The position numbers and the translations under genes were made by a program. A stretch of DNA of 64,000 bases from an uncultured Syntrophus sp. (lineage in GTDB: Bacteria > Desulfobacterota > Syntrophia > Syntrophales > UBA5619). This document shows, piece after piece, positions 1 through 64,000 of the stretch. The DNA is taken from contig CAZKHU010000001.1 in assembly GCA_964552725.1 (NCBI GenBank), forward strand, positions 2,941 through 66,940. The letters run 5' to 3'. The number at the start of each line of letters is the position of its first letter. Positions within the stretch are counted from its first letter, which is position 1. The notes under the pieces are model-generated. The model was not told the DNA's origin and made no database searches. It worked only from the letters and a program-made list of their open reading frames with translations.

Positions 1-1
1 C

Positions 2-814
2 CAGGCGGGGCTGGCGCTTGAGGAATGTCGCAGGATTTTTATCACCCATTTTCATATGGATCACTGCGGTCTGGCGGGCCTCATTAAGGAACGTTCCGGG
101 GCAGCGATCAGCCTCTCGGAAATTGACGCGCAGACGATTCGCACGTTTGCTTTGGATAGCGACCGCGTTTGGCGGATGGAGGCCTTCTGCATAGAGCACG
201 GCCTTGATAAAGCCACGATTGGGGAAATTGCCAGCACCTTCACCTCTTTTGAGCAGGCGACCCTGCCTTTTACCGCCGACAGCCATCTGGCCGACGGCGA
301 ACAGCTTGTTGCCGGCGACCGGGAACTGAGAGTGGTCGCAACCCCGGGCCACAGCCGCGGTCATCTCTCGTTTTACCTGCCCGCGGAACGCGCCTTGATC
401 TCCGGGGACCACATCCTCCCGCATATCACGTCGAATCTGAGCCCTGATCTGATCGACCCCAAATTTCATCCGCTGGAGAGCTTTCTTGACTCCATGACCA
501 AGGTAGAGGAACTGGAGATTAAGACCATCTGGCCCTCGCACGGGCGTCCCTTTACCAATCTCCGGGGAAGGATTGCCGATGTCCGCAAACATCACGCCGA
601 AAGATCGCTGCTTGCCTTTCAGGCCCTCGATGAGGGGGCGAAAACAGCAAGGCAGGTTTCCCAGTTCATCTTTGGAGACAGCCTGCCTGTTTTTGACCGT
701 CTGCTCGCCCTGAACGAAAGCTACGTTCATCTTGTTACGCTGGAGAAAAGGGGCTTGATCGGCAGAAGGAAAACCGTTGGCGGGCTCTGTCTTTTTGAAC
801 ATTTGCCAAGATGA
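2..814 (+). CDS. MBL-fold metallo-hydrolase (5' end outside window)
   Basis: The frame is open from base 2. The translation ...ITHFHMDHCG carries the HxHxDH zinc motif, followed by ATPGHSRGH and SGDH. The ORF track starts at internal Met 56. Confidence 0.75.
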   Translation, partial: QAGLALEECRRIFITHFHMDHCGLAGLIKERSGAAISLSEIDAQTIRTFALDSDRVWRMEAFCIEHGLDKATIGEIASTFTSFEQATLPFTADSHLADGEQLVAGDRELRVVATPGHSRGHLSFYLPAERALISGDHILPHITSNLSPDLIDPKFHPLESFLDSMTKVEELEIKTIWPSHGRPFTNLRGRIADVRKHHAERSLLAFQALDEGAKTARQVSQFIFGDSLPVFDRLLALNESYVHLVTLEKRGLIGRRKTVGGLCLFEHLPR

Positions 815-945
815 GACACTCATTAAGGCACGCCGTCACAAAGAAGGATCAGTGTATATCAAAAATTTACGCACGCATTTTATGAACATTAAACCGCGTT
901 TTCAAGCAAAGGTTTACAAGCGGAAAAACTTAGGGAGGTGAAGCC

Positions 946-3844
<2,899 letters not shown>

Positions 3845-3866
<22 letters not shown>

Positions 3867-5344
3867 AGGATTGCCTCGGCGCCTTTCCCCTGAACAGAGC
3901 GAATATCCAGTCTTCCCCCGTGCAATTTCGCGATATCGCTGACAATTGGCAGACCCAGCCCTCTGAATCCCTCCTCTTCGCGGGTGCTGAAAAACGGCTC
4001 GCAGATCCTCTCGATAATTTCCGGAGAAATGCCGCTGCCGGTATCGGCAACTGAGATAAACAACTCTTTTTGATCCTCCGTCGTCCCCGCAAAGACCTTT
4101 ATTTTCCCACCCTGCGGCATCGCTTCCAGGGCGTTCTGGATCATGTTGAACAAGGCAGTCTGTATACGGTTGCGGTCGGCGCAGATCTTCGGCAGATCCT
4201 TTTCACAATCAATGGTTATTTCAGTATTTGCCTTGATGATGAGCGGTTCCGCCAGGGAAATGGTCTCGTTGAGAATTTCTCCGACATCGACTGTTTCAAA
4301 ATGCGCATCCGGAGGACGGGTGGCAAGTTTCACCTTCTTGATGACGGTTTGCAAGCGGTGCGTCTGCTGGATGATGAGTTCCAGTTTTCTTTCTACATCC
4401 GGCGGCCAGTTGCCCCGTTCCTGGAGCAGGGAGGCCAAACCAGCGATGGAGTGGAGAGGGGTCCCGAGGTCGTGGGCGATAGTGGCAGTCAGATATCCCA
4501 TCGCGGCGAGCCGCTGCAGCGAGTCAACCTGTTTCTGAAGTTCAACAGCCTTCTGAGTTTCCTCGCGAACGCGATCCTCGAGAGACCCGGTCAATTCCAC
4601 GTTTTTCGCAATTACCCGCTCTATTTCAGCCGCCATTGAATTGAAATGTTTTCCCAGACGTCCCCACTCGTCGCGGCGAATATCCGGAATGCGTTCCAGA
4701 TAGCGTCCACGCTGAAACGCATCTATTGCGCCGATAATGACTCCGAGCGGCCGGTCGATTATCAGGCGGTAGCTTGCCGCAAGAATAATCAAAATAACGA
4801 GGAGCAATCCGGCGGCGCTGATAAAAAACAGACGTTGCGCCCTCATCATGATTTCCTCGTAACCTCTGCTGAAGGTTATCACGCCGACGACAAACTGAGT
4901 CTTGCGGGACTTTTCGGATATTGCCGGATACAGCAAGCCGGTTGCGGGGCCGTCTTCCGTTTTTACACTGACGTACTTGGGCCTGCGGGATGCAGCAACG
5001 GAACTTGCCAGTTCCTGCGGCCATTCGTAACGCACCCGCCCGGCGCCGGCCATGTACTCGATGTAATCGATATCGTAATTAACGACGGTAAAAATGTCTA
5101 TGCGGGCGAGACGAGAGTCGGATTGAATTTGCTCCTTGAGGGTGGCATCGAGGGTGGAAAGACCCCTGCCGGTTGGAAAATGGCTGTAATATGAGCTGAC
5201 CGTTTCGGCAACGCTGGCAAGTCGCCTCTCTTGCTGTTCAACAAGAATTCTCTCCAGCGCCTGCATCTGCATCCATCCCCAGAAAGCCATCGTGAAAACC
5301 AGACCCAGGACGGTCACGATTATCAGACGCAGGCGGATAGTCAT
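3845..5344 (-). CDS. membrane sensor histidine kinase (2 TM, HAMP, HisKA, HATPase_c)
   Basis: N-terminal TM segment, a second TM around residue 180, H-box TIAHDLGTPLHSI, N-box NALEAMPQGG, and G-boxes DTGSGI / GLGLPIV. Its 3' end overlaps the convergent regulator gene by 22 bp. Confidence 0.85.
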
Positions 5345-5482
5345 ATTTCAACTCTCCGGATTAATGTTTCTTTGGAACGTACTGATGTTTTCATGGCCGC
5401 CCTATAGGACAATCATACGATGAAAGCAATGCAATTTAACGGGATTATTTCTAAATAGTGATTGCTCCGGCTGTTCAGCGCC

Positions 5483-5520
5483 GAAAAAATGAAAGGGGAG
5501 CGGGGAAAACCCCGCACCCC
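5483..5520 (-). terminator. Rho-independent terminator downstream of the small K/A-rich gene
   Basis: Minus-sense GGGGUGCGGGG-UUUU-CCCCGCUCCCC (11-bp GC stem) followed by UUUCAUUUUUU. Confidence 0.65.
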
Positions 5521-5544
5521 TTAACATCAGGTAAAAAACAGGAA

Positions 5545-5784
5545 TTACTTCGTGTCCGGAGCCGCAGCTTCATCCTTCTTCTCTGCCTTTTTTGCGGCCT
5601 TCTTCTTGGAAACCTTCTTCTTTACAACCTTTTTCTCAGCCTTTGCATCAGCGGCCTTTACATCCTTGGCCGGCTCGGAAACTGCTGTTGCCGCGGGGGC
5701 TGCCGGAGCCGGTTTCTCTGCGGCAATCGCGAAGGTGGAGAACATGAAAACCAAACCCACAACCAATACCATTAAACGCTTCAT
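5545..5784 (-). CDS. small secreted Lys/Ala-rich low-complexity protein (79 aa)
   Basis: Strong SD (GAGGAGGAAAG) upstream. Sec-type signal peptide MKRLMVLVVGLVFMFSTFAIA/AE. The mature part is rich in A, K, P and E (KKVVKKKVSKKKAAKKAEKK). A terminator follows. Confidence 0.55.
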   Translation of the reverse strand: MKRLMVLVVGLVFMFSTFAIAAEKPAPAAPAATAVSEPAKDVKAADAKAEKKVVKKKVSKKKAAKKAEKKDEAAAPDTK

Positions 5785-5883
5785 CTTAACTTTCCTCCTC
5801 TTTGTTTTTAATTTTCCTTCCGTGCCTCAACTGAAGTGCGATAAGGATATGCCCGCCTTCACCGATAATCTGAAGGCAAAAAA

Positions 5884-6246
5884 CTATTTAACAATTGGCG
5901 CCGTTTCCGGCGCTGTTGAATTGAAAACCCTGCCGATGCCTTTTTTTACCGGCTTGGCAACCACCGTCTTTTTGGCCTTCTGCGCCCTTATCAGGATATA
6001 TTTCATATCTTTTTGCTTGTAGCTTATCTTCATCTGCGCACCTATTTCGATATCCTGAAGAGGCCTTTCCAGCACAAATTCCATTACTTCAGTTTCACCC
6101 TTTACCGCTCTCTCTATTTTAAGGGAGGTTTCTGATATCTCAAGCACCCGTCCTGCGGCGTTCATAACAGGAGCTTTTGGGGCTGCAAAGGCAACCGTAA
6201 GGTTGAAAAGGATCAGCATTGCCAAAGATAGAAAGATATTTTTCAT
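5884..6246 (-). CDS. hypothetical secreted protein (120 aa)
   Basis: Start moved to MKNIFLSLAMLILFNLTVAFA/AP (signal peptide). The C-terminal tail is K-rich. The gene lies directly upstream of, and in the same direction as, the K/A-rich gene. Confidence 0.5.
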   Translation of the reverse strand: MKNIFLSLAMLILFNLTVAFAAPKAPVMNAAGRVLEISETSLKIERAVKGETEVMEFVLERPLQDIEIGAQMKISYKQKDMKYILIRAQKAKKTVVAKPVKKGIGRVFNSTAPETAPIVK

Positions 6247-6446
6247 GTCCCTTTTTCCTTTAACGCTTCCAGGTATTCGCCCCGGCTGCAGCCTCTTAAA
6301 GCAATATGCTTGCCAAAAGCGCAAGAATCGTTCTTGTCATTGAAATCATTGACAACAATCGTCAGTTAATTTGCTGAATGAGGAGTGCGGAGGATATTTC
6401 GTCGGTAAAACAGCGGAAGACTTCCCCACTGCCGGGTAGCGATTGG

Positions 6447-7454
6447 TCAACTTTTCGCGATCATCTCGATGGCCGCCGGGACAATTTCCAGTTCCGCCGG
6501 CAGAATCCCCGGCTGTTCGCCGTCAATATCGAACAGAACCCGCGCTTCGGAGGCAAGGCTTACCTTCTTGCAGGCTTTAACGAAAACCCCGGGAATGCTC
6601 TTTATCTTCCCGTTGTAGAGCTTCGGCAGCCTCATGATAACCAGCGGAAGGCTCATGGCGCCTATAACCGTCAAATGAAAAAGGCCATCGTCCATAACCG
6701 CATCAGGAGCAACCAGCATTCCGCCGCCCTGATATCGTCCGTTGGCAACGGCGATGTGGAAGATGTCTCTTGTAATTTTTTTGTCGTCATCCACGCTGAT
6801 TGCAACGCCCTTTTCCCTGTATGAAATAAGGGTCCGCAGCGTCCCCCAGATAAAGGTCACAAAAGGACCGAGGGCCTTGCTCGTGCGGTTCACCCTCTCC
6901 ACCACCTCGCCTCCCAGACCAAAACTCGCGATATTGTGGAAATATCTGGTGGTTGTCCCGCCCTGATGATTTCGAAAGCGGATGCGTCCCAGATCGATCC
7001 TTCGCGTCGAAGCGTTCTTGATGGATTGCAAAGCGGCCCTTATTCCGGACGGAGCAAAAAAGGTGCGGGCAAAATCGCAACCGGTGCCGTTGGGGATGAA
7101 GCCGAGGACGGTCTCCCTGCGGATCAGGACATCATTATCGAAAAACCCGTTGATAACCTCATTGAGCGTGCCATCACCGCCTACACAAACGATAATGTCC
7201 GCTCCCTCCAGAATACAAGCTCTCGTCAAGGCTGTGGCATCACCCGGTTTTTTGGTAAGACATGATCCAAACGGGCCCAGAGCCTCTTCGGCCAGCCGGC
7301 TGATTTTCTGCCATTCCCGCCCCGTCTTGCCATTCCCCGAATGGGGATTTACTATAAAGGCGATTTTTCTGGAATTCAACTCCAAATTCAGCGCTCCCAG
7401 GACTTTCGACAAGGAAAGCTTGATGTTCAGAAAAATAACGAAGAACGGCCGCAC
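6447..7454 (-). CDS. diacylglycerol/lipid kinase family protein (YegS/BmrU-like)
   Basis: IAFIVNPHSGNGK and CVGGDGTLNEV motifs of the DAGK catalytic domain. The true start may be the TTG near 7385. Confidence 0.8.
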   Translation of the reverse strand: MRPFFVIFLNIKLSLSKVLGALNLELNSRKIAFIVNPHSGNGKTGREWQKISRLAEEALGPFGSCLTKKPGDATALTRACILEGADIIVCVGGDGTLNEVINGFFDNDVLIRRETVLGFIPNGTGCDFARTFFAPSGIRAALQSIKNASTRRIDLGRIRFRNHQGGTTTRYFHNIASFGLGGEVVERVNRTSKALGPFVTFIWGTLRTLISYREKGVAISVDDDKKITRDIFHIAVANGRYQGGGMLVAPDAVMDDGLFHLTVIGAMSLPLVIMRLPKLYNGKIKSIPGVFVKACKKVSLASEARVLFDIDGEQPGILPAELEIVPAAIEMIAKS

Positions 7455-7521
7455 CTATAGCACAGATATTGCAGCGTGGGTAGTCATAAAGACCAAAAAA
7501 ATTGCTTTCCCCATTTGTTTT

Positions 7522-8160
7522 ATGCTATCCCCAAAAAACTTTCAGGCTCATGATCCAGCGAGTTCCGCCAAGGTTGAGTATCTCTTTCAGGAAAACGGAG
7601 AATATCCGGTGCAGAGTTTTTTAAATAAGTTGAGGCTGATTTTTGCGTTGCTGCTCTTTCCTTTCCGGGCTGTCCTGAACAGACTGGGAATTGACCCGGA
7701 TATCGCCGGAAATGTCAATTCCTGCTATCGTGAAGAGTTCACCCGGATTTCCCCCTCGGAAAAGGCGGTCATCCTGCCCCACTGCCTGACCGGCGATAAC
7801 TGCCGCGCCCATTTCTCCAAAAATGAAGGCGTTCTCTGCATGAAGTGCGGAAATTGCCGCTGCGGCGAGATTCTCGCGCTGTGCAAGGAGAACGGCTGGC
7901 AGTTTTACATCTCTCCCAGCACCAATTTTACGAAACGGCTTGTGGAAAGGAAGGACCTCCGGGCGGCGATTGGCGCGGCCTGCGATTACGAGATCGAACG
8001 GGGAATAAAATCAACCCGGATAACCGGCAGAGGGGTCCATCTGAAAAAGCGGCGGCTCATTCCCCAGGTCATTGTGGCGGCGCGTTATGATTGCCTTCAC
8101 AATGACATAGACTGGGAGGGGCTGCGCAATATGATCTTATCCGAAAGGGACTGCGCTTGA
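7522..8160 (+). CDS. DUF116-like Cys-rich membrane-associated protein
   Basis: Only the 3' part of track ORF 6982..8160 is plausible, because the 5' part is antisense to the lipid kinase. Hydrophobic segment LRLIFALLLFPF and Cys cluster HCLTGDNC...CMKCGNCRCGE. The start is uncertain. Confidence 0.6.
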   Translation: MLSPKNFQAHDPASSAKVEYLFQENGEYPVQSFLNKLRLIFALLLFPFRAVLNRLGIDPDIAGNVNSCYREEFTRISPSEKAVILPHCLTGDNCRAHFSKNEGVLCMKCGNCRCGEILALCKENGWQFYISPSTNFTKRLVERKDLRAAIGAACDYEIERGIKSTRITGRGVHLKKRRLIPQVIVAARYDCLHNDIDWEGLRNMILSERDCA

Positions 8161-9587
8161 TTGCAGACGGGAAGAGCGGCATCCAGGCGGCGTCCGGGCG
8201 GGCCGGTGCAAAAAGCGGCGTCCGGGCGGGCTCGACGGAGGGAAAAGACAAGCGCGTTATCGTAATCGGCGGGGGCGCCGGAGGCATGATGGCCGCCGGC
8301 AGGGCTGCGGAAAGAGGGGCAAAGGTCGTCCTGCTCGAAAAGACGGGGGAGCCGGGCAAGAAAATCCTGATCAGCGGAAAATCCCGCTGCAACCTGTCCA
8401 ACACCCGCAACATCGATGAATTTCTGCCCATGTACGGCCCCAATGGCCGCTTTCTCCACGGCGCTTTTCACCGCTTTTTCCGGGATGACCTGCTTGCTTT
8501 TCTGTCTCGATTCGGAGTTGAAACAAAGGCCGAACGGGGCGGACGGATTTTTCCCGTATCCGACAACGCGGCGGATGTCGTGAGGGCCTTCCGGAGCTAT
8601 CTGAAAGAAGGCAAGGTAGAACTGCTCGTAAATTCGCCGGCAAGCAGAATCGTTGCCGAAAAAGGAAGGGTTGTAGGGGTGCAAACGCGGCAGGGTTTTT
8701 TACCGGCTGGGGCCGCAATCCTTGCCGCGGGCGGCGCAAGCTGGCAGGAAACCGGTTCCAATGGCGACGGCTTCCGGCTTGCGGCCGCGGTTGGGCACAG
8801 AATCGTAAATCCCCGGCCGGCGCTCGTTCCGCTGATTGTCGCGGAGCTGGAGACGGCAAAGTCGATGCAGGGGGTAAGCCTGAAGAACGTCCGGCTTACA
8901 GCCTTTCGCGGAGAACCTGACAGTTTTTCTCCGGCCCTTGTCCCGCAAGAAGACAGCGGGCGGGGTCTGGAGCGGAAACGAAAAAAAGGCGCCGTAATCG
9001 AAAGCCGGATGGGGGAAATGCTCTTTACTCACTTCGGGATAGGCGGACCGATCACGCTGCTTATGAGCCTTGCCGTCGTGGACGCCCTCACGGAAGGCCC
9101 GGTCAGCGTCGCCATCGACCTTAAACCCGCCCTTTCCCTCGAGGAACTGCGCACCCGCCTGCAGCGGGATTTCGACGCGGGCGGCAAACGAAACTTCCGG
9201 AACCTGCTGGCGGGCCTGCTCCCCCGCAAGATGATCGAGCCGTTTCTCCGCATGTGCGGAATCCCTGCAGAACGGACGGGAAGTCAGATTACGGCCCCGG
9301 AGCGCGAACGGCTTCTGCTGCTTTTGAAGGGTCTCTGCTTTACCGTCAAGGGGCCGCTGCCGCTGAACTCGGCAATTGTTACCGCAGGCGGCGTATCGCT
9401 TGCCGAGATCGATCCGCGAACGATGGCCTCCCGGCTGGTTGGCGGCCTCTTCTTCTGCGGGGAGGTAATGGACATCGACGCCGACACCGGCGGCTACAAT
9501 CTCCAGGCGGCCTTCTCCACCGGCCATCTCGCCGGAGAGTCGGCCGCCGCCTACGTGCAACGTCAGAAAGAGGATGCGGAATCCTAA
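8157..9587 (+). CDS. HI0933/BaiN-like NAD(P)/FAD-dependent oxidoreductase
   Basis: Dinucleotide fold VIVIGGGAGGMMAAGRAAERGAKVVLLEK and the family motif KILISGKSRCNLSN. The TTG start overlaps the DUF116 stop (TTGA). Confidence 0.8.
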   Translation: MIADGKSGIQAASGRAGAKSGVRAGSTEGKDKRVIVIGGGAGGMMAAGRAAERGAKVVLLEKTGEPGKKILISGKSRCNLSNTRNIDEFLPMYGPNGRFLHGAFHRFFRDDLLAFLSRFGVETKAERGGRIFPVSDNAADVVRAFRSYLKEGKVELLVNSPASRIVAEKGRVVGVQTRQGFLPAGAAILAAGGASWQETGSNGDGFRLAAAVGHRIVNPRPALVPLIVAELETAKSMQGVSLKNVRLTAFRGEPDSFSPALVPQEDSGRGLERKRKKGAVIESRMGEMLFTHFGIGGPITLLMSLAVVDALTEGPVSVAIDLKPALSLEELRTRLQRDFDAGGKRNFRNLLAGLLPRKMIEPFLRMCGIPAERTGSQITAPERERLLLLLKGLCFTVKGPLPLNSAIVTAGGVSLAEIDPRTMASRLVGGLFFCGEVMDIDADTGGYNLQAAFSTGHLAGESAAAYVQRQKEDAES

Positions 9588-9647
9588 GGGCTTCAAATTC
9601 CCAGTTGAACATCATCGCCAGCCGTTGCTGCTGCCAAAGGAGGTATT

Positions 9648-10730
9648 ATGTCGAGAGTAATGATCCATCCGGCTACTTACGAAACGCTTCAGCCCGCCGT
9701 GGAAAGGGCCTTTGCGCTTTTCCCCTTAGAGCTGAAAAATAAAAAAGTGCTCATCAAGCCCAACCTGCTGCGGGGGTCAGCGGCTGAAGAGGGGGTGGTC
9801 ACCCATCCCGCCGTGTTGAGGGCCGTCGTCGAAAAAGTGGAAAGCATGGGGCCCGCCTCCCTTGTGGTCGGAGACAATCCGGGCATTTTCGGCTATGGCG
9901 CCAACGAGGCCTGCTTTAAGCAAACCGGACTGATGGAGGCCGCCGGGGGATATTACCGGAATATCGGCAACGATGCCCGCAAGATGGCTTTCAACCCGGC
10001 CTTTATGCCACAGGTCAGCATCTCCCAGGCAGTGCTGGATGCCGATGTAATCATCAGCCTGCCCAAATTCAAAACCCATGGATTGACGGTAATTACCGGC
10101 GCCCTCAAGAACAGCTACGGATTTCTCCCCGGCGCCCAGAAGGCCATGTTGCACAAGGCCGCCGGCAACCCGCAGCGTTTTCAGGAAGCAGTGGTCGAGG
10201 TGTTCCGGCTGCGCGTGCCGGAACTGTTCATCATGGATGCGGTGGTGGGCATGGAAGGCAACGGCCCTGCTTCGCCGGATCTGCGCGACGTCGGCGTAAT
10301 CATGGCAGCCGACAATGCGGTCGCCATGGATGCGGTGGTCGCCTATATGATGGGTTGCGACCCGGGGCAGCTCCCCTTTCTCCAGTGGGCCAAAAAGCTC
10401 GGCCTGGGCGATTTCGACCTTGAACATATCCAGATAGACGGAGAACTGCTGCGAATACCCAATTTCAAACTGCCCCCGCTCGGCGGCAGCGCCATTGCCG
10501 GCAGCGCCATTGCCGGCAACGCCGTCGTCCAGGATTTTTTGCACAGCCGGACAATCCTCCGCCCCCAGGCCAACCCGGAGCTGTGCACGGGCTGCGGCGC
10601 CTGCATAGCGCAGTGCCCGGTCGGCGCCTTGTCCATGAATGAAAATTTGCCCCGGGTAGCGGACGGCGCCTGCATCGTCTGTTTTTGTTGTCAGGAAATT
10701 TGCCCGGAAAAGGCCATTGCTCTGGCATAA
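9648..10730 (+). CDS. DUF362-domain protein with C-terminal 2x[4Fe-4S] ferredoxin domain
   Basis: AAAGGAGG SD upstream. DUF362-like N-terminal region (VLIKPNLL..., PKFKTHGLT). C-terminal CTGCGACIAQCP and CIVCFCCQEICP motifs. Confidence 0.75.
   Translation: MSRVMIHPATYETLQPAVERAFALFPLELKNKKVLIKPNLLRGSAAEEGVVTHPAVLRAVVEKVESMGPASLVVGDNPGIFGYGANEACFKQTGLMEAAGGYYRNIGNDARKMAFNPAFMPQVSISQAVLDADVIISLPKFKTHGLTVITGALKNSYGFLPGAQKAMLHKAAGNPQRFQEAVVEVFRLRVPELFIMDAVVGMEGNGPASPDLRDVGVIMAADNAVAMDAVVAYMMGCDPGQLPFLQWAKKLGLGDFDLEHIQIDGELLRIPNFKLPPLGGSAIAGSAIAGNAVVQDFLHSRTILRPQANPELCTGCGACIAQCPVGALSMNENLPRVADGACIVCFCCQEICPEKAIALA
10485..10523 (+). repeat. in-frame 15-bp tandem repeat (2 full copies plus a partial third) inside the DUF362 gene
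   Basis: ggcagcgccattgcc occurs at 10485-10499 and 10500-10514, followed by ggcaacgcc. It encodes GSAIA-GSAIA-GNA. Confidence 0.85.
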
Positions 10731-10805
10731 GCAGGGAAAATAGTGTAAAGGAACTCTGAATTTTTCTCTCAATAACAATTTTTACGCAGAATCAGGAGGT
10801 TTCCC

Positions 10806-11195
10806 ATGATTGCAATGAATGCCAAAGACGTCCTTAAAACAAAGGTCGAGACCATCTCCTACAAGGGCACGCCCCAGCAGGTAAGGGACGTTTGGATACA
10901 GTGGCTCTCCAAGGCCGGTCCCGAAGCGGCCCCGGATTACGGACTGCGTTTTTTCACGGTCGGCCCGGGCGGCGAGGTGCCGATTCACAGCCACTCCTAT
11001 TACCAGACCACCTATGTCCTGTCGGGGAGTCTCTTGGTTGTGTCTTACGATGAAAACGACAAGGCAACCGGGGAAAGGGTTCTGGGTCCCCACGACTTCG
11101 TCTATCTCCCGACGATGGAGCCGCACAGCATGAAAAACGCGAGCGACACGGAGGAATGCACCTTTTTGTGCAGCATCGCCAATATAAGGGAGTAG
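10806..11195 (+). CDS. cupin-domain protein
   Basis: CAGGAGG SD upstream. Cupin motifs GGEVPIHSHSY and PTMEPHSMKN. Confidence 0.7.
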   Translation: MIAMNAKDVLKTKVETISYKGTPQQVRDVWIQWLSKAGPEAAPDYGLRFFTVGPGGEVPIHSHSYYQTTYVLSGSLLVVSYDENDKATGERVLGPHDFVYLPTMEPHSMKNASDTEECTFLCSIANIRE

Positions 11196-11337
11196 CGTTC
11201 CCTACATGGCGGCAAACCGGAGTCCGCGGCAACTTCTTGCGATTCGGGCTTGCAGGGAGACGGCAACGTAACGCTCACTGTTTGCTGCCCAATGTCCAGG
11301 GAAAATTTTTGCCGAAAAATTGCAGGATGATCAGCCC

Positions 11338-12753
11338 ATGGCCGAGGCAGTTATGCTGAAAAATCTGGAGCGTCTTTTCAATCCTCGTGCAGTTGCCGTG
11401 CTGGGGGCTTCCGCGAACCCCGACAAGCTCGGATTCCATGTGATGAAAAGTCTGACTTCCGGCGGGTTCAAAGGAACGATTGTCCCCGTAAATCCGGGCG
11501 CCGATTCGATCATGGGCATCCCTGCATTTTCATCCCTTGGGGATTTTCCCACCGCAATCGACCTTGCCGTGATCGTCCTGCCCGCAAAAATGGTTCCGGG
11601 GATATTTCAGGAATGCAGTCAAAAAGGCGTTAAAGGGGTTGTCTTGATAACCGCCGGCTTCAGGGAAATCGACGATCCCCAGGGCGCCGCTCTCCAGAAC
11701 GTCCTTGCCGAACTGGCCCAAAAGGCCGATCTCCCGGTTATCGGTCCCAACACCTTCGGCATGCTTAATCTCCAATTGGACTTGAACGCCTCCTTTACCC
11801 CGGAGTTCTCGTTGCTTCCCAAAGGCAATATCGCCTTCGTCAGCCAGAGCGGCGGCGTCTCGCATCTGGTCGGGTTTCTGGCCATGCGGCAGAATGTGGG
11901 TTTCAGCAAGATAGTCGGTCTCGGAAACCGCCTCAATATTGATTTCCCCGAAATGATCGCCTATCTGATGAACGATCCGGACACGCGGGTCATTGCCCTG
12001 TATATTGAAGGCATGGATGAGCCGCGAAGATTCCTGGCGGCGATGAAAAATACCCGTTTTGCCAAAAAACCCGTGGTTGCCTACAAGACCGGCAACTCCC
12101 GCACCGGCAATCAGGCCTCCGCTTCCCATACCGGGTCCCTGGCCGGGAAGCAGGAAATCTACGAAGGGGCGCTCAAACAGGCGGGCGTTCTCCAGGTTGA
12201 CAGCGCGGAGCGGCTTCTCGATACAGCGCGCGCCCTTTCCCTTTGCCCGCTCCCCGCGGAAAGAAAAGTCGCCATTCTTACAGGTCAGGCGGGTCCCGGA
12301 ATCGCGGCCGCGGATGTCTGCGAATTCGCAGGTCTGGAGATAGCCACCTTTCAGCCTGCGACTCAGATGTTGATCAACGACCTGCTTCCACCCCTTGCCA
12401 TGCGCACGAATCCCGTGGATATGGGGCCCGCCTGGTACAACACTCAAGCGATTGAGGGCATCATCGGGGCGGCGATAGAAGATGACAACGTGGACGGAAT
12501 TCTGCTGCTCATGGTATTTGCGTCAGCCAACAGGGACGCCGTAAAGGGTTTTTCCAGACTCCTGCTCGAATGGAAACAGCGGAAACCGGTTATCTCCTGT
12601 CTGCTCTCTCCGCCGGGAATCTGGGACGAGGAAATCCGGCAACTCGAGGCAGGAGGCGCACTCGTCAATTTTCCCACCCCGGAGCGGGCAGCAAGCGCCC
12701 TGGCGGCACTCTGGGAATATCGGAAAATGAGCAGTTTTGAAGATAGAACCTAA
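11338..12753 (+). CDS. CoA-binding protein resembling the alpha subunit of ADP-forming acyl-CoA synthetase (ACD/SCS-alpha-like)
   Basis: LFNPRAVAVLGASANPDKLG CoA-binding Rossmann start and a phosphohistidine-loop-like QASASHTGSLAGK. The start is ambiguous among TTG 11320, ATG 11338 and ATG 11353. Confidence 0.75.
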   Translation: MAEAVMLKNLERLFNPRAVAVLGASANPDKLGFHVMKSLTSGGFKGTIVPVNPGADSIMGIPAFSSLGDFPTAIDLAVIVLPAKMVPGIFQECSQKGVKGVVLITAGFREIDDPQGAALQNVLAELAQKADLPVIGPNTFGMLNLQLDLNASFTPEFSLLPKGNIAFVSQSGGVSHLVGFLAMRQNVGFSKIVGLGNRLNIDFPEMIAYLMNDPDTRVIALYIEGMDEPRRFLAAMKNTRFAKKPVVAYKTGNSRTGNQASASHTGSLAGKQEIYEGALKQAGVLQVDSAERLLDTARALSLCPLPAERKVAILTGQAGPGIAAADVCEFAGLEIATFQPATQMLINDLLPPLAMRTNPVDMGPAWYNTQAIEGIIGAAIEDDNVDGILLLMVFASANRDAVKGFSRLLLEWKQRKPVISCLLSPPGIWDEEIRQLEAGGALVNFPTPERAASALAALWEYRKMSSFEDRT

Positions 12754-13141
12754 AACCTGGCAGGCGATCGTTTTTGATTTTGACGGCACATTGGCGGGAC
12801 TTAACATAGATTTTGCCCTGATGCGCGCCGCCGTGCTGCGAGTTTTCCCCGATGTCGAACTGTATGCCGATGCCACGCTTACCCGCGATGATTCGCAAAA
12901 TGTCAAACCCCATCCGGGCCATTTGCAAAAAGCGCTTGGCATCCTGGGAGTCCCGGAAAAGGATGCGGCGATGGTCGGCGATCACCCTACGGACGTCATG
13001 ACCGCCCGCCGAGCGGGAAGCTGCGCGGTCGGGGTCTTGACGGGAAGCGCCGACGAGAAAAGTCTGCGTGCAGCCGGCGCCGACCTGATTCTCGCCAATG
13101 CGTTTGCAATCCTCGGGCATATTTGGATGGCGCCCTCCTGA
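12737..13141 (+). CDS. HAD-superfamily phosphatase lacking the cap/motif II region (possible degenerate gene)
   Basis: Motif I is FDFDGTLA and motifs III/IV are KPHP...MVGDHPTDVMTARRAG. Only about 38 aa separate them, where I recall roughly 120 in Gph-like HADs. The TTG start overlaps the upstream gene by 17 bp. Confidence 0.5.
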   Translation: MKIEPKTWQAIVFDFDGTLAGLNIDFALMRAAVLRVFPDVELYADATLTRDDSQNVKPHPGHLQKALGILGVPEKDAAMVGDHPTDVMTARRAGSCAVGVLTGSADEKSLRAAGADLILANAFAILGHIWMAPS

Positions 13142-13194
13142 TCATCAATTTCTTGGCGCCCGTTTCTTTCCTTATAAAACTGACATTTTGCCCT

Positions 13195-13830
13195 TTACAG
13201 AGGGGCTTTGAGAATCTCGGCAAGGCTGCGCGCCGCGCCGCCGATATCGCGTTGAGCCATAATCGCCGAAACGATGGCGGCGCCGTCCGCCCCGGCCTTT
13301 ATCACCCGGCTGGCGTTTTCCGCGTCAATACCGCCGATCGCGATAACCGGGATTTTAACGGCCGCTTTGATGTCCGCCAATTCTGCAAGCGTTACCCGGT
13401 CGGCATCCGTTTTCGTGCCGGTGGGAAAAACGGCGCCGACCCCCAGATAATCGGCCCCCTCGGCCTCCATTGACAACGCATCTGCAAGCGAGTTTGCGGA
13501 GGCCCCGATGATCTTTTCCCGGCCCAGCAGCATGCGGGCAACCGGAACGGACAGATCGTCGGCGCCGAGATGAACCCCGTCGGCATCGCAGGCAAAGGCA
13601 ATGTCGATCCGGTCGTTGATGATAAGCGGAACCTCGTATCTGTCCGTAACCTCTTTTACCCTCTTCGCAATTTCCAGATATTCCCGCGAAGATATCTCCT
13701 TTTCACGGAGCTGCACAACGGTCGCCCCGCCCTGAATCGCCTCTTCAACGGCGCTCTCGAGGCTTTTTTCGCCAAGCCAGCGCCGGTCCGTTACCAGATA
13801 AAGCGAATAATCAATGCCTTTCCTTTTCAT
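13195..13830 (-). CDS. thiE: thiamine-phosphate synthase
   Basis: YLVTDR, VQLREK, DGVHLG and VIAIGGI motifs. It lies 11 nt downstream of thiC. Confidence 0.9.
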   Translation of the reverse strand: MKRKGIDYSLYLVTDRRWLGEKSLESAVEEAIQGGATVVQLREKEISSREYLEIAKRVKEVTDRYEVPLIINDRIDIAFACDADGVHLGADDLSVPVARMLLGREKIIGASANSLADALSMEAEGADYLGVGAVFPTGTKTDADRVTLAELADIKAAVKIPVIAIGGIDAENASRVIKAGADGAAIVSAIMAQRDIGGAARSLAEILKAPL

Positions 13831-13841
13831 GCTTGTCCTCC

Positions 13842-15131
13842 TCAGGCAGCTCCCCCGTCGAGAAAACGGTTATGAGTCTTGATCGCGCAAAGATCCCCGC
13901 ACATCGTGCATACATCCCGGTTTTTGTCCTCCGTAAGACCCCGCACCCGCCTGGCCTTTGCGGGATCGATCGCCAGGCTGAACATCCCCTCCCAGTCAAA
14001 ACGCCTGCGGGCGGATGACATCTGTTCGTTTCTCTCCCACGCGCCGGGAATGCCCTTCTCGATGTCGCCTATATGGGCGGCAATCAGCGAAGCGATCACC
14101 CCGTCGTAAACATCCTGAAGCGTCGGCAGACCCAAGTGCTCCGCCGGCGTGACATAACAGAGAAAATCCGCCCCGTTGGCCGCAGCGATCGCCCCTCCGA
14201 TCGCCCCGACGATGTGATCATAGCCGGGGGCGATATCCGTCGGCAGCGGCCCGAGAACATAATACGGCGCCCCGCCGCAGAGGCGTTTCTGGAGCTTCAT
14301 GTCTCCCGCTATCCGGTGCAGGGGAACATGCCCTGGTCCCTCGACCATCGCCTGAACGCCGGCCTTTCTCGCCCGCTCGACCAGTTCCCCGAGAACGGTC
14401 AGTTCGGCAATCTGGGCCCGGTCTTCCGCATCGCCGATCGCCCCCGGACGCAGTCCATCCCCGAGAGAAAGGGTAACTTCGTGCTCTCTCGCGATTTCCA
14501 GCAGGCGATCGAAACGTTCATAAAGGGGATTTTCCCGTTTATTGAGCATCGTCCACTCCGCCATCAGACTTCCCCCCCGGGAGACAATCCCCATGACCCG
14601 ATTGCAGCCTCTCAGGACTTCCAGCGTTCTTCTCGTAATGCCGCAGTGGACGGTGATGAAATCGACCCCCATCCTGGCCTCGTCTTCAATATCCTTAAAA
14701 ATCATATCCTCCGTAAGCTCTCCGGTCTTGCGCCCCTCCTGAAACAGGCGGCTGACGGAACGGTAGATCGGCACCGTGCCGAGCATCACGGAAGAATCGG
14801 CAATCATCGCGGACAGAATCGCGTCGATATCGCCGCCCGTGGACAAATCCATCACCGCATCGGCCCCCGCGCCGATCGCCGTCCGCAATTTGCCAAGTTC
14901 TTCCCCGATATCGGCATGACTCGCCGAAGTGCCTATATTGGCGTTGATTTTTGTCGATAGTCCCGCGCCTATCCCCCGGGCGCGAAAATCGTGCGCCCGG
15001 TTTTTCGGGATAACAACAACCCCTTGCGCAAGCTTCTCCCGCATTTCCTCCGGCAGCACCCGGTCATGTTCGGCCGCCTGCTCGATCTCCCCGGTTATCT
15101 TTCCCTGCCGCGCTGACTCCAGTAGTGTCAT
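13842..15131 (-). CDS. thiC: phosphomethylpyrimidine synthase
   Basis: Strong ThiC-like sequence throughout, including the C-terminal CTMCGDLCAIK cluster motif. Start moved to MTLLESARQG (15131), downstream of the riboswitch terminator. Confidence 0.95.
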   Translation of the reverse strand: MTLLESARQGKITGEIEQAAEHDRVLPEEMREKLAQGVVVIPKNRAHDFRARGIGAGLSTKINANIGTSASHADIGEELGKLRTAIGAGADAVMDLSTGGDIDAILSAMIADSSVMLGTVPIYRSVSRLFQEGRKTGELTEDMIFKDIEDEARMGVDFITVHCGITRRTLEVLRGCNRVMGIVSRGGSLMAEWTMLNKRENPLYERFDRLLEIAREHEVTLSLGDGLRPGAIGDAEDRAQIAELTVLGELVERARKAGVQAMVEGPGHVPLHRIAGDMKLQKRLCGGAPYYVLGPLPTDIAPGYDHIVGAIGGAIAAANGADFLCYVTPAEHLGLPTLQDVYDGVIASLIAAHIGDIEKGIPGAWERNEQMSSARRRFDWEGMFSLAIDPAKARRVRGLTEDKNRDVCTMCGDLCAIKTHNRFLDGGAA

Positions 15132-15204
15132 GCTTTTTTCCTTTCTTAAAAACCTGCAAAAGTTGCTTCCCAACGGACACCCCCGCCGGACACGTTGTCA
15201 ATGA

Positions 15205-15235
15205 CAAAAAGGCCGCCCCCAAAGGGAAGCGGCCT
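15205..15235 (-). terminator. intrinsic terminator forming the expression platform of the TPP riboswitch
   Basis: Minus-sense AGGCCGCUUCC-CUUU-GGGGGCGGCCU (11 bp including G-U pairs) followed by UUUUUG. It lies between the aptamer and the thiC start. Confidence 0.7.
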
Positions 15236-15254
15236 CTTGCATGTCATAAGTCCG

Positions 15255-15343
15255 GCTCATTTCCCTACGCAGGCATTACCCTGATCAGGTCAAGGGTCGC
15301 CGGAATCCCGGCATCTCAGTCCCCAAGGACACCCCTAACGAGC
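15255..15343 (-). promoter_or_regulatory. TPP (THI-box) riboswitch aptamer
   Basis: Minus-sense GCUCGUUAGGGGUGUCCUUGGGGACUGAGAUGCCGGGAUUCCGGCGACCCUUGACCUGAUCAGGGUAAUGCCUGCGUAGGGAAAUGAGC. It contains the conserved GGGGUG, CUGAGA, ACCUGAUC..GGUAAUGCC and GCGUAGGGAA elements, with a closing P1 helix GCUCGUU/AAUGAGC. Confidence 0.9.
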
Positions 15344-15431
15344 AAAAAAGCTTGATCAGCGCCGGGTTCTTCTCTGCGAAGCTTTTGAGCAATCGGTCAG
15401 CGCTGAAAAAATGTTGTCAAAAAACCTGTTA

Positions 15432-16151
15432 TCACCGACAGCTCGAACAGGCCATCAGTTCTTCCACCGGCACCCCGGTCCGCCCGCTTATGTACTGGAG
15501 CTGATCCTCGGGGGCAAAGTAACGGCCGCAGACCTTGCAGGCCGCCATCTTGAAGTCCCGTCCCCAGATCGTCCGGACATCTCCGGCAGGGGAGACATGC
15601 ATCTCGATTTGCCCCGTCGGACAGGCATAAGAACAGGCGCCGCAGCCGATGCAGACATTCGAAGGCTCGTGAAACGGGGTGCAGACATCCTTTTGCGGGC
15701 CGCGGGAGGAGAATCCGATGGCGCTCACCCCGACGATCTTCTCGCACGTCCGGACGCAAAGGCGGCAGAGGATGCATTTGTTTCCGTCTTCGGCCGCCTT
15801 GAACCGCGGCTCGGGTCTTATTCCCATATCTTCCGCCATCTTCGCAAGCTGCTCCGATTCCGGGGCGCGGGCCAGCAGAAGCTGGATCACCGTGCGCCGG
15901 ACATTCATCACCCGCTCGCTTCCGGTGTTGACAACCAGCCCCTCGGCAACCGGGTAGAGACAGGACGTTACAACCCTGGCCCGGCTCCCTTCCCCGACTT
16001 CCACGCTGCAAAGACGGCATGACCCCGACGGCTCCAGAGATTCATGGTGGCACAACGTCGGGATGCCTATGCCATTCTGCCGGGCAACCTCTAAAAGGGT
16101 CTGCCCTTCCTCCGCTTGAATCTTTTTATTGTCTATCGTCAGATTAACCAT
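15432..16151 (-). CDS. [2Fe-2S] + 2x[4Fe-4S] protein equivalent to the N-terminal FeS domain of HydA/NuoG/FdhA, with no catalytic domain
   Basis: 2Fe-2S motif CHHESLEPSGSCRLCSVEV, then CILCRLCVRTC and CIGCGACSYACP, plus a C-terminal CKVC...CSSC pair. The protein is only 239 aa. GAGGTAAAGG SD upstream; the gene starts 11 nt after the NuoF-like stop. Confidence 0.8.
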   Translation of the reverse strand: MVNLTIDNKKIQAEEGQTLLEVARQNGIGIPTLCHHESLEPSGSCRLCSVEVGEGSRARVVTSCLYPVAEGLVVNTGSERVMNVRRTVIQLLLARAPESEQLAKMAEDMGIRPEPRFKAAEDGNKCILCRLCVRTCEKIVGVSAIGFSSRGPQKDVCTPFHEPSNVCIGCGACSYACPTGQIEMHVSPAGDVRTIWGRDFKMAACKVCGRYFAPEDQLQYISGRTGVPVEELMACSSCR

Positions 16152-16162
16152 TTTTTCTACCT

Positions 16163-18016
16163 TTACCTCACGATGATCGCATCAAATTGGCAGCTTTCCT
16201 TGCAGGCGCCGCATCTCGTGCATTTATCAGAATCGATTTTGTGGGCCTTCTTCTTCTCGCCGGTCGCGGCCCCCACGGGACATACCTTTGCGCACAGGGT
16301 GCAGCCGGTGCACTTTTCCGAATCAACGCTGTAGGTGATAAGCGACTTGCAGACGCCCGCAGGACAACGTTTTTCCTTAATGTGCGCCTCGTACTCGTCA
16401 CGGAAATAACGGATCGTGCTCAAGACCGGGTTCGGGGCGCTGGTGCCGAGGGCGCAGAGGGCGCCATCCTTGATACTCGCCGCAAGCGATTCCAGCAGCT
16501 CGATATCGCCTTCCCTGCCCCTTCCTTCGGTGATATCAATAAGAATCTCCCTCATCCGCTGCACACCCTCCCGGCAGGGAACGCACTTGCCGCAGGATTC
16601 GTTCGCCAGAAAGTTCGTGAAATAGCGGGCCAGATCGACCATGCAGGTGCCTTCATCCATGACGATCATCCCGCCGGAACCCATCATCGAACCGACTTTG
16701 GTGAGTTCGTCATAGTCCACCGGCATATCCAGATACTCCTCGGGGATACAGCCGCCGGACGGGCCGCCTGTCTGAATAGCCTTGAATTTCCGGTTGTTGA
16801 GAATCCCGCCGCCGATATCAAAGACAATCTCGCGCAGCTTCGTGCCCATTGGAACCTCGACAAGACCGGTATTGTTGATCTTGCCGACCAGAGAAAATAT
16901 CTTCGTTCCCTTGCTGCGATCGGTGCCGATCCCGGCATACCAGTCGCCGCCTTTGTTGATGATGAACGGGACGTTCGCCCATGTCTCCACGTTGTTGAGG
17001 TTGGTGGGCTTGTCGTAAAGCCCCTTTTCCGTGGCATGGACATATTTGGCGCGCGGCTCGCCCGCCCTTCCCTCCAGGGAGGCGAACAATGCCGACGACT
17101 CGCCGCAGACAAAGGCGCCGCCGCCCCGGTTGACCTTGATATCGAAGGAAAATCCGCTGCCCAGGATGTTTTCGCCGAGGATGCCGGCCTCCCGCGCCTG
17201 CTTGATCGCGATATTGATGTTTTCAACGGCGAGCGGGTATTCGTTCCGGACGTAGATATACCCCTCGTTCGAACCGATCGCGTAGGCGCCGATGATCATC
17301 CCCTCCAGCACAAGGTGGGGGTTGCCTTCGAGCAGACTGCGATCCATATAGGCGCCGGGGTCTCCTTCATCGGCGTTGCAGATCACGTACTTGGGCGTTC
17401 CCGCTGCCTTGCTGGTCTCTTCCCATTTTCTGCCCGCCGGAAATCCGCCGCCGCCTCTGCCCCGCAGGTTGGCCGTTACAACCTCCCGGATAATCTCCGC
17501 GGGTTTCATTGCCAGCGCCTTGGCGAGGGCGCTGTACCCGTCAACGGCAAGATAATCTTCCATGTTTTTCGGATCAACCTTGCTGTTCATTCCAAAGACG
17601 GTTCTGGTCTGCCTCTTGTAGAACGGCACCTCATCCTCATGGACATATTTCTCGTCGGTCTGGGGGTTGGCATAGAGCAGACTGTCAATTATCTCGCCCT
17701 TCAGGAGCGTCTTCTCGACAATCTCCCCCACGTCCCTGACTGTCACGTGCTGGTAAAAAATATTCTCCGGGGCAAGAATCACCATCGGCCCCCGTTCACA
17801 GAACCCGTGACACCCGGTCTTGCGGAAGTCGATCTTGACGGAGAGTCCCCGCCGATCGATCTCCTCGCTGAAAGCGTCGGCCACGCTCATGGCCCCGTGG
17901 GCAAGGCAGCCGGTACCGACGCAGATGGTAATGCGCAACTTTTGAGGATCGCGGCCGGCCTTGATCTTCTCCTGCAACTGCTTCAATTCACTGAAGGATT
18001 TAATTTTGCTCGTCAT
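16163..18016 (-). CDS. NuoF/HydB-like NAD(P)H-binding FMN iron-sulfur flavoprotein
   Basis: N-terminal thioredoxin-like 2Fe-2S domain (ICVGTGC...TGCHGFCERGP), FMN/NADH motifs GRGGGGFPAGRKWE, N3 cluster ESCGKCVPCREG, and a C-terminal 2x[4Fe-4S] (CTGCTLCAKVCP, CTRCGACKESC). Start moved to MTSKIK (18016) to clear the NuoE-like gene. Confidence 0.9.
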   Translation of the reverse strand: MTSKIKSFSELKQLQEKIKAGRDPQKLRITICVGTGCLAHGAMSVADAFSEEIDRRGLSVKIDFRKTGCHGFCERGPMVILAPENIFYQHVTVRDVGEIVEKTLLKGEIIDSLLYANPQTDEKYVHEDEVPFYKRQTRTVFGMNSKVDPKNMEDYLAVDGYSALAKALAMKPAEIIREVVTANLRGRGGGGFPAGRKWEETSKAAGTPKYVICNADEGDPGAYMDRSLLEGNPHLVLEGMIIGAYAIGSNEGYIYVRNEYPLAVENINIAIKQAREAGILGENILGSGFSFDIKVNRGGGAFVCGESSALFASLEGRAGEPRAKYVHATEKGLYDKPTNLNNVETWANVPFIINKGGDWYAGIGTDRSKGTKIFSLVGKINNTGLVEVPMGTKLREIVFDIGGGILNNRKFKAIQTGGPSGGCIPEEYLDMPVDYDELTKVGSMMGSGGMIVMDEGTCMVDLARYFTNFLANESCGKCVPCREGVQRMREILIDITEGRGREGDIELLESLAASIKDGALCALGTSAPNPVLSTIRYFRDEYEAHIKEKRCPAGVCKSLITYSVDSEKCTGCTLCAKVCPVGAATGEKKKAHKIDSDKCTRCGACKESCQFDAIIVR

Positions 18017-18021
18017 TGTAT

Positions 18022-18480
18022 TTATACCTTCTTCCCTAATTTCTTGAGGAGCTTTGTCGTTTTGGCGATATTCATTTCCCCGTGATACTCGCCGTCCACC
18101 ACAACAATCGGCCCCAGGGCGCAGGCCCCGAGGCAACCGACCGTCTCGAAAGAATACTCGAGGTCAGCGGTCGTCTCGCCATCCCTGATCCCCAGCATGC
18201 TGGTGATGTTGGCGGCAATGAATTCGGCGCCGCGAACATGGCAGGCGGTGCCCATGCAGAGGCTGATATGATGACGTCCTTTCGGTTTCAGGCTGAAAGC
18301 CTTGTAAAACGTCGCGACCTCGTACACCCGGCTTACCGGCACACCGAGATTGGCGCTGATTGCCATCAGGGCTTCCTTGGAAAGATAACCGAGTTCCTTC
18401 TGGACGTCCTGCATGATGGGAACCAGATAACTCCTGTCTCCGCCGTAGCCTTGCACGATTTCCTTTACCTTTTCTTCCAT
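18022..18480 (-). CDS. NuoE/HydC-like [2Fe-2S] subunit
   Basis: Thioredoxin-like 2Fe-2S motif CMGTACHVRG...CLGACALGP. Confidence 0.9.
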   Translation of the reverse strand: MEEKVKEIVQGYGGDRSYLVPIMQDVQKELGYLSKEALMAISANLGVPVSRVYEVATFYKAFSLKPKGRHHISLCMGTACHVRGAEFIAANITSMLGIRDGETTADLEYSFETVGCLGACALGPIVVVDGEYHGEMNIAKTTKLLKKLGKKV

Positions 18481-18518
18481 TATCTCTCTACCTCGTTTTC
18501 AAATTTTACGGTCGGCTG

Positions 18519-19514
18519 CTATTTTTTCAACTGCTCCCTGATCTCGGCGCGGGATCTGGAACTCTCGATCTTGATCATGAGCGCCTCCCACTCGATATCG
18601 ACCCTCTCCTGAATGGTCTGTATCTGGTCAGGCGTTACATGACGAAACCGCCCCTGGCTTTTCAGATACTCCCCCACCGGGCGCCGTTTCACCGGAAGCG
18701 GCAGGGTAAAGCGATACTTGCCGTCCTCAACCTCGTAAATGGGGAAAACGCCGGTCTCGTAGGCAAGACGTCCAAGCTGGATGCTGGTTTCCGATGGCGA
18801 CCGCCATCCGGTAGGACAGGTGACCAGACAATGGATATAAGCAGGTCCCTTGACCTCGCGGGCCTTTTTCACCTTGTTCATGAAATCGATGGGATAGGCC
18901 GGAGACGCCGTTGCAACATAGGGAATGTTGTGGGCAACCATGATCTCCATGACGTTTTTCTTCCAGACCTGATTTCCGGGAATTTTCTTGCCGGCCGGGG
19001 CGGTAGTCGTCGAGGCCAGAAACGGCGTTCCGCTGGAACGCTGGATGCCGGTATTCATATAGGCTTCGTTGTCGAAGCAGACATAGAGCATGTCGTGACC
19101 CCGCTCCATCGCCCCGGACAGGGCCTGGAACCCGATGTCCATCGTTCCCCCGTCGCCGCCGATGGCAACGGATTTCACCCTTTTATCCGGAATCCGCCCC
19201 TTGCGGCGCAGGGATGTCAGGCCCGCTTCCACGCCGGAGCCAACCGCCGCCGCATTCGGAAATGCCACGTGTATCCAGGGCAGGTTCCAGGCAGTGGTCG
19301 GATAGAGGCTGGAGATGACCTCCATGCAGCCGGTGGCATTGGTAATAACCGTCTCCTTGCCGAGGGCCTTGCACATCAGGCGAATGGCCAGCGCTTCCGC
19401 GCAGCCCTGGCAGGCGCGATGACCGGGGCTGAAGAATTCCTGCCGGCTTACCAGCTTGGGGGCGTACAGATCAAAGTTTTCTATAATTTTAGGGCTGCTT
19501 GTCAATGTAGTCAT
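18519..19514 (-). CDS. 2-oxoacid:ferredoxin oxidoreductase, beta (TPP-binding) subunit
   Basis: [15 protein letters not shown] and [19 protein letters not shown] motifs. The start overlaps the alpha-subunit stop. Confidence 0.9.
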
Positions 19515-20680
19515 TATCCCCTCACTCCGTAAAATTCATAAGGTTCTGAAAGTTTGCCTCCGGCAGCCTTCTTCACCATCGCCATAAAATCAGATACCTG
19601 AACATCCCTGCCTCCGAGTCCGATAATATAGTTCACAATCACGGGACGAACCGGCTCGTCATACAGGGCGGACCGAATCTCCGAACAAACCGGCCCGCCG
19701 GGTCCGCCGAAGGAAACAGCCCGGTCGGTCACCGCCAGCACGCGAATTCCCTTGACGGCATTTTTCAGGTCTGCAAAAGGGAAGGGGCGCCAAAGCTTAA
19801 TCTTGATCAAACCCGCCTTCACGCCTTCCTTGCGCAGTTCATCAACCGCAACCTCCGCGGTTTCACCCATGGAACCCATTGTGACCAGGGCAACATCGGC
19901 GTCTTCAGTGCGGTAAGTCTGGACAGGCTCGTACTTGCGTCCGAACTGGGTTTCCCATTCCTTCCATACCTCCTTGATAACCTTGATCGAATTGACCAAA
20001 GCGACGTCCTTGGCTTTCTGGGATTCCGAAAATATCTCCGGCATCGCGAGCGTTCCCATCGAAACCGGCTTGTCCGGATGCAGCGTGGCGTAAGGGACAA
20101 TGGGGGGAAGGAAACGATCCACCTCTTCCTGATCGGGCATGATGAGCGGCTCCACCATGTGGGTCAACTGAAAACCGTCCATCATGACGTTGACGGGAAG
20201 CATCACTTCGCGATTTTCGGCAACCTTGTAGGCCTGAATGACCATGTCGACCGCTTCCTGGCCGTTGTCCGAAAAAAAGGTAATCCAGCCGGTATCCCGC
20301 ATCGGCATGATATCGCTGTGATCGTTCCAGATGTTGATCGGAGAGGAAACGGCCCGGTTCGCCACGATCATGACGATCGGCAGCCTCATGCCCGAAGCGA
20401 TCGGCATGACCTCGCTCATATAGAGAAGCCCCTGGGAACTGGTAGCCGTGACAACCCGGGCGCCGGTTCCGGCAGCGCCAATAACGGCGCTCAGGGCGGA
20501 ATGCTCCGACTCCACGGTCATGAAAGAGGCATCCACCCGTCCATCGTTGACGATATCCGACAGATGCTCGGCCACATGGGACTGAGGCGTAATGGGATAC
20601 ACGGCTGCCATGTCAAACCGGCAAAGGGCGGCCGCCTCCGCCGCCGCAATTGCGACTTCAATTCCTACTCGTTTTCCCAT
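19514..20680 (-). CDS. 2-oxoacid:ferredoxin oxidoreductase, alpha subunit
   Basis: [10 protein letters not shown]...ESEHSA...TATSSQGL signature of PorA/VorA/KorA-type subunits. Confidence 0.9.
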
Positions 20681-20683
20681 CGG

Positions 20684-20977
20684 CTATCCCTCCTCATTCG
20701 CCATTGCAATGGCGCCTGTCCAGCACTCTTTCGCACAGATTCCGCAACCTTTGCAGTAATCCAGATTAGCCTCGAAAAAACCGTCGGCATCCTCGGTTAT
20801 ACAGCCCTCGGGACAGTATATATAGCAAAGGCCGCACTTTATGCATTTCACCTTATCCCAGAGCGGACGTTTCGCCCGCCAGCTTCCGGTATGATATTCC
20901 GAAGCGCTTCCCGGGCGCATGACCATACAGCCGGGATTGACCTCCTGCCATGTTTCAGGCCACTTTTTGTCTGACAT
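20684..20977 (-). CDS. 2-oxoacid:ferredoxin oxidoreductase, delta (2x[4Fe-4S]) subunit
   Basis: CIKCGLCYIYCP and CKGCGICAKEC motifs in a 97-aa PorD-like protein. Confidence 0.85.
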   Translation of the reverse strand: MSDKKWPETWQEVNPGCMVMRPGSASEYHTGSWRAKRPLWDKVKCIKCGLCYIYCPEGCITEDADGFFEANLDYCKGCGICAKECWTGAIAMANEEG

Positions 20978-20998
20978 TGCGATACCTCAAGAGTTATT

Positions 20999-21553
20999 TT
21001 ATCCTTCGTTGATAATCCTGACCTCTTCGTAGGCCCGTTTCGCGGCGTTTTGATTCTTTGCCGCAATTCTGCCGAATCTCTCCTTGATCGGATTTTCCAG
21101 CGATTCCAGCTTCACCGCAGCCGACATCCTGACCACGGCGCCGAGCATGGTTGTATTGGTAATCGGAACGCCCAGTTCCTTCCACGCAATGCCCGTGGCA
21201 TCGCAGACGGCGATTCTGCCTGCAAATTTGATATTGGCTCTGAGCTCTTCCAGGTTTCTGGTAGTGTTGACAATCAACGTCCCCGTCCGCTTGAGCCCCT
21301 CGGCGACATCAACCATCGCGATCAGGCTTTCGTCAAGAACCACGACAACATCCGGGGTGTAGATTCCCGAACGGATCTTTATCTGCTTTTCGTCCACCCG
21401 GTTAAAGGCAGCAACCGGCGCCCCGCGTCGCTCCGGCCCGAAACTGGGGAACCCCTGGGCGAATCTTCCCTCGCCAATGGCCGACAGGGCCAGCAGTTCC
21501 ACCGACGTGACCGCTCCCTGACCGCCTCTCCCATGCCATCTGATTTCTAACAT
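20999..21553 (-). CDS. 2-oxoacid:ferredoxin oxidoreductase, gamma subunit
   Basis: EIRWHGRGGQGAVT...FPSFGPERRGAP signature of gamma subunits. GGGAGA SD upstream. Confidence 0.9.
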   Translation of the reverse strand: MLEIRWHGRGGQGAVTSVELLALSAIGEGRFAQGFPSFGPERRGAPVAAFNRVDEKQIKIRSGIYTPDVVVVLDESLIAMVDVAEGLKRTGTLIVNTTRNLEELRANIKFAGRIAVCDATGIAWKELGVPITNTTMLGAVVRMSAAVKLESLENPIKERFGRIAAKNQNAAKRAYEEVRIINEG

Positions 21554-21599
21554 TCGTCAAATCTCCCGTGTTAATTGACTTTCCAAATACCGAGTTGTG

Positions 21600-21628
21600 G
21601 CCATACAATACTTGGCAGAGACTGTCAA
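21600..21628 (-). promoter_or_regulatory. candidate sigma-70-type promoter for the OFOR operon
   Basis: Minus-sense TTGACA-17 nt-TATGGC, about 45 nt upstream of the gamma-subunit ATG and just after the recR stop. Based on a motif match only. Confidence 0.35.
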
Positions 21629-21636
21629 CTGCGTAT

Positions 21637-22236
21637 TTATGTATTTCTCCTGAATTCAAGACTTTTGGCAATCGTCATCCTGTCCGTATAGCGAAGATCT
21701 CCCCCCATGGGAATGCCGAAGGCTATCCGGCTCACCTTCACATCCCGCTCTCTCAGAAGCCGGGAAAGCAGCAAGGCGGTAGCCTCGCCGGATGTATCCG
21801 GATTGGTTGCAAGTATGACCTCTGCAATCGGCTGCCGGGAAACGCGTTCCAGCAGTTCAGCGATGCGAAGCTTGTCCGGCCCTATTCCGTCGAGCGGAGA
21901 AATCGCCCCGTGAAGGACGTGATAAACCCCATGATATTCCCCGCTCCCCTCCAGAGCAATGAGCGAATCCGGGTCCTCGACAACGCAGATCAGCGACTGA
22001 TCCCGCCGCTGATCTGCGCAGATATCGCAGAGTTCCCCCTCCGCCAGATTGAAGCAGACGGAACAAAACCGGATTTTGCGCTTGACATCGAGCAGCCTCT
22101 CGGCAAAAAAGCGCATCTCCTCCTCCGAAGACCTCAGCACATGATTGGCCAGCCGCGCCGCCGTCTTCTCGCCGATCCCGGGGAATTTGGCAAACTCCAT
22201 AATAAGATTCTTTATGGGAAGTGCGTAACCTGACAT
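21637..22236 (-). CDS. recR: recombination protein RecR
   Basis: HhH motif [13 protein letters not shown], Zn-finger CSVCFNL...CDIC, and a Toprim-like C-terminus. Confidence 0.95.
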
Positions 22237-22244
22237 GGGGCGCC

Positions 22245-22556
22245 CTATGCCAGGCCCGGAATCTGAAGACCGCCGGTTATCTTGCCCATTTCCGTTGCCG
22301 CCAGTTCCTGCGCCTTGCGAACCCCTTCGTTTACCGCCGCCACGATCAAATCCTGAAGCATTTCAACGTCATCAGGATTGACAACCTCTTTTTCAATCTT
22401 CAGCGAAAGAATCATGAACCTGCCGTTGACGGTGACTGAAACCATCCCGCCGCCTGCCGAAGCATCCACGGTCCTTTCAGCCAGTTCTTCCTGCAGTTTC
22501 ATGACGTTTTCCTGCATCTTCTTGGCCTGTTTCATTATATTTCCAAAATTCTGCAC
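22245..22556 (-). CDS. ybaB: YbaB/EbfC nucleoid-associated protein
   Basis: 103 aa with [18 protein letters not shown]...GGGMV. It sits at the canonical position between dnaX and recR. Confidence 0.9.
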
Positions 22557-22647
22557 CTGTTTTACCTCCTTGCCTCTTTATAATAACTCCCTCGAAACCC
22601 CGGAACCTCTTAGCGACACGCATTTATTCTTTCGAGTGCCGCCCTGT

Positions 22648-24465
22648 TCAGCTCCCCGGCCGGTCATCTTCATCCAGCCCTTCATCGGTCAGCGGAATCT
22701 CGGGTATGACTGCGGGAAATGCCGCTTCGACCTGATCGCGCACCTTCACTTCCCGCACCTCCGCGCCTGGAAAGACATCGAGAATCTTCCGAACCAGCGG
22801 ATGGGAGAGCGCTTCCTGACGGATTCCCCGGCTCTGATTGTTCTTTTCCGCCAGAGCCTTTGCCTTGAGCCCGTTTCCCCCGCCTGCCGGCATAACAGCC
22901 TCTATCTCCACCTTCGTTTCCCTTTTCCAAAACTGCCGGCAGTAATCCGCCAGTTTATCCTTTTGCCGGTCAACATCGTTGAAGAAGAGATACCCTTTTT
23001 CAAACCCGATCCGGAGAAGCCCGTCTTCGCAGGATAAACACCTCCCCTGCTGGAGCTTCGCGGAAAGGGCGGGATCATGCTGCTTCAGGAATGCCCTGAA
23101 GCCCTCCCATCCCTTCCCCCCGCTCAGATCTTCTCCCGCCTCTCCATTGCCGGTCAGGCTTGCGCCTCTTCCAGCCTCCTCCGGTCCGGCTCCATAGGTA
23201 GGGCGCTCCTCCCTTGCAGCCGGCGGCGCCACGGATGCGGCGTATTTCTCCGTAATGGCTCCCCCATGCATATCTCCGCCCGGCGAAGAAACGGCTTTGC
23301 CCCTGACAGTCCCTCCGCCCAGGCGCATTTCCAGTCCTTCCATCCGCCCGATAATCTCTTCAAGGGGAATAAGCTGCTCCAGATATGCCATCCGGCAGAG
23401 AACCGCTTCCAGATTGAGACGGGGGTTCTGACTCCGGCGTACATTTTCCTCCTCTGCCATCAGCAATTCCAGAAGGCGCCGCAGCGTCCCGGCTTCTTGT
23501 CCATCCGTCTGCTGCCGCAATCGCGCCTTCTCCTCACCGGGGATGTCTATCAGCGAATCGCTGTCGCTTATAATCTTTACGAGCAGCAGGTTGCGGAAAT
23601 GATTAAGGAGCGTTTGATAAAAATAGCGCATATCGAGGCCGCAATAGTAGGCCTCGTCGACGATTTTCAGACAGCGGCCGGCATCCCTGGCCAGTACCGC
23701 CTCGGACAAAACCAGCAGAAAACGGCGATCGGAGCGACCGATAATTTCCTCCACCGCCTCATCTTTGATCTCGCTGCCCGCGTAGGATATAACCTGATCG
23801 AAGATGCTCTGGGAATCGCGCAAACTGCCGTCGCCCGCTTCGGCAATCCAGGCAAGGGCACTGTCGCTGACAGAAATATTTTCCAGGGACGCTATCCACC
23901 GGAGATTTTCCTTTATCTGCTTCTGGGAGATCCTCCGGAAATCGAAACACTGGCAGCGGGAGCGGATAGTGGCCGGCACCTTGTTGGTTTCCGTCGTCGC
24001 GAAGATAAAGATAACATGGGATGGCGGCTCCTCCAGGGTTTTAAGCAGCGCGTTGAACGCCTCCCTGGTCAGCATGTGCACTTCGTCAATTATGTAAATC
24101 TTGTAGCGGCCGGAAGCAGCGGAAAATTTTACGTTCTCGCGCAGTTCGCGAATCTCGTCTATCCCCCGGTTGGAGGCGCCGTCTATTTCCCGGACATCGA
24201 TGGCGTTTCCGTTCGTTATTTCACGGCAGTGGACACATTCATTGCAGGGCGTCGGAGTCGGCCCGGTTATGCAGTTAAGGGCCTTCGCCAGTATCCGGGC
24301 AACCGATGTCTTGCCCACCCCGCGCGGCCCGCTGAAGAGAAAGGCATGGGCAATGCGCTTTTGGGAAATCGCATTTTGCAGCGTCCTTACGACGTGCTCC
24401 TGACCCGTTACCTCTTCAAATCTCTGGGGACGGCACTTTCGTGCCAGAACGCGGTATTCCTGCAC
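22648..24465 (-). CDS. dnaX: DNA polymerase III subunit gamma/tau
   Basis: RPQRFEEVTGQEH, GPRGVGKT Walker A, CNECVHC zinc module and DEVHML box. Start moved from track position 24522 to GTG 24465 (AGGAG SD 5 nt upstream), because 24497-24600 encodes SRP RNA. Confidence 0.9.
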   Translation of the reverse strand: MQEYRVLARKCRPQRFEEVTGQEHVVRTLQNAISQKRIAHAFLFSGPRGVGKTSVARILAKALNCITGPTPTPCNECVHCREITNGNAIDVREIDGASNRGIDEIRELRENVKFSAASGRYKIYIIDEVHMLTREAFNALLKTLEEPPSHVIFIFATTETNKVPATIRSRCQCFDFRRISQKQIKENLRWIASLENISVSDSALAWIAEAGDGSLRDSQSIFDQVISYAGSEIKDEAVEEIIGRSDRRFLLVLSEAVLARDAGRCLKIVDEAYYCGLDMRYFYQTLLNHFRNLLLVKIISDSDSLIDIPGEEKARLRQQTDGQEAGTLRRLLELLMAEEENVRRSQNPRLNLEAVLCRMAYLEQLIPLEEIIGRMEGLEMRLGGGTVRGKAVSSPGGDMHGGAITEKYAASVAPPAAREERPTYGAGPEEAGRGASLTGNGEAGEDLSGGKGWEGFRAFLKQHDPALSAKLQQGRCLSCEDGLLRIGFEKGYLFFNDVDRQKDKLADYCRQFWKRETKVEIEAVMPAGGGNGLKAKALAEKNNQSRGIRQEALSHPLVRKILDVFPGAEVREVKVRDQVEAAFPAVIPEIPLTDEGLDEDDRPGS

Positions 24466-24496
24466 AAACGCTCCTGCGAAAAAATGGATGAAAATA

Positions 24497-24600
24497 GGGA
24501 TAGCCGGGTTTGTCCGCAGCACACGCCGGTAACTGCTGCCGCTGCTTCCTTCCGGACCTGACGGGGTTGGCAGGCCGCCGTCGCACGGGACCCGGCTATC
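24497..24600 (-). ncRNA. ffs: signal recognition particle RNA (small, 4.5S-type)
   Basis: Minus-sense GAUAGCCGGGU...CCCGUCAGGUCCGGAAGGAAGCAGCGGCAGCAG...GGCGUGUGCUGCGG...ACCCGGCUAUC. The conserved domain IV motif GUCAGGUCCGGAAGGAAGCAGC is present and an 11-bp terminal helix closes the molecule. It sits at the conserved position immediately upstream of dnaX. Confidence 0.85.
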
Positions 24601-24639
24601 TTTATGGCAAGAAGGGACCTGGAAGCCCCCTGATTACAA

Positions 24640-24733
24640 TGGCGGAGAGAGCGGGATTCGAACCCGCGGTACACCTTTGAGGGCGCACACACGATTTCCA
24701 GTCGTGCTCCTTCAGCCGCTCGGACATCTCTCC
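24640..24733 (-). tRNA. tRNA-Ser (anticodon GGA), CCA encoded
   Basis: The minus-sense sequence GGAGAGAUGUCCGAGCGGCUGAAGGAGCACGACUGGAAAUCGUG...GCGGGUUCGAAUCCCGCUCUCUCCGCCA folds as a cloverleaf. Acceptor stem is 7 bp, the anticodon loop is CU-GGA-AA, the variable arm is long, and the T-loop is GUUCGAAUC. Confidence 0.9.
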
Positions 24734-25175
24734 ACTTTTTTCCCCTGCAAATAACTTTGCCCTTATATTGGTTTAACAATCTTTCTGTCAAGAAATTTAT
24801 AGCTGCGGGAAACGGTAAAATTACCTTTAACCAAACATATGAAAATCATGCGCCAAATCTGTTTCGACCGGCAGGAGCTAACCTGATTATATCTTTTGGT
24901 TATCCGACAAAGCAAAGCGGGGCAAGGTAATCCGCTTGCAGCCGGAGCCCTCGGCGGAAAAAATAGTTTTGCTTTTTTGTCCTTTTGTGGCATATTCCCC
25001 CGCCGATAATCGTTGCCGGAGCAATAAAGCGCTTGAATAACAAACGTGTTTTTATTTCAAGGCACATCCAGCTTATATAGATGCGCGTACGTTATCTGTT
25101 TTGATCGCTTCTTGCCCCCCTGCTCCAGGCGCGGGGGGTGAGAAAACCTTTAAAAAACATGGCGGGAGAATTAAA

Positions 25176-26507
25176 ATGGGCTATATCGAAATTATTGCGA
25201 TAATCATTTTTCTGGCAACAATTACAGTAGTCATAACTGGCTGGTTCGACAGCGTGATTGCGGCCCTGTTAGGGGTCGTAGCCATGATCTGTTTCGGCGT
25301 CATGACGGACATCGATGCCTTCAAATTCGTAGACTGGAACGTGATCGCCATCCTGCTTTCCATCTGGACCATCTCCGGGTTTTTCGGAAGATCGGGCGTC
25401 CCCTCTTACCTGTCGGCCGTTGTTTTGAGGCTGTCCCGGGGCAATATTCCCCTGTTCGTGGTCAGCGTCGGCGCCCTGGCCGGCCTCGTTTCGATGCTGA
25501 TCGATAATGTCGTGGTCGTCCTGATGTTCGCCCCCGTCATCTTTCACGCCTGCAGGCGCTTCAAGCTTTCCGCCTTCGGGCCGGTTCTTTTCATGGGACT
25601 CTGCGCGAATTTCATGGGAACGGCGATGCTTCTGGGAGATCTGCCCCCGCAGATGCTCCACAGTGTTGCCAAGATTGAGTTTTCCGGTTTTATCTGGTTT
25701 ATGGGAAGACCCTCTTCCTTCTTCATACTTCTTTTTGCCTACATAATCACCTGCGCGTTCTTCTACTGGAAATTCAAGAAAGACTTTTCCTCGGCAAAGA
25801 TGGACATCTCTTCCATGGAAAACGAGAATCCCCTCGATTACATCAAGGACAAGCCCTTCGCGATAATCTCCTGCGGAATTTTTGTTCTGACCATCATAGC
25901 CATGGCCTTCCGGGAGAAGTTCGGCTTTCACCTGGGCTTCATAGCGATGTGGGGCGCCCTGACCAGCATCCTGTTTTTCACGATTTTCAAGGATCGCTTC
26001 ACAGTGGAAATCCCCGATATAGAGGAAATCCTGAAGGAACTCGACTGGCGCGCCATCTTCTTTTATGTTTCGCTGTTTGCGCTGGTCGGCGGCCTTGACC
26101 ACGCCGGCGTGATCAAGGTTATCGCGGCGGCAATTACCCCGATGATCAAAGAGAGTCTGGTAGTCGGCAGCACTGTCGTTTACTGGGTAACGGCGCCCAT
26201 CGTGGGACTTGTGGAACATGACGCCTACATCCTGACGATGCTTTATGTCATTCGCGACCTCGGCGCGCAGGGGATAGAGCCCTGGCCGCTGTACTGGATG
26301 CTTCTATGGGCAGGCACGCTGGGGAGCAACCTGACGATTGCAGGGGCCCCCGCCCTGTTCGTCGCAAAAAATCTCGCCGACAAAGAGGACCGGCGCCAGA
26401 GCACCTTGAAGGAGTTTTTGGGCATCTCCGCGCCTTATGCGCTGATTTCCCTCGTTTCCTGCTACATCCCGGCGATGCTCGTCTGGGTGCTGCCTTTTGC
26501 CAAATAG
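25176..26507 (+). CDS. polytopic anion permease (ArsB/NhaD-CitMHS-like superfamily)
   Basis: About 443 aa and hydrophobic throughout, with more than 10 predicted TM segments. Start moved to MGYIEII (25176) behind a GGCGGGAGAA SD. The family assignment rests on general resemblance only. Confidence 0.65.
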   Translation: MGYIEIIAIIIFLATITVVITGWFDSVIAALLGVVAMICFGVMTDIDAFKFVDWNVIAILLSIWTISGFFGRSGVPSYLSAVVLRLSRGNIPLFVVSVGALAGLVSMLIDNVVVVLMFAPVIFHACRRFKLSAFGPVLFMGLCANFMGTAMLLGDLPPQMLHSVAKIEFSGFIWFMGRPSSFFILLFAYIITCAFFYWKFKKDFSSAKMDISSMENENPLDYIKDKPFAIISCGIFVLTIIAMAFREKFGFHLGFIAMWGALTSILFFTIFKDRFTVEIPDIEEILKELDWRAIFFYVSLFALVGGLDHAGVIKVIAAAITPMIKESLVVGSTVVYWVTAPIVGLVEHDAYILTMLYVIRDLGAQGIEPWPLYWMLLWAGTLGSNLTIAGAPALFVAKNLADKEDRRQSTLKEFLGISAPYALISLVSCYIPAMLVWVLPFAK

Positions 26508-26603
26508 TCTTTCTGAAAAGTTTTATGGTTATTTTGATCTTGACAGGCGGGGGCAATTAATATAGAGATTGCGTCCCAAAAATATTTGAAGGAGGATGTT
26601 TTT

Positions 26604-26870
26604 TTGGCTACACATAAATCTGCAGAAAAGAGAGACAGGCAGGACGCAAAACGTCTTGAGCGCAACAGGGCGGTCAAGGCAAGCGTCAAGACCGCGATAA
26701 AGGCGGCAAGAGAGACTATCGGCGACAATAACAGCGAAACGGCTGCGGCTTCTTTGGCAAAAGTTATTCCCGTTATCGCAAAGGCAGCGGCAAAGGGAAC
26801 GATTCACAAAAACAACGCCGCGCGCAAGATTTCTCGCCTGACCAGACTCGCAAACGCCGTCAAGTCCTGA
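26604..26870 (+). CDS. rpsT: 30S ribosomal protein S20
   Basis: ATHKSAEKRDRQDAKRLERNRAVKASVKTAIK is typical of S20. Start moved to the TTG behind a GAAGGAGGA SD. Confidence 0.9.
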   Translation: MATHKSAEKRDRQDAKRLERNRAVKASVKTAIKAARETIGDNNSETAAASLAKVIPVIAKAAAKGTIHKNNAARKISRLTRLANAVKS

Positions 26871-26915
26871 TATTTATAAATTCCGGCTTTGCCTCGCAGG
26901 CATCGAACTTTGTCC

Positions 26916-27458
26916 TCAGAAATTTGACATCATCATCAGATACGTCCTCTCGGCTGAGTCTCCCGCCAGCTTGAGAAGGGCGTCTCTTCTGTTTTTTTCT
27001 GTCAGCGCCATATTGGCCACAAGATAATCGCTTGTTCCGGTTACCGTCCGGTTCTCCCAGATCACGCGGCCGCTGGCCCGCTCTTCAAAAATAATGGCCA
27101 TTCCGATCGTCATCCGTTCTTCCGCTGCGAGGGTCGATGACTTGTAGGAAAGCGGCGATATCTGGATGCTTTCGACGCTTCCCCGGCAGACAACATCCGC
27201 TCTGTCCCTGCTCCCGACCAGCCGGAAGCGGCCCTCCTGCACAAAGCGATTGATGAAGGCGCTTCGGACAATGGTCGCGGCATAAGCCTCACTCGTTTTA
27301 TTGTCAAATCCCTCTACAAAAAAAGTCCGCAGATGCGGGATGTTCGATTCCTCCCCACCCGGGAAACGATATCCGCAGCCGGCCAGAATCAACAAGAGAA
27401 ACAACAGGAAACTGCTTCTCAAAATCGAGGGGGAAATCCCCGCTGTCGCGAACCTCAT
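26916..27458 (-). CDS. lptE: LPS-assembly lipoprotein LptE
   Basis: Lipobox LILAGC followed by GYRF. The protein is about 180 aa and the gene lies immediately downstream of leuS, which is conserved proteobacterial synteny. Confidence 0.65.
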   Translation of the reverse strand: MRFATAGISPSILRSSFLLFLLLILAGCGYRFPGGEESNIPHLRTFFVEGFDNKTSEAYAATIVRSAFINRFVQEGRFRLVGSRDRADVVCRGSVESIQISPLSYKSSTLAAEERMTIGMAIIFEERASGRVIWENRTVTGTSDYLVANMALTEKNRRDALLKLAGDSAERTYLMMMSNF

Positions 27459-27470
27459 GATGTCTATTAC

Positions 27471-30059
27471 CTACCCGGCAACCACAATGTTTACAAGCTT
27501 CTTCGGCACATAAACCACCTTGACGATTTGCTTGCCACTGGTGAGACCGGCAATCCTCTCCTCGGCCAGCGAAAGCGACCGGATCGTCTCTTCATCCTCA
27601 TCGGCGGCAACCGTTATTCTGCTTCTCACTTTGCCGTTGATCTGGAGCACGATCGTGATTTTTTCCTCGGAGGCAACTGCATGATCAAAGTCAGGCCAGG
27701 CTGCATCTAAAAGCGGCCCTTTCCCCCCGATCATTTCCCACAGCTCTTCCGTGACATGGGGGACAATCGGGGCAAGAAGGACGATAACCGCCTCCACCGT
27801 CTCCCGGACAACGGCAAAGCCGGTTGCATCATCCCTGGAGGGACGCGGCAACTGGTACAGGGCGTTAACCAGCTCCATCACTGAGCTGATCGCCGTGTTG
27901 AAGTGGAACCGCTCTTCAATGTCGGCGGTTACCTTGCGGATCGTTTGATGGGTCTTGCGGCGCAGCGCCTTGAGTTCTCCCTCGAGCGGCAGTTCCCCGG
28001 AAAACGGCTTGACTGTTGTTATGTCATCGAGATAATCGGTGATTATTCGCCATATTCTGTTCAGAAAACGGAATCCTCCATCCACCCCCTGGTCGCTCCA
28101 CTCCAGGTCCTTCTCCGGGGGCGACGCAAAAAGGCAGAAAACCCTTACCGTATCGGCGCCGTAAGTGTTGATCAGGTAATCGGGATCGACAACGTTTTTC
28201 AGCGACTTCGACATCTTTTCCGTCTTGCCGATTACAACATCCTGATCGCAATGAGCGCATTTGCCTTCCCTGACCTCTTCGGGAAACAGATAGCCGTGAG
28301 TCGGGCAGCGCGTCGTCTCCTTGCAGACCATTCCCTGGGTCAGCATGTTGGTGAACGGCTCATCAACGCCTACCACACCGAAATCCCGAAGCATTTTCGT
28401 ATAGAATCGTGAATAGAGAAGATGCAGTATGGCGTGCTCTATCCCGCCTATGTACTGGTCAACCGGCATCCAGTAGTCCAGTTTTTTTCGATCCAGCCCC
28501 GGCTTGAGGTCATAATCCGCCGAGCAGAATCGCTCAAAGTACCATGATGACTCCACAAAAGTATCCATCGTGTCGGTCTCGCGTCTGGCCGGTTTGCCGC
28601 AGCGGGGGCAGATCGTTTCGACGAAGGCCTTGTGTCTGGCCAGCGGCGACCCCCCTTCTCCGCTCAGGGAAACAGCCTCGGGAAGCACCACCGGCAGCTC
28701 CGCTTCGGGAACCGGCACAAGCCCGCAATCATCACAGTTGATCATCGGTATCGGCGCGCCCCAATAACGCTGGCGGGAAATTCCCCAGTCCCGCAGACGA
28801 TACTGGATCGTCTTCCTGCCCCTGCCGAGGGCTTCCAGATGAGCAGCGATCTCATCGAGGGCAGCGCGGTTCCCGATCCCGTCAAAACGGCCGGAGTTTA
28901 CCAGTACGCCGTCTCCGTCGTAGGCCTCCGTCATTGTCTGGACATTAAGAGTTCGGTCCGGCGGCTGGATGACGACAATCAGCGGCAGATCGTATTTCCT
29001 GGCAAATTCGAAGTCGCGCTGATCGTGGGTGGGAACAGCCATGACACAGCCGGTGCCGTAATCGGCAAGAACGAAGTTTGCCGCATAGATCGGCATCTTT
29101 CGGCCCGTCACGGGGTTCAGGCAATAACTGTCCAGGAAAATGCCCTCTTTTTCGTAATAGTCAGAGGTACGCATCTTTTTATCCTGTTTCTTTATTTTTT
29201 CCACAAAATCATGTACTTCGGATTGGCAGGGCTTACCCTGAACCAGTTCCATGACAAGCGGATGCTCAGCCGCAACAAGCATGAACGTGGCGCCGTATAT
29301 CGTATCCTGGCGGGTTGTAAAGACCTTGATATCGCCGCCGCCTTCGGCCATCGGAAAAGAGGCCTCGCAGCCGTAACTCTTGCCGATCCAGTTTTTCTGC
29401 ATCGCCATAACCCGCTCCGGCCAGCCGGGAAGCTTATCGCAATAATCAAGCAGCTCTTCGATATAATTAGTGATCCGGAAGAACCACTGCTTCAGAAAAC
29501 GATCCTCCACCTCGGAACCGCAGCGCCAGCAGCACCCGGACTCAACCTGCTCGTTGGCAAGCACTGTCTGACATTGCGGACACCAGTTCACAGTTGAATC
29601 TTTCTGGTAGGCGAGTCCTTTCTCGTACATCCACAGGAAAAAAAGTTGCTCCCATTTATAATATTCCGGCTCGCAGGTCGCAAGCTCCCGGTCCCAATCG
29701 TAGCTGAAACCCATCCGTTTCAGCTCCCTCTTCATGTTGTCTATATTGTCGTGCGTCCAGACGGAAGGATGGATGCCCCGTTCAATTGCGGCATTTTCCG
29801 CGGGAAGGCCGAAGGCATCCCACCCCATCGGATGGAGAACGTTGTAGCCCCGCATCCGCTTGTACCGGGCGACAACGTCGCCAATCGTGTAGTTGCGCAC
29901 ATGACCTATATGAATCCGCCCTGATGGATAGGGAAACATTTCGAGCAGATAGTACTTTTTCCTGTCAGCATCCTCCGTCACCTTGAAAAGCCGTTCCTCT
30001 TCCCAGCGCTTTTGCCACTTCTCTTCTATTTCCTTGGGGTTGTATTTTCTGTCCATCAA
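27471..30059 (-). CDS. leuS: leucine--tRNA ligase
   Basis: HIGH motif (PSGRIHIGH), KMSKS motif, and CP1 editing domain, with full-length similarity to LeuS. Confidence 0.97.
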
Positions 30060-30065
30060 GTCACT

Positions 30066-30121
30066 CCAATAAAAACGGCCTGCGGCCCAGCGGCCGCACC
30101 GTGTAGAAAATTGAGGCCGTT
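30066..30121 (-). terminator. terminator/attenuator-like structure between nusB and leuS
   Basis: Minus-sense AACGGCCU...GCGGCC-GCUG-GGCCGC-AGGCCGUU followed directly by UUUUAUU. An 8-bp outer helix encloses a 6-bp inner hairpin. The U-run abuts the leuS SD. Confidence 0.4.
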
Positions 30122-30205
30122 ATGCAAGGCTCTTTCACCCGCCCCTGAAACGGCTTCAATTATTCGCAAAGCGAGTCCCTCCGCGCGAAATGTCAACTTC
30201 CGCAT

Positions 30206-30649
30206 TCATTCCCCGCCTTCTTCATTTCTGCCGGGCAATTTCTCGTAGAGGGCATCCAGAATGCCATTAATGAATGCCCCCGAATTTTCCGAACCGTACA
30301 TTTTTCCGAGATCAATGGCCTCGTTCAAAGCTACCTTTGGCGGGACATCGGGGCAGAACAGCAATTCATAGACGGCCATTCGCAGGATGCTCTTATCGAC
30401 ACGCGACATCCTGCCGATTGTCCAATTCTCGGAATTGCCGCTGATCAGCTCATCTATTTTAAGCCGGTTTTTCCATGTGCCTTCGACAAGCTCGTTGGAA
30501 AATCTCCTTATTTCTTCCGACACATCCCCGGAGGCGTTGTCGAAACTGGCCCAAAAAAGGGCGACAGCATCACCCAGTTCGCCCTCCTGGGCATCCAACC
30601 CGTAAAGGAGTTGCAGCGCTATTTCCCTTGATTTTCGCCTTTTGTGCAT
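30206..30649 (-). CDS. nusB: transcription antitermination factor NusB
   Basis: RRKSREIALQLLY...AVYELLF...NEAIDL signature, in the canonical ribH-nusB order. Confidence 0.9.
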   Translation of the reverse strand: MHKRRKSREIALQLLYGLDAQEGELGDAVALFWASFDNASGDVSEEIRRFSNELVEGTWKNRLKIDELISGNSENWTIGRMSRVDKSILRMAVYELLFCPDVPPKVALNEAIDLGKMYGSENSGAFINGILDALYEKLPGRNEEGGE

Positions 30650-30698
30650 TAGTCTCCCTAACTTCGCTGGTCTTTTCCGGCAAATGCGTCAAAATCGC

Positions 30699-31169
30699 TT
30701 ATACGGAAAGGTTCCTGAACAGATCGACCATCTCGATCGCGGACATGGCGGCATCCCAGCCCTTGTTTCCCATCTTGGCGCCGGCCCGTTCAATGGCCTG
30801 CTCGATAGTGTCCGTTGTCAGCACCCCAAAGGAAATCGGCACCTCTGTTTCCAGGCCGACCATGGCGATCCCTTTGGCAACCTCGGAACTGATGTACTCA
30901 AAATGGGGGGTGGCGCCCCGGATGACGGCGCCCAGACAGATTACGGCGTCGTATTTACCGCTTTTTGCCATCTTTTTCGCGGCAAGCGGCAATTCAAAGG
31001 CGCCGGGAACGCGAACGATCCTTATATCTTTTTCATCGCCGCCCGCCCTTTTGATCGCGTCTATCGCCCCCTCGATAAGGCGGGAGCCGATAAAGTCGTT
31101 GAAGCGACTGACCGCGATTCCGAACCGCATTCCCTTTGCAACTATCTTTCCTTCGATAATTTCCGGCAT
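30699..31169 (-). CDS. ribH: 6,7-dimethyl-8-ribityllumazine synthase
   Basis: [18 protein letters not shown] and GVLT motifs. Confidence 0.95.
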
Positions 31170-31202
31170 CTTTCTTCTCCTTTGCTTGGGAAACGTTTCC
31201 TT

Positions 31203-32405
31203 CTACAACTCCAGAATATGTCCCATTTTGTTCTTTTTAGTTTGCAGGTATTTGATATTATGGTCGTTCGGCTCTATCTCGATCGGCACTCTCTCGGTGA
31301 CGGTGAGCCCGTATCCATCAAGGCCGACTATCTTCTTCGGGTTATTGGTCAGCAGGCGCATCTTTCTCACCCCCAGATCGGCGAGAATCTGGGCGCCGAT
31401 TCCATAATCCCGCAGATCCTCTTTAAAGCCGAGACTGATATTGGCCTCCACGGTGTCGAGGCCCTGATCCTGAAGATTGTACGCCTTCATTTTATTGACC
31501 AGCCCTATTCCGCGGCCTTCCTGGTGCATATAGACAAGCACTCCCTTGCCGGCTTCATCGATCATCTGCATTGCCCGGTGCAACTGGTCGCCGCAATCGC
31601 ATCTCTCGGAACCGAAGACATCGCCGGTCAAACACTCCGAATGCACCCGCACGAGAACCTCGTCCCCGGGGCCTATCTCCCCTTTTAACAATGCAACATG
31701 CTGAATATCGTCAACATCGTTCTCATAAACGATGAGCTTAAAAACGCCGCCATACCGCGTCGGGACGGTGGCCGTCGCCGCTCTGCGGATCAGGGATTCG
31801 TGCTGCATCCGGAAGTCGATCAGATCCTTGATCGTAACTATCTTGAGACCGAACTCTTTTGCAAATATCTCGAGATCGGGCATTCTCGCCATCGTGCCGT
31901 CATCCTTCATAATCTCGCAGATGACCCCGGCCGGCTTCAGGCCGGAAAGTCTCGCCAGATCGACGGAACCTTCCGTCTGGCCGGTTCGCACGAGCACCCC
32001 TCCCTTGCGGGCGCGGATAGGAAAGATGTGTCCGGGGCTGACGAGATCGTCCGGCTTCGCATTGTCGGCAACCGCAGCCAGGATAGTTGTCGCGCGGTCC
32101 GCCGCCGAAATGCCCGTCGTCACCCCCTGTTTGGCCTCAATGGAGACGGTAAAGGCGGTATTGAAACGGGAGCGGTTATCCCTGACCATCGCCGGCAGAC
32201 GCAGGTTATCGGCGGCTTCTTCGGTAAGGGTCAGGCAGATCAGCCCCCGGCCGTAGCGGGCCATGAAGTTTATCGCCTCCGGCGTAACAAATTCGGCCGC
32301 CATGAACAGATCGCCCTCGTTTTCGCGATCCTCATCATCCACGAGGATAACCATCCTGCCGCTGCGGATATCGACCATTGCCTCTTTGATGCTGCTTACG
32401 CCCAT
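31203..32405 (-). CDS. ribBA: bifunctional 3,4-dihydroxy-2-butanone-4-phosphate synthase / GTP cyclohydrolase II
   Basis: [11 protein letters not shown] (RibB) and [20 protein letters not shown] (RibA) motifs. Confidence 0.95.
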
Positions 32406-32479
32406 AATGTCTCCCCTGATATTATCCCAGAATCCGTCCGCAAAATCGCCAGACAGGAAACCTGAATTGCCTGTCTTTG

Positions 32480-33163
32480 TTATTTAATAAAACCGTAACG
32501 GGACAGCATTTCCAGACTGATCCCCTCTTTCGTTCCCCCTTCCGGCTGTCCCACAGCGCCCGGGTTGCTGCCGATCACAAGTTTCTCCAGGTATCTGGCG
32601 ATAATGTCGGTTTCAATATTGACGTCATCGCCCTCTTTTTTCATCCCGAGCGTTGTCCCGGCGGCTGTATGCGGGATGACGTTAACATAAAATCTGTCAT
32701 TTTCACAGAGGTTGACGGTAAGGCTTATCCCGTCTACGGTTATCGACCCCTTGACTGCGACATACCTCGCCAATTCCGGACTGATTGCAACCCCGAACAA
32801 CAAAGACCCGGAACGGGGAGTTTTCTCGATTATCTTCCCTGTGCCATCGACATGGCCGAGTACAATGTGCCCTCCCAGACGGTCGCTGAGCCGCAACGCC
32901 TTTTCGAGATTGACCTGCCTGCCGGGCTGCAGATTACGGAGCGTCGTCATAGAGACAGTTTCCGCCGAGACATCCGCGGCAAACAAGCGTCCGGAAATGG
33001 CTGTAACCGTCAAACAGGCGCCGCTGACCGCAATGCTGTCCCCCGGTTTCACATCGCCGAGAGGCATCCTGGTTTCTATTTCCAGCAGGGCGTCTTCTCC
33101 CCGGCTCTCCATCCGCCGGACTGACCCCGTCGCCTCGATTATTCCCGTGAACAATATCATCAC
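32480..33163 (-). CDS. ribE: riboflavin synthase
   Basis: FTGIIE start and duplicated [13 protein letters not shown] / [12 protein letters not shown] lumazine-binding repeats. Confidence 0.9.
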
Positions 33164-33705
33164 CCCTGCTTGTTCTTCTTCCCTTTTGCCTGAACGGCAA
33201 ACGCCGCCCTGGGGGCATCAGTCTCCGCATTGCGACTATTAAACTTCGCTTTCTTCTTGCGCAGAATTTCCTTCAATTCATCAAAAAAATCGCTTACATC
33301 GCGAAATTCACGGTAAACCGAGGCAAAACGCACATAGGCAACGCCGTCGAGCTTCTGCAGCTCCTGCATAATTGCTTCACCAATCACCTGGGAGGGAATC
33401 TCTTTGCCCGGAAAATCCTGGCAGGCGCGTTTCACATTTTCCACAACGGTTTCGATGGAATCCGTGCTTATCGGACGTTTCTCACACGCCTTCTTGATGC
33501 CGGAGCTTATCTTTACCAGGTCGAAAGGCTCCCGGCGGTCATCCTTCTTAACGACAACCGGAAGCACTTCCTCAACGAATTCGTGAGTTGTAAAACGCTT
33601 CCCGCAACCCAGACACTCCCGCCTCCGTCTTATTTCATTTCCGTCCCTGCTGATTCTTGAATCTGTAACCCGGTCTTCATAATAGCCGCAAAAAGGGCAC
33701 TTCAT
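33160..33705 (-). CDS. nrdR: transcriptional repressor NrdR (with about 30-aa basic C-terminal tail)
   Basis: MKCPFCG...[10 protein letters not shown] zinc ribbon plus an ATP-cone. The stop overlaps the ribE start by 4 nt. Confidence 0.9.
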
Positions 33706-34160
33706 CGCAGCCTGACCTCAATCCCCGCCTCAGTCAGCATATCTTTCGCAAGCGGGTCGTGGTAATCGTTGCTGACCACTGCGCCAACAACCCCGGCATT
33801 GATCAGCATTTTTGCACAGATGCTGCACGGGTAGTTTGTGCAGTACAGGGTGGCGCCCCTGGTGCCGGCTCCATGCAGGGCCGCCTGAATAACGGCGTTT
33901 TGTTCGGCATGCAGCCCCCGGCAGAGTTCATGACGTTCGCCGGAGGGGATATGATGCGTCTCCCTGAGACACCCAACCTCGCCGCAGTGGCTGACGCCTG
34001 TTGGCGCTCCATTGTATCCGGTGGCAATGATAAATCGGTCGCGGACAAGAACAGCGCCTACATGACGCCGGAGGCAGGTCGAACGCCTGGCCACGACACT
34101 GGCGATTTCCAGGAAATAATCATCCCAGGGGGGACGCATGTTTTCTTTTTCTGTGGCCAT
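33702..34160 (-). CDS. dCMP deaminase family protein (ComEB-like)
   Basis: WDDYFLEIA...[12 protein letters not shown]...GYNG...HAEQNA...PCSICAKM zinc-deaminase motifs. Confidence 0.85.
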
Positions 34161-34204
34161 TTTTTATTGCTGCCCCCTCCTTCGGCACTAAATGGAGATT
34201 CAAA

Positions 34205-35461
34205 TCAGCGATTATCCCTTATTCTTTCCGGATAGAGAGGGAAGCGTTCGCACAGAACGCCAACCTCCTGCCTTACCTGGGCAAGTCTTTTTTCGTCGTG
34301 AATATTCCGCAGCACGGAGGCAAAAAAACCGGCGATCCGCTTCATCTCGGGTTCTTTCATTCCCCTTGTCGTCAGGGCGGGAGAGCCGATACGGATTCCA
34401 CTTGTTGTTTGCGCTCCCCTTGTATCGTAAGGTATGCGGTTTTTGTTTATGGTAATGCCGGCCCGGTCAAGGGCTGACTGCGCCTCGCTCCCGGAGATGC
34501 CGAGATTCGTTAAATCCACCAGCAGCAGATGGTTGTCGGTGCCGCCTGTCACAAGACGGAAACCATCCGCAAGCAGTTCATCGGCAAGCGTTTTGGCGTT
34601 TTTGACGATCTGCCCCTGGTAGATCCGGAATTCCCCGGTCAGGGCCTCCTTCATCGCCACCGCCTTGGCCGCGATGATATGCATGAGCGGACCTCCCTGC
34701 ATGCCGGGAAAGATGCTTTCGTCCAGTTTCTTCGCGTATTGATTCTTGCAGAGAATGAGCCCGCCGCGGGGACCGCGGAGGGTCTTGTGGGTGGTCATGG
34801 TGACGAACTCGCAGGACGGCACCGGCGAGGGGTGAAGGCCGGCGGCTACCAGACCGCCAATGTGGGCAATATCGGCCAAAAGCAGCGCCCCGTTCTCGTC
34901 GGCGATTTTCCGGAATTTTTCATAATCGATAATCCGGGGATAGGCGCTGGCGCCGACGACGATGATCCGGGGATGATGCTGCCGGGCCAGGGCTGCAACC
35001 TGCTCGAAATCGATGGTTTCCGTTTCCCGGTCAACCCCGTAGAAAAAGCTCCTGTATAATTTGCCGGAAAAACTGACCGGGCTCCCATGGGAAAGATGCC
35101 CGCCATGGGAAAGATCCATGCCCAGAATAGTGTCTCCGGGTTTCAGTACCGTGCAATAGACCGCCATATTGGCCTGAACGCCGGCGTGCGGCTGGACATT
35201 CGCATGGTCGGCCCCGAAGAGTTTTTTACTCCGGTCAATCGCCAGTTGCTCCACAATATCGACAAATTCGCACCCGCCGTAATACCGGCGCCCCGGATAT
35301 CCCTCGGCGTACTTGTTTGTCATAACGCTTCCCTGGGCCTCCAGAACCGCCTCGCTGACAAAATTTTCCGAGGCGATCATCTCCAGGTTACCGGACTGCC
35401 TTCTCGTTTCCCGGCTTATGGCGTCCGCAACTTCCGGGTCGGCCTGCATCAAATAGGACAT
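34205..35461 (-). CDS. glyA: serine hydroxymethyltransferase
   Basis: [22 protein letters not shown] and [12 protein letters not shown] (PLP lysine) motifs. Start moved to [11 protein letters not shown] (GGAGG 11 nt upstream). Confidence 0.95.
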
Positions 35462-35541
35462 CTGCCTCATTTCCTCCTGCTGCCATGACATGCATACACG
35501 GCTTTTTCTCTTTACAACAGCCACTTACTCCTTCGCAAACA

Positions 35542-36000
35542 TCAGGCCTTCGCTTCCCGTTCCCATCCGTCTATTTTCTCTATGCGCACTTTGTGACGTC
35601 CCCCCTCGAACGGCGTGTCGAGCCATGTCTGAAGAATATTTCTGGCAATTTCCGGGTCGGTTTTTCTCCCCGCGAGAACAAGAACATTGGAATCGTTGTG
35701 CAGGCGGCTCAGTCGGGCCGTTTCAGCATCCAGGCAAAGCGCTCCCCGGACGGCGGGAAAGCGGTTGGCGACAATCGACATCCCGATCCCGGAGCCGCAT
35801 ATCAGAATTCCCCTGGGAAAAAGCCCCGTTGAAACGGCTTCGGCAACCTTTTTGCCAAAATCAGGATAATCCACTGAATCCTCACTGTCTGTCCCGACAT
35901 CGGCAACGAAAAATCCCCTGCCTTCGAGAAACGGCTTGAGGGCCTCTTTCAGGGAAAAACCCGCATGATCCGCTCCGATAATGATCCTGTCTGTCGCCAA
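35542..36000 (-). CDS. rpiB: ribose-5-phosphate isomerase B
   Basis: IIIGADHAGFSLKE, ICGSGIGMSI and NDSNVL motifs. Confidence 0.9.
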   Translation of the reverse strand: MATDRIIIGADHAGFSLKEALKPFLEGRGFFVADVGTDSEDSVDYPDFGKKVAEAVSTGLFPRGILICGSGIGMSIVANRFPAVRGALCLDAETARLSRLHNDSNVLVLAGRKTDPEIARNILQTWLDTPFEGGRHKVRIEKIDGWEREAKA

Positions 36001-36002
36001 AG

Positions 36003-37292
36003 CTACCCCTCGAATCTTCTTAGAATAAGCACCGCATTGACCCCGCCGAAGCCAAAGGTGTTGGACATCGCCGTTTTAATGTTCATTTTTCTCGCCGCAC
36101 CGGGAACATAGTCCAGATCGCAGAGGGGATCGGGGTTGTCGAGGTTGATCGTCGGCGGAACAATTCCCTCCCCGATTGCCTTAAGGCAGAAAATCGCCTC
36201 CAAGGCGCCGGTTGCGCCGAGGAGATGGCCGGTCATCGATTTTGTCGAACTTACCGGGATCTCTTTTGCGTGTCCGCCAAAAACGGCCTTTATCGCCTCG
36301 GTCTCATACGAATCATTCAGATTCGTTGATGTGCCATGGGCATTTATGTAATCTATTTTCGCGCCGTCGATTTGCGCATCCGCAAGGGCCGCCTTCATGC
36401 AGCGGGCCGCGCCTTCGTGCCCGGGAGGCGGGGCAGCCATATGATAGGCATCGCTTGTCAGTCCATAGCCGACAAGCTCTCCGTGTATCGTCGCCCCCCG
36501 CGCGAGCGCATGGGAAAGCTCTTCCAGAACGACTATTCCTGAACCTTCGCTGACGACGAAACCGTCCCGGTCAACATCGAAGGGACGACTTGCCTTTTGC
36601 GGTTCGTCATTCCTTGTGGAAATCGCCTGCATTGCATTGAAACCGGCGATGCAGAGCTCCGTCACCGCCGCCTCCGCTCCGCCCGCGATCATTGCGTCGG
36701 CATATCCGTCGGCAATGAGACGCGCGGCGTCTCCTATCGCGCAGGCGCCGGATGAACACGCGGCAACGGGACAGTTGATCGGCCCTTTGGCCCCAAATCT
36801 TATCGAAACATGCCCGGCGGCAAGGTTGGACAGAACAGCGGGAATTGTAAAAGGGGAGAGTCTGCGGCTTGGACCCAGCAGCATCGCCTCTTTGGATTTT
36901 TCTATAGTTGCCAGACCCCCTATCGCCGAACCGATAACGACCCCTGTACGCTCGGCGTTTTCCTCATTTATGACCAGCCCCGCATCGGCCATCGCCATCG
37001 CCGCCGCCGCTATCGCGTAGATTATAAAGCCGTCCAGACGTCGCACCTCTTTTCGGTTGAGATAATCGAGAGGGTCGAACCCCTTAAGTTCGCCGGCAAT
37101 CTTTGTTTCTACGTGTTTGGGGTCGAAGACCGTAATTCGGTCGATGCCGGATTTACCGCGGCAAACCGCCGTCCAGGTCTCCGTCAGGTTATTGCCGAGC
37201 GGCGTCAAGGCGCCCATTCCGGTAATGACTATCCTTCTTTGCAAAAGTTCCCCTTTTCCACTGTTTTCAGCGCTGCATAAATCCGGGATCAT
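36003..37292 (-). CDS. fabF: beta-ketoacyl-ACP synthase II
   Basis: RRIVITGMG, active-site ACSSGA, HGTST and GFGGVNA motifs. An alternative TTG start lies at 37244. Confidence 0.93.
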
Positions 37293-37534
37293 CCATTCCA
37301 GACAACATTCCGGCTATGGAGAAATTCCGTAACATCCTTGATGGAGCGGATCTTTTCCAGTTCGTTGTCGGCAATGTGAATATCGAACGTCTCCTCCATT
37401 TCCATAATAAGTTCGACCAGATCGAGGGAGTCTGCCCCCAGATCGTCAATGAACGACGCCTCGGGCACACACTCTTCCCGGGTAACATTCAACTGCTCGG
37501 CAATAATATCGATAATTTTCTCGTCCAGCGTCAT
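37289..37534 (-). CDS. acpP: acyl carrier protein
   Basis: [17 protein letters not shown] phosphopantetheine-attachment motif. GAAGGAGGAG SD upstream. Confidence 0.9.
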
Positions 37535-37660
37535 CGGAATTCTCCTCCTTCAATCAGGGTCGCCCTTCCGGGGCATATTACAGCAAGATATAAATTTATT
37601 GGCCTTATGCTTACGTTATCGTTCAGGTTGCTGAGCCGCCGGTCCGGCGCCCAGCCCATG

Positions 37661-38614
37661 TCAGTTCTGCGGTTTGTTCAGTTCCGCAACGGTTTCCTCC
37701 AGAGAACCCTGATCCTCCCCGTTGAGGAGGCGAAACCGCCTGTCGATTCGCCTGATCAGTCCCGAAAGAATCCTTTTGGGACCCAGCTCCACGATTGTAT
37801 CGACGCCCATTGCGGCCATTTTCAGCACGGTTGCGCGCCATAAGACGGGGGTTCTGATCTGCCTGGTCAGGAGCTCCCGGGTCTGCCCGGCGGTGTGGAA
37901 GACTGAAGGATCGCAATTCGGAATGACCGGAGGCGAACAATCCCGGAATTCCACAGAAGCCAGGGCGGAGGCAAATTTTTCGGCAGCTCCGGCGAGCAGA
38001 CTGCAATGGCAGGGAACGCTTATCGGCAGAATAACGGCGCGCACGCCCTCTTTCCGCTCGGCGGCCGCCGCCGCCGCCGAGATGGCTGCCGTGTGGCCGG
38101 AGATGACTATCTGCCCAGGGGAGTTTTCTATCGCAACCTCAACAATCGAGTTGCCTGTTCCGGCAACGGATCGGCATAGATCGTCCACATCCTTCCGTTC
38201 CAGCCCAATGATGGCGGCCATTGCCCCCTCTCCGACGGGAACCGCTTCCTGATGAAGCTGCGCCCTTCTTTTGACAAGCGCCAGACAACTCCGCAAATCT
38301 ACCGCTCCGGCAGCATGCAGGGCAGAATATTCGCCCAGACTGTGGCCCGCCATGACAACCGGTTTTTCGCCAACCATGCCGGAAAAGGCCCGCCAGGCGG
38401 CGATTTCGACAGTAAGAATGGATATCTGGGTATTGACGGTAAGATCGAGCAGTTCCTGGGGACCCCTGAAGCAAAGCTTCGCCATATCCGTGCCGAAGAC
38501 GTCGGACGCCTCAGAAAAAAGCTCTCTGACGCTCTGATATTGACGGTAGAGACTCTCCCCCATCCCCGGATATTGTGAACCCTGCCCCGGGAAAACAACC
38601 GCAACTTTGCCCAT
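37661..38614 (-). CDS. fabD: malonyl CoA-ACP transacylase
   Basis: VFPGQGSQYPGMG and GHSLGEYSAL motifs. Start moved to MGKVAVVF (38614). Confidence 0.9.
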   Translation of the reverse strand: MGKVAVVFPGQGSQYPGMGESLYRQYQSVRELFSEASDVFGTDMAKLCFRGPQELLDLTVNTQISILTVEIAAWRAFSGMVGEKPVVMAGHSLGEYSALHAAGAVDLRSCLALVKRRAQLHQEAVPVGEGAMAAIIGLERKDVDDLCRSVAGTGNSIVEVAIENSPGQIVISGHTAAISAAAAAAERKEGVRAVILPISVPCHCSLLAGAAEKFASALASVEFRDCSPPVIPNCDPSVFHTAGQTRELLTRQIRTPVLWRATVLKMAAMGVDTIVELGPKRILSGLIRRIDRRFRLLNGEDQGSLEETVAELNKPQN

Positions 38615-38637
38615 AAGGAAACACCCGCTCAGCAGAT

Positions 38638-38823
38638 TCAGGATGCCTTTTCCAGCGGAACAACTTCCCTGCCCTTGTAGGAGCCGCAAGTCGGACAGAC
38701 ATGGTGCGGCAGCTTAGGCTCATGACACTGAGAACATGTCGATAATGAAGGGGTTTTCAAAAAATCGTGCGCCCTTCTCATATTTTTTCTCGATTTTGAG
38801 TGCCTTTTTACTGGATTTGCCAT
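38638..38823 (-). CDS. rpmF: 50S ribosomal protein L32
   Basis: [19 protein letters not shown] and the C..C...C..CG zinc ribbon. Confidence 0.9.
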
Positions 38824-38843
38824 CGTTATAACTCCTCTTTAAT

Positions 38844-39374
38844 TTAATGTTCCAACTTAATCTGTTTCAGAACGGCAAGCCGCTCTTCTATTGCCTCGCT
38901 TCGGCAGTTGCAGGTTTCCCTGTTGAGATTGACGCCGCAATGGGGACACAGCCCCCTGCACGATTCGGCACAGAGCGGCTTCATGGGAATCTGCAGCATG
39001 ACCTGCTCAAAAACAATCTCTTCGAGATCAATAACATCCCCTTCGTAATACTGAAAATCCAGATCTGCGGCGTTGAGTTCCGCATCCTCCTCCGCTGCCG
39101 GCAAGGCCGGGGAAAAGGTGTAGTTGAAGGGCGCCTGAAGCGACAGCTCCGTCATTTCGAGGCAGCGACCGCAGGGCGCCTCCGCTTTCACCCTGATGCC
39201 CCCCTCGACATAGATGTTATCCCCTACCTTGCGCACCATACAGGAAAAATCAAGCCGATGCAGTAAAAAACCGCCGGCCTCTTCGTCCGCCAGAAATTGT
39301 CGGAACCATTCGCCGTTCCTGTCAAAATCCAGGCTCATCCCCTCTTCGGGCATGGTGTTGATATTGATCTTCAA
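38844..39374 (-). CDS. yceD: YceD/DUF177 family protein (large-subunit ribosomal accumulation protein)
   Basis: C-terminal CAESCRGLCPHCGVNLN...CNC motif, and the canonical position upstream of rpmF. The track ORF extends to 39719, but the expected length is about 175 aa. The exact start (39353-39383) is uncertain. Confidence 0.7.
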   Translation of the reverse strand: MKININTMPEEGMSLDFDRNGEWFRQFLADEEAGGFLLHRLDFSCMVRKVGDNIYVEGGIRVKAEAPCGRCLEMTELSLQAPFNYTFSPALPAAEEDAELNAADLDFQYYEGDVIDLEEIVFEQVMLQIPMKPLCAESCRGLCPHCGVNLNRETCNCRSEAIEERLAVLKQIKLEH

Positions 39375-39498
39375 AAAACTCACCCTTCTGCAATCTGCGG
39401 AACGTTTTTCCCTTTTGACGGGGCGCCCGATAAAGTGAGGAAGTAGATTATAAACAGCTTGAATTGTCAAGAATAATTTCATCGTCGTAGGTTCGTTC

Positions 39499-39527
39499 TT
39501 GACAGGGCGCCCTCTTCCGGATAGAGT
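39499..39527 (+). promoter_or_regulatory. candidate sigma-70-type promoter upstream of the LarA-like gene
   Basis: TTGACA-17 nt-TAGAGT, ending about 50 nt before ATG 39577. Based on a motif match only. Confidence 0.35.
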
Positions 39528-39576
39528 CCAAAAAGTTTTTTCCCGATGGAGATGAGGCAACTGAAAGGAAACTGCC

Positions 39577-41019
39577 ATGCAAAACGATATGTTCGAATCT
39601 TCCTGTGAAATTGACATCGGCAACTGGAAAGCGCTGCCGCTGGAGTATGGTCCCTGCCAGCTTTCAGTCCGCCTCCCTCCGGACTGCGAGCTGATCAGCA
39701 TGAGGACAATCCCGGTCATCGCCTCTCCCGGCGACGCCTACCGCGAGGCGCTTTCGCATCCAATCGGCAGCCCGACGCTTGGAGAAATAATCAGAGCGAA
39801 GGGCAAGCCTCCTGCACAGCTCACGGCAGCCATCTCCGTCTCCGACATTACCCGCCCCGTACCCTACAAGGGAGAAAACGGGCTTCTTTTTCCACTGCTA
39901 TCGCTCATGGAGGCAGAAGGGATTGCCCGGGAAAACATAGTGCTGATAATCGGCAACGGCATGCACCGACCCAGCAGCCCCGCAGAACGGCTCGAAATGT
40001 ACGGCGAGGATATCGTCGCCCGCTACCGGATACTGGATCATGACTGCGAGAATGACGCCCTTCTGTCGTTTATCGGAGAAAGTGAAACCGGCGGAAATAT
40101 CTTTGTAAACAGCGCCTTCTTCAATGCAGACGTCAAAATCTCAACAGGCCTTGTGGAGAGTCACTTCATGGCGGGGTTTTCCGGCGGGCGCAAGGGGGTT
40201 TGCCCCGGTCTCGTTGACCGGCGAACCATCCAGAAATTTCATGGCCCGGGTTTCCTCGAATCGCCCCGCGCGGAAAACATGATTCTTCAGGGGAATCCCT
40301 GCCACGAAGAGGCGCTGGCCGTCGCCAGAAAGGTCGGCGTCGATTTCATTGTCAATACGACCCTCGACCGGGACATGCGGCTGACCGGAGTGTTCGCCGG
40401 CCATATAGAAGCGGCGCACGAGGCGGCGACAGAAATGGTGCGGCATTATGTATCGGCGCCCATAGAACATGAATACGATATCGTTCTTACTCACGGCGGC
40501 TATGTCGGCCGCAACCACTATCAGGCGGTGAAAGCTGCCTACAACGCCCTGCCGGCTGTTCGGAAGGGTGGCATTCTCATCATGGCTACAGACAACCGCG
40601 ATACGGAACCAATCGGCGGAATGGAATATCAGAGCCTTCTCCACCTGCTGAAAATGCAGGGGCCGGAGAATTATCTGCGGATGCTGGAGGCGCCGGGATG
40701 GCGCTTCACCAAGGATCAGTGGGAGCCGGAGATGTGGGGAAAGGTGTTTCGCAAGATCGGCGAAAAGCGTTTTTACTACCTTACCCATGCGATACCGCGC
40801 GAAAAATACTCGATTATTCCCGGCAATTCCTGTTTTGACCTGACGGAAAACGCGATTGGGGAAAATCCCGCCGATTCCGTCCCGCAGATGGTGGAAAACG
40901 CTCTGCGCTGCGCCGTGGCCGACTACCAAAGAAGGGGCATAAAACCGAGCGTGGCGTTTATCCGGGAAGGACCCTACACAATCCCCACCCTCGCAGCGGG
41001 GCAGGCGGAAAATCGCTGA
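39577..41019 (+). CDS. LarA-family (nickel-pincer-dependent lactate racemase-like, DUF2088) protein
   Basis: About 480 aa with the family signature STGLVESHFMAGFSGGRKGVCPG and the N-terminal layout typical of LarA homologues. Confidence 0.8.
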   Translation: MQNDMFESSCEIDIGNWKALPLEYGPCQLSVRLPPDCELISMRTIPVIASPGDAYREALSHPIGSPTLGEIIRAKGKPPAQLTAAISVSDITRPVPYKGENGLLFPLLSLMEAEGIARENIVLIIGNGMHRPSSPAERLEMYGEDIVARYRILDHDCENDALLSFIGESETGGNIFVNSAFFNADVKISTGLVESHFMAGFSGGRKGVCPGLVDRRTIQKFHGPGFLESPRAENMILQGNPCHEEALAVARKVGVDFIVNTTLDRDMRLTGVFAGHIEAAHEAATEMVRHYVSAPIEHEYDIVLTHGGYVGRNHYQAVKAAYNALPAVRKGGILIMATDNRDTEPIGGMEYQSLLHLLKMQGPENYLRMLEAPGWRFTKDQWEPEMWGKVFRKIGEKRFYYLTHAIPREKYSIIPGNSCFDLTENAIGENPADSVPQMVENALRCAVADYQRRGIKPSVAFIREGPYTIPTLAAGQAENR

Positions 41020-41028
41020 GAAACCCCG

Positions 41029-41257
41029 ATGCTTCTCTCCGGGGGAACCTTTTTCCCTCTGACAAACCTGCCGGACTGGGCGCAGACAACGGCACTCTTC
41101 TTCCCGTTGACCCATCTGGCGAACCTCTCCCGCTCGTTTGCCGCCGGCAAGATAAATGCGTCCATCCTGCCTGCATGGAATAGTCTATCTTGCCTTTTTC
41201 TGCATGGCAACCTTCCCCACAGCGTTGTATTTAATGCGGCGACGTCTCATAAAATAA
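41029..41257 (+). pseudogene. 3' remnant of an ABC-2-type transporter permease gene (5'-truncated and frameshifted)
   Basis: LLSGGTFFPLTNLPDWAQTTALFFPLTHLANLSR matches the C-terminal permease signature. The expected last TM plus basic tail (GIVYLAFFCMATFPTALYLMRRRLIK*) is encoded in a different frame, ending at 41257. No upstream permease sequence is present. Confidence 0.55.
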
Positions 41258-41377
41258 TTTTTTCCGTTAACATTTTCATTGACTGTCATCCATCTTCTGA
41301 TTTATTATGAAATCGGCAGGGTTGTATCTTAATTAAAGAAGTTTAAACCTCTTCACCGAAGAAAGGAGGAACAGAAA

Positions 41378-41863
41378 ATGGTTGAATATCCGAGATACGA
41401 AAAGGTGCTCTTCTGTACGGATTTTTCCAAAAACTCCGATATGGCCTTCCGGTACGCGTTCGGAATATCGCGGCGGGACGGCAGTGATTTGTATATTATG
41501 CATGTGATGACATATCCGAATAATTACCCGCACTATGTAGAAGGCTATTTGAGCTCCAGCGAATGGAAGAAGGTGGAAGAAGACCACAGGAAGGCGATCG
41601 AGAAAAACTTTCAGGATATGTATCTGACAAAGATAAAAGACAAGTCCAACGTGCACACAGTAACAAGGCCCGGCCGCGAAGACGAAGAAGTTCTGGAATT
41701 CGCCAGGAAAGAGGGGATTGACATAATCGTGGTAGGCACGCATGGCAGAACGGGAATAAAACATGCGTTTCTGGGAAGCGTGGCCGAAAAAATCGTCCGG
41801 CAGTCGCCCGTCCCCGTTCTTGTAGTGCCCGGGAGAAAAAGCTCTCTACATAAGACGAGTTAA
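41378..41863 (+). CDS. universal stress protein (UspA family)
   Basis: GAAAGGAGG SD upstream. Motifs KVLFCTDFS...DIIVVGTHGRTG...GSVAEKIVRQSPVPVLVV. Confidence 0.85.
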   Translation: MVEYPRYEKVLFCTDFSKNSDMAFRYAFGISRRDGSDLYIMHVMTYPNNYPHYVEGYLSSSEWKKVEEDHRKAIEKNFQDMYLTKIKDKSNVHTVTRPGREDEEVLEFARKEGIDIIVVGTHGRTGIKHAFLGSVAEKIVRQSPVPVLVVPGRKSSLHKTS

Positions 41864-41898
41864 TTCTCGCAATCTTCAGAATTCGGCCCGCGCGCTCT

Positions 41899-43203
41899 TC
41901 AGCGGGCCGATTCCACGTACTCCAGAATTTTTTCTCCAATCGTTTTGACAACGTGCGCGAATTTCTGTTCGTCACGGTCCAGGAGCGTCATCCGGAATCC
42001 CGGCAGATCGGTAAAAAACGAGGTGAGCGGAATGACGCAGATGCCTGTCGCCCCCAGCAGATAATAGACGAAGCGCTTGTCCTGTTCGATCGGTTCGGCA
42101 ACAAGCTCTTCTATGTAGGTGCGGACGTCTTTCTGGGCAATCGCCAGACGCTGATTGTTGTTGAGCACCGCCTCGTTGAAAACAACCGTCATATAGAAAG
42201 CGCCGCATGTCCTGTTTACCATGACATAAGGCAGATCCTTCAGAATCCCGTAGGCGATGTTGGAGAGCTTTTCATAATTAGTCACCCTTTCCCGCAGATA
42301 TGGCTGATACTCCGGGTGGGTCATGACCCTGGGGATGGCCAGTTGCGGCAGCGTCGTCGAACAAACCTCGGACATTTTCTGGGTCAGGATGGCGTCAATA
42401 TAACGGGCAAAGGTTTCATCCTTGTCGGCGTTGTAAAATTCCATCCATCCGCAGCGGGAACCGGGCCAGGGAAACTCTTTTGATATCCCCTTCATGGAAA
42501 TTCCGGGGACATCACCGATGATGTCCGATAAAGGCGCCGTCTTTTTTCCGTTGTAAACGATGTTCTGATATGTTTCGTCGAAAATCAGAAAGAGGTCGTA
42601 GGTGCGAGCTATTTCCACGATGCGCCGGAGAGCTTCCTCCGGATATACGTATCCCGTGGGATTATCAGGATTGATGACGAGTATGCCGACAATCGCCCGG
42701 TGGCTCTTCACCTTTCGTTCCAGTTCGTTGAGATCAGGCGACCAGTCGCAATAGGGGTTCATCCGGTAGGTGTTCGGGGGAAAAGAGGCGTGCAGGACCT
42801 CGGCCAGCAGATGCGTGGAATAGGTCGGTTCCGGCATGATGATCCTGGCATCGACGCGGATGGCGCCATAGGCACGGGCTATCGCATCCCCCAGCCCGTT
42901 GAAAAAGAGTATGTTGTCAGCCGTGATCTGCACCTTGCCGCGGCTGTTTACCCTCTGGGCGAGGAATTCCCGGGTCGCTTCCATCCCTTTGGTCGGAGAA
43001 TAGCCGTAAGTGGCGTCTTCGTGCAGCAGATCAGTCAGCACATCCTTCATCCATTCGGGCACCTTTTCCCCCTTCTGGATCGGATCGCCGATATTCTCCC
43101 AGACAACCTCCACGCCCGATTTCTTCAAACGGTTGGCCACATTGACAATATTGCGGATTTCATAAACGAGCCCATTTCCGCTCCGGGCAATATCGAATCT
43201 CAT
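41899..43203 (-). CDS. PLP-dependent class I/II aminotransferase (AlaA/AspC-like)
   Basis: About 434 aa with INPDNPTG, a SKEF PLP-lysine context, and RCGW. Confidence 0.85.
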   Translation of the reverse strand: MRFDIARSGNGLVYEIRNIVNVANRLKKSGVEVVWENIGDPIQKGEKVPEWMKDVLTDLLHEDATYGYSPTKGMEATREFLAQRVNSRGKVQITADNILFFNGLGDAIARAYGAIRVDARIIMPEPTYSTHLLAEVLHASFPPNTYRMNPYCDWSPDLNELERKVKSHRAIVGILVINPDNPTGYVYPEEALRRIVEIARTYDLFLIFDETYQNIVYNGKKTAPLSDIIGDVPGISMKGISKEFPWPGSRCGWMEFYNADKDETFARYIDAILTQKMSEVCSTTLPQLAIPRVMTHPEYQPYLRERVTNYEKLSNIAYGILKDLPYVMVNRTCGAFYMTVVFNEAVLNNNQRLAIAQKDVRTYIEELVAEPIEQDKRFVYYLLGATGICVIPLTSFFTDLPGFRMTLLDRDEQKFAHVVKTIGEKILEYVESAR

Positions 43204-43446
43204 GATCCCCTCATATCTCGACTTTTTAATCGGTACAATCTTTTATTCATTAGTACAAATGACAATATCTGTCTATTATTTTTTTAAGCACAGTTTATGC
43301 GACCACCCTTTTTGCGGACATTAGGGGTTGAAAATCTGGGCTGATAGCAGTATGAGTCAATTGAGGCGCGATGATTTTTATCTCCCACGGGAAAATCAGA
43401 AGCAATTTCTTTGAAATGAACTATATGGGAAAAGAAAGAAGAATCA

Positions 43447-44301
43447 ATGGAAAACAGATGGACACTTGTAGATACCGCGGCAAAGCTTAAAACCGCCGCA
43501 GAAGGAATCACCGCTGCCGACGTTATTGCCGTCGATACGGAGTACGATTCCTTCCGCTATTTTTTCGACAAATTGTGCCTGCTTCAGATTCAGACCGGAG
43601 ACGAAACCTGGCTTATCGATCAAATGGCCGGTCTCGATATGACATTTTTAGGCAAAGTTTTTGGCAATCCGGACGTTTTGAAGATTTTTCATGCCGGGGA
43701 TAATGATATAAGGATTCTCAAACGCGATTACTCCTTTTCGTTTCGCAACATCTTTGATACCCATCGCGCCGCCTCCCTCCTGGGGATGCGTCAGCTTGCC
43801 CTTTCCCGCTTGCTCGAAAGCTGTCTGGGGGTTGTTCTGGAAAAAAAGATGCAGCGCTCCCGGTGGGATTTGCGTCCCTTGAGCATTGAACAGTTGAACT
43901 ACGCAGCGCTGGATACGGTTTATCTGCCCCCTCTTTATAAAAAACTGGCGGCGGAGCTGAACGAAAAAGGGCTGGAAAAAGAGGCGGAACGCATTTTTCT
44001 CGGGCTGACGGAGGTTGTCTGGAGGCCGCGCGACATCGATCAGGGCGGTCACCGTAAAATCCCCGGCTACCGTCAGCTTACCACCGCCCAGAAGGAGCGG
44101 CTGCGATTATTGTACAGCTGGCGTTTCAATAAGGCGCAAAAGACCGATCGCGCCTGCTTCATGCTTTTATCGGATCAGCAGCTTGTCTCCCTTGCCCGTG
44201 TTGACGAGGTCTCAGTGGAGAAAATAGTCGGACCGGGCCTGCTCTCTTCAACAGGGGCAAAACGCTTCGCTTCGGAGATAATGGATATCCTGATTCAATA
44301 A
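43447..44301 (+). CDS. RNase D-like 3'-5' exonuclease with HRDC-like C-terminus
   Basis: DEDDy motifs IAVDTEYD, FHAGDNDIRIL and YAALDTVYL. Confidence 0.8.
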   Translation: MENRWTLVDTAAKLKTAAEGITAADVIAVDTEYDSFRYFFDKLCLLQIQTGDETWLIDQMAGLDMTFLGKVFGNPDVLKIFHAGDNDIRILKRDYSFSFRNIFDTHRAASLLGMRQLALSRLLESCLGVVLEKKMQRSRWDLRPLSIEQLNYAALDTVYLPPLYKKLAAELNEKGLEKEAERIFLGLTEVVWRPRDIDQGGHRKIPGYRQLTTAQKERLRLLYSWRFNKAQKTDRACFMLLSDQQLVSLARVDEVSVEKIVGPGLLSSTGAKRFASEIMDILIQ

Positions 44302-44321
44302 AAATCAAGCAGCGGCTGCCT

Positions 44322-45161
44322 CTAATTGCGCCCCGGGAACAGAAGGGCAGGGGGGGCCAGCGGCAAAAGCAAGTCTCCCGGATAGATGACCTTTTCCAGA
44401 AAAAGACCGGATGGCGGCGCCGTGTAGTGCGCGGGGATATCGGAATGGCTGTTCAGCAACTTTTCCACGTCTCTGGGCAAAATATTCCCCCGTCCCGCCT
44501 CTACCAGAATTCCGACTATCCTCCGCACCATTTTCCACAGAAAATGGGAGCCTACGATCCGAAAGACAATCATGTCTCCCCATCTGTTCAACTCCAGCCG
44601 CTCGATCTGGACCTCCGTCGAAAGATTTTTATCGATCCTTTTATCGGCAAATGACGAGAAATCGTGAAAACCGCCGAATATTTCCATTGCTGCCTGCATC
44701 TTTTCCAGATCCAGCCCGTCTCTTACCCACCAGACATAGCGCTTCATGAAGGCGGTGCGACGGCTGGACAACAGGTAGAGGTAACTTCTGGAAAGCGCCG
44801 TGTGACGGGCATGAAATTTATCCGGCGCCTCTTCGACCTTGAGAATGTTGATCGAAGCAGGAAGCAACTCGTTCAGTTCAAAAAGAATCGTCTGCGGCGG
44901 AAGCCGTCGCGGAGCCTCAATATGAGCTACCTGGGCCATCGCGTGAACGCCGGCATCCGTACGGCCGGCTCCCTGAATTTCCACACCCTGCCCGAACAAT
45001 TTGGCGGCTGACTCGATCAGGGTTCCCTGTACGCTCCGGGCATCTTTCTGCGTTTGCCAGCCGTGATAGCCTGTTCCGTCATACTCCAGGGTAAGCTTGT
45101 ATTTGCAGCAAAAGGATTTCCCCGGTTTTTTCTGGCGCGGCAGCACAATTTTTTCTTTCAT
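44322..45161 (-). CDS. truA: tRNA pseudouridine(38-40) synthase
   Basis: YDGTGYHGWQ and GAGRTDAGVHA catalytic-Asp motifs. Confidence 0.9.
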   Translation of the reverse strand: MKEKIVLPRQKKPGKSFCCKYKLTLEYDGTGYHGWQTQKDARSVQGTLIESAAKLFGQGVEIQGAGRTDAGVHAMAQVAHIEAPRRLPPQTILFELNELLPASINILKVEEAPDKFHARHTALSRSYLYLLSSRRTAFMKRYVWWVRDGLDLEKMQAAMEIFGGFHDFSSFADKRIDKNLSTEVQIERLELNRWGDMIVFRIVGSHFLWKMVRRIVGILVEAGRGNILPRDVEKLLNSHSDIPAHYTAPPSGLFLEKVIYPGDLLLPLAPPALLFPGRN

Positions 45162-45215
45162 TAAGGCCTTTCGTCTTCTCGAAGATTGCTCACAAACCTG
45201 TGCATGAGCTGATTT

Positions 45216-46625
45216 TTATATCGCCGGCGGCGCCGGCAACAACTGCTGACTCTTTTCCCCGAGAAAAACCATCCCCTGCAGACCAAACAGGATGTCGGCG
45301 GCGGGAATATCACGGTCAGGCAGTTCACTGCCCGGATGGAGCGTGGTAATGACGGTTCGGCCCACAATAATCCGGCCTTTTGCGCCCCCCGCCCCTTTCG
45401 TTCCTACCTTCCAGAAATTATGGAAGATCAGCGGTTTCCCCCGGTGAGTGCCGATATACAGCATGATATGCCCCGGCGTCCAGAGCAGGGTCCGCCATGG
45501 GACGCCTTGCTGTGTGATAATCGCCTCCTTTTTGTCGGGAGAAAGTCCGAGCAGCGAAACGAACCGCCCGGCGCCGGCCTGGTCGATCGAATTGCGCGGC
45601 AGCAGAATGCCAAAAGGCGCAAAAAGATCCATGATTGTTGCAGAACAATCCCTTTTCCCCTGAAATCCCCCCCAGCCGTACTTCCCGCCGACGAGTTCGC
45701 CGGCGATACGCGCAACGTTTCGCGCGGTAAAAGGAAGCGGTTTTTCAGCCACCGCTTCTGCCGATACGCTCCCCGTGGATAATGAGGCATTGCCATCGGC
45801 GCCTCGTCGGGCAACCCCGATGCGCATTTTTTCGCCACTGCTCCCAACTTTCGGGAAAATCGCCCCCAGCGGCGCCGAAAACAGGATGTTTCCTCCGACT
45901 GAAACAGGCGTCTTGTCCCGCACAATGGTTACATAAGTTCCATTTTCCCATGACTTTATGAAATCGGCCGTCACGGGGGCAATGTCGGCAGCCTGAACCC
46001 AGCCGATAAGGTGATCGGTTTCGGCAAGAAACCACTTTTTATCCCTGCTTACCAAAACGACAAAGACAGGGGTCCCCGCCGGAATGGAGGACTGCTGAAA
46101 GTTGTCGAAAGAATTTCTTATTCCCGGCGTCGAATAATTCGAATGGCGCTCCTTTGCCGGAAGCATCCGGGAATCCGTTCTCCTTAATGTTATTGCGGGA
46201 AACAGCCCTTGCGGATATTGTTCGACAGGGACATTTTGGATGATTGATCCTATCCAGTGCTGGCTGCGCCGACGCCCATCGCTACCGTATCCCGGATTAT
46301 CCGCATATTTTTGCACCCCCCATGTTGCCGTTTCCCGGGAATGAAGAGGCTGCCGGCGGCGCCACGGGTTGAAAAACGTACGGGTTGCTTCCCTGTTCGA
46401 AAGCTCCAGTTCTTCCGGCGGCAATAGCCATTTATCGGCGGTTGCCGGATCCAGGTAGGAAAGCGGATTCTGGCTGAGGGCGGAAAGATCGCGAATCGTT
46501 CGCGCCGCCTGGCTGCTTTCGGGCACTGACAGCAGAGCGATCATGACTAAAGGCATTGCAGGCGAAACGAAAGAATGCAGGAGCCTTTTTATTTTTGAAG
46601 CCATCGAACATTTTCGAAAAATCAT
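45216..46625 (-). CDS. secreted NlpC/P60 (C40) peptidase with SH3-like N-terminal domains
   Basis: Signal peptide (AMPLVMIALLSVPESSQA), catalytic Cys context GKRDCSATIMDLF, and His context PGHIMLYIG. An alternative start lies at 46607. Confidence 0.75.
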   Translation of the reverse strand: MIFRKCSMASKIKRLLHSFVSPAMPLVMIALLSVPESSQAARTIRDLSALSQNPLSYLDPATADKWLLPPEELELSNREATRTFFNPWRRRQPLHSRETATWGVQKYADNPGYGSDGRRRSQHWIGSIIQNVPVEQYPQGLFPAITLRRTDSRMLPAKERHSNYSTPGIRNSFDNFQQSSIPAGTPVFVVLVSRDKKWFLAETDHLIGWVQAADIAPVTADFIKSWENGTYVTIVRDKTPVSVGGNILFSAPLGAIFPKVGSSGEKMRIGVARRGADGNASLSTGSVSAEAVAEKPLPFTARNVARIAGELVGGKYGWGGFQGKRDCSATIMDLFAPFGILLPRNSIDQAGAGRFVSLLGLSPDKKEAIITQQGVPWRTLLWTPGHIMLYIGTHRGKPLIFHNFWKVGTKGAGGAKGRIIVGRTVITTLHPGSELPDRDIPAADILFGLQGMVFLGEKSQQLLPAPPAI

Positions 46626-46831
46626 AGCGAGTCTTTGCTTATTAAGGAATCTACCTGTTTTTTATCGAAGCATCAGGTTTTTTCAGCCTGCCCTTCAGGG
46701 GGGATGCTTCCCGGTTATCGCTGTTCATGAGTGCAAACATTCCGATCGCCATATCCGAGAATGCTTTCCCGCGCTTTTCCTGACTGTATCAGAAAAAAGG
46801 GGCATCATCCATTATTTTCAATACAACCCCC

Positions 46832-46860
46832 TTGACTCGCGCCCTGTTTCATCGTATGTT
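46832..46860 (+). promoter_or_regulatory. candidate sigma-70-type promoter upstream of the small basic ORF
   Basis: TTGACT-17 nt-TATGTT, about 100 nt upstream of ATG 46963. Based on a motif match only. Confidence 0.35.
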
Positions 46861-46962
46861 CATCGCCCCGGGGGTGAGCCATTCTCAAGGACAAGCGCCG
46901 ATCGTCGCCGGGAACTGAAAAGCACAAAAAACCGTGTTTATTGCAAATTACAGGGAGGCATT

Positions 46963-47073
46963 ATGAGCAGACACAAAAAAATCAATCGCGAAAAAGAGAT
47001 AGACAGAAAACGCAAACGTCGGAAGGAGAGCCTGAAGCTGAGGTTGAAAGAGGCAAAGGCGGGGAGCAGGTAA
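46963..47073 (+). CDS. candidate small highly basic protein (36 aa)
   Basis: ATG preceded by CAGGGAGG at optimal spacing. Sequence MSRHKKINREKEIDRKRKRRKESLKLRLKEAKAGSR. It is the only coherent part of track ORF 46543..47073. I recognise no homology. Confidence 0.35.
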   Translation: MSRHKKINREKEIDRKRKRRKESLKLRLKEAKAGSR

Positions 47074-47125
47074 ATCGTCTTCCGCCGGCCCGGAAATGAA
47101 AAAGAAGCAAAATCGCCGTTGTTTT

Positions 47126-47944
47126 TCAGACAGCGGATTTACGGACGCATTCGTACATCATGATCGCTCCCGCCTGGGGGAGGCTCAGCGACTCCCCGTT
47201 CCCCGCACCGGGAATCTTCCACGTCTCGCTCGTTTTGGCCAGCAAAACTTCCGGCAGACCATGGCTTTCGCTGCCGAGGAGCAGTGCCGTTTCCGGGCTG
47301 CAGGGATGAGGTTCGACACCATGGCGAACATCGCTCCCGACAATGGAAAAACGCCCGGCGATTTCTGAAACGACCTCTTCCATATCGGCGCCTTCAATCA
47401 CATGCAGGTGGAAGATGCTTCCCATCGAAGCGCGCACTGCCTTCGGGTTTGTCGCCTCGCATGAATTCCGGCTGAGGATGATTGTGGAAAATCCGAACCA
47501 GTGAGCGGTGCGAAAAAGCGCGCCCAGATTATTGGGATTGTTTGTCTGGTAAAGCAGCAAAAGAGGCCCGGAGACTTCTTTCAGCGCTTCGGCAAGAGGC
47601 GAATGCCCGACATCGCCGTTGGCAGGAAACTCCCCCGTCCAGGCAGCTATCGCCATCACCCCTTCCGACGACTTGTCCTGGCTAAGCGCCCCCCATTGGC
47701 GCTTCGTCAGTCCGTAAACAGGAACCCCGTCCGGAACCTCAGAGATAATATCCGGATAGCCGTTTCCGGTCAGATCATCACAAACCAGAATCTCCTTTAC
47801 CAGGCGGCCGCTCTTCAGCAGCTCCCCGACAATCTTCTCGCCTTCCGCGATAAGGACCTTTTCCTGACGACGGTATTTCTCCAGAGTCAGCTTTTTCCAG
47901 CCCTTCATCTGCGCCTGCGACGGCCTGACGCTATCTCCCTGCAT
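47126..47944 (-). CDS. TrmH/SpoU-family RNA 2'-O-methyltransferase (RlmB-like)
   Basis: SpoU motifs NLGALFRTA, LLLGSESHGL and IPGAGNGESLSLPQAGAIMMYE. Confidence 0.8.
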   Translation of the reverse strand: MQGDSVRPSQAQMKGWKKLTLEKYRRQEKVLIAEGEKIVGELLKSGRLVKEILVCDDLTGNGYPDIISEVPDGVPVYGLTKRQWGALSQDKSSEGVMAIAAWTGEFPANGDVGHSPLAEALKEVSGPLLLLYQTNNPNNLGALFRTAHWFGFSTIILSRNSCEATNPKAVRASMGSIFHLHVIEGADMEEVVSEIAGRFSIVGSDVRHGVEPHPCSPETALLLGSESHGLPEVLLAKTSETWKIPGAGNGESLSLPQAGAIMMYECVRKSAV

Positions 47945-48209
47945 ACCCCTTTCCTTCCTCGCATTGATAAGTTTTCAGGCCCTTCCGGCCCATCATATTT
48001 ACCGGCACGATATCACAACTGCCGTCCCTGCCATCGCAGAAAACCAAGCTCGGTCTATTTTTTCTCAAATATTTAAAGCTGCCGGACACAACCCGGCTTT
48101 TATCATATCTCCTTTGGCAATAAAGCGCAACGCCGCAACGCAAATTCTGACCTTCCGCAAAAAAATCAAAAATATCTTAAGCGATAGCGGCCGGCGGTTT
48201 TATTTTTCA

Positions 48210-48239
48210 TTGACAACCGTGAAGATTGAAGAATATAAA
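48210..48239 (+). promoter_or_regulatory. candidate sigma-70-type promoter upstream of the hybrid kinase
   Basis: TTGACA-18 nt-TATAAA (or 17 nt-ATATAA), about 110 nt before ATG 48353. Based on a motif match only. Confidence 0.35.
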
Positions 48240-48352
48240 CAAAGCCCTCTGCTGCCACGGATTTTGTTCACTGCCATTAAATGCCGGGTCCTTTGCTTCC
48301 AAAATCATTCATTGTCTTGCACGGAAGCGGGAGATTGAAAGGAACAGCGCTG

Positions 48353-50800
48353 ATGAACGTTCTTGTAGTTGACGACCATGAAGAGAATCGATATTTGCTG
48401 GCAAGTCTTTTCAAGGGAAAAGGGCACGTCATACAGACTGCCGCAAATGGCGCCGAGGCCCTGGAAATTATAAAATCCGGCGGAGTCGAACTTATCATCA
48501 GCGATATCCTGATGCCGGTAATGGACGGCTTCAAGTTGTGCCTGGCGGTTAAAAACGATGAAAATCTGCGCGCCATCCCGTTTATAATTTACACTGCTAC
48601 CTATACAGGCCCTCAGGACGAGACCTTTGCGATGAAGATCGGCGCCAATCGCTTCATCATAAGACCCTGTGAACCGGAAGTTTTTCTGAAATCCGTTGAT
48701 GAGGTGATGGCGGAAGCAGCCCTCCGGGGGAAGGAAGCTCTGCCCAAACTGGCGGAAGAAGAGGATGTTTTCAAACTTTACAGCGAACGGCTGGTACGAA
48801 AACTCGAGCAGAAAATGCTCGAGGCGGAGCGGGAGATTCAAGCGCGCATGGCGGCGGAGAATGGGCTTCGCGAAAGCCAGAAAAGGTTGATCGCAGCACA
48901 GCGGATCGCAAAAATGGGAGATTTCACCTGGGATGTGGAAACCGGCCGGGTTACCTGGTCCGATGCGATGTTTGACCTTCTTAAATATGATAAAACAACG
49001 ACATTCAACTTCTCCCGGGTCAATTCCCAAATTCACCATCCCGCTGATCTGGAGCGAATCAACCAATGGTTGAATGAGTGTCTCGCATCCGGGCAAAAAA
49101 AGCTCACGCCCAATGAATACAGGATAATATGCAGCGATGGAGAAATTTTATATATTCGGACGGAGGGGATAATAGAACGTAAGACGGGAGAATCGCCCCG
49201 GGTGTTTGCCACCATTCAGGACATTACTGAACGCAGACAGGCGGAAGAAGCCCTCAAAAAGAGCGAGGAAGGCTACAAGGTGCTTATTGAAAATGCCGGG
49301 GAAGTCGTTCTGGTAGCACAGGATTGGCAATTCAAATTTTCCAACCGCCGGGTATTCGATTTTCTCGGGGTTACACCTGAAGAGCTGTCGGGAAAAACTT
49401 TTCTGGAATACATCCATCCGGAAGACAGGCAAACCATAGCTGAAAGACATGCAAAAAGATTGCAGGGAGAACACACACCGGGGATCTATTCCTGCCGCTT
49501 GATTGACAAAGCGGGCCGCACCAGATGGGCTAAAATCAACTCCGTTTTAATCGATTGGGAAGGGAAACCGGCAACACTCAACTTTCTGGAAGACATAACG
49601 GAGCGAAAATTCGCCGAGGAAGAACAGGAAAAGCTGCGCCGGCAGCTTATGCAATCCCAGAAGGTGGCGGCCATTGGCCGGCTCGCCGGAGGCGTCGCCC
49701 ATGATTTCAACAATATACTGAGCATTATTCTCGGCTACGGGGAAATCATGCTCGCCAAGATCCATCCCGGCGATCCTCTGCGGGAAGATATTCAGCAAAT
49801 CGTGAACGCCGGAAGACGTTCCGCGGAACTGACCCACCAGCTTCTGGCCTTCAGCCGCAAACAGACGCTGAAACCCGAAGCGCTGGATTTGAACAGCGTG
49901 GTGCTTGATCTTGAGAAGATGCTGAGACGGCTGATAGGCGAAAACATCGCCCTGACAATGGCACTTGCGGAAGACCTCGCCCATATCCTGGCCGACCCGG
50001 GGCAAATCGAGCAGGTGATCATGAATTTGGCCGTCAATGCCCGGGATGCCATGCCCGCGGGCGGCAAACTGGTCATGGAAACCGCCAACGTCGTCCTGGA
50101 TGAAGACTTTGCGCGTCTTCATCCAGGGACCGTACCGGGCAATTATGCGCTTCTTGCCGTCACCGACACCGGATGCGGAATGGACGAAGATACCATGGCC
50201 CAGATATTCGAGCCGTTCTTTACCTCGAAGGAAGAGGGGAAAGGCACAGGCCTGGGGCTCTCCACTGTTTACGGCATAGTAAAGCAGACTGGCGGAAATA
50301 TCTATGTGCACTCGGAGCCGGGAAATGGCACAACATTCAAAATATACCTTCCCCGGACAGAAGAGTTGCCCAAACTCAAAGCAACCGGGACGGCCAAAGA
50401 AGCATTGATGGGTGGCAACGAACATATTCTGGTTGTCGAGGATGAAGAAAGTCTCCGGAAATTGATGGATGCCATTCTTTCAAGACTGGGCTTCAAGGTA
50501 ACCCTGGCCGAAAACGGAGGCGCTGCACTGTCGCTGATGGAAGATGAAGGGCTTGCCCCCGACCTGGTGATCACGGATATGGTCATGCCGGGCATAAGCG
50601 GCGCGATGATGGTGGACAGGCTCCGCAGGAATCGTCCCAATCTCGAGGTTCTCTACATGTCGGGATACACGGAAGACACAATCGTCAATCAGGGAGTGCA
50701 CGATCCGTGGACATCCTTCATTCATAAACCCTTCAGCATCAAGGATCTTGCCTTAAAAGTCCGTGAGGCGCTGCAGAGAAAAGATGCATCATTCCCGTAA
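48353..50800 (+). CDS. hybrid sensor histidine kinase (REC-PAS-PAS-HisKA-HATPase-REC)
   Basis: N-terminal REC (VVDDHEE...SDILMPVMDG), two PAS-like segments, H-box GGVAHDFNNILS, DTGCGM / GTGLGLS, and a C-terminal REC (VVEDEES...TDMVMPGISG). Start moved to MNVLVVDD. Confidence 0.9.
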   Translation: MNVLVVDDHEENRYLLASLFKGKGHVIQTAANGAEALEIIKSGGVELIISDILMPVMDGFKLCLAVKNDENLRAIPFIIYTATYTGPQDETFAMKIGANRFIIRPCEPEVFLKSVDEVMAEAALRGKEALPKLAEEEDVFKLYSERLVRKLEQKMLEAEREIQARMAAENGLRESQKRLIAAQRIAKMGDFTWDVETGRVTWSDAMFDLLKYDKTTTFNFSRVNSQIHHPADLERINQWLNECLASGQKKLTPNEYRIICSDGEILYIRTEGIIERKTGESPRVFATIQDITERRQAEEALKKSEEGYKVLIENAGEVVLVAQDWQFKFSNRRVFDFLGVTPEELSGKTFLEYIHPEDRQTIAERHAKRLQGEHTPGIYSCRLIDKAGRTRWAKINSVLIDWEGKPATLNFLEDITERKFAEEEQEKLRRQLMQSQKVAAIGRLAGGVAHDFNNILSIILGYGEIMLAKIHPGDPLREDIQQIVNAGRRSAELTHQLLAFSRKQTLKPEALDLNSVVLDLEKMLRRLIGENIALTMALAEDLAHILADPGQIEQVIMNLAVNARDAMPAGGKLVMETANVVLDEDFARLHPGTVPGNYALLAVTDTGCGMDEDTMAQIFEPFFTSKEEGKGTGLGLSTVYGIVKQTGGNIYVHSEPGNGTTFKIYLPRTEELPKLKATGTAKEALMGGNEHILVVEDEESLRKLMDAILSRLGFKVTLAENGGAALSLMEDEGLAPDLVITDMVMPGISGAMMVDRLRRNRPNLEVLYMSGYTEDTIVNQGVHDPWTSFIHKPFSIKDLALKVREALQRKDASFP

Positions 50801-50939
50801 AGCGCCCCGTTATCTCTCCGGCCCGGAGAACAGCCCACTGAAAGCGTCTCCGGCATTACGATACAACCGGTCTGCCGGAGAGACTGAGCCCCGGGTTTGG
50901 AGACACAACGCTTAAATCCGTTTTGTAAAATCCACCATC

Positions 50940-51707
50940 CTATTCATTGCGCCACTGCGGTTTTCTCTTTTCGAGAAAGGCGACAAGCCCCTCCTGAGCA
51001 TCTGCCGTCTTCAGGAGTTCCTTCAGATAGATATCCTCGATGGTTCGCAAAGATGGCTCCAGTGGATCCATAAGCCCTGATTTGACAGCCTTTTTTGTCA
51101 GGCGGAGCACTTCGGCGCTCAGCTTTAGATAGGGTTTCAAAAAGGCCGCAGTCGCCGTTTCCAGCCCGTCTCGCCCCACCACCTGATTGATAAGCCCCAC
51201 ATCCCTGGCTTCCCCGGCCGAGATGGTTTTTCCGGAAAGGATCAACTCCATCGCCGCCTTCTGCCCGATGATGCGCGGCATTATCTGGGCGGCAATCGGG
51301 GGAAAGACGCCTACCTGGATCTCCGGCTGACCGAACTTGGCATCATCCGCGGCAATGACCAGATCGCAAAATATGGCCAGTTCGCAGCCGCCCCCGAGAC
51401 AGGAGCCGTAAACCGAGGCCGCAGTCGGAACACCAATGCCTTCCAGCCGACGGAACATCCCGTGAAAGGCGTCGATCATCTTCGGCGCCAGATCGCCCAT
51501 GTGTTCCCCCACATCCACGCCCGCCGAAAAGCACTTGCCTTTTGCCTGGAACAATACGGCCTTCAAATCCTTCTGTCCCCTCCACGAGTCCAGCACCCCA
51601 TTGATCTCCTTCATCATGGCGATATTCAGGACGTTAACCGGCGGCCTGTTGAGGGTGATTGTTCCAAGTCCATCCTGGATAATCGCTTCAATATGCTCGT
51701 AGCTCAT
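50940..51707 (-). CDS. enoyl-CoA hydratase/isomerase (crotonase); candidate cyclohexa-1,5-diene-1-carbonyl-CoA hydratase
   Basis: Crotonase motifs FSAGVDV and GGGCELA. AAGGAG SD upstream. The specific role is inferred only from its position next to had and bamA. Confidence 0.8.
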   Translation of the reverse strand: MSYEHIEAIIQDGLGTITLNRPPVNVLNIAMMKEINGVLDSWRGQKDLKAVLFQAKGKCFSAGVDVGEHMGDLAPKMIDAFHGMFRRLEGIGVPTAASVYGSCLGGGCELAIFCDLVIAADDAKFGQPEIQVGVFPPIAAQIMPRIIGQKAAMELILSGKTISAGEARDVGLINQVVGRDGLETATAAFLKPYLKLSAEVLRLTKKAVKSGLMDPLEPSLRTIEDIYLKELLKTADAQEGLVAFLEKRKPQWRNE

Positions 51708-51727
51708 TATCTTCCCGCTCCTTTTTC

Positions 51728-51774
51728 AATAAAAAGAGGCAGGCAGGTCTCTTCTTATGGGACGTGCCTGCCTC
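51728..51774 (-). terminator. Rho-independent terminator between bamA and the crotonase gene
   Basis: Minus-sense GAGGCAGGCA...(19-nt loop)...UGCCUGCCUC, a perfect 10-bp stem, followed by UUUUUAUUG. Confidence 0.65.
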
Positions 51775-51807
51775 CGGCTGTTCATATTGAGTCTTTAAAA
51801 GCCCCGG

Positions 51808-52950
51808 TTAAAGAGGTTTTCCCAGAACTCCCGCAAACATCTCCATATCCCAGGCCTTGCCTTCCACTATTTCCTGACGGAATTTAATGAAATCAATGGT
51901 ATCCTTGCCTGTGATCTTTTTGCTGTTGAAGGCGCCGAATCCGAGGAAGGCCTCGCCGCCCATGTTGGCGGCCAGCCAGTGACGGTGGGCATTCTTCATG
52001 GTATCCCAGAAAAATTTCTTCTTCTGGCGGACGCTGTCGATCGATTCCATCAAACAGCCGGGGAACAGATTGGCGAACGTCCAGACTATCTTGTCAACTT
52101 CCTTGTCGAGAAGCTCGAAATCGGCATTGGGCTGATGCAGTTTGACGAATTCCCGCGCCTCCTTGGCCTCGGCGCCGGTCTTGTTTTCGCCATAGACAAT
52201 CTCCCCGTCCTGCACGTAAGCATCCGTGATTACCTGGGGATTGCGCACCCATTTCCCATCCACCTTGAGTACCGGAACGACCTTGCTGATCAGGTTCTTG
52301 GCTTTCATCTTGTAGGCTGACCACATCTCACAGGAGATGCAGTTCCACATCGCATCCTCAATTCCGAGATACCAGGGCAGGAAGTCCGACGCGCCGCCGA
52401 CCGGGGCAGAACCGTGTTTTGGACCTGCCTGACCGTAGATCGCCAGATCAGAGGATACGGCAAGGTCGCACGCCATTCCTATCTCCTGACCGCCTGCTAC
52501 TCTCATGCCGTTCACCCGGCAAATGACCGGCTTCTTGCAGAAGAGAATCGAATCAACCATGTGGTTGAAAAGCTCCATGTACTGCCCGTACTCGTCGGGC
52601 CTCATGCTGTAGTATTCGCTGTACTCCTTCGTGTTGCCGCCCGTGCAAAACGCGTAGGGACCGGTGCCGGTAAAAACCACGGCCACAACGCTCCTGTCCA
52701 ATGAAGCATTTTCAAAGCCGGCAATAACTCCCTTGACCATTTCCGTCGTGTAGGAGTTGAACTGCTTGGGGTTATTGAGGCGAATCCACGCGGCAAAGAG
52801 ACCATCCACCACCTTTCCGTTCGGGTCGACAAGCGGTCTTTTCTCGTAAACCGTGCAGGGCGCCTCTGTTCCAAAGTGCAAATCCGTATGCAACGCATGA
52901 TCCTTGATGCCGTCTTCCCGCGGCAGCCATTCCAAACCTTTTAAAGACAT
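51808..52950 (-). CDS. bamA: 6-oxocyclohex-1-ene-1-carbonyl-CoA hydrolase (ring-cleaving; BamA/Oah)
   Basis: About 380-aa atypical crotonase with N-terminus MSLKGLEWLPRED... It contains KQFNSYTTEMV and AGGQEIGMACDLA. As I recall, the widely used bamA marker primers target these regions, and the DNA here closely matches them. GAAGGAGG SD upstream. Confidence 0.85.
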   Translation of the reverse strand: MSLKGLEWLPREDGIKDHALHTDLHFGTEAPCTVYEKRPLVDPNGKVVDGLFAAWIRLNNPKQFNSYTTEMVKGVIAGFENASLDRSVVAVVFTGTGPYAFCTGGNTKEYSEYYSMRPDEYGQYMELFNHMVDSILFCKKPVICRVNGMRVAGGQEIGMACDLAVSSDLAIYGQAGPKHGSAPVGGASDFLPWYLGIEDAMWNCISCEMWSAYKMKAKNLISKVVPVLKVDGKWVRNPQVITDAYVQDGEIVYGENKTGAEAKEAREFVKLHQPNADFELLDKEVDKIVWTFANLFPGCLMESIDSVRQKKKFFWDTMKNAHRHWLAANMGGEAFLGFGAFNSKKITGKDTIDFIKFRQEIVEGKAWDMEMFAGVLGKPL

Positions 52951-53046
52951 AGTGCTATTTCCTCCTTCTTTTAATTTGTGAACATTGAGCTTAGTCTTAT
53001 CGTTTCTTGCCTGCTTCTTTCACCCTTTTTGTCAAAACCTTGACCT

Positions 53047-54159
53047 TCAGACATCGAAATCGGGGATCAGAACAACCCGTTTCATCGGCGGCGTCTTGTG
53101 ATTCTCGGCAAAAGTCTGTTCGATTGCGCTCATCGGACGCGTCTCGACAAACTCCTCGATATTGACCTTCCCGCTCAGTATCATGTCCAGAACAATGGGG
53201 TAATATTCGGGCAGACATCCCCACGTTCCGATAATCTCGGCGTCAAAGGCCATAAGACGGCTGATGTTGTATTCGACGGATTTGACCCCGTACCCCACCA
53301 CTACAAGCTTTCCGGTAAAACTCAGCAGAGCCAGCGCCAGTTCCTGCCCTGCCTTGGAGCCAGTCACCTCAAATATCTTCCAGCCGGTGCCCGGAAGACC
53401 CTTTTCCTTGCAAAGCGCCCGGAACTCTTTGGAGATAGCTCCATTGTCCTTGTCAGTTGTGTTGATAACGAAGTCCGCTCCGAATTTCAGCGCTCTGTCC
53501 AGTTTTTCCTGATTGCGCGCCATCCCGATAACCGTCTTTGCGCCCAGCGCCTTGGCAACCTGCCCCATGTACTGACCAACTCCGCCGGTAATGCCCAATA
53601 CAATCACATTGTCCCCCGGCTGCAGGTCGGCCCTTTTGGCGGCCTGATAGGGCGTGGTCGCGGCATCGGCCACAACGGCAAGGTGGGAAAGAGGAATGCT
53701 GCCCCGGTTTTTCACCTCGCACAAATCAACGCTGGGAACAGGTATATGGCTTGAAAAACCGCCGTAGAGACCAATGCTGTTTCCGGGCATCTTCTGATCC
53801 AGGCACCGGTTCCCGCGCCCCGTTTTACAAAGATAGCATTGACGGCAGGGCATCACCGCGGGGATGATGACCTCTTTTCCTATCCATTTGGGATCGCCGG
53901 CAACCACTGTTCCCGAGATCTCGTGTCCCAGGGTTAAAGGCGGTTTGGAGACCGTGGGAACGCCATCATAAAAATATCCCAGGTCCGTGTGACACACCCC
54001 GCAACCAGCCACCTCCACCAGCACCTCCCCCGGCTTCAGCTCCGGGACCGGGAGCTCAGTCTTTTGCAGTTTGCCAGGGGTGATCTCCTTGGTCTCCCGG
54101 TTGAAGACGGTTGGTTGAACCATCTGCCAAGTCTTTATTTTATCGGGTACTCCTGCCAT
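53047..54159 (-). CDS. had: Zn-dependent alcohol dehydrogenase family; candidate 6-hydroxycyclohex-1-ene-1-carbonyl-CoA dehydrogenase
   Basis: GCGVCHTD, GHEISG and GITGGVG motifs. Start moved to MAGVPDKIKTW (AAGGAGGAG SD). It lies adjacent to bamA, as in known had-oah clusters. Confidence 0.75.
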   Translation of the reverse strand: MAGVPDKIKTWQMVQPTVFNRETKEITPGKLQKTELPVPELKPGEVLVEVAGCGVCHTDLGYFYDGVPTVSKPPLTLGHEISGTVVAGDPKWIGKEVIIPAVMPCRQCYLCKTGRGNRCLDQKMPGNSIGLYGGFSSHIPVPSVDLCEVKNRGSIPLSHLAVVADAATTPYQAAKRADLQPGDNVIVLGITGGVGQYMGQVAKALGAKTVIGMARNQEKLDRALKFGADFVINTTDKDNGAISKEFRALCKEKGLPGTGWKIFEVTGSKAGQELALALLSFTGKLVVVGYGVKSVEYNISRLMAFDAEIIGTWGCLPEYYPIVLDMILSGKVNIEEFVETRPMSAIEQTFAENHKTPPMKRVVLIPDFDV

Positions 54160-54249
54160 TTTCTCCTCCTTATGTTTTTTATCAAGTCCTCGCTGGCCAT
54201 AATGGTCCATCTTTCCTTGATAAGTTAATAACATTTCAGGGAAAACATC

Positions 54250-55002
54250 TCAGATCATTCCGTAGCCGCCATCGACGCAGAGCAACTGACCGGTAATGTA
54301 ATTGGCGTCGTCCGAGGCCAGAAAGACAAAAGCGGGCGCTATATCCTCGGCTTCGGCAAAGCGCTTGAGCAAAATTCTGTTCATGTAGATGTCGGCCAGC
54401 TTCTCGTCGGATCTGATCTTTTCGGTCATATCGGTAGCTACAATGCCCAGAGAGATGACATTCGCGCAGATGTTGTAGCGGGCCAGCTCCCGGGCAATGG
54501 ATTTGGTCATGCTCAGGACGCCTCCTTTCGCGGCGCTGTAATTGATCTGCCCCACGGTTCCCACAAGACCGGCAACCGACATCACATTGATGATCTTTCC
54601 GCTGTTTTGCTCCTTCATCAGGTTCGCCGCGGCCTGGGAACAGAAAAAGGCGCCCTTCAGATGGATGTCCACCACCTGATCCCACTGATCTTCCGTCATC
54701 TTGAGCAGCATGGCGGGCCTGGTAAATCCCGCATTATTGACCAGAACATCCAGTCTGCCGAACCTCTCCCGGGCAGCCGCGAAAAGGTTGTCCACGTCGG
54801 CCTTGCTGGCAATATCCGCCTTGACGGCAATAGCCTCGCTTCCCATTGCCGAGATGGCTTCCACCACCTCCCGGGCGGCGCCTTCATTGGAGGTGTAATT
54901 GACGATGACCTTGGCCCCTTCTCTTCCGTAGGCAAGTGCGACAGAGCGACCCACTCCGCGGCTGCCTCCGGTTACCAGTGCAATCTTGTCCTTGAGCTTC
55001 AT
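54250..55002 (-). CDS. SDR-family oxidoreductase (FabG-like)
   Basis: TGGSRGVG, NNAG and YSAAK motifs. Start moved to MKLKDKIALVTGG (GGGGAG SD), overlapping the upstream stop by 4 nt. Confidence 0.85.
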   Translation of the reverse strand: MKLKDKIALVTGGSRGVGRSVALAYGREGAKVIVNYTSNEGAAREVVEAISAMGSEAIAVKADIASKADVDNLFAAARERFGRLDVLVNNAGFTRPAMLLKMTEDQWDQVVDIHLKGAFFCSQAAANLMKEQNSGKIINVMSVAGLVGTVGQINYSAAKGGVLSMTKSIARELARYNICANVISLGIVATDMTEKIRSDEKLADIYMNRILLKRFAEAEDIAPAFVFLASDDANYITGQLLCVDGGYGMI

Positions 55003-56306
55003 AGATAACTCCCCTTTTCTGAAATCTGGTTTGTAGAACCCGGCATAGCGGAACCGACAAGCTGGCCCAGCCGTATCAGCGGCCACGAATAGGCGGCGCC
55101 TGCTTGCGGGATTTTATCCCATCTCTCCCTCAATTGATCGATGTCGTCTTTCCGCCACATCGCGCCGATAAGCAACCCAATGTAGTCCGCATACTTGCCG
55201 ACGGCTTGACCGCCGATAACCCTGCCGTCCAGCAAAACAACCCGCAAATAATCATCGCCGCTCTGTTTTTCGATAAGCTCGGATTTTCCCAGCATGCACT
55301 GGGTAGCCCGCATGGTTTTTCCGAAGGTAGAGGCATGGGTGTTAAAAAAATGCACTCGCGCAAATGCATAGGCGCCGAGGTATCCGACGTTATCCCCCAG
55401 AATGTTTTTTGCCACTATCTGCGCCTGTTCGATCGCGTTATGCTTCAACTGAAACATGACAATCTCTTCAGTGCAGGAATCAAAGGTTTCCACACAGTCG
55501 CCACAGGCATAGATATCGGATACGGAGGTTTCCATCTTCCTGTTGACCTTGATGCCACGCCCCGTTTCGATGAACGCGGTTCTGGCAAGCGCCGTCCCCG
55601 GGACCACGCCCGTGGCGACTACAACCGTATCGCATTCTATTTCCCGCTTATCCGTTACAACGCTTGCAACTTTTGCATCCCCCTTGATCTGGAGAACCTT
55701 TTCGCCGGTATGAATATGAATGCCATGCCGCTCCATTGCCGCTTCCAGTATCCTGGCCGTGGGTTCATCAAACAGGACCGGGAGAATCCAATCAAGAAGC
55801 TCGATGATGTGAACTTCATATCCTTTTTTCTTTAGCCCCTCGGCCGCTTCTATCCCTATCGCGCCGGAACCGATCACAACCGCCTTGCGGCCCTTGTGAA
55901 ATTTCAGCTTTTCCGTTTCCGACATCTGCTTGCAGCTGAAAACGCCGGCGTTGCGAATCCCCTCTATCGGGGGAAAGAAAAGAGCGCCGCCATGGGCCAG
56001 CACAAGCTTATCATAGCCGATTTCCGTGCCCGCTTCGGTTATGACATTCCTGGCCTCCGGATTAATAGCAACAACCTTGCTGTTAAACGTAACATTAATG
56101 CCCAGTTGTTTGTAATCCTCGATGGTTTTCTTGAAGACGTCCTTTTTCCCGATATTGCCGGCAAGATAATACGGAAGCGAGCATGGATCATATTCCGGAA
56201 CATCCTCGGCAGAAAGGATGCAAATCTCGATCTCCTTGTCCCTCTGCCGCAGTTCAGCGGCGACCCGATTGCCGGCAATCCCGTTTCCAACAATAACCGT
56301 TTTCAT
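54999..56306 (-). CDS. FAD-dependent pyridine nucleotide-disulfide oxidoreductase family protein
   Basis: Two dinucleotide folds (VIVGNGIAGNRVA and VVIGSGAIGIEAA) and a YACGDC motif. Confidence 0.85.
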   Translation of the reverse strand: MKTVIVGNGIAGNRVAAELRQRDKEIEICILSAEDVPEYDPCSLPYYLAGNIGKKDVFKKTIEDYKQLGINVTFNSKVVAINPEARNVITEAGTEIGYDKLVLAHGGALFFPPIEGIRNAGVFSCKQMSETEKLKFHKGRKAVVIGSGAIGIEAAEGLKKKGYEVHIIELLDWILPVLFDEPTARILEAAMERHGIHIHTGEKVLQIKGDAKVASVVTDKREIECDTVVVATGVVPGTALARTAFIETGRGIKVNRKMETSVSDIYACGDCVETFDSCTEEIVMFQLKHNAIEQAQIVAKNILGDNVGYLGAYAFARVHFFNTHASTFGKTMRATQCMLGKSELIEKQSGDDYLRVVLLDGRVIGGQAVGKYADYIGLLIGAMWRKDDIDQLRERWDKIPQAGAAYSWPLIRLGQLVGSAMPGSTNQISEKGSYL

Positions 56307-56318
56307 GGCGTTTTTATC

Positions 56319-56810
56319 CTAATTGGGGAATATGGCCCGGGAACGCGCCGCCCGCTCCCTTGCTGCTCCCCTTGTCAACATATCATCTTGGGTTATCCTG
56401 AGCGCCCCTTCTCGGCAGGCCACAACGCACCATGGCCCGGCTTCGTCGCCCCTGCACATATCGCAGGTCATAGTCTGGCCCGTGTAAGGGTTCACCGCCG
56501 GGCTGCCGGCCGGACATATATAGACGCACGCCCGACAGCCGATACAGACATCCGTGTTCGTTGCAACTGTCCCGTTTTCCTGTCTTATCCGGGCATTCAT
56601 TGGACACACCTTGATGCAGGGGGCATTATCGCACGCCATGCAGATGACAGGGACTTCAAGCTTCTGGGATTCCAGTCTGATAATCTTAAGCATGGCCAAC
56701 TTTGGGTTGATAACGCCTTGATGCTTCATAGAGCAGGCAAGCAAACATTCCTGACATCCGGTGCATTTCAGGGGATCAATTGCCAATTGCTCGCGTCTTG
56801 CTTCCATCAT
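56319..56810 (-). CDS. multi-cluster 4Fe-4S ferredoxin-domain protein
   Basis: CTGCQECLLAC, CMACDNAPCIKVCP, CIGCRACVYICP and CDMCRGD...C motifs, resembling a DmsB/HybA-like four-cluster layout. Confidence 0.8.
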   Translation of the reverse strand: MMEARREQLAIDPLKCTGCQECLLACSMKHQGVINPKLAMLKIIRLESQKLEVPVICMACDNAPCIKVCPMNARIRQENGTVATNTDVCIGCRACVYICPAGSPAVNPYTGQTMTCDMCRGDEAGPWCVVACREGALRITQDDMLTRGAARERAARSRAIFPN

Positions 56811-57064
56811 GCCGCCTTTGTAAAATTAAATAAAAACTCTTATCTCTGCAAATTCGATGTTCTCCGGCTGGACGGCGGCCTAAACTGCCGTTTTTTCTGA
56901 ATAACATTGTACCCGAATATCTAAAGCAGACCAATTTGTCAAGACAAACTTTCATCCCGAATCCCCTGCCTCCCGGTCTTGTCTTTGCGGTTTATTTCAG
57001 TCCCGGCATAGCCATTTTCCCCCGGGCTGTCCCGTCTTGAACTTTTCCATCGCTTTCGCCCCTT

Positions 57065-59269
57065 TTAAAGATTAAGCGACTTGAGCAACCGGGAAAAATT
57101 GGATCTGGGCAACCCCAGGATGTCGGCGGCTGTCGATTTTTTCCCTCCTGCAGCATTCAGAGTCTGGAGAACAATATTTTTCTTGAAATCCCTGATGGCC
57201 TCGTCCAGATGCCTGCCCGGAAAATTTGTTGTGGCTGAGTTGTCCCACAGCTCCCTGGGCAGATCGTCCAGGGTTATTGTATCATTCTTTGAAACAATGA
57301 CTAATCTTTCCACAACATTTTCAAGCTCCCGGACATTGCCCGGCCACGAGTACCCCAGCAGAACATCTTTGACTTTGGGAGAAAGCTTCATCTCTTTTTG
57401 CCTGATATATATATATTTATTGAGGAAAAAATCAAGGAGGGCGCCTATGTCCTCTTTTCTTTCCCGCAGGGGAGAAAGGGTAATGGGAAAAACCGCCAAA
57501 CGATAATACAGATCCGAGCGAAAGCTCATCTCTTCAATCCCTTTTTGCAGATCCTTGTTAGTGGCGGCGATAACCCTGACATCAACATGAATCGATACTT
57601 TTGAACCTATCCGCTGAATCTCCTGCTCCTGAAGCACCCTCAGAAGCTTTGTTTGAGTTTTCATGGAAAGATCGCCGACTTCATCCAGGAAAATAGTGCC
57701 CCCGTTGGCCAGCTCGAACATCCCTATGCGCTTTTCATAGGCGCCGGTAAAAGCTCCCCTCTCATGCCCGAAAAGTTCACTCTCGATCAAGTCGTCTGGT
57801 ATCGCTGCGCAATTTACCTTGACTAATGAACGGCCATTTCTGGGACTCATTTCATGAATGGCATTGGCGATATGTTCCTTGCCCGTACCAGTCTCCCCAT
57901 AGATTATTACCGTTGTAGAGTTTGGCGCCACCTTTTTCACCAGCTCCATCACTTCAAGCATTTTGGGACTTCGGCCTATTACAAACTCGGTTTTGATTCT
58001 TCTTTTCAAATAAAGGTTTTCCTGCTCAATCCTCTCTGAAATGGTTTTTATATGGTTTTTCTCATCCACCAATTTCTGGTAGGTGATTGCGTTTTCAAGA
58101 GCCACTCCGACTTGCTGTCCAAAAGTGTAGAAGAAATCTTTCTGTTCATCCGGAAAAGCTTCCCTGTTCTTAGAATAAATTCTCAGAATTCCAATCCTTT
58201 TTCGCTTGGAAATGATCGGAATCACTATGAAAGAGCGTATCTTTCTTTTAAGACAAAAATCATGACAATCCCCAGGCAATTTGGCCGGAATCAGATTATC
58301 AACAAGAATAACATGCGGCGATCGCCAGAATTCCTCATTCGCATCTTCCGGCGACGGAAAATCCCTCCCGCCGGATTCATCCCCGTCCATGTTCCGGAAC
58401 AATACAGATTTGAAACTCCCGTTTTGCAGTAGACTGACGGAAAAGGTGTCGAATCCCAGACTCTCCAGCAATGTCGAAATCTGGTACAGGACAGCCTTTT
58501 GTTCCAGGCCGTCATCAAGAAGTTTTGCCATTTGATAAAGGCTTGACAATTTAGTCATTTTTCTGGAGATATCCTGATTTGCCTGAACAAGTTCCGCTGT
58601 TCTTTCCTGGACGGTCTTCTCTAAAAGCAGACTGAATCTTTCCTTTTCCTCATAAAGCATTGCGTTTTCAATGGCCAGACTTATATGTCCGGCGAATAAT
58701 TGCAGACTCTCCATATCTTCGGGCAGTATGGGGGTTCTGCTGTAAAACTTGTCTCCGGTCAGGACTCCCAGAACCCTTTTGCGGCCAATAAGCGGAATAA
58801 CTCCATATTCTCTTGTATCGGAAACCTTCAAAAGTTTTTCGCTCACCCTTTTGTCCCGGCAGGCATTTTCCACATAGATAGGCTTCCCGGTTTTAACTAC
58901 CTGGACCTCCACGGCGTTTTCATCCATCCGGAATCCGATACACTTATCAACAATAGAGGCCTTCTCTCTTTTGACGCGATCAATCCAGACAACACAGCGC
59001 AAATAATCTTCCTGAAGAAGATAAATCAGACACCTCTCAAAGTTTACCCCAACGCCCACCTTTTGAACAAGGATCTGGAAGAGCTGGTTGATGTTCATGG
59101 TGGAGTGAATCTCTTTGTTCAGCTCCGTCAAGACTATCAATTCATGCAACTTCCGCTTGATCAAATCGGAGGAACCCATTTCAGATAGAATCAATCGGTT
59201 CGTCACCTTCCCCTTCCGAAAACAAATATCATCCGTTGTTTCATTTTCCCGGCTCTGCGGCGATCGCAT
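57065..59269 (-). CDS. sigma-54-dependent transcriptional activator with two N-terminal GAF-like domains
   Basis: GETGTGKE Walker A, GAFTGA, RVIAATN and a C-terminal HTH (STAADILGLPRSNFSRLLKSL). About 400 aa of GAF-like sensor region. The start is uncertain. Confidence 0.9.
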   Translation of the reverse strand: MRSPQSRENETTDDICFRKGKVTNRLILSEMGSSDLIKRKLHELIVLTELNKEIHSTMNINQLFQILVQKVGVGVNFERCLIYLLQEDYLRCVVWIDRVKREKASIVDKCIGFRMDENAVEVQVVKTGKPIYVENACRDKRVSEKLLKVSDTREYGVIPLIGRKRVLGVLTGDKFYSRTPILPEDMESLQLFAGHISLAIENAMLYEEKERFSLLLEKTVQERTAELVQANQDISRKMTKLSSLYQMAKLLDDGLEQKAVLYQISTLLESLGFDTFSVSLLQNGSFKSVLFRNMDGDESGGRDFPSPEDANEEFWRSPHVILVDNLIPAKLPGDCHDFCLKRKIRSFIVIPIISKRKRIGILRIYSKNREAFPDEQKDFFYTFGQQVGVALENAITYQKLVDEKNHIKTISERIEQENLYLKRRIKTEFVIGRSPKMLEVMELVKKVAPNSTTVIIYGETGTGKEHIANAIHEMSPRNGRSLVKVNCAAIPDDLIESELFGHERGAFTGAYEKRIGMFELANGGTIFLDEVGDLSMKTQTKLLRVLQEQEIQRIGSKVSIHVDVRVIAATNKDLQKGIEEMSFRSDLYYRLAVFPITLSPLRERKEDIGALLDFFLNKYIYIRQKEMKLSPKVKDVLLGYSWPGNVRELENVVERLVIVSKNDTITLDDLPRELWDNSATTNFPGRHLDEAIRDFKKNIVLQTLNAAGGKKSTAADILGLPRSNFSRLLKSLNL

Positions 59270-59397
59270 ACGGCCTTTGATGGGATTAACGGCAAACCGC
59301 CACAGCCGGGTGATTTTCCCGGGAACACAGCCTGTTAAACTCCGGCGTCGCCTTTGTCATTAACCTTGCCCTCCATCGCAAAATCAGGAATATTTTT

Positions 59398-59690
59398 CTA
59401 TCCTAATTTACGAGATTTGGCAAGATAAGGGCTAATGATAAGGGCTAATGATGGAAAACAGAGGGCAAACGCGGTAAGAATCATGACCATGAGAAAAGGG
59501 AAGATGCCCTGGAATACCGTCTCGAGGGGAACGTCATTGGCTATCCCCTTTGCCACATAAACGTTCACCCCCACCGGCGGCGTTACGACACCTATGCAGG
59601 TTGTCCGAACAATAATTACGCCAAACCTATCCGAAGGCGGTCACAATGGGATAAATAATTGGACCGGAAAATAATTGTTCCATTTTAATT
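59398..59690 (-). pseudogene. 3' remnant of a TRAP transporter large permease (DctM) gene
   Basis: The minus-strand translation FGVIIVRTTCIGVVTPPVGVNVYVAKGIANDVPLETVFQGIFPFLMVMILTAFALCFPSLAL matches the DctM C-terminus. The upstream piece PIIYPIVTAFG is in another frame. There is no start codon and about 330 N-terminal codons are absent. A 13-bp duplication disrupts the last codons. Confidence 0.6.
59424..59449. repeat. perfect 13-bp tandem duplication inside the DctM remnant
   Basis: gataagggctaat occurs at 59424-59436 and 59437-59449. Removing one copy restores a canonical ...FPSLALILPNLVN* terminus. Confidence 0.85.
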
Positions 59691-59750
59691 CGCTCACAGG
59701 CGCAGAGACTGCCTCATCCACACTCCCTTGTTTTATTCATGGTCAAATTT

Positions 59751-61355
59751 CTAATCCCTGGCCTTCTGGCGATTTCTGTCCTGCTGGGCCAGCTCTGCAA
59801 GACCGCCTTTCCCAAACTTGTTGATCTTGACCCCTCCGGAGAGACGGGGAAAATCGTTCAACAGACAAAGCTCGTCAGGAAGTTTGAAGGGCGCAACTCT
59901 TCCCTTGAGAAATTCCCTCAGTTCCTGCAGAGACAATGAACTGTCTCCTCTGATGATTACACACGCGCAAATGTTTTCTCCAAGGACAGGGTTCGGGGTG
60001 GCGACAACGCAAGCCTGCTCCACGGCAGGATGCTCCAGCATAATGGATTCCAGCTCATAGGGAGAAATTTTGAACCCTCCCCGATTGATCAAATCTTTGA
60101 TCCGCCCATGGATTTTGAGATACCCATCCGCTGTTTTGGAGACAAGATCGCCCATGAAAAGCCAACCGTCAACGATCTGTTTTCTGGTCTCCTCGGGATT
60201 TTTCCAGTAGCCCTTCATCACGTGCCATCCGGACAAGGCCAACTCGCCGATTGCTCCGGCAGGCATTTCCTCCCTGGTCACGGGATCCACCACGCGTACC
60301 GAGGTGCCGGCTACAGGCAGGCCGATAAACTGTTCTCTTATCTCAAGGGGAGAGGGATAGGGACAGATGATGCCCAATCCCGGCCCCACTTCGGAAGCCC
60401 CCCAGAAGGTGGTGAGATAGACGCCCAACTCGTTTTGCACCCTGGCAATCAATCCTTCCGGCGCAATCTGCCCCGCAATCAGGCCGGCACGAATGGACGC
60501 AAGGTCATAGTTGCCGATATCCCGGTTATTTAACTCCAGGAGGTAATGGGCCGGCGAGCCAAGCTGAAGGGTTACCCGCTCCTTCTGGATAATTTCGAAC
60601 GCCCCCCGAGGATTGAACTTGTCCATCAAAACGACGCTGGCCATAAGCAGAAAAGGCTGGATGAGGATCGCCCCGCACCCGTAAGAGTGGCACATGGGCA
60701 AAAAACCGATGAAGACGTCGTCGGAAGAGGCGCCGACGCCAAGGGCGTACTGCATGCCTGCCTTAGCCGCCTGCCCCTGGGTAATCATTGTTCCCTTCGG
60801 CATTCCTGTTGTTCCTGACGTGTAGATAAGCATGGAAAGGTCTTCGTGGGGGTTGATCTCCGGCTTGAGATATTTTCGTCCCCGCCCGTTTCTGATCATT
60901 GCATCAAAAGTATGCACCCCCGGGCCGTCCCCTTCCCCCACGATAAAAATGGCCTGGAGCAGCGGCACTTCCGCCTTGATTTCCAGCAGGGCATCGAGAT
61001 AATCATAGCCCTCCCACTCCCGGAAAATAAAGACCGCCTTCGCCTCCGAATTGGTCAGTATAAAATGGGCTTCGGTCTTCCGGTAGCTGGGATTGGCCCA
61101 GGCGACTATTATCCCGAGTTTCTGGAGGGCATAAAAAATGACTATGAACTCCAGGGAATTTTTCATGTACATAACTACCCTGTCGCCCTTTTTGTATCCC
61201 TGTTCAGCAAGACTCGCCGCAAATGCATCCGCCAGTTCGTTCAGCTCCTGATAGGTCACCCGCTTTTCACCATCTATTACCGCTGTTTTCGCAGGCGCCT
61301 GCATCGCCCCCGACTCAAGAATTTGGCCAGTGGACATATTATCGTAAGTCTTCAT
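59751..61355 (-). CDS. AMP-forming acyl-CoA ligase (aromatic/alicyclic acid-CoA ligase-like)
   Basis: IYTSGTTGMPKG, GWLFMGD and GRIKDLINRGGFKISP motifs. GAAGGAGGG SD upstream, with TAATG overlap onto the upstream ORF. Confidence 0.85.
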   Translation of the reverse strand: MKTYDNMSTGQILESGAMQAPAKTAVIDGEKRVTYQELNELADAFAASLAEQGYKKGDRVVMYMKNSLEFIVIFYALQKLGIIVAWANPSYRKTEAHFILTNSEAKAVFIFREWEGYDYLDALLEIKAEVPLLQAIFIVGEGDGPGVHTFDAMIRNGRGRKYLKPEINPHEDLSMLIYTSGTTGMPKGTMITQGQAAKAGMQYALGVGASSDDVFIGFLPMCHSYGCGAILIQPFLLMASVVLMDKFNPRGAFEIIQKERVTLQLGSPAHYLLELNNRDIGNYDLASIRAGLIAGQIAPEGLIARVQNELGVYLTTFWGASEVGPGLGIICPYPSPLEIREQFIGLPVAGTSVRVVDPVTREEMPAGAIGELALSGWHVMKGYWKNPEETRKQIVDGWLFMGDLVSKTADGYLKIHGRIKDLINRGGFKISPYELESIMLEHPAVEQACVVATPNPVLGENICACVIIRGDSSLSLQELREFLKGRVAPFKLPDELCLLNDFPRLSGGVKINKFGKGGLAELAQQDRNRQKARD

Positions 61356-62293
61356 TAACCCTCCTTCATTTCAGGGCAAGCAACTAACAGGGAAAGGCCT
61401 CCAAAAAACGCTTGAGCGCCCTCCAGCCGGTACAGTGCATGGGAACGATCACCTTGGGGGGCCACTTCCACAAGCGCGGAAACAGTCTCCTCGATAATGG
61501 GCTCAAAGAAGGATCCGGTAAGATGGAATCCGCCGAGAATCGCATACACTTGCTCCATGCCGGCGATTTTCCTCGAATAGAGCACCGTATTGACAATCCC
61601 TGAATGAGCGCATCCCGATATTATCACCAGCCCCTTTCCTTTCAGACAGACAACAAGAGCCTGATCATCACGGATAGGGTCCGGCGCCAATTCATCGCCT
61701 TGCCCGATCCTTGCAATCGGGAATCCCCTCTCAAAACCTGTTTTCCGTTCTACCTCGCCCGTCACCAGAATCGTGCCGCCTGCTAAAGATACAGGCGTTG
61801 GGGATTCCCAAATTTCGGCGCCTCGCCTCAGCAGCTCTTCTCTGACCAGTGTATCAGGAAAGCGCTCTTTTCTCCCGTCCGGCCATTTCAGAAAACGCGG
61901 GGCAAGAAAGACCCCGGGATGAACCACGAGGGGAACCGCCCAGGAAAGCTTTTCCATGAGGGGATAAAGGGCGCCGGTATGATCCATGTGCGCCTGACTC
62001 AGGACAATCGCCTCAACTAGGCCGATGTCTATCCCCAGCATCTTCATGTTGTGGAGAACGCCTGTTGCATTGTAACCGGTGTCGAAGATTATGCTGTGGG
62101 ACTCTTCCCCCCGGAAATTTCTAACGAGCATCGACAGTCCATGCTCGGCGACAAGCGAATCTCTTGGAATCTCGGCGCCGCTTCGCAAGACGGGGCGGAC
62201 GACAAGATCATTGCTCCCCAGCAATAAATCGACATAATTATCCATCAGGACAGTTATCTCAACTCGCTCTGCCGGTTGGATTGTTGAAGACAT
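61355..62293 (-). CDS. MBL-fold metallo-hydrolase with an apparent +1 frameshift near its 3' end (possible pseudogene or sequencing error)
   Basis: HxHxDH-type motif SQAHMDHTG and GGFHL. The conserved C-terminal ...VIVPMHCTGWRA... is encoded in another frame (track ORF 61384..61596). The switch maps to the G6 run at 61456-61461. Confidence 0.7.
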   Translation of the reverse strand: MSSTIQPAERVEITVLMDNYVDLLLGSNDLVVRPVLRSGAEIPRDSLVAEHGLSMLVRNFRGEESHSIIFDTGYNATGVLHNMKMLGIDIGLVEAIVLSQAHMDHTGALYPLMEKLSWAVPLVVHPGVFLAPRFLKWPDGRKERFPDTLVREELLRRGAEIWESPTPVSLAGGTILVTGEVERKTGFERGFPIARIGQGDELAPDPIRDDQALVVCLKGKGLVIISGCAHSGIVNTVLYSRKIAGMEQVYAILGGFHLTGSFFEPIIEETVSALVEVAPQGDRSHALYRLEGAQAFFGGLSLLVACPEMKEG

Positions 62294-62494
62294 TAAATGC
62301 GCTTCCTATAGTTCAAAATCCATGCCTCACACGCCCCTTCATGTCGTCTTCAATCATCAATCAACGGCTAAAGTTGCATCCATGCTAACCACTCTCGAAA
62401 ACACACAAGAGCAGTCGCCCTGTAACAAATAAACCTTTCATCATGATGTATCTTAAAATCGCGGGCACCCTGTGAAAACTGCCAACAATTGTAG

Positions 62495-63340
62495 CTATTT
62501 AGCCAGATATCCTCCGTCGACAGCGACAATGCTTCCCGTCATATAACTTGACGCGCCCGATGCCAGCAGCAGAGCCACCCCGACAATCTCGGAAGTTTTC
62601 CCGAACCGCCTGAGCGGTATCTGTTTTATCAGGCCCTTATAAACCCTTTCCGAAGCCCTCAATCCCTCAGACAAAGCCGTTTCTATGTAGTGAAGGGCGA
62701 TGGCGTTGATGCGGATATTGTGCCGAGCCCATTCAAGGGCGAGGCTCTTCGTCAGGAGTATCACCCCCGCTTTTGAGGCGCAGTAGGCGGGTGCGCGGGT
62801 TACGCCGGTTATCCCGGCGGTGGTTGCAATGTTGACTATGCTGCCCCCGCCGCCCTTTATCATCTCTTTGCCAATGTACCTGCAGCACAGAAATGTTCCG
62901 CGCAGATTGACGGCAACCACCTTATCCCACGCTTCGACGGATAAGTCCTCCGTCGGCGTGAAATCAAGCGGGGCAATTCCCGCATTGTTTACCAGCACAT
63001 CGATCTTTCCGTATTCGTCCATTGCCTGCCGCGCGGCATTCTCCACGGCTTTCTCGTCGGATATGTCCGCTTTTATTGCAATGCATCGCGCCCCCAAAGC
63101 TTCGGCCTGTCTTATAGTTTCTTCTGCGGCAACCAGATCGACAATAACCAGAGACGCCCCGTTCTGCGCAAACGTCAAGGCAATGTCTTTTCCAAGTCCC
63201 TGAGCGCCCCCCGTCACCAAGGCCACCCGGCCATCAAGTCTGAACAGTTCCGATGCATCCACGCTTATGTTCTCTATGCCTTTCTTATTGAACACATCAA
63301 TGATTTCATATCCGGGTAACCCATAATGGGCTCCAGACAA
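62495..63340 (-). CDS. SDR-family oxidoreductase
   Basis: TGGAQGLG, NNAG and YCASK motifs. An alternative GTG start at 63262 would remove the 67-bp overlap with the upstream gene. Confidence 0.85.
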   Translation of the reverse strand: MSGAHYGLPGYEIIDVFNKKGIENISVDASELFRLDGRVALVTGGAQGLGKDIALTFAQNGASLVIVDLVAAEETIRQAEALGARCIAIKADISDEKAVENAARQAMDEYGKIDVLVNNAGIAPLDFTPTEDLSVEAWDKVVAVNLRGTFLCCRYIGKEMIKGGGGSIVNIATTAGITGVTRAPAYCASKAGVILLTKSLALEWARHNIRINAIALHYIETALSEGLRASERVYKGLIKQIPLRRFGKTSEIVGVALLLASGASSYMTGSIVAVDGGYLAK

Positions 63341-64000
63341 TTAACATCCGTAAGCAGATTGACATTTGCCTTCCCGGTCCAGCCGTGCGGCGCCAGCACC
63401 ACGCCCTCCGCCACCCTTTCGTCCACCCGGGCTTTCATTGTCACTTCCCCCCGATTCGTCTCAACAACAACGCCATCGCCATCTTTGACCCCATATTTCT
63501 GCGCTGTCAAAGGACCTACCTCGAGAAAAGGCTCCGGGCTCTTTTCATGCAGCTCCGCAATCCCCCGATACTGGCTATGCGTGTAATAATTACTTCTCAT
63601 CCCGGTTGATAAAATCAAGGGATATTTATCCAGGAAGTCCCTGGAACTTTTCACTGGACTTCTCGCCGGCTCCAGATAAGTAGGCAGCGGGTCGAACCCA
63701 ACCTTCTCCAAAGCTTCGCTGTATATTTCAATTTTTTTCGAGGGAGTCGAAAACTGGCCTTTGGACATGCCATACTGCTTCTGTTGATAATAATCGCCTT
63801 CGGGCTTTTCATTGAGGAGATAGTCAAAGGAAAGACCTGTCGGAGCAAGTTCAAACGCCACAAGCTCTTCTTCCGTTTTCCAGGGGAAAAATTCGCTCAA
63901 CCCCAGCCTTTTGGCAAGCTCCGTCAGAAGCTTCCACTCCGACCAGCTCTCATAAAACGGCTCGATGCATTTTTTACGCAGCATCAGGAAGGGCAGGCAG
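63274..64000 (-). CDS. molybdopterin/tungstopterin (bis-PGD, DMSO-reductase family) oxidoreductase, C-terminal part (5' end outside window)
   Basis: The frame is open to the window edge. The C-terminal molybdopterin-dinucleotide-binding barrel is present (GDGVVVETNRGEVTMKARVDERVAEGVVLAPHGW), and KIEIYSEALEKVGFDPLPTYLEP is typical of this family. Confidence 0.8.
   Translation of the reverse strand, partial: CLPFLMLRKKCIEPFYESWSEWKLLTELAKRLGLSEFFPWKTEEELVAFELAPTGLSFDYLLNEKPEGDYYQQKQYGMSKGQFSTPSKKIEIYSEALEKVGFDPLPTYLEPARSPVKSSRDFLDKYPLILSTGMRSNYYTHSQYRGIAELHEKSPEPFLEVGPLTAQKYGVKDGDGVVVETNRGEVTMKARVDERVAEGVVLAPHGWTGKANVNLLTDVNCLEPIMGYPDMKSLMCSIRKA

What the first reader, a model, noticed from the sequence alone, without database searches (positions are those of the whole stretch)
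15432..21553. Four-subunit 2-oxoacid:ferredoxin oxidoreductase in one operon with a NuoE/NuoF/HydA-N-terminal (HydABC/Bfu-type) module that has no catalytic subunit
Seven co-directional genes lie with gaps of 38 bp or less, and two junctions overlap. In order they are OFOR gamma, delta, alpha and beta, a NuoE-like 2Fe-2S protein, a NuoF-like protein, and a 239-aa FeS protein.

The NuoF-like protein carries FMN/NAD(H) motifs, an extra N-terminal 2Fe-2S domain and a C-terminal 2x[4Fe-4S]. The 239-aa protein corresponds only to the FeS 'wire' domain of HydA/NuoG/FdhA. In characterised HydABC, Hnd and Fdh-Hyl type enzymes, the third subunit carries the H-cluster or a Mo/W centre. Here that position is empty, and the only catalytic partner in the transcription unit is the TPP enzyme.

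This suggests a multi-subunit 2-oxoacid:NAD(P)+ oxidoreductase, possibly coupled to ferredoxin or electron-confurcating. It would be conceptually analogous to the fused pyruvate:NADP+ oxidoreductase of Euglena. I do not know of a biochemically described bacterial complex with this composition.
Basis: partly seen in the sequence, partly recalled or inferred. Interest (0 to 1): 0.7.

Follow-up and report, generated by a model that had tools for sequence, protein, structure and literature searches.

The report
Pyruvate oxidoreductase operon with bifurcating module
A syntrophic bacterium encodes an ordinary four-subunit pyruvate:ferredoxin oxidoreductase in one operon with the NADH- and ferredoxin-handling core of an electron-bifurcating enzyme; this 'Por-Bfu' arrangement was predicted in print in 2022, but its activity has still not been measured.

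Summary
Seven tightly packed minus-strand genes (21553..15432) encode PorG, PorD, PorA, PorB, a NuoE/HydC-like protein, a NuoF/HydB-like protein of 617 aa, and a 239-aa FeS protein.

That paper reported it in Dehalococcoidia and syntrophic Deltaproteobacteria. I found no biochemical characterisation in the held literature up to mid-2026.

Three results here support the assignment:
- **Bifurcating-type signatures.** The BfuB/BfuC pair carries every published sequence signature of bifurcating enzymes.
- **A known kind of short subunit.** The 239-aa protein is a full-length homologue of WorA of the characterised WorABCSL, which also has no catalytic centre.
- **Invariant synteny.** The order porGDAB-bfuCBA held in 54 of 54 informative Syntrophales/Smithellaceae loci.

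No hydrogenase, formate dehydrogenase or tungsten enzyme gene lies in the 64-kb window.

The most likely function is a seven-subunit pyruvate:NAD+/ferredoxin oxidoreductase. In these acetyl-CoA-centred syntrophs it probably runs as an NADH-plus-reduced-ferredoxin pyruvate synthase.

It is a new member of a known, uncharacterised kind, of moderate interest.

The parts
21554..21636 (-). recR-porG intergenic region; probable promoter region of the operon (TTGACA, 17 nt, TATGGC read by eye)
   Evidence: Sequence. The scan did not list it because the second hexamer lacks the final T. This assignment is tentative and inferred.
20999..21553 (-). porG (gamma subunit, 184 aa)
   Evidence: PF01558 POR, E 1.7e-36. 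TIGR02175 PorC_KorC scores 217 bits against a cut-off of 81.
20684..20977 (-). porD (delta subunit, 97 aa, 2x[4Fe-4S])
   Evidence: TIGR02179 PorD_KorD scores 98 bits against a cut-off of 60. Eight cluster cysteines are invariant in 32 orthologues.
19514..20680 (-). porA (alpha subunit, 388 aa)
   Evidence: POR_N plus PFOR_II. Best PDB match is 9bt4_B, the alpha subunit of a four-subunit pyruvate:ferredoxin oxidoreductase, E 2e-90. The YPITPQ.H and [14 protein letters not shown] motifs are shared with it and differ in oxalate oxidoreductase.
18519..19514 (-). porB (beta subunit, 331 aa, TPP and [4Fe-4S])
   Evidence: TPP_enzyme_C. NF008819 PorB scores 425.5 bits against a cut-off of 405. Best PDB match is 9bt4_C, E 1.5e-92. 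C35, C38, C63 and C229 are invariant.
18022..18480 (-). bfuC (NuoE/HydC-like, 152 aa, [2Fe-2S] C1)
   Evidence: PF01257, E 3.9e-49. The eight best PDB matches are all C subunits of enzymes named in the Bfu literature (NiFe-HydC, HydC, NfnC, WorC), ahead of complex I NuoE. C75, C80, C116 and C120 are invariant.
16163..18016 (-). bfuB (NuoF/HydB-like, 617 aa). It carries an N-terminal [2Fe-2S] site (B5), the FMN/NAD(H) core with [4Fe-4S] B1, a Cys/His site (B2/Zn) and a C-terminal 2x[4Fe-4S] (B3, B4).
   Evidence: Pfam domains. PDB matches: 805 bits to bifurcating HydB 8a6t_B, 796 to 9mqx_B and 781 to NiFe-HydB. NuoF/FdsB types score 393 bits or less and cover the core only. Signature residues GAYM, GAFVCGE and GGPSG are present (against the criteria). 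Cysteines are invariant.
15432..16151 (-). bfuA (239 aa, WorA-like Type 2 BfuA). It has one [2Fe-2S], two [4Fe-4S] and a C-terminal Cys4 zinc-finger motif, with no catalytic domain.
   Evidence: Best PDB match is 9mqx_A (247 aa), E 4.1e-55 over residues 2-239. The HxxxCxxCx5C motif is absent. Sixteen cysteines are invariant in 81 sequences.

Best explanation
**What it is.** The seven genes form one operon for a 'Por-Bfu' enzyme. This is a four-subunit, TPP-dependent pyruvate:ferredoxin oxidoreductase (PorGDAB) joined to a Type 2 BfuABC module.

**Proposed electron path (inferred from homologous structures).**
- TPP and the proximal [4Fe-4S] in PorB pass electrons to the two [4Fe-4S] clusters of PorD.
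- From PorD they enter the two [4Fe-4S] clusters and the [2Fe-2S] (A1) of the short BfuA.
- They then reach the B1-FMN-C1 'flavobicluster' of BfuB/BfuC.
- There, pairs of mid-potential electrons are split between NAD+ at the FMN and ferredoxin, via C1 and the C-terminal B3/B4 clusters of BfuB.

**Overall reaction, reversible.** 2 pyruvate + 2 CoA + NAD+ + 2 Fd(ox) <-> 2 acetyl-CoA + 2 CO2 + NADH + 2 Fd(red).

**Likely physiological direction.** Syntrophales funnel their substrates to acetyl-CoA and must make reduced ferredoxin from NADH through Rnf, at the expense of the ion gradient. In them the likely direction is confurcating pyruvate synthesis. NADH would supply half of the electrons, halving the reduced-ferredoxin cost of carbon assimilation.

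**What is shown and what is inferred.**
- Shown: gene content, cofactor-ligand motifs, bifurcating-type signatures, homology to solved Bfu and POR structures, and strictly conserved linkage.
- Inferred: physical complex formation, pyruvate as the substrate, the stoichiometry, the coupling, and the physiological direction.
For: **Operon anatomy.** Gaps are 21, 3, -1, 38, 5 and 11 nt. The porB-bfuC spacer holds no predicted terminator, and only its Shine-Dalgarno sequence is conserved across relatives. A TPP riboswitch with thiC begins a new unit 85 nt downstream. The dnaX-ybaB-recR genes lie upstream.

**Linkage.** 323 stretches in the species-representative genome collection encode a relative of BfuA. 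Among the best 80 loci, 54 have at least 5.5 kb of upstream DNA.
- All 54 show porG-D-A-B-bfuC-B-A in the same order and on the same strand. Two of them have split matches within one gene.
- 25 shorter contigs are consistent with this order.
- The cluster is also present in cultured Syntrophus aciditrophicus SB and S. buswellii.

**Bifurcating type.**
- The best PDB matches of BfuB score 664-805 bits, and six of the top seven belong to enzymes named as bifurcating in the papers read. Non-bifurcating NuoF/FdsB types score 393 bits or less.
- BfuC behaves likewise.
- The Losey et al. 2020 criteria are met: Ala and Met in the GAYM stretch, Phe in GAFVCGE, GGPSG, an N-terminal [2Fe-2S] and a C-terminal 2x[4Fe-4S].
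- Ligand cysteines are invariant across 65-81 orthologues.

**BfuA.** It is a full-length homologue of 9mqx_A, including the zinc finger, and it ends before the last 13 residues of 9mqx_A. This is the description of the Por-Bfu WorA homologue given in PMC12318220.

**Por.** PorA and PorB are closest to the four-subunit pyruvate:ferredoxin oxidoreductase 9bt4. PorA also shares its active-site motifs.

**No other partner nearby.** No hydrogenase, FDH or W-AOR gene lies in the 64 kb.

**Literature.**
- Schut 2022 predicts Por-Bfu and cites co-expression of the genes in Dehalococcoides mccartyi 195.
- Agne 2022 states that pyruvate synthase serves acetyl-CoA assimilation in S. aciditrophicus, with Fd(red) supplied by Rnf.

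**Thermodynamics (my calculation).** I used E0' of -500 mV from Table 1 of PMC9304861 and 30.8 mV per decade. With acetyl-CoA/CoA of 1-10, CO2 of 0.1-0.3 atm and pyruvate of 10-100 uM, the couple sits at about -410 to -330 mV. That lies between NAD (-280 mV) and ferredoxin (-500 mV), as a Bfu third substrate should.
Against: - No protein-level evidence exists for a seven-subunit complex or for coupling.
- In S. aciditrophicus soluble extracts, pyruvate plus CoA reduced ferredoxin at 12 nmol/min/mg without added NAD+. Fd(red)-to-NAD+ activity in the soluble fraction was below 0.1 (Agne 2022). If Por-Bfu is that organism's only POR, this argues against tight coupling. Other OFORs, endogenous NAD+ or low expression could also explain it.
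- The probable bfuB of that organism appears in their Table S1 only at '+' abundance.
- Por subunits linked to Bfu show no large docking extension relative to unlinked paralogues.
- Loci L030 and L033 combine window-like por genes with a different bfu lineage. The two modules are therefore exchangeable cassettes.
- Only PorB reaches an NCBIfam equivalog cut-off, so pyruvate specificity is probable rather than proven.
Confidence: 0.55

Rival explanations
1. Two separate enzymes are merely co-transcribed. A conventional ferredoxin-dependent POR works with a free BfuABC that acts as a soluble, non-bifurcating ferredoxin:NAD+ oxidoreductase. The pair then exchanges electrons between pyruvate and NAD(H) through diffusible ferredoxin.
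For: - The por and bfu cassettes recombine independently (L030 and L033).
- Por carries no obvious docking extension.
- S. aciditrophicus extracts reduce ferredoxin with pyruvate without added NAD+.
Against: - Soluble Fd(red):NAD+ activity was below 0.1 nmol/min/mg in those same extracts.
- A BfuA whose only role is to bring in electrons from a third partner would be pointless, yet all 16 of its ligand cysteines and its zinc finger are invariant.
- Every characterised Type 2 Bfu enzyme docks a partner onto BfuA.
- Linkage held in 54 of 54 informative loci.
Confidence: 0.15
2. A physical Por-Bfu complex exists but does not bifurcate. It is a plain pyruvate:NAD(P)+ oxidoreductase or NADH-dependent pyruvate synthase. 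Functionally it would resemble Euglena PNO or the NADH-dependent phenylglyoxylate dehydrogenase PadEFGHI, with ferredoxin not involved.
For: - Pyruvate (E0' -500 mV) could reduce NAD+ directly, so bifurcation is not needed in the oxidative direction (discussed in PMC9304861).
- NCBIfam shows distant similarity of the Por subunits to PadE, PadF, PadG and PadI.
Against: - BfuB keeps the C-terminal 2x[4Fe-4S] domain that passes electrons to ferredoxin (PMC11829005), and it keeps all the signature residues of bifurcating enzymes. Known non-bifurcating homologues lack these.
- NADH alone (-280 to -320 mV) would be a poor donor for pyruvate synthesis.
- Wor-Bfu, which also uses a very low-potential donor, is strictly three-substrate coupled.
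Confidence: 0.15
3. [quoted passage not shown] Their position next to por would then be incidental or regulatory.
For: - Agne 2022 lists three NuoF-like 'BamH' genes in S. aciditrophicus. One of them, SYN_RS00435, probably is this bfuB, judging by its gene number against its position near 88 kb (inference).
- Bam-Bfu and Por-Bfu BfuBs sit in the same clade 45.
Against: - The 64-kb window has no such partner, and neither do the 10-kb flanks of the S. aciditrophicus locus.
- Linkage to por is invariant across Syntrophales.
- S. aciditrophicus HydAB and the FDHs have their own non-bifurcating NuoF-like subunits, and extracts show no bifurcating hydrogenase or FDH activity.
- BfuA lacks the NuoG C-terminal domain and the WorA C-terminal helix.
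Confidence: 0.07
4. The TPP enzyme acts on a 2-oxoacid other than pyruvate, such as 2-oxoisovalerate, 2-oxobutyrate, oxalate or an aryl-glyoxylate. The complex would then serve amino-acid or aromatic metabolism.
For: - PorA, PorG and PorD fall below the NCBIfam equivalog cut-offs.
- The VOR, OOR and Pad models also match.
- The organism carries benzoyl-CoA pathway genes.
Against: - All four subunits score best against POR models, and PorB passes the PorB cut-off.
- The nearest structures are the 9bt4 pyruvate:ferredoxin oxidoreductase subunits. The substrate-site motifs of PorA match 9bt4 and differ in oxalate oxidoreductase.
Confidence: 0.08

Closest known systems
Por-Bfu, the predicted Type 2 member of the BfuABC family (Schut et al. 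2022, PMC9304861; example in Dehalococcoides mccartyi 195)
   Same: It has the same seven-gene composition: four POR subunits plus BfuA, BfuB and BfuC. BfuA is short and lacks clusters A3 and A5. Per PMC12318220, the WorA homologue of Por-Bfu has the zinc finger but no C-terminal helix. The class is reported in 'syntrophic Proteobacteria', the group this window belongs to.
   Different: Nothing differs in kind; this is another member. This analysis adds:
- far more members (323 matching stretches in species genomes, against 12 sequences in the paper);
- invariant synteny within Syntrophales;
- a Syntrophus sub-lineage whose BfuB has lost the four B5 cysteines.

The class itself has never been characterised biochemically.
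WorABCSL (Wor-Bfu) of Acetomicrobium mobile, PDB 9mqx, a characterised bifurcating tungsten aldehyde oxidoreductase
   Same: The BfuA here aligns end to end with WorA (E 4.1e-55), including the absence of the His-ligated cluster and the presence of the Cys4 zinc finger. BfuB scores 796 bits and BfuC 118 bits against WorB and WorC. Both enzymes use a very low-potential third substrate.
   Different: The catalytic partner is a TPP enzyme (PorGDAB), not the tungstopterin WorL with the polyferredoxin WorS. The last 13 residues of WorA, the helix tied to oligomerisation with WorS, are missing here.
Bifurcating [FeFe] hydrogenase HydABC (T. kivui 8a6t, T. maritima 7p5h, A. woodii 7q4v)
   Same: The HydB/HydC core is homologous, at about 62% identity to T. 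kivui HydB over residues 130-614. The gene order C-B-A and the N-terminal FeS part of HydA are also shared.
   Different: There is no H-cluster domain and no His-ligated [4Fe-4S] in the A subunit. Catalysis is delegated to separate subunits.
Four-subunit pyruvate:ferredoxin oxidoreductase PorABDG (PDB 9bt4) and archaeal/Thermotoga POR
   Same: The subunit set, TPP motif, FeS cysteines and active-site motifs match. These are the best PDB matches for PorA and PorB.
   Different: Stand-alone PORs deliver electrons only to free ferredoxin or flavodoxin and are not linked to a NuoEF-type module.
NADH-dependent phenylglyoxylate dehydrogenase PadEFGHI (NCBIfam NF045762-NF045766; Azoarcus evansii enzyme, from my own knowledge)
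   Same: It is a bacterial multi-subunit OFOR that reduces NAD+. It is the nearest biochemically described analogue of a '2-oxoacid:NAD+ oxidoreductase made of separate subunits'. The Por subunits here match the Pad models weakly.
   Different: All scores are far below the Pad cut-offs. The NAD module of Pad is a single FAD protein (PadH), not a NuoE/NuoF/HydA-N module, and no bifurcation has been proposed for it.
Pyruvate:NADP+ oxidoreductase (PNO) of Euglena and Cryptosporidium
   Same: It is conceptually the same: a PFOR coupled to a pyridine-nucleotide-reducing flavoprotein.
   Different: PNO is a single fused polypeptide with a cytochrome-P450-reductase-type FMN/FAD domain. That domain is unrelated to NuoEF, is NADP-specific and does not bifurcate.

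Membership tests
BfuABC family (definition of Schut et al. 2022) | BfuB carries the Nuo51 FMN domain (IPR011538), SLBB (IPR019554), the NuoF 4Fe-4S region (IPR019575) and a ferredoxin-type 4Fe-4S domain (IPR017896). | tested here: met
   PF01512 E 5.4e-43; PF10589 E 2.3e-33; Fer4 family domains at residues 603-655 of the 657-aa ORF. SLBB PF10531 has E 2.6e-4 (21 bits, below Pfam's cut-off of 27), but the GGPSG motif is present.
BfuABC family (definition of Schut et al. 2022) | BfuC carries the NuoE-type thioredoxin-like [2Fe-2S] domain (IPR002023). | tested here: met
   PF01257 E 3.9e-49. Four cysteines are invariant. The best PDB matches are Bfu C subunits.
BfuABC family (definition of Schut et al. 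2022) | BfuA carries at least a 2Fe-2S ferredoxin-type domain (IPR001041) and a 4Fe-4S ferredoxin-type domain (IPR017896). | tested here: met
   PF13510 and PF00111 plus Fer4_7 and Fer4_21.
BfuABC family | The BC-core cofactor ligands are conserved: B1, B3, B4, C1, the B2 Cys/His site and B5. | tested here: met
   C475/478/481/521, C569-579, C599-609, H545/C551/C556 and C32/37/69/73 are present in the window protein. All are invariant in orthologues except B5, which one sub-lineage has lost. B5 is dispensable according to PMC11829005.
Bifurcating versus non-bifurcating NuoF-like beta subunits (criteria of Losey et al. 2020) | Ala or Glu and Met near the NADH site; Phe instead of Tyr near FMN; GGPSG in SLBB; extra N- and C-terminal FeS domains. 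| tested here: met
   The sequence has DEGDPGAYMD, GGGAFVCGE and TGGPSGG, plus an N-terminal [2Fe-2S] and a C-terminal 2x[4Fe-4S].
BfuABC family | Tightly coupled three-substrate electron bifurcation, in which NAD and Fd are reduced only together. | not testable with these tools
   This needs purified enzyme. Existing extract data from S. aciditrophicus are ambiguous.
Type 2 Bfu / Por-Bfu | BfuA lacks clusters A3 and A5 and has no catalytic domain. It is WorA-like, with a zinc finger. | tested here: met
   It is 239 aa with three FeS motifs and no HxxxCxxCx5C motif. It aligns over its full length with 9mqx_A, and the CxxC...CxxC motif is invariant.
Type 2 Bfu / Por-Bfu | Four POR subunit genes lie in the same cluster as bfuABC. 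| tested here: met
   The arrangement is conserved in 54 of 54 informative loci.
Type 2 Bfu / Por-Bfu | The seven subunits form one physical complex, with PorD clusters in electron-transfer distance of BfuA. | not testable with these tools
   No multimer prediction was available. The single-chain AF2 model of BfuA was poor (mean pLDDT 60.9).
Four-subunit pyruvate:ferredoxin oxidoreductase (PorABDG) | Alpha, beta, gamma and delta subunits with a TPP-binding beta subunit and FeS cysteines in beta and delta. | tested here: met
   PDB 9bt4 is the best match for alpha and beta.
Four-subunit pyruvate:ferredoxin oxidoreductase (PorABDG) | Equivalog-level scores for pyruvate-specific subunit models. 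| tested here: inconclusive
   PorB scores 425.5 against a cut-off of 405 and passes. PorA (471.7 against 550), PorG (220 against 225-270) and PorD (114.4 against 120) fall below.
HydABC / Hox / Fds-type hydrogenase or formate dehydrogenase | An H-cluster, NiFe or Mo/W-pterin catalytic subunit in the operon. | tested here: not met
   BfuA ends at 239 aa. No such gene lies in the 64-kb window.
Respiratory complex I N-module (NuoEFG) | NuoF without extra FeS domains, NuoG with a C-terminal molybdopterin-like domain, and adjacency to nuoA-N. | tested here: not met
   Extra N- and C-terminal FeS domains are present. The TIGR01973 NuoG model matches only residues 4-95. No nuo genes lie nearby.
NADH-dependent phenylglyoxylate dehydrogenase PadEFGHI | Equivalog scores for PadE/F/G/I and the presence of the FAD subunit PadH. 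| tested here: not met
   Scores of 172, 80, 338 and 233 fall below cut-offs of 300, 150, 700 and 700. No PadH-like gene is in the operon.

The most novel reading that the evidence does not exclude
Por-Bfu is a true seven-subunit, flavin-based electron-bifurcating enzyme, and the first TPP enzyme known to be wired to a BfuBC core. In Syntrophales it is the main anabolic pyruvate synthase and runs in the confurcating direction: NADH + 2 Fd(red) + 2 acetyl-CoA + 2 CO2 -> 2 pyruvate. That would halve the Rnf and ion-gradient cost of carbon assimilation in organisms living at the thermodynamic limit. A corollary is that part of the 'Rnf-dependent' pyruvate-to-NAD+ activity measured in S. aciditrophicus, and the 'BamH' annotation of SYN_RS00435, would need reinterpreting.
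Probability: 0.4. Interest if true: 0.65.

Novelty: new member of a known kind. Interest (0 to 1): 0.38.

Why it matters
If Por-Bfu works as predicted, it extends flavin-based electron bifurcation to the central acetyl-CoA/pyruvate node.

It would also change energy budgets for Syntrophus and Smithella, which are key degraders of benzoate, fatty acids and alkanes in methanogenic systems, and for Dehalococcoidia. Metabolic models of these organisms treat the genes as a plain ferredoxin-dependent POR (for example PMC5606693 and PMC8805022). They charge the whole cost of pyruvate synthesis to reduced ferredoxin made by Rnf.

The hypothesis itself is already published. The value of this locus lies elsewhere:
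- it shows how widespread and rigidly conserved the arrangement is in Syntrophales;
- it points to cultured, tractable hosts (S. aciditrophicus, S. buswellii) for the missing biochemistry.

Tried and rejected
1. **Internal promoter in the porB-bfuC spacer.** The scan found TTGAAA-16-TAAAAT at 18530..18503. The hexamers are not conserved in 11 relatives; only the Shine-Dalgarno sequence ACGAGG is. It is not supported, though not excluded.
2. **Intrinsic terminator after bfuA.** A 9-bp stem followed by a U-run folds no better than shuffled sequence (z = 0.86). The 3' boundary therefore rests on the TPP riboswitch.
3. **Functional link to thiC and thiE downstream** (TPP supply for a TPP enzyme). 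thiC follows bfuA in only 2 of 62 loci, so the adjacency is coincidental.
4. **PorB-BfuC gene fusion as Rosetta-stone evidence.** An apparent 490-aa PorB in L047 was an artefact of my ORF-extension script. The genes are separate.
5. **Docking extensions on Bfu-linked Por subunits.** Compared with unlinked Smithella paralogues, the only difference is a PorB C-terminal tail about 8-15 residues longer. This is not informative.
6. **AlphaFold2 model of BfuA.** Built from a 13-sequence alignment, it gave mean pLDDT 60.9, with the FeS regions below 50. I ran no fold search on it.
7. **Two Por-Bfu copies in one MAG (L036, L038).** They are 95% identical, flanks included. This reflects strain heterogeneity in the bin, not paralogy.
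8. **Literature searches.** Searches for locus tags SYN_RS00415-00440 and for the Dehalococcoides DET0724/DET0728 tags found nothing usable. Four papers were not held: PMC1863511, PMC6488403 and PMC4178663.
9. **Independent acquisitions of Por-linked BfuB.** In a small NJ tree, the Syntrophales sequences form one clade relative to five PDB BfuBs. The tree has no bootstrap and few outgroups.

Full report
**Observation**

The region 15432-21553 holds seven minus-strand ORFs:

| Gene | Coordinates | Length |
|---|---|---|
| porG | 21553..20999 | 184 aa |
| porD | 20977..20684 | 97 aa |
| porA | 20680..19514 | 388 aa |
| porB | 19514..18519 | 331 aa |
| NuoE-like gene | 18480..18022 | 152 aa |
| NuoF-like gene | stop at 16163 | see below |
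| FeS protein gene | 16151..15432 | 239 aa |

The mechanical ORF for the NuoF-like gene starts at a TTG at 18136 (657 aa). An ATG at 18016 lies 5 nt after the preceding stop and gives a 617-aa protein. Its N-terminus aligns from residue 4 with residue 3 of HydB and with the orthologues.

The intergenic distances are therefore 21, 3, -1, 38, 5 and 11 nt. The largest gap is 38 nt, as claimed. Only one junction truly overlaps.

**Boundaries and surroundings**

- Upstream on the same strand lie dnaX, ybaB and recR, then an SRP RNA and tRNA-Ser.
- A TPP riboswitch (15346..15245) begins 85 nt downstream of the last gene, followed by thiC and thiE. This is a separate regulatory unit.
- Pfam scans of 40 further ORFs across the 64 kb found housekeeping genes and a benzoyl-CoA-pathway-like cluster. 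They found no hydrogenase, formate dehydrogenase, tungsten oxidoreductase or nuo genes.
- The window comes from an uncultured Syntrophales bacterium, judged by a 100% identical protein named by NCBI.

**What the three non-Por proteins are**

*The NuoF-like protein (BfuB).*
- It scores 664-805 bits against the B subunits of solved HydABC/Bfu-type enzymes. These include T. kivui, A. woodii and T. maritima HydB, NiFe-HydB, 9mqx_B and NfnB.
- It scores only 393 bits or less, over the core alone, against NuoF and FdsB.
- It carries the three residue signatures that Losey et al. 2020 use to separate bifurcating from non-bifurcating beta subunits: Ala and Met in DEGDPGAYMD, Phe in GGGAFVCGE, and GGPSG.
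- It also has the N-terminal [2Fe-2S] and the C-terminal 2x[4Fe-4S] domains.

*The NuoE-like protein (BfuC).* Its eight best PDB matches are the C subunits of such enzymes, ahead of complex I NuoE.

*The 239-aa protein (BfuA).*
- It aligns from residue 2 to 239 with 9mqx_A (E 4.1e-55). This 247-aa 'NuoG-like' chain is WorA of WorABCSL from Acetomicrobium mobile.
- Like WorA, it lacks the His-ligated [4Fe-4S] of HydA and NuoG. The sequence LLLARAPESE stands where HxxxCxxCx5C would be.
- It keeps one [2Fe-2S] site and two [4Fe-4S] sites.
- It ends in a CxxC...CxxC zinc-finger motif and lacks the last 13 residues of WorA.
- PMC12318220 describes the WorA homologue of Por-Bfu in exactly these terms.

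*Conservation of ligands.* Across 41-81 orthologues, every cluster-ligand cysteine of BfuA, BfuB, BfuC, PorD and PorB is invariant. The one exception is the B5 site of BfuB, which the Syntrophus-type sub-lineage has lost. Li et al. 2025 show that B5 is not part of the minimal bifurcation site.

**The Por part**

- PorA and PorB are closest to the subunits of the solved four-subunit pyruvate:ferredoxin oxidoreductase 9bt4 (E 2e-90 and 1.5e-92).
- PorA shares its YPITPQ.H and [14 protein letters not shown] motifs. Oxalate oxidoreductase differs at both.
- PorB passes NCBIfam's PorB equivalog cut-off. The other three subunits score best against POR models but fall below their cut-offs.
- Pyruvate is therefore the probable substrate, not a proven one.

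**Conservation of the linkage**

- The BfuA family is large: 2,478 database proteins at E <= 1e-10. There are 323 matching stretches in the collection of one genome per species.
- The best 80 loci are all labelled Syntrophus, Smithella, Syntrophales or unclassified 'Deltaproteobacteria', apart from a few Desulfobacterales labels and one Spirochaetota label.
- I ran tblastn with the seven window proteins against these loci. All 54 loci with at least 5.5 kb of upstream DNA show porG-D-A-B-bfuC-B-A in the same order and on the same strand. Two of them have split matches within one gene.
- A further 25 shorter contigs are consistent with this order.
- recR lies upstream in 44 loci, against 50 loci with at least 7 kb of upstream DNA. 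The chromosomal position is therefore old.
- thiC lies downstream in only 2 of 62, so that adjacency is incidental.
- The cluster is present in cultured S. buswellii DM-2 (L025) and in S. aciditrophicus SB at about 84.5-90.7 kb of CP000252, after the fumarase genes.
- The porB-bfuC spacer conserves only its Shine-Dalgarno sequence. The promoter-like match found by the scan is not conserved.
- Loci L030 and L033 combine window-like por genes (80-86% identity) with the other bfu lineage (BfuC 43-44%, BfuB 56-57%). The two modules are exchangeable cassettes that nevertheless always stay linked.
- In a small NJ tree, the Syntrophales BfuBs form one clade, with WorB as the nearest of five solved BfuBs.

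**Comparison with the literature**

- Schut et al. 2022 (PMC9304861) define the BfuABC family and list 'Por-Bfu (A-G)'. They describe it as an uncharacterised Type 2 member with four pyruvate oxidoreductase subunits.
[quoted passage not shown] They suggest it makes pyruvate for gluconeogenesis from NADH and ferredoxin, and they cite co-expression of the genes in D. mccartyi 195.
- A full-text search for 'Por-Bfu' found only that paper and a 2025 PNAS paper that still treats it as hypothetical.
- The library lacks most subscription-journal papers, so a characterisation published elsewhere cannot be excluded.

**Mechanism proposed**

By homology with the solved Bfu structures, the electron path would run as follows:
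1. Electrons from TPP-bound pyruvate pass the PorB [4Fe-4S] and the two PorD clusters.
2. They enter BfuA through its two [4Fe-4S] clusters and the A1 [2Fe-2S].
3. They reach the B1-FMN-C1 flavobicluster.
4. NAD+ is reduced at the FMN. Low-potential electrons leave through C1 and B3/B4 to ferredoxin.

The thermodynamics fit. I took E0' = -500 mV for the pyruvate couple (Table 1 of PMC9304861) and 30.8 mV per decade. With plausible ratios (acetyl-CoA/CoA 1-10, CO2 0.1-0.3 atm, pyruvate 10-100 uM), the effective potential is about -410 to -330 mV (my calculation). That lies between NAD (-280 mV) and ferredoxin (-500 mV), which is what a Bfu third substrate requires.

In S. aciditrophicus, pyruvate synthase serves acetyl-CoA assimilation, and reduced ferredoxin is thought to come from Rnf at the cost of the ion gradient (PMC8805022). 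A confurcating pyruvate synthase would halve that cost. This physiological direction is inference.

**Evidence that cuts the other way**

- Agne et al. measured pyruvate- and CoA-dependent ferredoxin reduction (12 nmol/min/mg) in soluble S. aciditrophicus extract without added NAD+. They found no soluble Fd(red):NAD+ activity.
- If Por-Bfu were the only POR and were tightly coupled, the first result would be unexpected.
- Other OFORs, carry-over NAD+ or low expression are possible explanations. I could not examine the whole genome to test them.
- Their Table S1 lists a NuoF-like 'BamH' at SYN_RS00435 with '+' abundance. The gene number, about 87, matches the position of bfuB near 88 kb. No bam genes lie within 10 kb of it. 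It is probably this gene. This is my inference and is not verified.
- Their pyruvate-to-NAD+ 'Rnf' assay contained soluble extract, so it does not exclude a Por-Bfu contribution.

**Verdict**

The function is plausible and matches a published prediction, the novelty claim fails, and nothing has been shown at the protein level.
- The locus is a new member of a known but biochemically uncharacterised kind.
- Interest is moderate. A specialist would not be surprised. The rigid conservation in a key syntroph order, and its presence in cultured strains, make the open question directly testable.

Noticed in passing
window 15245-15346 (-), 13842-15173 (-), 13195-13830 (-): A TPP riboswitch (68 bits, above Rfam's gathering score) precedes thiC and thiE directly downstream of the TPP-dependent Por operon. 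thiC follows bfuA in only 2 of 62 related loci, so the adjacency looks coincidental.
   Followed up: yes
L025, L027, L023, L019, L030, L033, L032 and others (BfuB N-terminus): One Por-linked BfuB sub-lineage, which includes Syntrophus buswellii, has replaced all four cysteines of the N-terminal thioredoxin-like [2Fe-2S] (B5) site...VGMATSGIASGA...TGSMGMD... The window lineage and the Smithella lineage keep them. This fits the view that B5 is dispensable for bifurcation.
   Followed up: partly
L030 and L033 (whole loci): These are mosaic operons. PorGDAB is 80-86% identical to the window, but BfuC is 43-44% and BfuB 56-57%, the values typical of the Syntrophus-type lineage. This implies recombination between the por and bfu cassettes at the porB/bfuC junction.
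   Followed up: partly
L041, L051, L055, L061, L074, L076 (2-8 kb downstream of bfuA): Several Smithella genomes carry a second porGDAB set without bfu genes close to the Por-Bfu operon. It is about 40% identical to the first set. This suggests a division of labour between a classical OFOR and the Bfu-linked one.
   Followed up: no
L065 591-1310: In a 3-kb, roughly 3x-coverage contig, bfuC and the FMN/NAD core of bfuB are missing. A 239-aa ORF joins the BfuB N-terminus directly to its B1 and C-terminal ferredoxin part, between porB and bfuA. It is either an assembly artefact or a degenerate variant.
   Followed up: partly
L081 (S. aciditrophicus SB, CP000252 about 84.5-90.7 kb): The Por-Bfu operon of S. 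aciditrophicus follows class I fumarate hydratase genes, with no bam genes within 10 kb. The NuoF-like gene listed as 'BamH, SYN_RS00435' in Table S1 of PMC8805022 is probably this bfuB, judging by gene number against position. That assignment may need revising.
   Followed up: partly
window 50940-54234 (-), 57065-59269 (-), 59751-61355 (-): Two enoyl-CoA hydratase-family genes and a zinc alcohol-dehydrogenase-family gene sit together. The arrangement is reminiscent of dch/oah/had of the benzoyl-CoA lower pathway. A sigma-54 activator with GAF domains and an AMP-forming CoA ligase lie nearby. This suggests an aromatic- or alicyclic-acid-degrading Syntrophales organism.
   Followed up: no
window 24499-24597 (-), 24640-24733 (-): A bacterial small SRP RNA and a tRNA-Ser(GGA) lie just upstream of dnaX. 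The 5' end of the mechanical 624-aa dnaX ORF (22648..24522, GTG) overlaps the SRP RNA, so the true dnaX start is probably further downstream.
   Followed up: no
window 8157-12753 (+): Three neighbouring plus-strand genes of unclear role sit a few kb from the operon. They encode an HI0933-like flavoprotein, a DUF362 protein with a C-terminal 2x[4Fe-4S] domain, and a CoA-binding/Succ_CoA_lig protein resembling ADP-forming acyl-CoA synthetases.
   Followed up: no
L036 and L038: One MAG (MFD02979.bin.2.91) holds two Por-Bfu loci that are 95% identical, flanks included. This reflects strain heterogeneity in the bin, not paralogues.
   Followed up: yes
database names of BfuA homologues: Public annotations of this 239-aa family are inconsistent. 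They include 'bidirectional [NiFe] hydrogenase diaphorase subunit', 'NADH:ubiquinone oxidoreductase subunit G' and 'NADP-reducing hydrogenase subunit HndC'. None of them reflects the Por linkage.
   Followed up: no

Follow-up and report, generated by a model that had tools for sequence, protein, structure and literature searches.

The closest described counterpart of this locus is bamQ-bamA-bamR of Syntrophus aciditrophicus (SYN_01655, SYN_01654 and SYN_01653), in which the had, oah and hydratase genes follow one another in this order (PMC8942843). The corresponding had-oah-dch genes of Geobacter metallireducens are Gmet_2151, Gmet_2088 and Gmet_2150. In the bzd cluster of Azoarcus, genes for the dienoyl-CoA hydratase, dehydrogenase and hydrolase are accompanied by those for a ferredoxin, BzdM, and a putative NADPH:ferredoxin oxidoreductase, BzdV, as the initial annotation had indicated (PMC5658619). 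AorABC of Aromatoleum aromaticum is a NAD+-reducing tungsten aldehyde oxidoreductase (AOR; PDB 8C0Z), the biochemistry of which is treated in PMC6365974 and in bioRxiv 10.1101/2023.01.23.525143. PadH and PadI of the NADH-dependent phenylglyoxylate dehydrogenase likewise represent a NAD-coupling module, here on a ferredoxin-type oxidoreductase that serves anaerobic aromatic metabolism. Neighbourhoods combining AOR, MoaD, MoeB, a pyridine disulfide oxidoreductase and a 4Fe-S ferredoxin were catalogued in 2006 (PMC1779556).

The window, the whole 64-kb stretch of DNA analyzed here, contains a known benzoyl-CoA lower-pathway cluster into which an AOR-type NAD(H)/polyferredoxin module has been recruited in a lineage-specific manner. 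All seven minus-strand ORFs of the initial annotation, from the activator to the crotonase, were recovered with the order and spacings it had given (Table 1). The sole unusual trait is the presence at the front of ferredoxin and flavoprotein genes, which in most related bacteria lie beside a tungsten aldehyde oxidoreductase. We consider the chances slightly better than even that the locus is a Syntrophales operon for the steps of benzoate degradation after ring reduction, extended by a recruited AOR-type redox pair whose partner is an AOR-family tungsten enzyme encoded elsewhere in the genome.

Table 1. Features of the cluster and its upstream region, in window coordinates
Feature	Position	Strand	Evidence
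Crotonase (bamR/dch-type hydratase)	50940-51707	-	ECH_1, 187 bits
GC-rich hairpin followed by T5, oah/crotonase intergenic region	~51731-51775	-	MFE -33.7 kcal/mol, z -3.27
oah/bamA	51808-52950	-	TIGR03200, 563.3 bits (cutoff 464.45)
had (bamQ)	53047-54234	-	TIGR03201, 487.9 bits (cutoff 338.65)
FabG-like SDR	54250-55002	-	adh_short_C2, 221 bits
FAD/NAD(H) flavoprotein, pyridine-nucleotide-disulfide oxidoreductase fold	54999-56306	-	Pyr_redox_2, 204 bits
Polyferredoxin, AorA/HycB type	56319-56810	-	four [4Fe-4S] motifs, 16 Cys
Box TTGTCTTGACAA	56936-56947	-	sigma-70-like -35 TTGACA in inverted repeat TTTGTC-TT-GACAAA
Sigma-54 enhancer-binding protein, GAF-GAF-AAA+-HTH_8	57065-59269	-	Sigma54_activat, 240 bits
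AMP-forming acyl-CoA ligase	59751-61355	-	AMP-binding, 261 bits; all NCBIfam models sub-cutoff
FdhA/NasC-like molybdopterin oxidoreductase, 3' end	63274-64000	same strand, upstream of cluster	

The assignments of had and oah/bamA are secure by curated equivalog models, the cutoffs of which both proteins exceed. The start of had more likely lies at 54159, which would give a protein of 370 aa; the genes called in the relatives L001 and L111-L114 encode 368-370 aa. Of the had/oah/dch trio cited in the initial annotation, the first two members and the gene order stand, the order being that of bamQ-bamA-bamR (PMC8942843), and the likeness to S. aciditrophicus rests on this order and on the equivalog models. 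To judge by the names of its closest homologues, the organism is a member of the order to which S. aciditrophicus belongs. The dch identity of the crotonase is less secure: its best NCBIfam model is TIGR03189 (dch), at 184 bits under a cutoff of 292.5. Nevertheless, the gene occupies the bamR/dch position of S. aciditrophicus, and its product may act as a hydratase of this type. The two clusters further differ in that an SDR precedes had and the redox pair heads the operon in the window. For oah/bamA, a metagenome scan confirmed at least 593 relatives in its first 600 candidates, of which 80 loci (69-88% identical) were kept; in many of these, a crotonase gene immediately follows oah. The terminator placed behind bamA by the initial annotation was found as a hairpin and T run conserved in relatives: the stem GGCAGG/CCTGCC and the T run are kept in seven loci with differing inner-stem sequences. 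A consensus terminator scan missed it because its loop is long. The hairpin is a terminator- or attenuator-like element that probably lowers read-through.

The SDR had been grouped with the ferredoxin and flavoprotein as an addition to the pathway. Instead, it opens the lower-pathway unit and is conserved there, an SDR lying directly 5' of had in 22 of the 80 BamA loci. The protein is 65% identical over 248 residues (1e-101) to PDB 7SUB_A, which we take to be S. aciditrophicus Hcd1, a putative 3-hydroxypimelyl-CoA dehydrogenase. The function of 7SUB, deposited as a '3-oxoacyl-reductase', is itself only proposed. Full-length SDRs adjacent to had, at least 72% identical to that of the window, share 64-70% identity with 7SUB. 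The SDR is probably a Hcd1-like 3-hydroxypimelyl-CoA dehydrogenase catalyzing the next textbook step. The conserved core of the operon comprises four genes, namely those for the SDR, which probably oxidizes 3-hydroxypimelyl-CoA, for bamQ/had, for bamA/oah and, behind the hairpin, for a bamR/dch-type hydratase.

The two genes in front of the SDR are tightly spaced, with a 12-bp gap between ferredoxin and flavoprotein and a 4-bp overlap (ATGA) between flavoprotein and SDR. By sequence, their products are homologous to AorA and AorC of AorABC, and to the N-terminal part of PadI and to PadH, respectively. The best PDB match of the ferredoxin is AorA (8C0Z chain C, 8e-30), and its second-best NCBIfam model is PadI, by homology to the N-terminal domain. 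The flavoprotein aligns with AorC (8C0Z_E, 3e-37) over residues 1-395 and with the PadH model over residues 3-396 (222 bits). The pair nevertheless scores far below the equivalog cutoffs, 475 for PadH and 700 for PadI. Genes for a 2-oxoacid:ferredoxin oxidoreductase are found no closer than about 35 kb. By homology, the flavoprotein would exchange electrons between NAD(H) and FAD, and the four clusters of the ferredoxin would wire them to or from a partner enzyme encoded outside the window.

Two features of the flavoprotein run against an AOR-type module. All 119 homologues compared share its Cys42 (motif DPCSLPYY), which corresponds to the catalytic cysteine of NADH oxidases (Nox) and CoA-disulfide reductases (CoADR), whereas AorC has a methionine at this position. 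In addition, the highest scores in both sequence and fold comparisons go to Npsr, CoADR, CoA-persulfide reductase and Nox, a group that includes PDB entries 6PFZ, 8A56, 3CGB and 1NPX. The predicted structure (pLDDT 84) gives Foldseek TM scores of 0.76-0.81 to both CoADR/Npsr and AorC. The flavoprotein might then be a cysteine-based CoA-disulfide/persulfide reductase or NADH oxidase that keeps CoA or thiols reduced or removes oxygen or peroxide to the benefit of oxygen-sensitive CoA-ester and tungsten enzymes, the polyferredoxin giving or taking up additional electrons. Such a role would suit the neighbours of the pair, CoA-dependent enzymes here and O2-sensitive AOR elsewhere. However, known enzymes of this group have no obligatory four-cluster ferredoxin partner and a gene context unrelated to AOR, and their alignments end near residue 345, so that the C-terminal domain is matched through residue 395 only by AorC and PadH. 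Moreover, in one relative (L026) the homologues are colinear as ferredoxin, AFOR and flavoprotein, as in aorABC. We regard the thiol- or oxygen-defence role as unlikely.

The AOR-type assignment agrees with the distribution of the pair. A tungsten AOR gene adjoins it in 16 of 25 species loci; there, the pair is a separate unit divergent from an AFOR 82-87% identical to the Desulfosarcina one, beside which a second, AorA-like ferredoxin is encoded. These AFORs are of the AOR type, not BamB. Neither had nor oah occurs in any of the 25 species loci, and the flavoprotein is absent, even at E<1e-5, from all 80 BamA loci outside one Syntrophales subclade. Only in this subclade is the pair joined to SDR-had-oah-crotonase, in three different arrangements, and its had-linked members form one clade nested within the AOR-linked family; the sister of this clade, L006, is itself AOR-linked. 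Thus, co-conservation of the pair with had and bamA, which the initial annotation had named as a test, holds inside this subclade and fails elsewhere, the usual neighbour being the tungsten AOR. The AOR-type pair would have been relocated, or would have lost its AOR neighbour, taking its own promoter box along, and would now be transcribed into the lower-pathway genes in this genome through the 4-bp overlap with the SDR.

Alternatively, the pair could be integral to the benzoyl-CoA pathway of this lineage, supplying or removing electrons in ring reduction or in dienoyl-CoA chemistry, for instance by docking on a BamBC-type tungsten reductase. BamB and BamC belong to the same families as AorB and AorA (PMC6365974, Table 5), the genes that benzoate induces in G. 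metallireducens include an AOR and a 4Fe-4S gene (PMC1924859), and AOR-type genes lie near oah-had in some other lineages (L090, L093, L094 and L100). BzdM and BzdV, likened here by their published description, offer a functional precedent (PMC5658619), although the bzd cluster also encodes a class I reductase that uses BzdM, and no reductase was found in the window. The pair stays adjacent to the had unit through three arrangements despite rearranged flanks, which hints at a real functional tie rather than passive relocation. The 4-bp overlap with the SDR gene also favours this reading. Against this, the distribution outside the subclade gives no link to BamA, and in L113 and L002 a histidine kinase gene parts the pair from the SDR. 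As claimed in the initial annotation, no benzoyl-CoA reductase turned up in the window: tblastn of the 64 kb found no AOR/BamB-family gene, and Pfam and NCBIfam found no class I reductase domain among all ORFs of at least about 210 aa. Nor was BamB seen in the flanks of the relatives. On established thermodynamic grounds, NAD(P)H alone is insufficient to drive benzoyl-CoA reduction. Overall, an integral role in the pathway appears improbable.

The partner of the recruited pair is most probably an AOR-family tungsten enzyme encoded elsewhere in the genome. In most Desulfobacterota an AorB-type gene lies beside the pair, whereas the window has neither AorB nor MoaD-like maturation genes; the partner is therefore hypothetical. 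The missing AOR neighbour throughout the subclade, a ThiS/MoaD-like gene persisting upstream in L002 and a DctM remnant that marks the region as rearranged might also indicate that the pair is a relic without function, left from a lost AOR cluster and beside the had unit by chance. This we find very hard to reconcile with the data, given that no relative has a disrupted copy of either gene, that the Cys motifs are complete throughout and that the upstream box is retained. Both are under purifying selection (dN/dS 0.09-0.17 at dS up to 1.3; 0.09-0.15 for the ferredoxin) and the genes are therefore intact.

It is also conceivable, but quite improbable, that the pair re-oxidizes the NADH of Had and the SDR, the polyferredoxin delivering the electrons to a Mo/W enzyme resembling formate dehydrogenase, for example the upstream FdhA/NasC-like molybdopterin oxidoreductase; this would constitute an NADH-linked route of electron disposal in syntrophy. 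Homologues of this oxidoreductase adjoin a pair-carrying AOR cluster in L008 and bamBCD-fdhD-bamE in L115, and one immediately precedes had-oah in L052. The ferredoxin, moreover, is similar to HycB of formate hydrogenlyase and of HDCR. Yet four genes and the activator separate the Mo/W gene from the cluster, and L113 and L114 lack it in their flanks.

For control of the operon by the sigma-54 activator, no promoter evidence emerged: no -24/-12 promoter for the activator was detected. The protein contains Pfam GAF (60-200), GAF_2 (269-392) and HTH_8 domains as well as GAFTGA and Walker A (GETGTGKE) motifs. It is 96% identical in L111/L112 and absent from this position in L113/L114. The 254-bp gap between activator and ferredoxin (56811-57064) contains TTGTCTTGACAA, a conserved promoter-like box of the pair's own, which precedes the ferredoxin start by about 125 bp and is invariant in alignment A1. 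Among 115 loci, exact copies in front of the ferredoxin gene are confined to the had-linked loci, all of which have one, and their AOR-linked sister L006. Farther upstream, the acyl-CoA ligase accompanies the cluster in L112 (97%) and L114 (86%).

All genes of the cluster on the minus strand at 50940–59269 are found exactly as listed in the initial annotation (see the table). In the case of had, a start at 54159 (370 aa), as in the gene calls of relatives, is the more likely one. Most of the window is ordinary, and the part below 47 kb contains mostly housekeeping genes.

Features of the cluster, in the order of transcription
Feature	Coordinates or length	Strand	Description
sigma-54 enhancer-binding protein	57065–59269	-	two GAF, Sigma54_activat (240 bits), AAA_lid_14, HTH_8; GAFTGA and Walker A
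gap, activator to ferredoxin	254 bp	-	
ferredoxin	56319–56810	-	163 aa; 16 Cys, four complete [4Fe-4S] motifs
gap, ferredoxin to flavoprotein	12 bp	-	
flavoprotein	54999–56306	-	435 aa; Pyr_redox_2
SDR	54250–55002	-	250 aa; 4-bp overlap with flavoprotein
had	53047–54234	-	ADH_N and ADH_zinc_N; ends 96 bp upstream of oah
oah/bamA	51808–52950	-	380 aa; ECH_1 domain
hairpin and T run	about 51731–51775	-	dG -33.7 kcal/mol, z -3.3
crotonase	50940–51707	-	255 aa

The product of oah, a crotonase-fold protein with a long extension at the C-terminus, scores 563.3 bits on TIGR03200, covering profile positions 1–357 of 360. Since this exceeds the equivalog cutoff of 464.45, the 380-aa protein belongs to BamA/Oah, as initially proposed, rather than outside this family. 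Had reaches 487.9 bits on TIGR03201 (equivalog cutoff 338.65) and has the zinc-ADH fold. The crotonase is below the equivalog cutoff of the dch model TIGR03189 (184.2 versus 292.5 bits), although this model is still the top one among the 72 that match it. Those of its relatives with a solved structure are plain enoyl-CoA hydratases, and homologues at 75–97% identity are named 'enoyl-CoA hydratase/isomerase family' by NCBI and dch by JGI. The order had-oah-crotonase, with the crotonase right after oah, is present in the window and in many BamA loci. In Syntrophus aciditrophicus, bamQ, bamA and bamR correspond to SYN_01655, SYN_01654 and SYN_01653 (PMC8942843), and the window crotonase is placed relative to oah and had as bamR is to bamA and bamQ. 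Because of this position, the crotonase is predicted to be a probable BamR-type hydratase, even though the dch cutoff is not reached. A tblastn search with an AOR (tungsten aldehyde oxidoreductase, also AFOR) found no gene of the AOR/BamB family in the 64-kb window, and Pfam and NCBIfam searches of all ORFs of at least about 210 aa found neither class I reductase nor AFOR domains.

The SDR had been placed outside the textbook lower pathway, which is not borne out. In a metagenome search for BamA, we kept 80 loci (69–88% identity) of at least 593 matches. In 22 of the 80, an SDR that is 58–81% identical to that of the window lies directly upstream of had, and most of the 22 also have a crotonase gene after oah. 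The window SDR is FabG-like and its top solved relative is PDB 7SUB (1e-101, 65% identity, 342 bits; runner-up 252 bits). Full-length had-adjacent SDRs with at least 72% identity to the window SDR are 64–70% identical to 7SUB, which we take to be the putative 3-hydroxypimelyl-CoA dehydrogenase Hcd1 from S. aciditrophicus. Because oxidation of 3-hydroxypimelyl-CoA comes after the Oah step, the window SDR, by its predicted activity, most likely belongs to the textbook benzoyl-CoA pathway; it is a widespread dehydrogenase, probably intrinsic to the pathway. For annotation, an SDR preceding had is to be counted in the bam lower-pathway unit.

We lean, with moderate confidence, towards the following reading of the cluster. 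Within the benzoyl-CoA pathway, the four genes from SDR to crotonase would account for hydration, oxidation, hydrolytic ring opening and the oxidation that follows. Ferredoxin and flavoprotein, hereafter the pair, would form a module of the AorC/AorA kind that links NAD(H) and polyferredoxin, and their partner, probably a tungsten enzyme of the AOR family, would be encoded elsewhere. Among solved structures, the top relative of the ferredoxin is AorA (8C0Z chain C, 8e-30), from the tungsten aldehyde oxidoreductase of Aromatoleum aromaticum, and its four complete Cys motifs match the small [4Fe-4S] subunit that AorA represents. In that enzyme, four clusters reside in AorA, and the FAD that reduces NAD+ is in AorC (PMC6365974); a preprint describes the AorABC complex as forming a filament (bioRxiv 10.1101/2023.01.23.525143). 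An alignment of the flavoprotein with AorC (8C0Z chain E) spans residues 1–395 (3e-37), with CoADR and Nox scoring as well or better, and the NCBIfam PadH model is matched across residues 3–396. Rossmann motifs for FAD and NAD(P)H are present (GNGIAG, GSGAIG). As the second beta-strand of the NAD site ends in Glu (VHIIE), we infer, by sequence only, that NADH would be preferred.

An alternative is that the flavoprotein is a Cys-based enzyme of the CoADR, Npsr or Nox type. Cys42 of DPC42SLPYY is invariant in all 119 flavoprotein homologues (119/119). In alignments it coincides with the catalytic Cys of Nox/CoADR, a position occupied by Met in AorC, and the xxCxLPY motif of the CoADR/Npsr/Nox group is present. 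The AlphaFold model of the flavoprotein (pLDDT 84) likewise leaves room for this alternative, as it fits persulfide/CoA-disulfide reductases and AorC to the same degree (TM 0.76–0.81 overall, 0.76–0.78 for AorC itself). Since these TM scores are indistinguishable, we dropped the fold as an arbiter between an AorC-like and a CoADR/Nox-like flavoprotein. Unlike in the CoADR/Npsr/Nox group, for which such a neighbour is atypical, a four-cluster ferredoxin gene lies directly upstream in every full-length flavoprotein homologue locus. Where members of this flavoprotein family are annotated as 'NADH oxidase', the name is probably misleading. The window also differs from AorABC systems, in that the co-encoded W-cofactor subunit AorB (AFOR_N/AFOR_C) is missing from it. 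BzdM and BzdV of Azoarcus, compared by annotation only, are a functional analogy to the pair.

The flavoprotein family is large, with 62–87% identity across Desulfobacterota. We surveyed it in 25 loci, one genome per species. At 16 of these the pair is divergent beside the gene of a 646-aa AFOR (82–87% identical to the Desulfosarcina AFOR) and the AFOR's own AorA-like ferredoxin. Two further loci contain a more distant AFOR, two can serve as informative negatives, and five do not extend far enough for judgement. had/oah is found in none of the 25. The AOR context of the pair recurs in Desulfosarcina variabilis and in one more metagenome contig. [quoted passage not shown] We also considered that the AFOR adjoining the pair in relatives is BamB, and rejected this: over the full length its best matches are AOR/AorB, those to BamB being only partial. 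The true BamB of another fetched locus (L115) scores 1133 bits to 4Z3W.

The AOR-linked loci vary in arrangement. One of the two with a more distant AFOR, in a Thermodesulfobacteriota MAG (L026, 7283–11299), has ferredoxin, AFOR and flavoprotein colinear in an aorABC-like order, and a Rokubacteria MAG (L030, 9525–13215) has the order ferredoxin-flavoprotein-AFOR. Two different AorA-like polyferredoxins are encoded in L004 (5177–9380) and most AOR-linked loci, one after AorB and the other before the flavoprotein on the opposite strand. One possibility is that these are the separate 'repeat' and 'cap' ferredoxins of a filament. ThiF and small ORFs of MoaD/ThiS size are found in AOR-linked loci as well.

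The pair might instead be a redox module of the benzoyl-CoA pathway itself. AOR-type genes recur near oah-had in other lineages (L090, L093, L094, L100), and an AOR gene of Geobacter metallireducens is induced by benzoate (PMC1924859), both of which leave room for rivals of a module of the AorC/AorA kind. So does the persistence of the pair beside the had unit despite rearrangements. As to the proposed co-conservation of the ferredoxin and flavoprotein genes with had and bamA, it holds in the closest relatives of the window but not in the 80 kept BamA loci, where no homologue of the flavoprotein turns up even with a threshold of E<1e-5 (in 60 of the 80, one flank or both measure 2 kb or more).

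In these closest relatives, pair and had unit are linked in three different arrangements. The window, L001, L111 and L112 share the order ligase-activator-ferredoxin-flavoprotein-SDR-had-oah-crotonase. In L114, O-demethylase-like genes precede ligase-ferredoxin-flavoprotein-SDR-had-oah-crotonase and there is no activator. L002, L003 and L113 have a hybrid histidine kinase between flavoprotein and SDR, the order otherwise being ferredoxin-flavoprotein and SDR-had-oah-crotonase, with an ADP-forming acyl-CoA synthetase ahead on the other strand. In the neighbour-joining tree, the had-linked flavoproteins form one clade nested within the AOR-linked family, as a sister group to that of an AOR-linked Syntrophaceae MAG (L006). 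The dN/dS ratios of ferredoxin and flavoprotein are 0.09–0.17 versus 0.03–0.08 for the pathway genes, with dS up to 1.3; both genes of the pair are under purifying selection. The view that the pair is a functionless leftover, decaying after loss of the AOR, is rejected by these ratios. Given the nested clade, the restriction of the linkage to this subclade and the purifying selection, the link between pair and had unit is derived, lineage-specific and maintained, and does not extend to bam clusters in general.

In L114 (1–2912), genes for a URO-D family methyltransferase, a RACo corrinoid activator and a pterin-binding methyltransferase lie directly upstream of the ligase; these O-demethylase-type genes hint at methoxylated aromatic substrates. 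A hybrid histidine kinase/response-regulator gene is located at 48281–50800 (plus strand) of the window and also near the cluster in the close relatives examined, with the exception of L114. In L111/L112 and L002/L113 it occupies differing places and orientations, and the proteins are 31–33% identical to the window copy.

Neither pattern nor scored searches gave an acceptable sigma-54 promoter match (GG-N10-GC) in 50801–50939, 51708–51807, 56811–57064, 59270–59750 or 62294–62494. Conserved upstream of the ferredoxin gene is a TTGACA-containing palindromic box, TTTGTCTTGACAAA, with its core at 56936–56947. Upstream of the ferredoxin gene, the exact core recurs in all had-linked loci and in L006, their AOR-linked sister; the rest of the 115 loci fetched do not contain it. 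The pair therefore has a putative promoter or operator of its own. Because flavoprotein and SDR overlap by 4 bp, such a promoter in the window would be expected to drive the SDR and the genes after it as well. Neither L113 nor L114 has the activator at this position, and it is thus no obligate part of the unit. The hairpin and T run between oah and crotonase are kept in L033, L035, L038 and L112–L114, where the proteins are only about 80% identical to those of the window and the inner-stem sequence varies between loci. This hairpin probably attenuates transcription or stabilises the transcript. No Rfam family was matched in 48–64 kb.

The had/bamA/dch core, the widespread SDR with its solved homologue and the AOR-associated family of the pair are already known; the only new element is the subclade-specific joining of the pair to the lower-pathway operon. 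The balance of NADH, ferredoxin and very low-potential ring reduction in obligate anaerobes and syntrophs is only partly understood, and a redox module stably attached to a lower-pathway operon in one lineage offers a cheap, testable lead on it. In a bolder scenario, which we consider improbable, one Syntrophales subclade would have taken an AorA/AorC-type pair from a tungsten-AOR neighbourhood and recruited it as a dedicated NAD(H) wire between a W/Mo enzyme and the NADH that Had and the Hcd1-like SDR produce. A dearomatising reductase of the BamBC type and the FdhA-like oxidoreductase encoded upstream would be candidates for the W/Mo enzyme. If this is true, electrons would take a route new to the syntrophic, reversible metabolism of aromatic and alicyclic acids.

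The upstream oxidoreductase is represented in the window by the C-terminal part of a Mo/W-bisPGD enzyme (FdhA/NasC-like) at 63274–64000 (minus strand), its ORF being open at the window edge. Homologues are divergent from bamB-bamC-bamD-fdhD-bamE in L115, directly upstream of had-oah in L052, and part of an AOR cluster in L008 to which the pair belongs too. Genes of benzoyl-CoA metabolism and of tungsten enzymes thus repeatedly accompany this oxidoreductase, and disposal of NADH via such an FdhA-like enzyme is a further rival to an AorC/AorA-type role of the pair. Between it and the acyl-CoA ligase, at 61355–63340 (minus strand), lie the genes of a 312-aa protein with metallo-beta-lactamase fold and of another SDR, which shares 37% identity with the had-linked one; both may belong to a peripheral pathway. 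An exact look-up of the 312-aa protein gave no record, and the contig of the window is represented by a single metagenome contig of 8.6 kb. The gap between ligase and activator contains, at 59398–59640 (minus strand), an 80-aa C-terminal remnant of a TRAP transporter DctM subunit (PF06808 positions 354–403 of 413, 8e-11). It is without a start codon and includes a 13-bp tandem duplication, ATCATTAGCCCTT, near 59440–59470; the remnant is a rearrangement scar at the ligase-activator junction. Elsewhere in the window, at 15432–20680 (minus strand), alpha and beta subunits of a 2-oxoacid:ferredoxin oxidoreductase are followed by a 657-aa NuoF-like protein (Complex1_51K, NADH_4Fe-4S, Fer4) and a Fer2_4/Fer4 protein, which may together constitute an NAD-linked or Bfu-type 2-oxoacid oxidoreductase.
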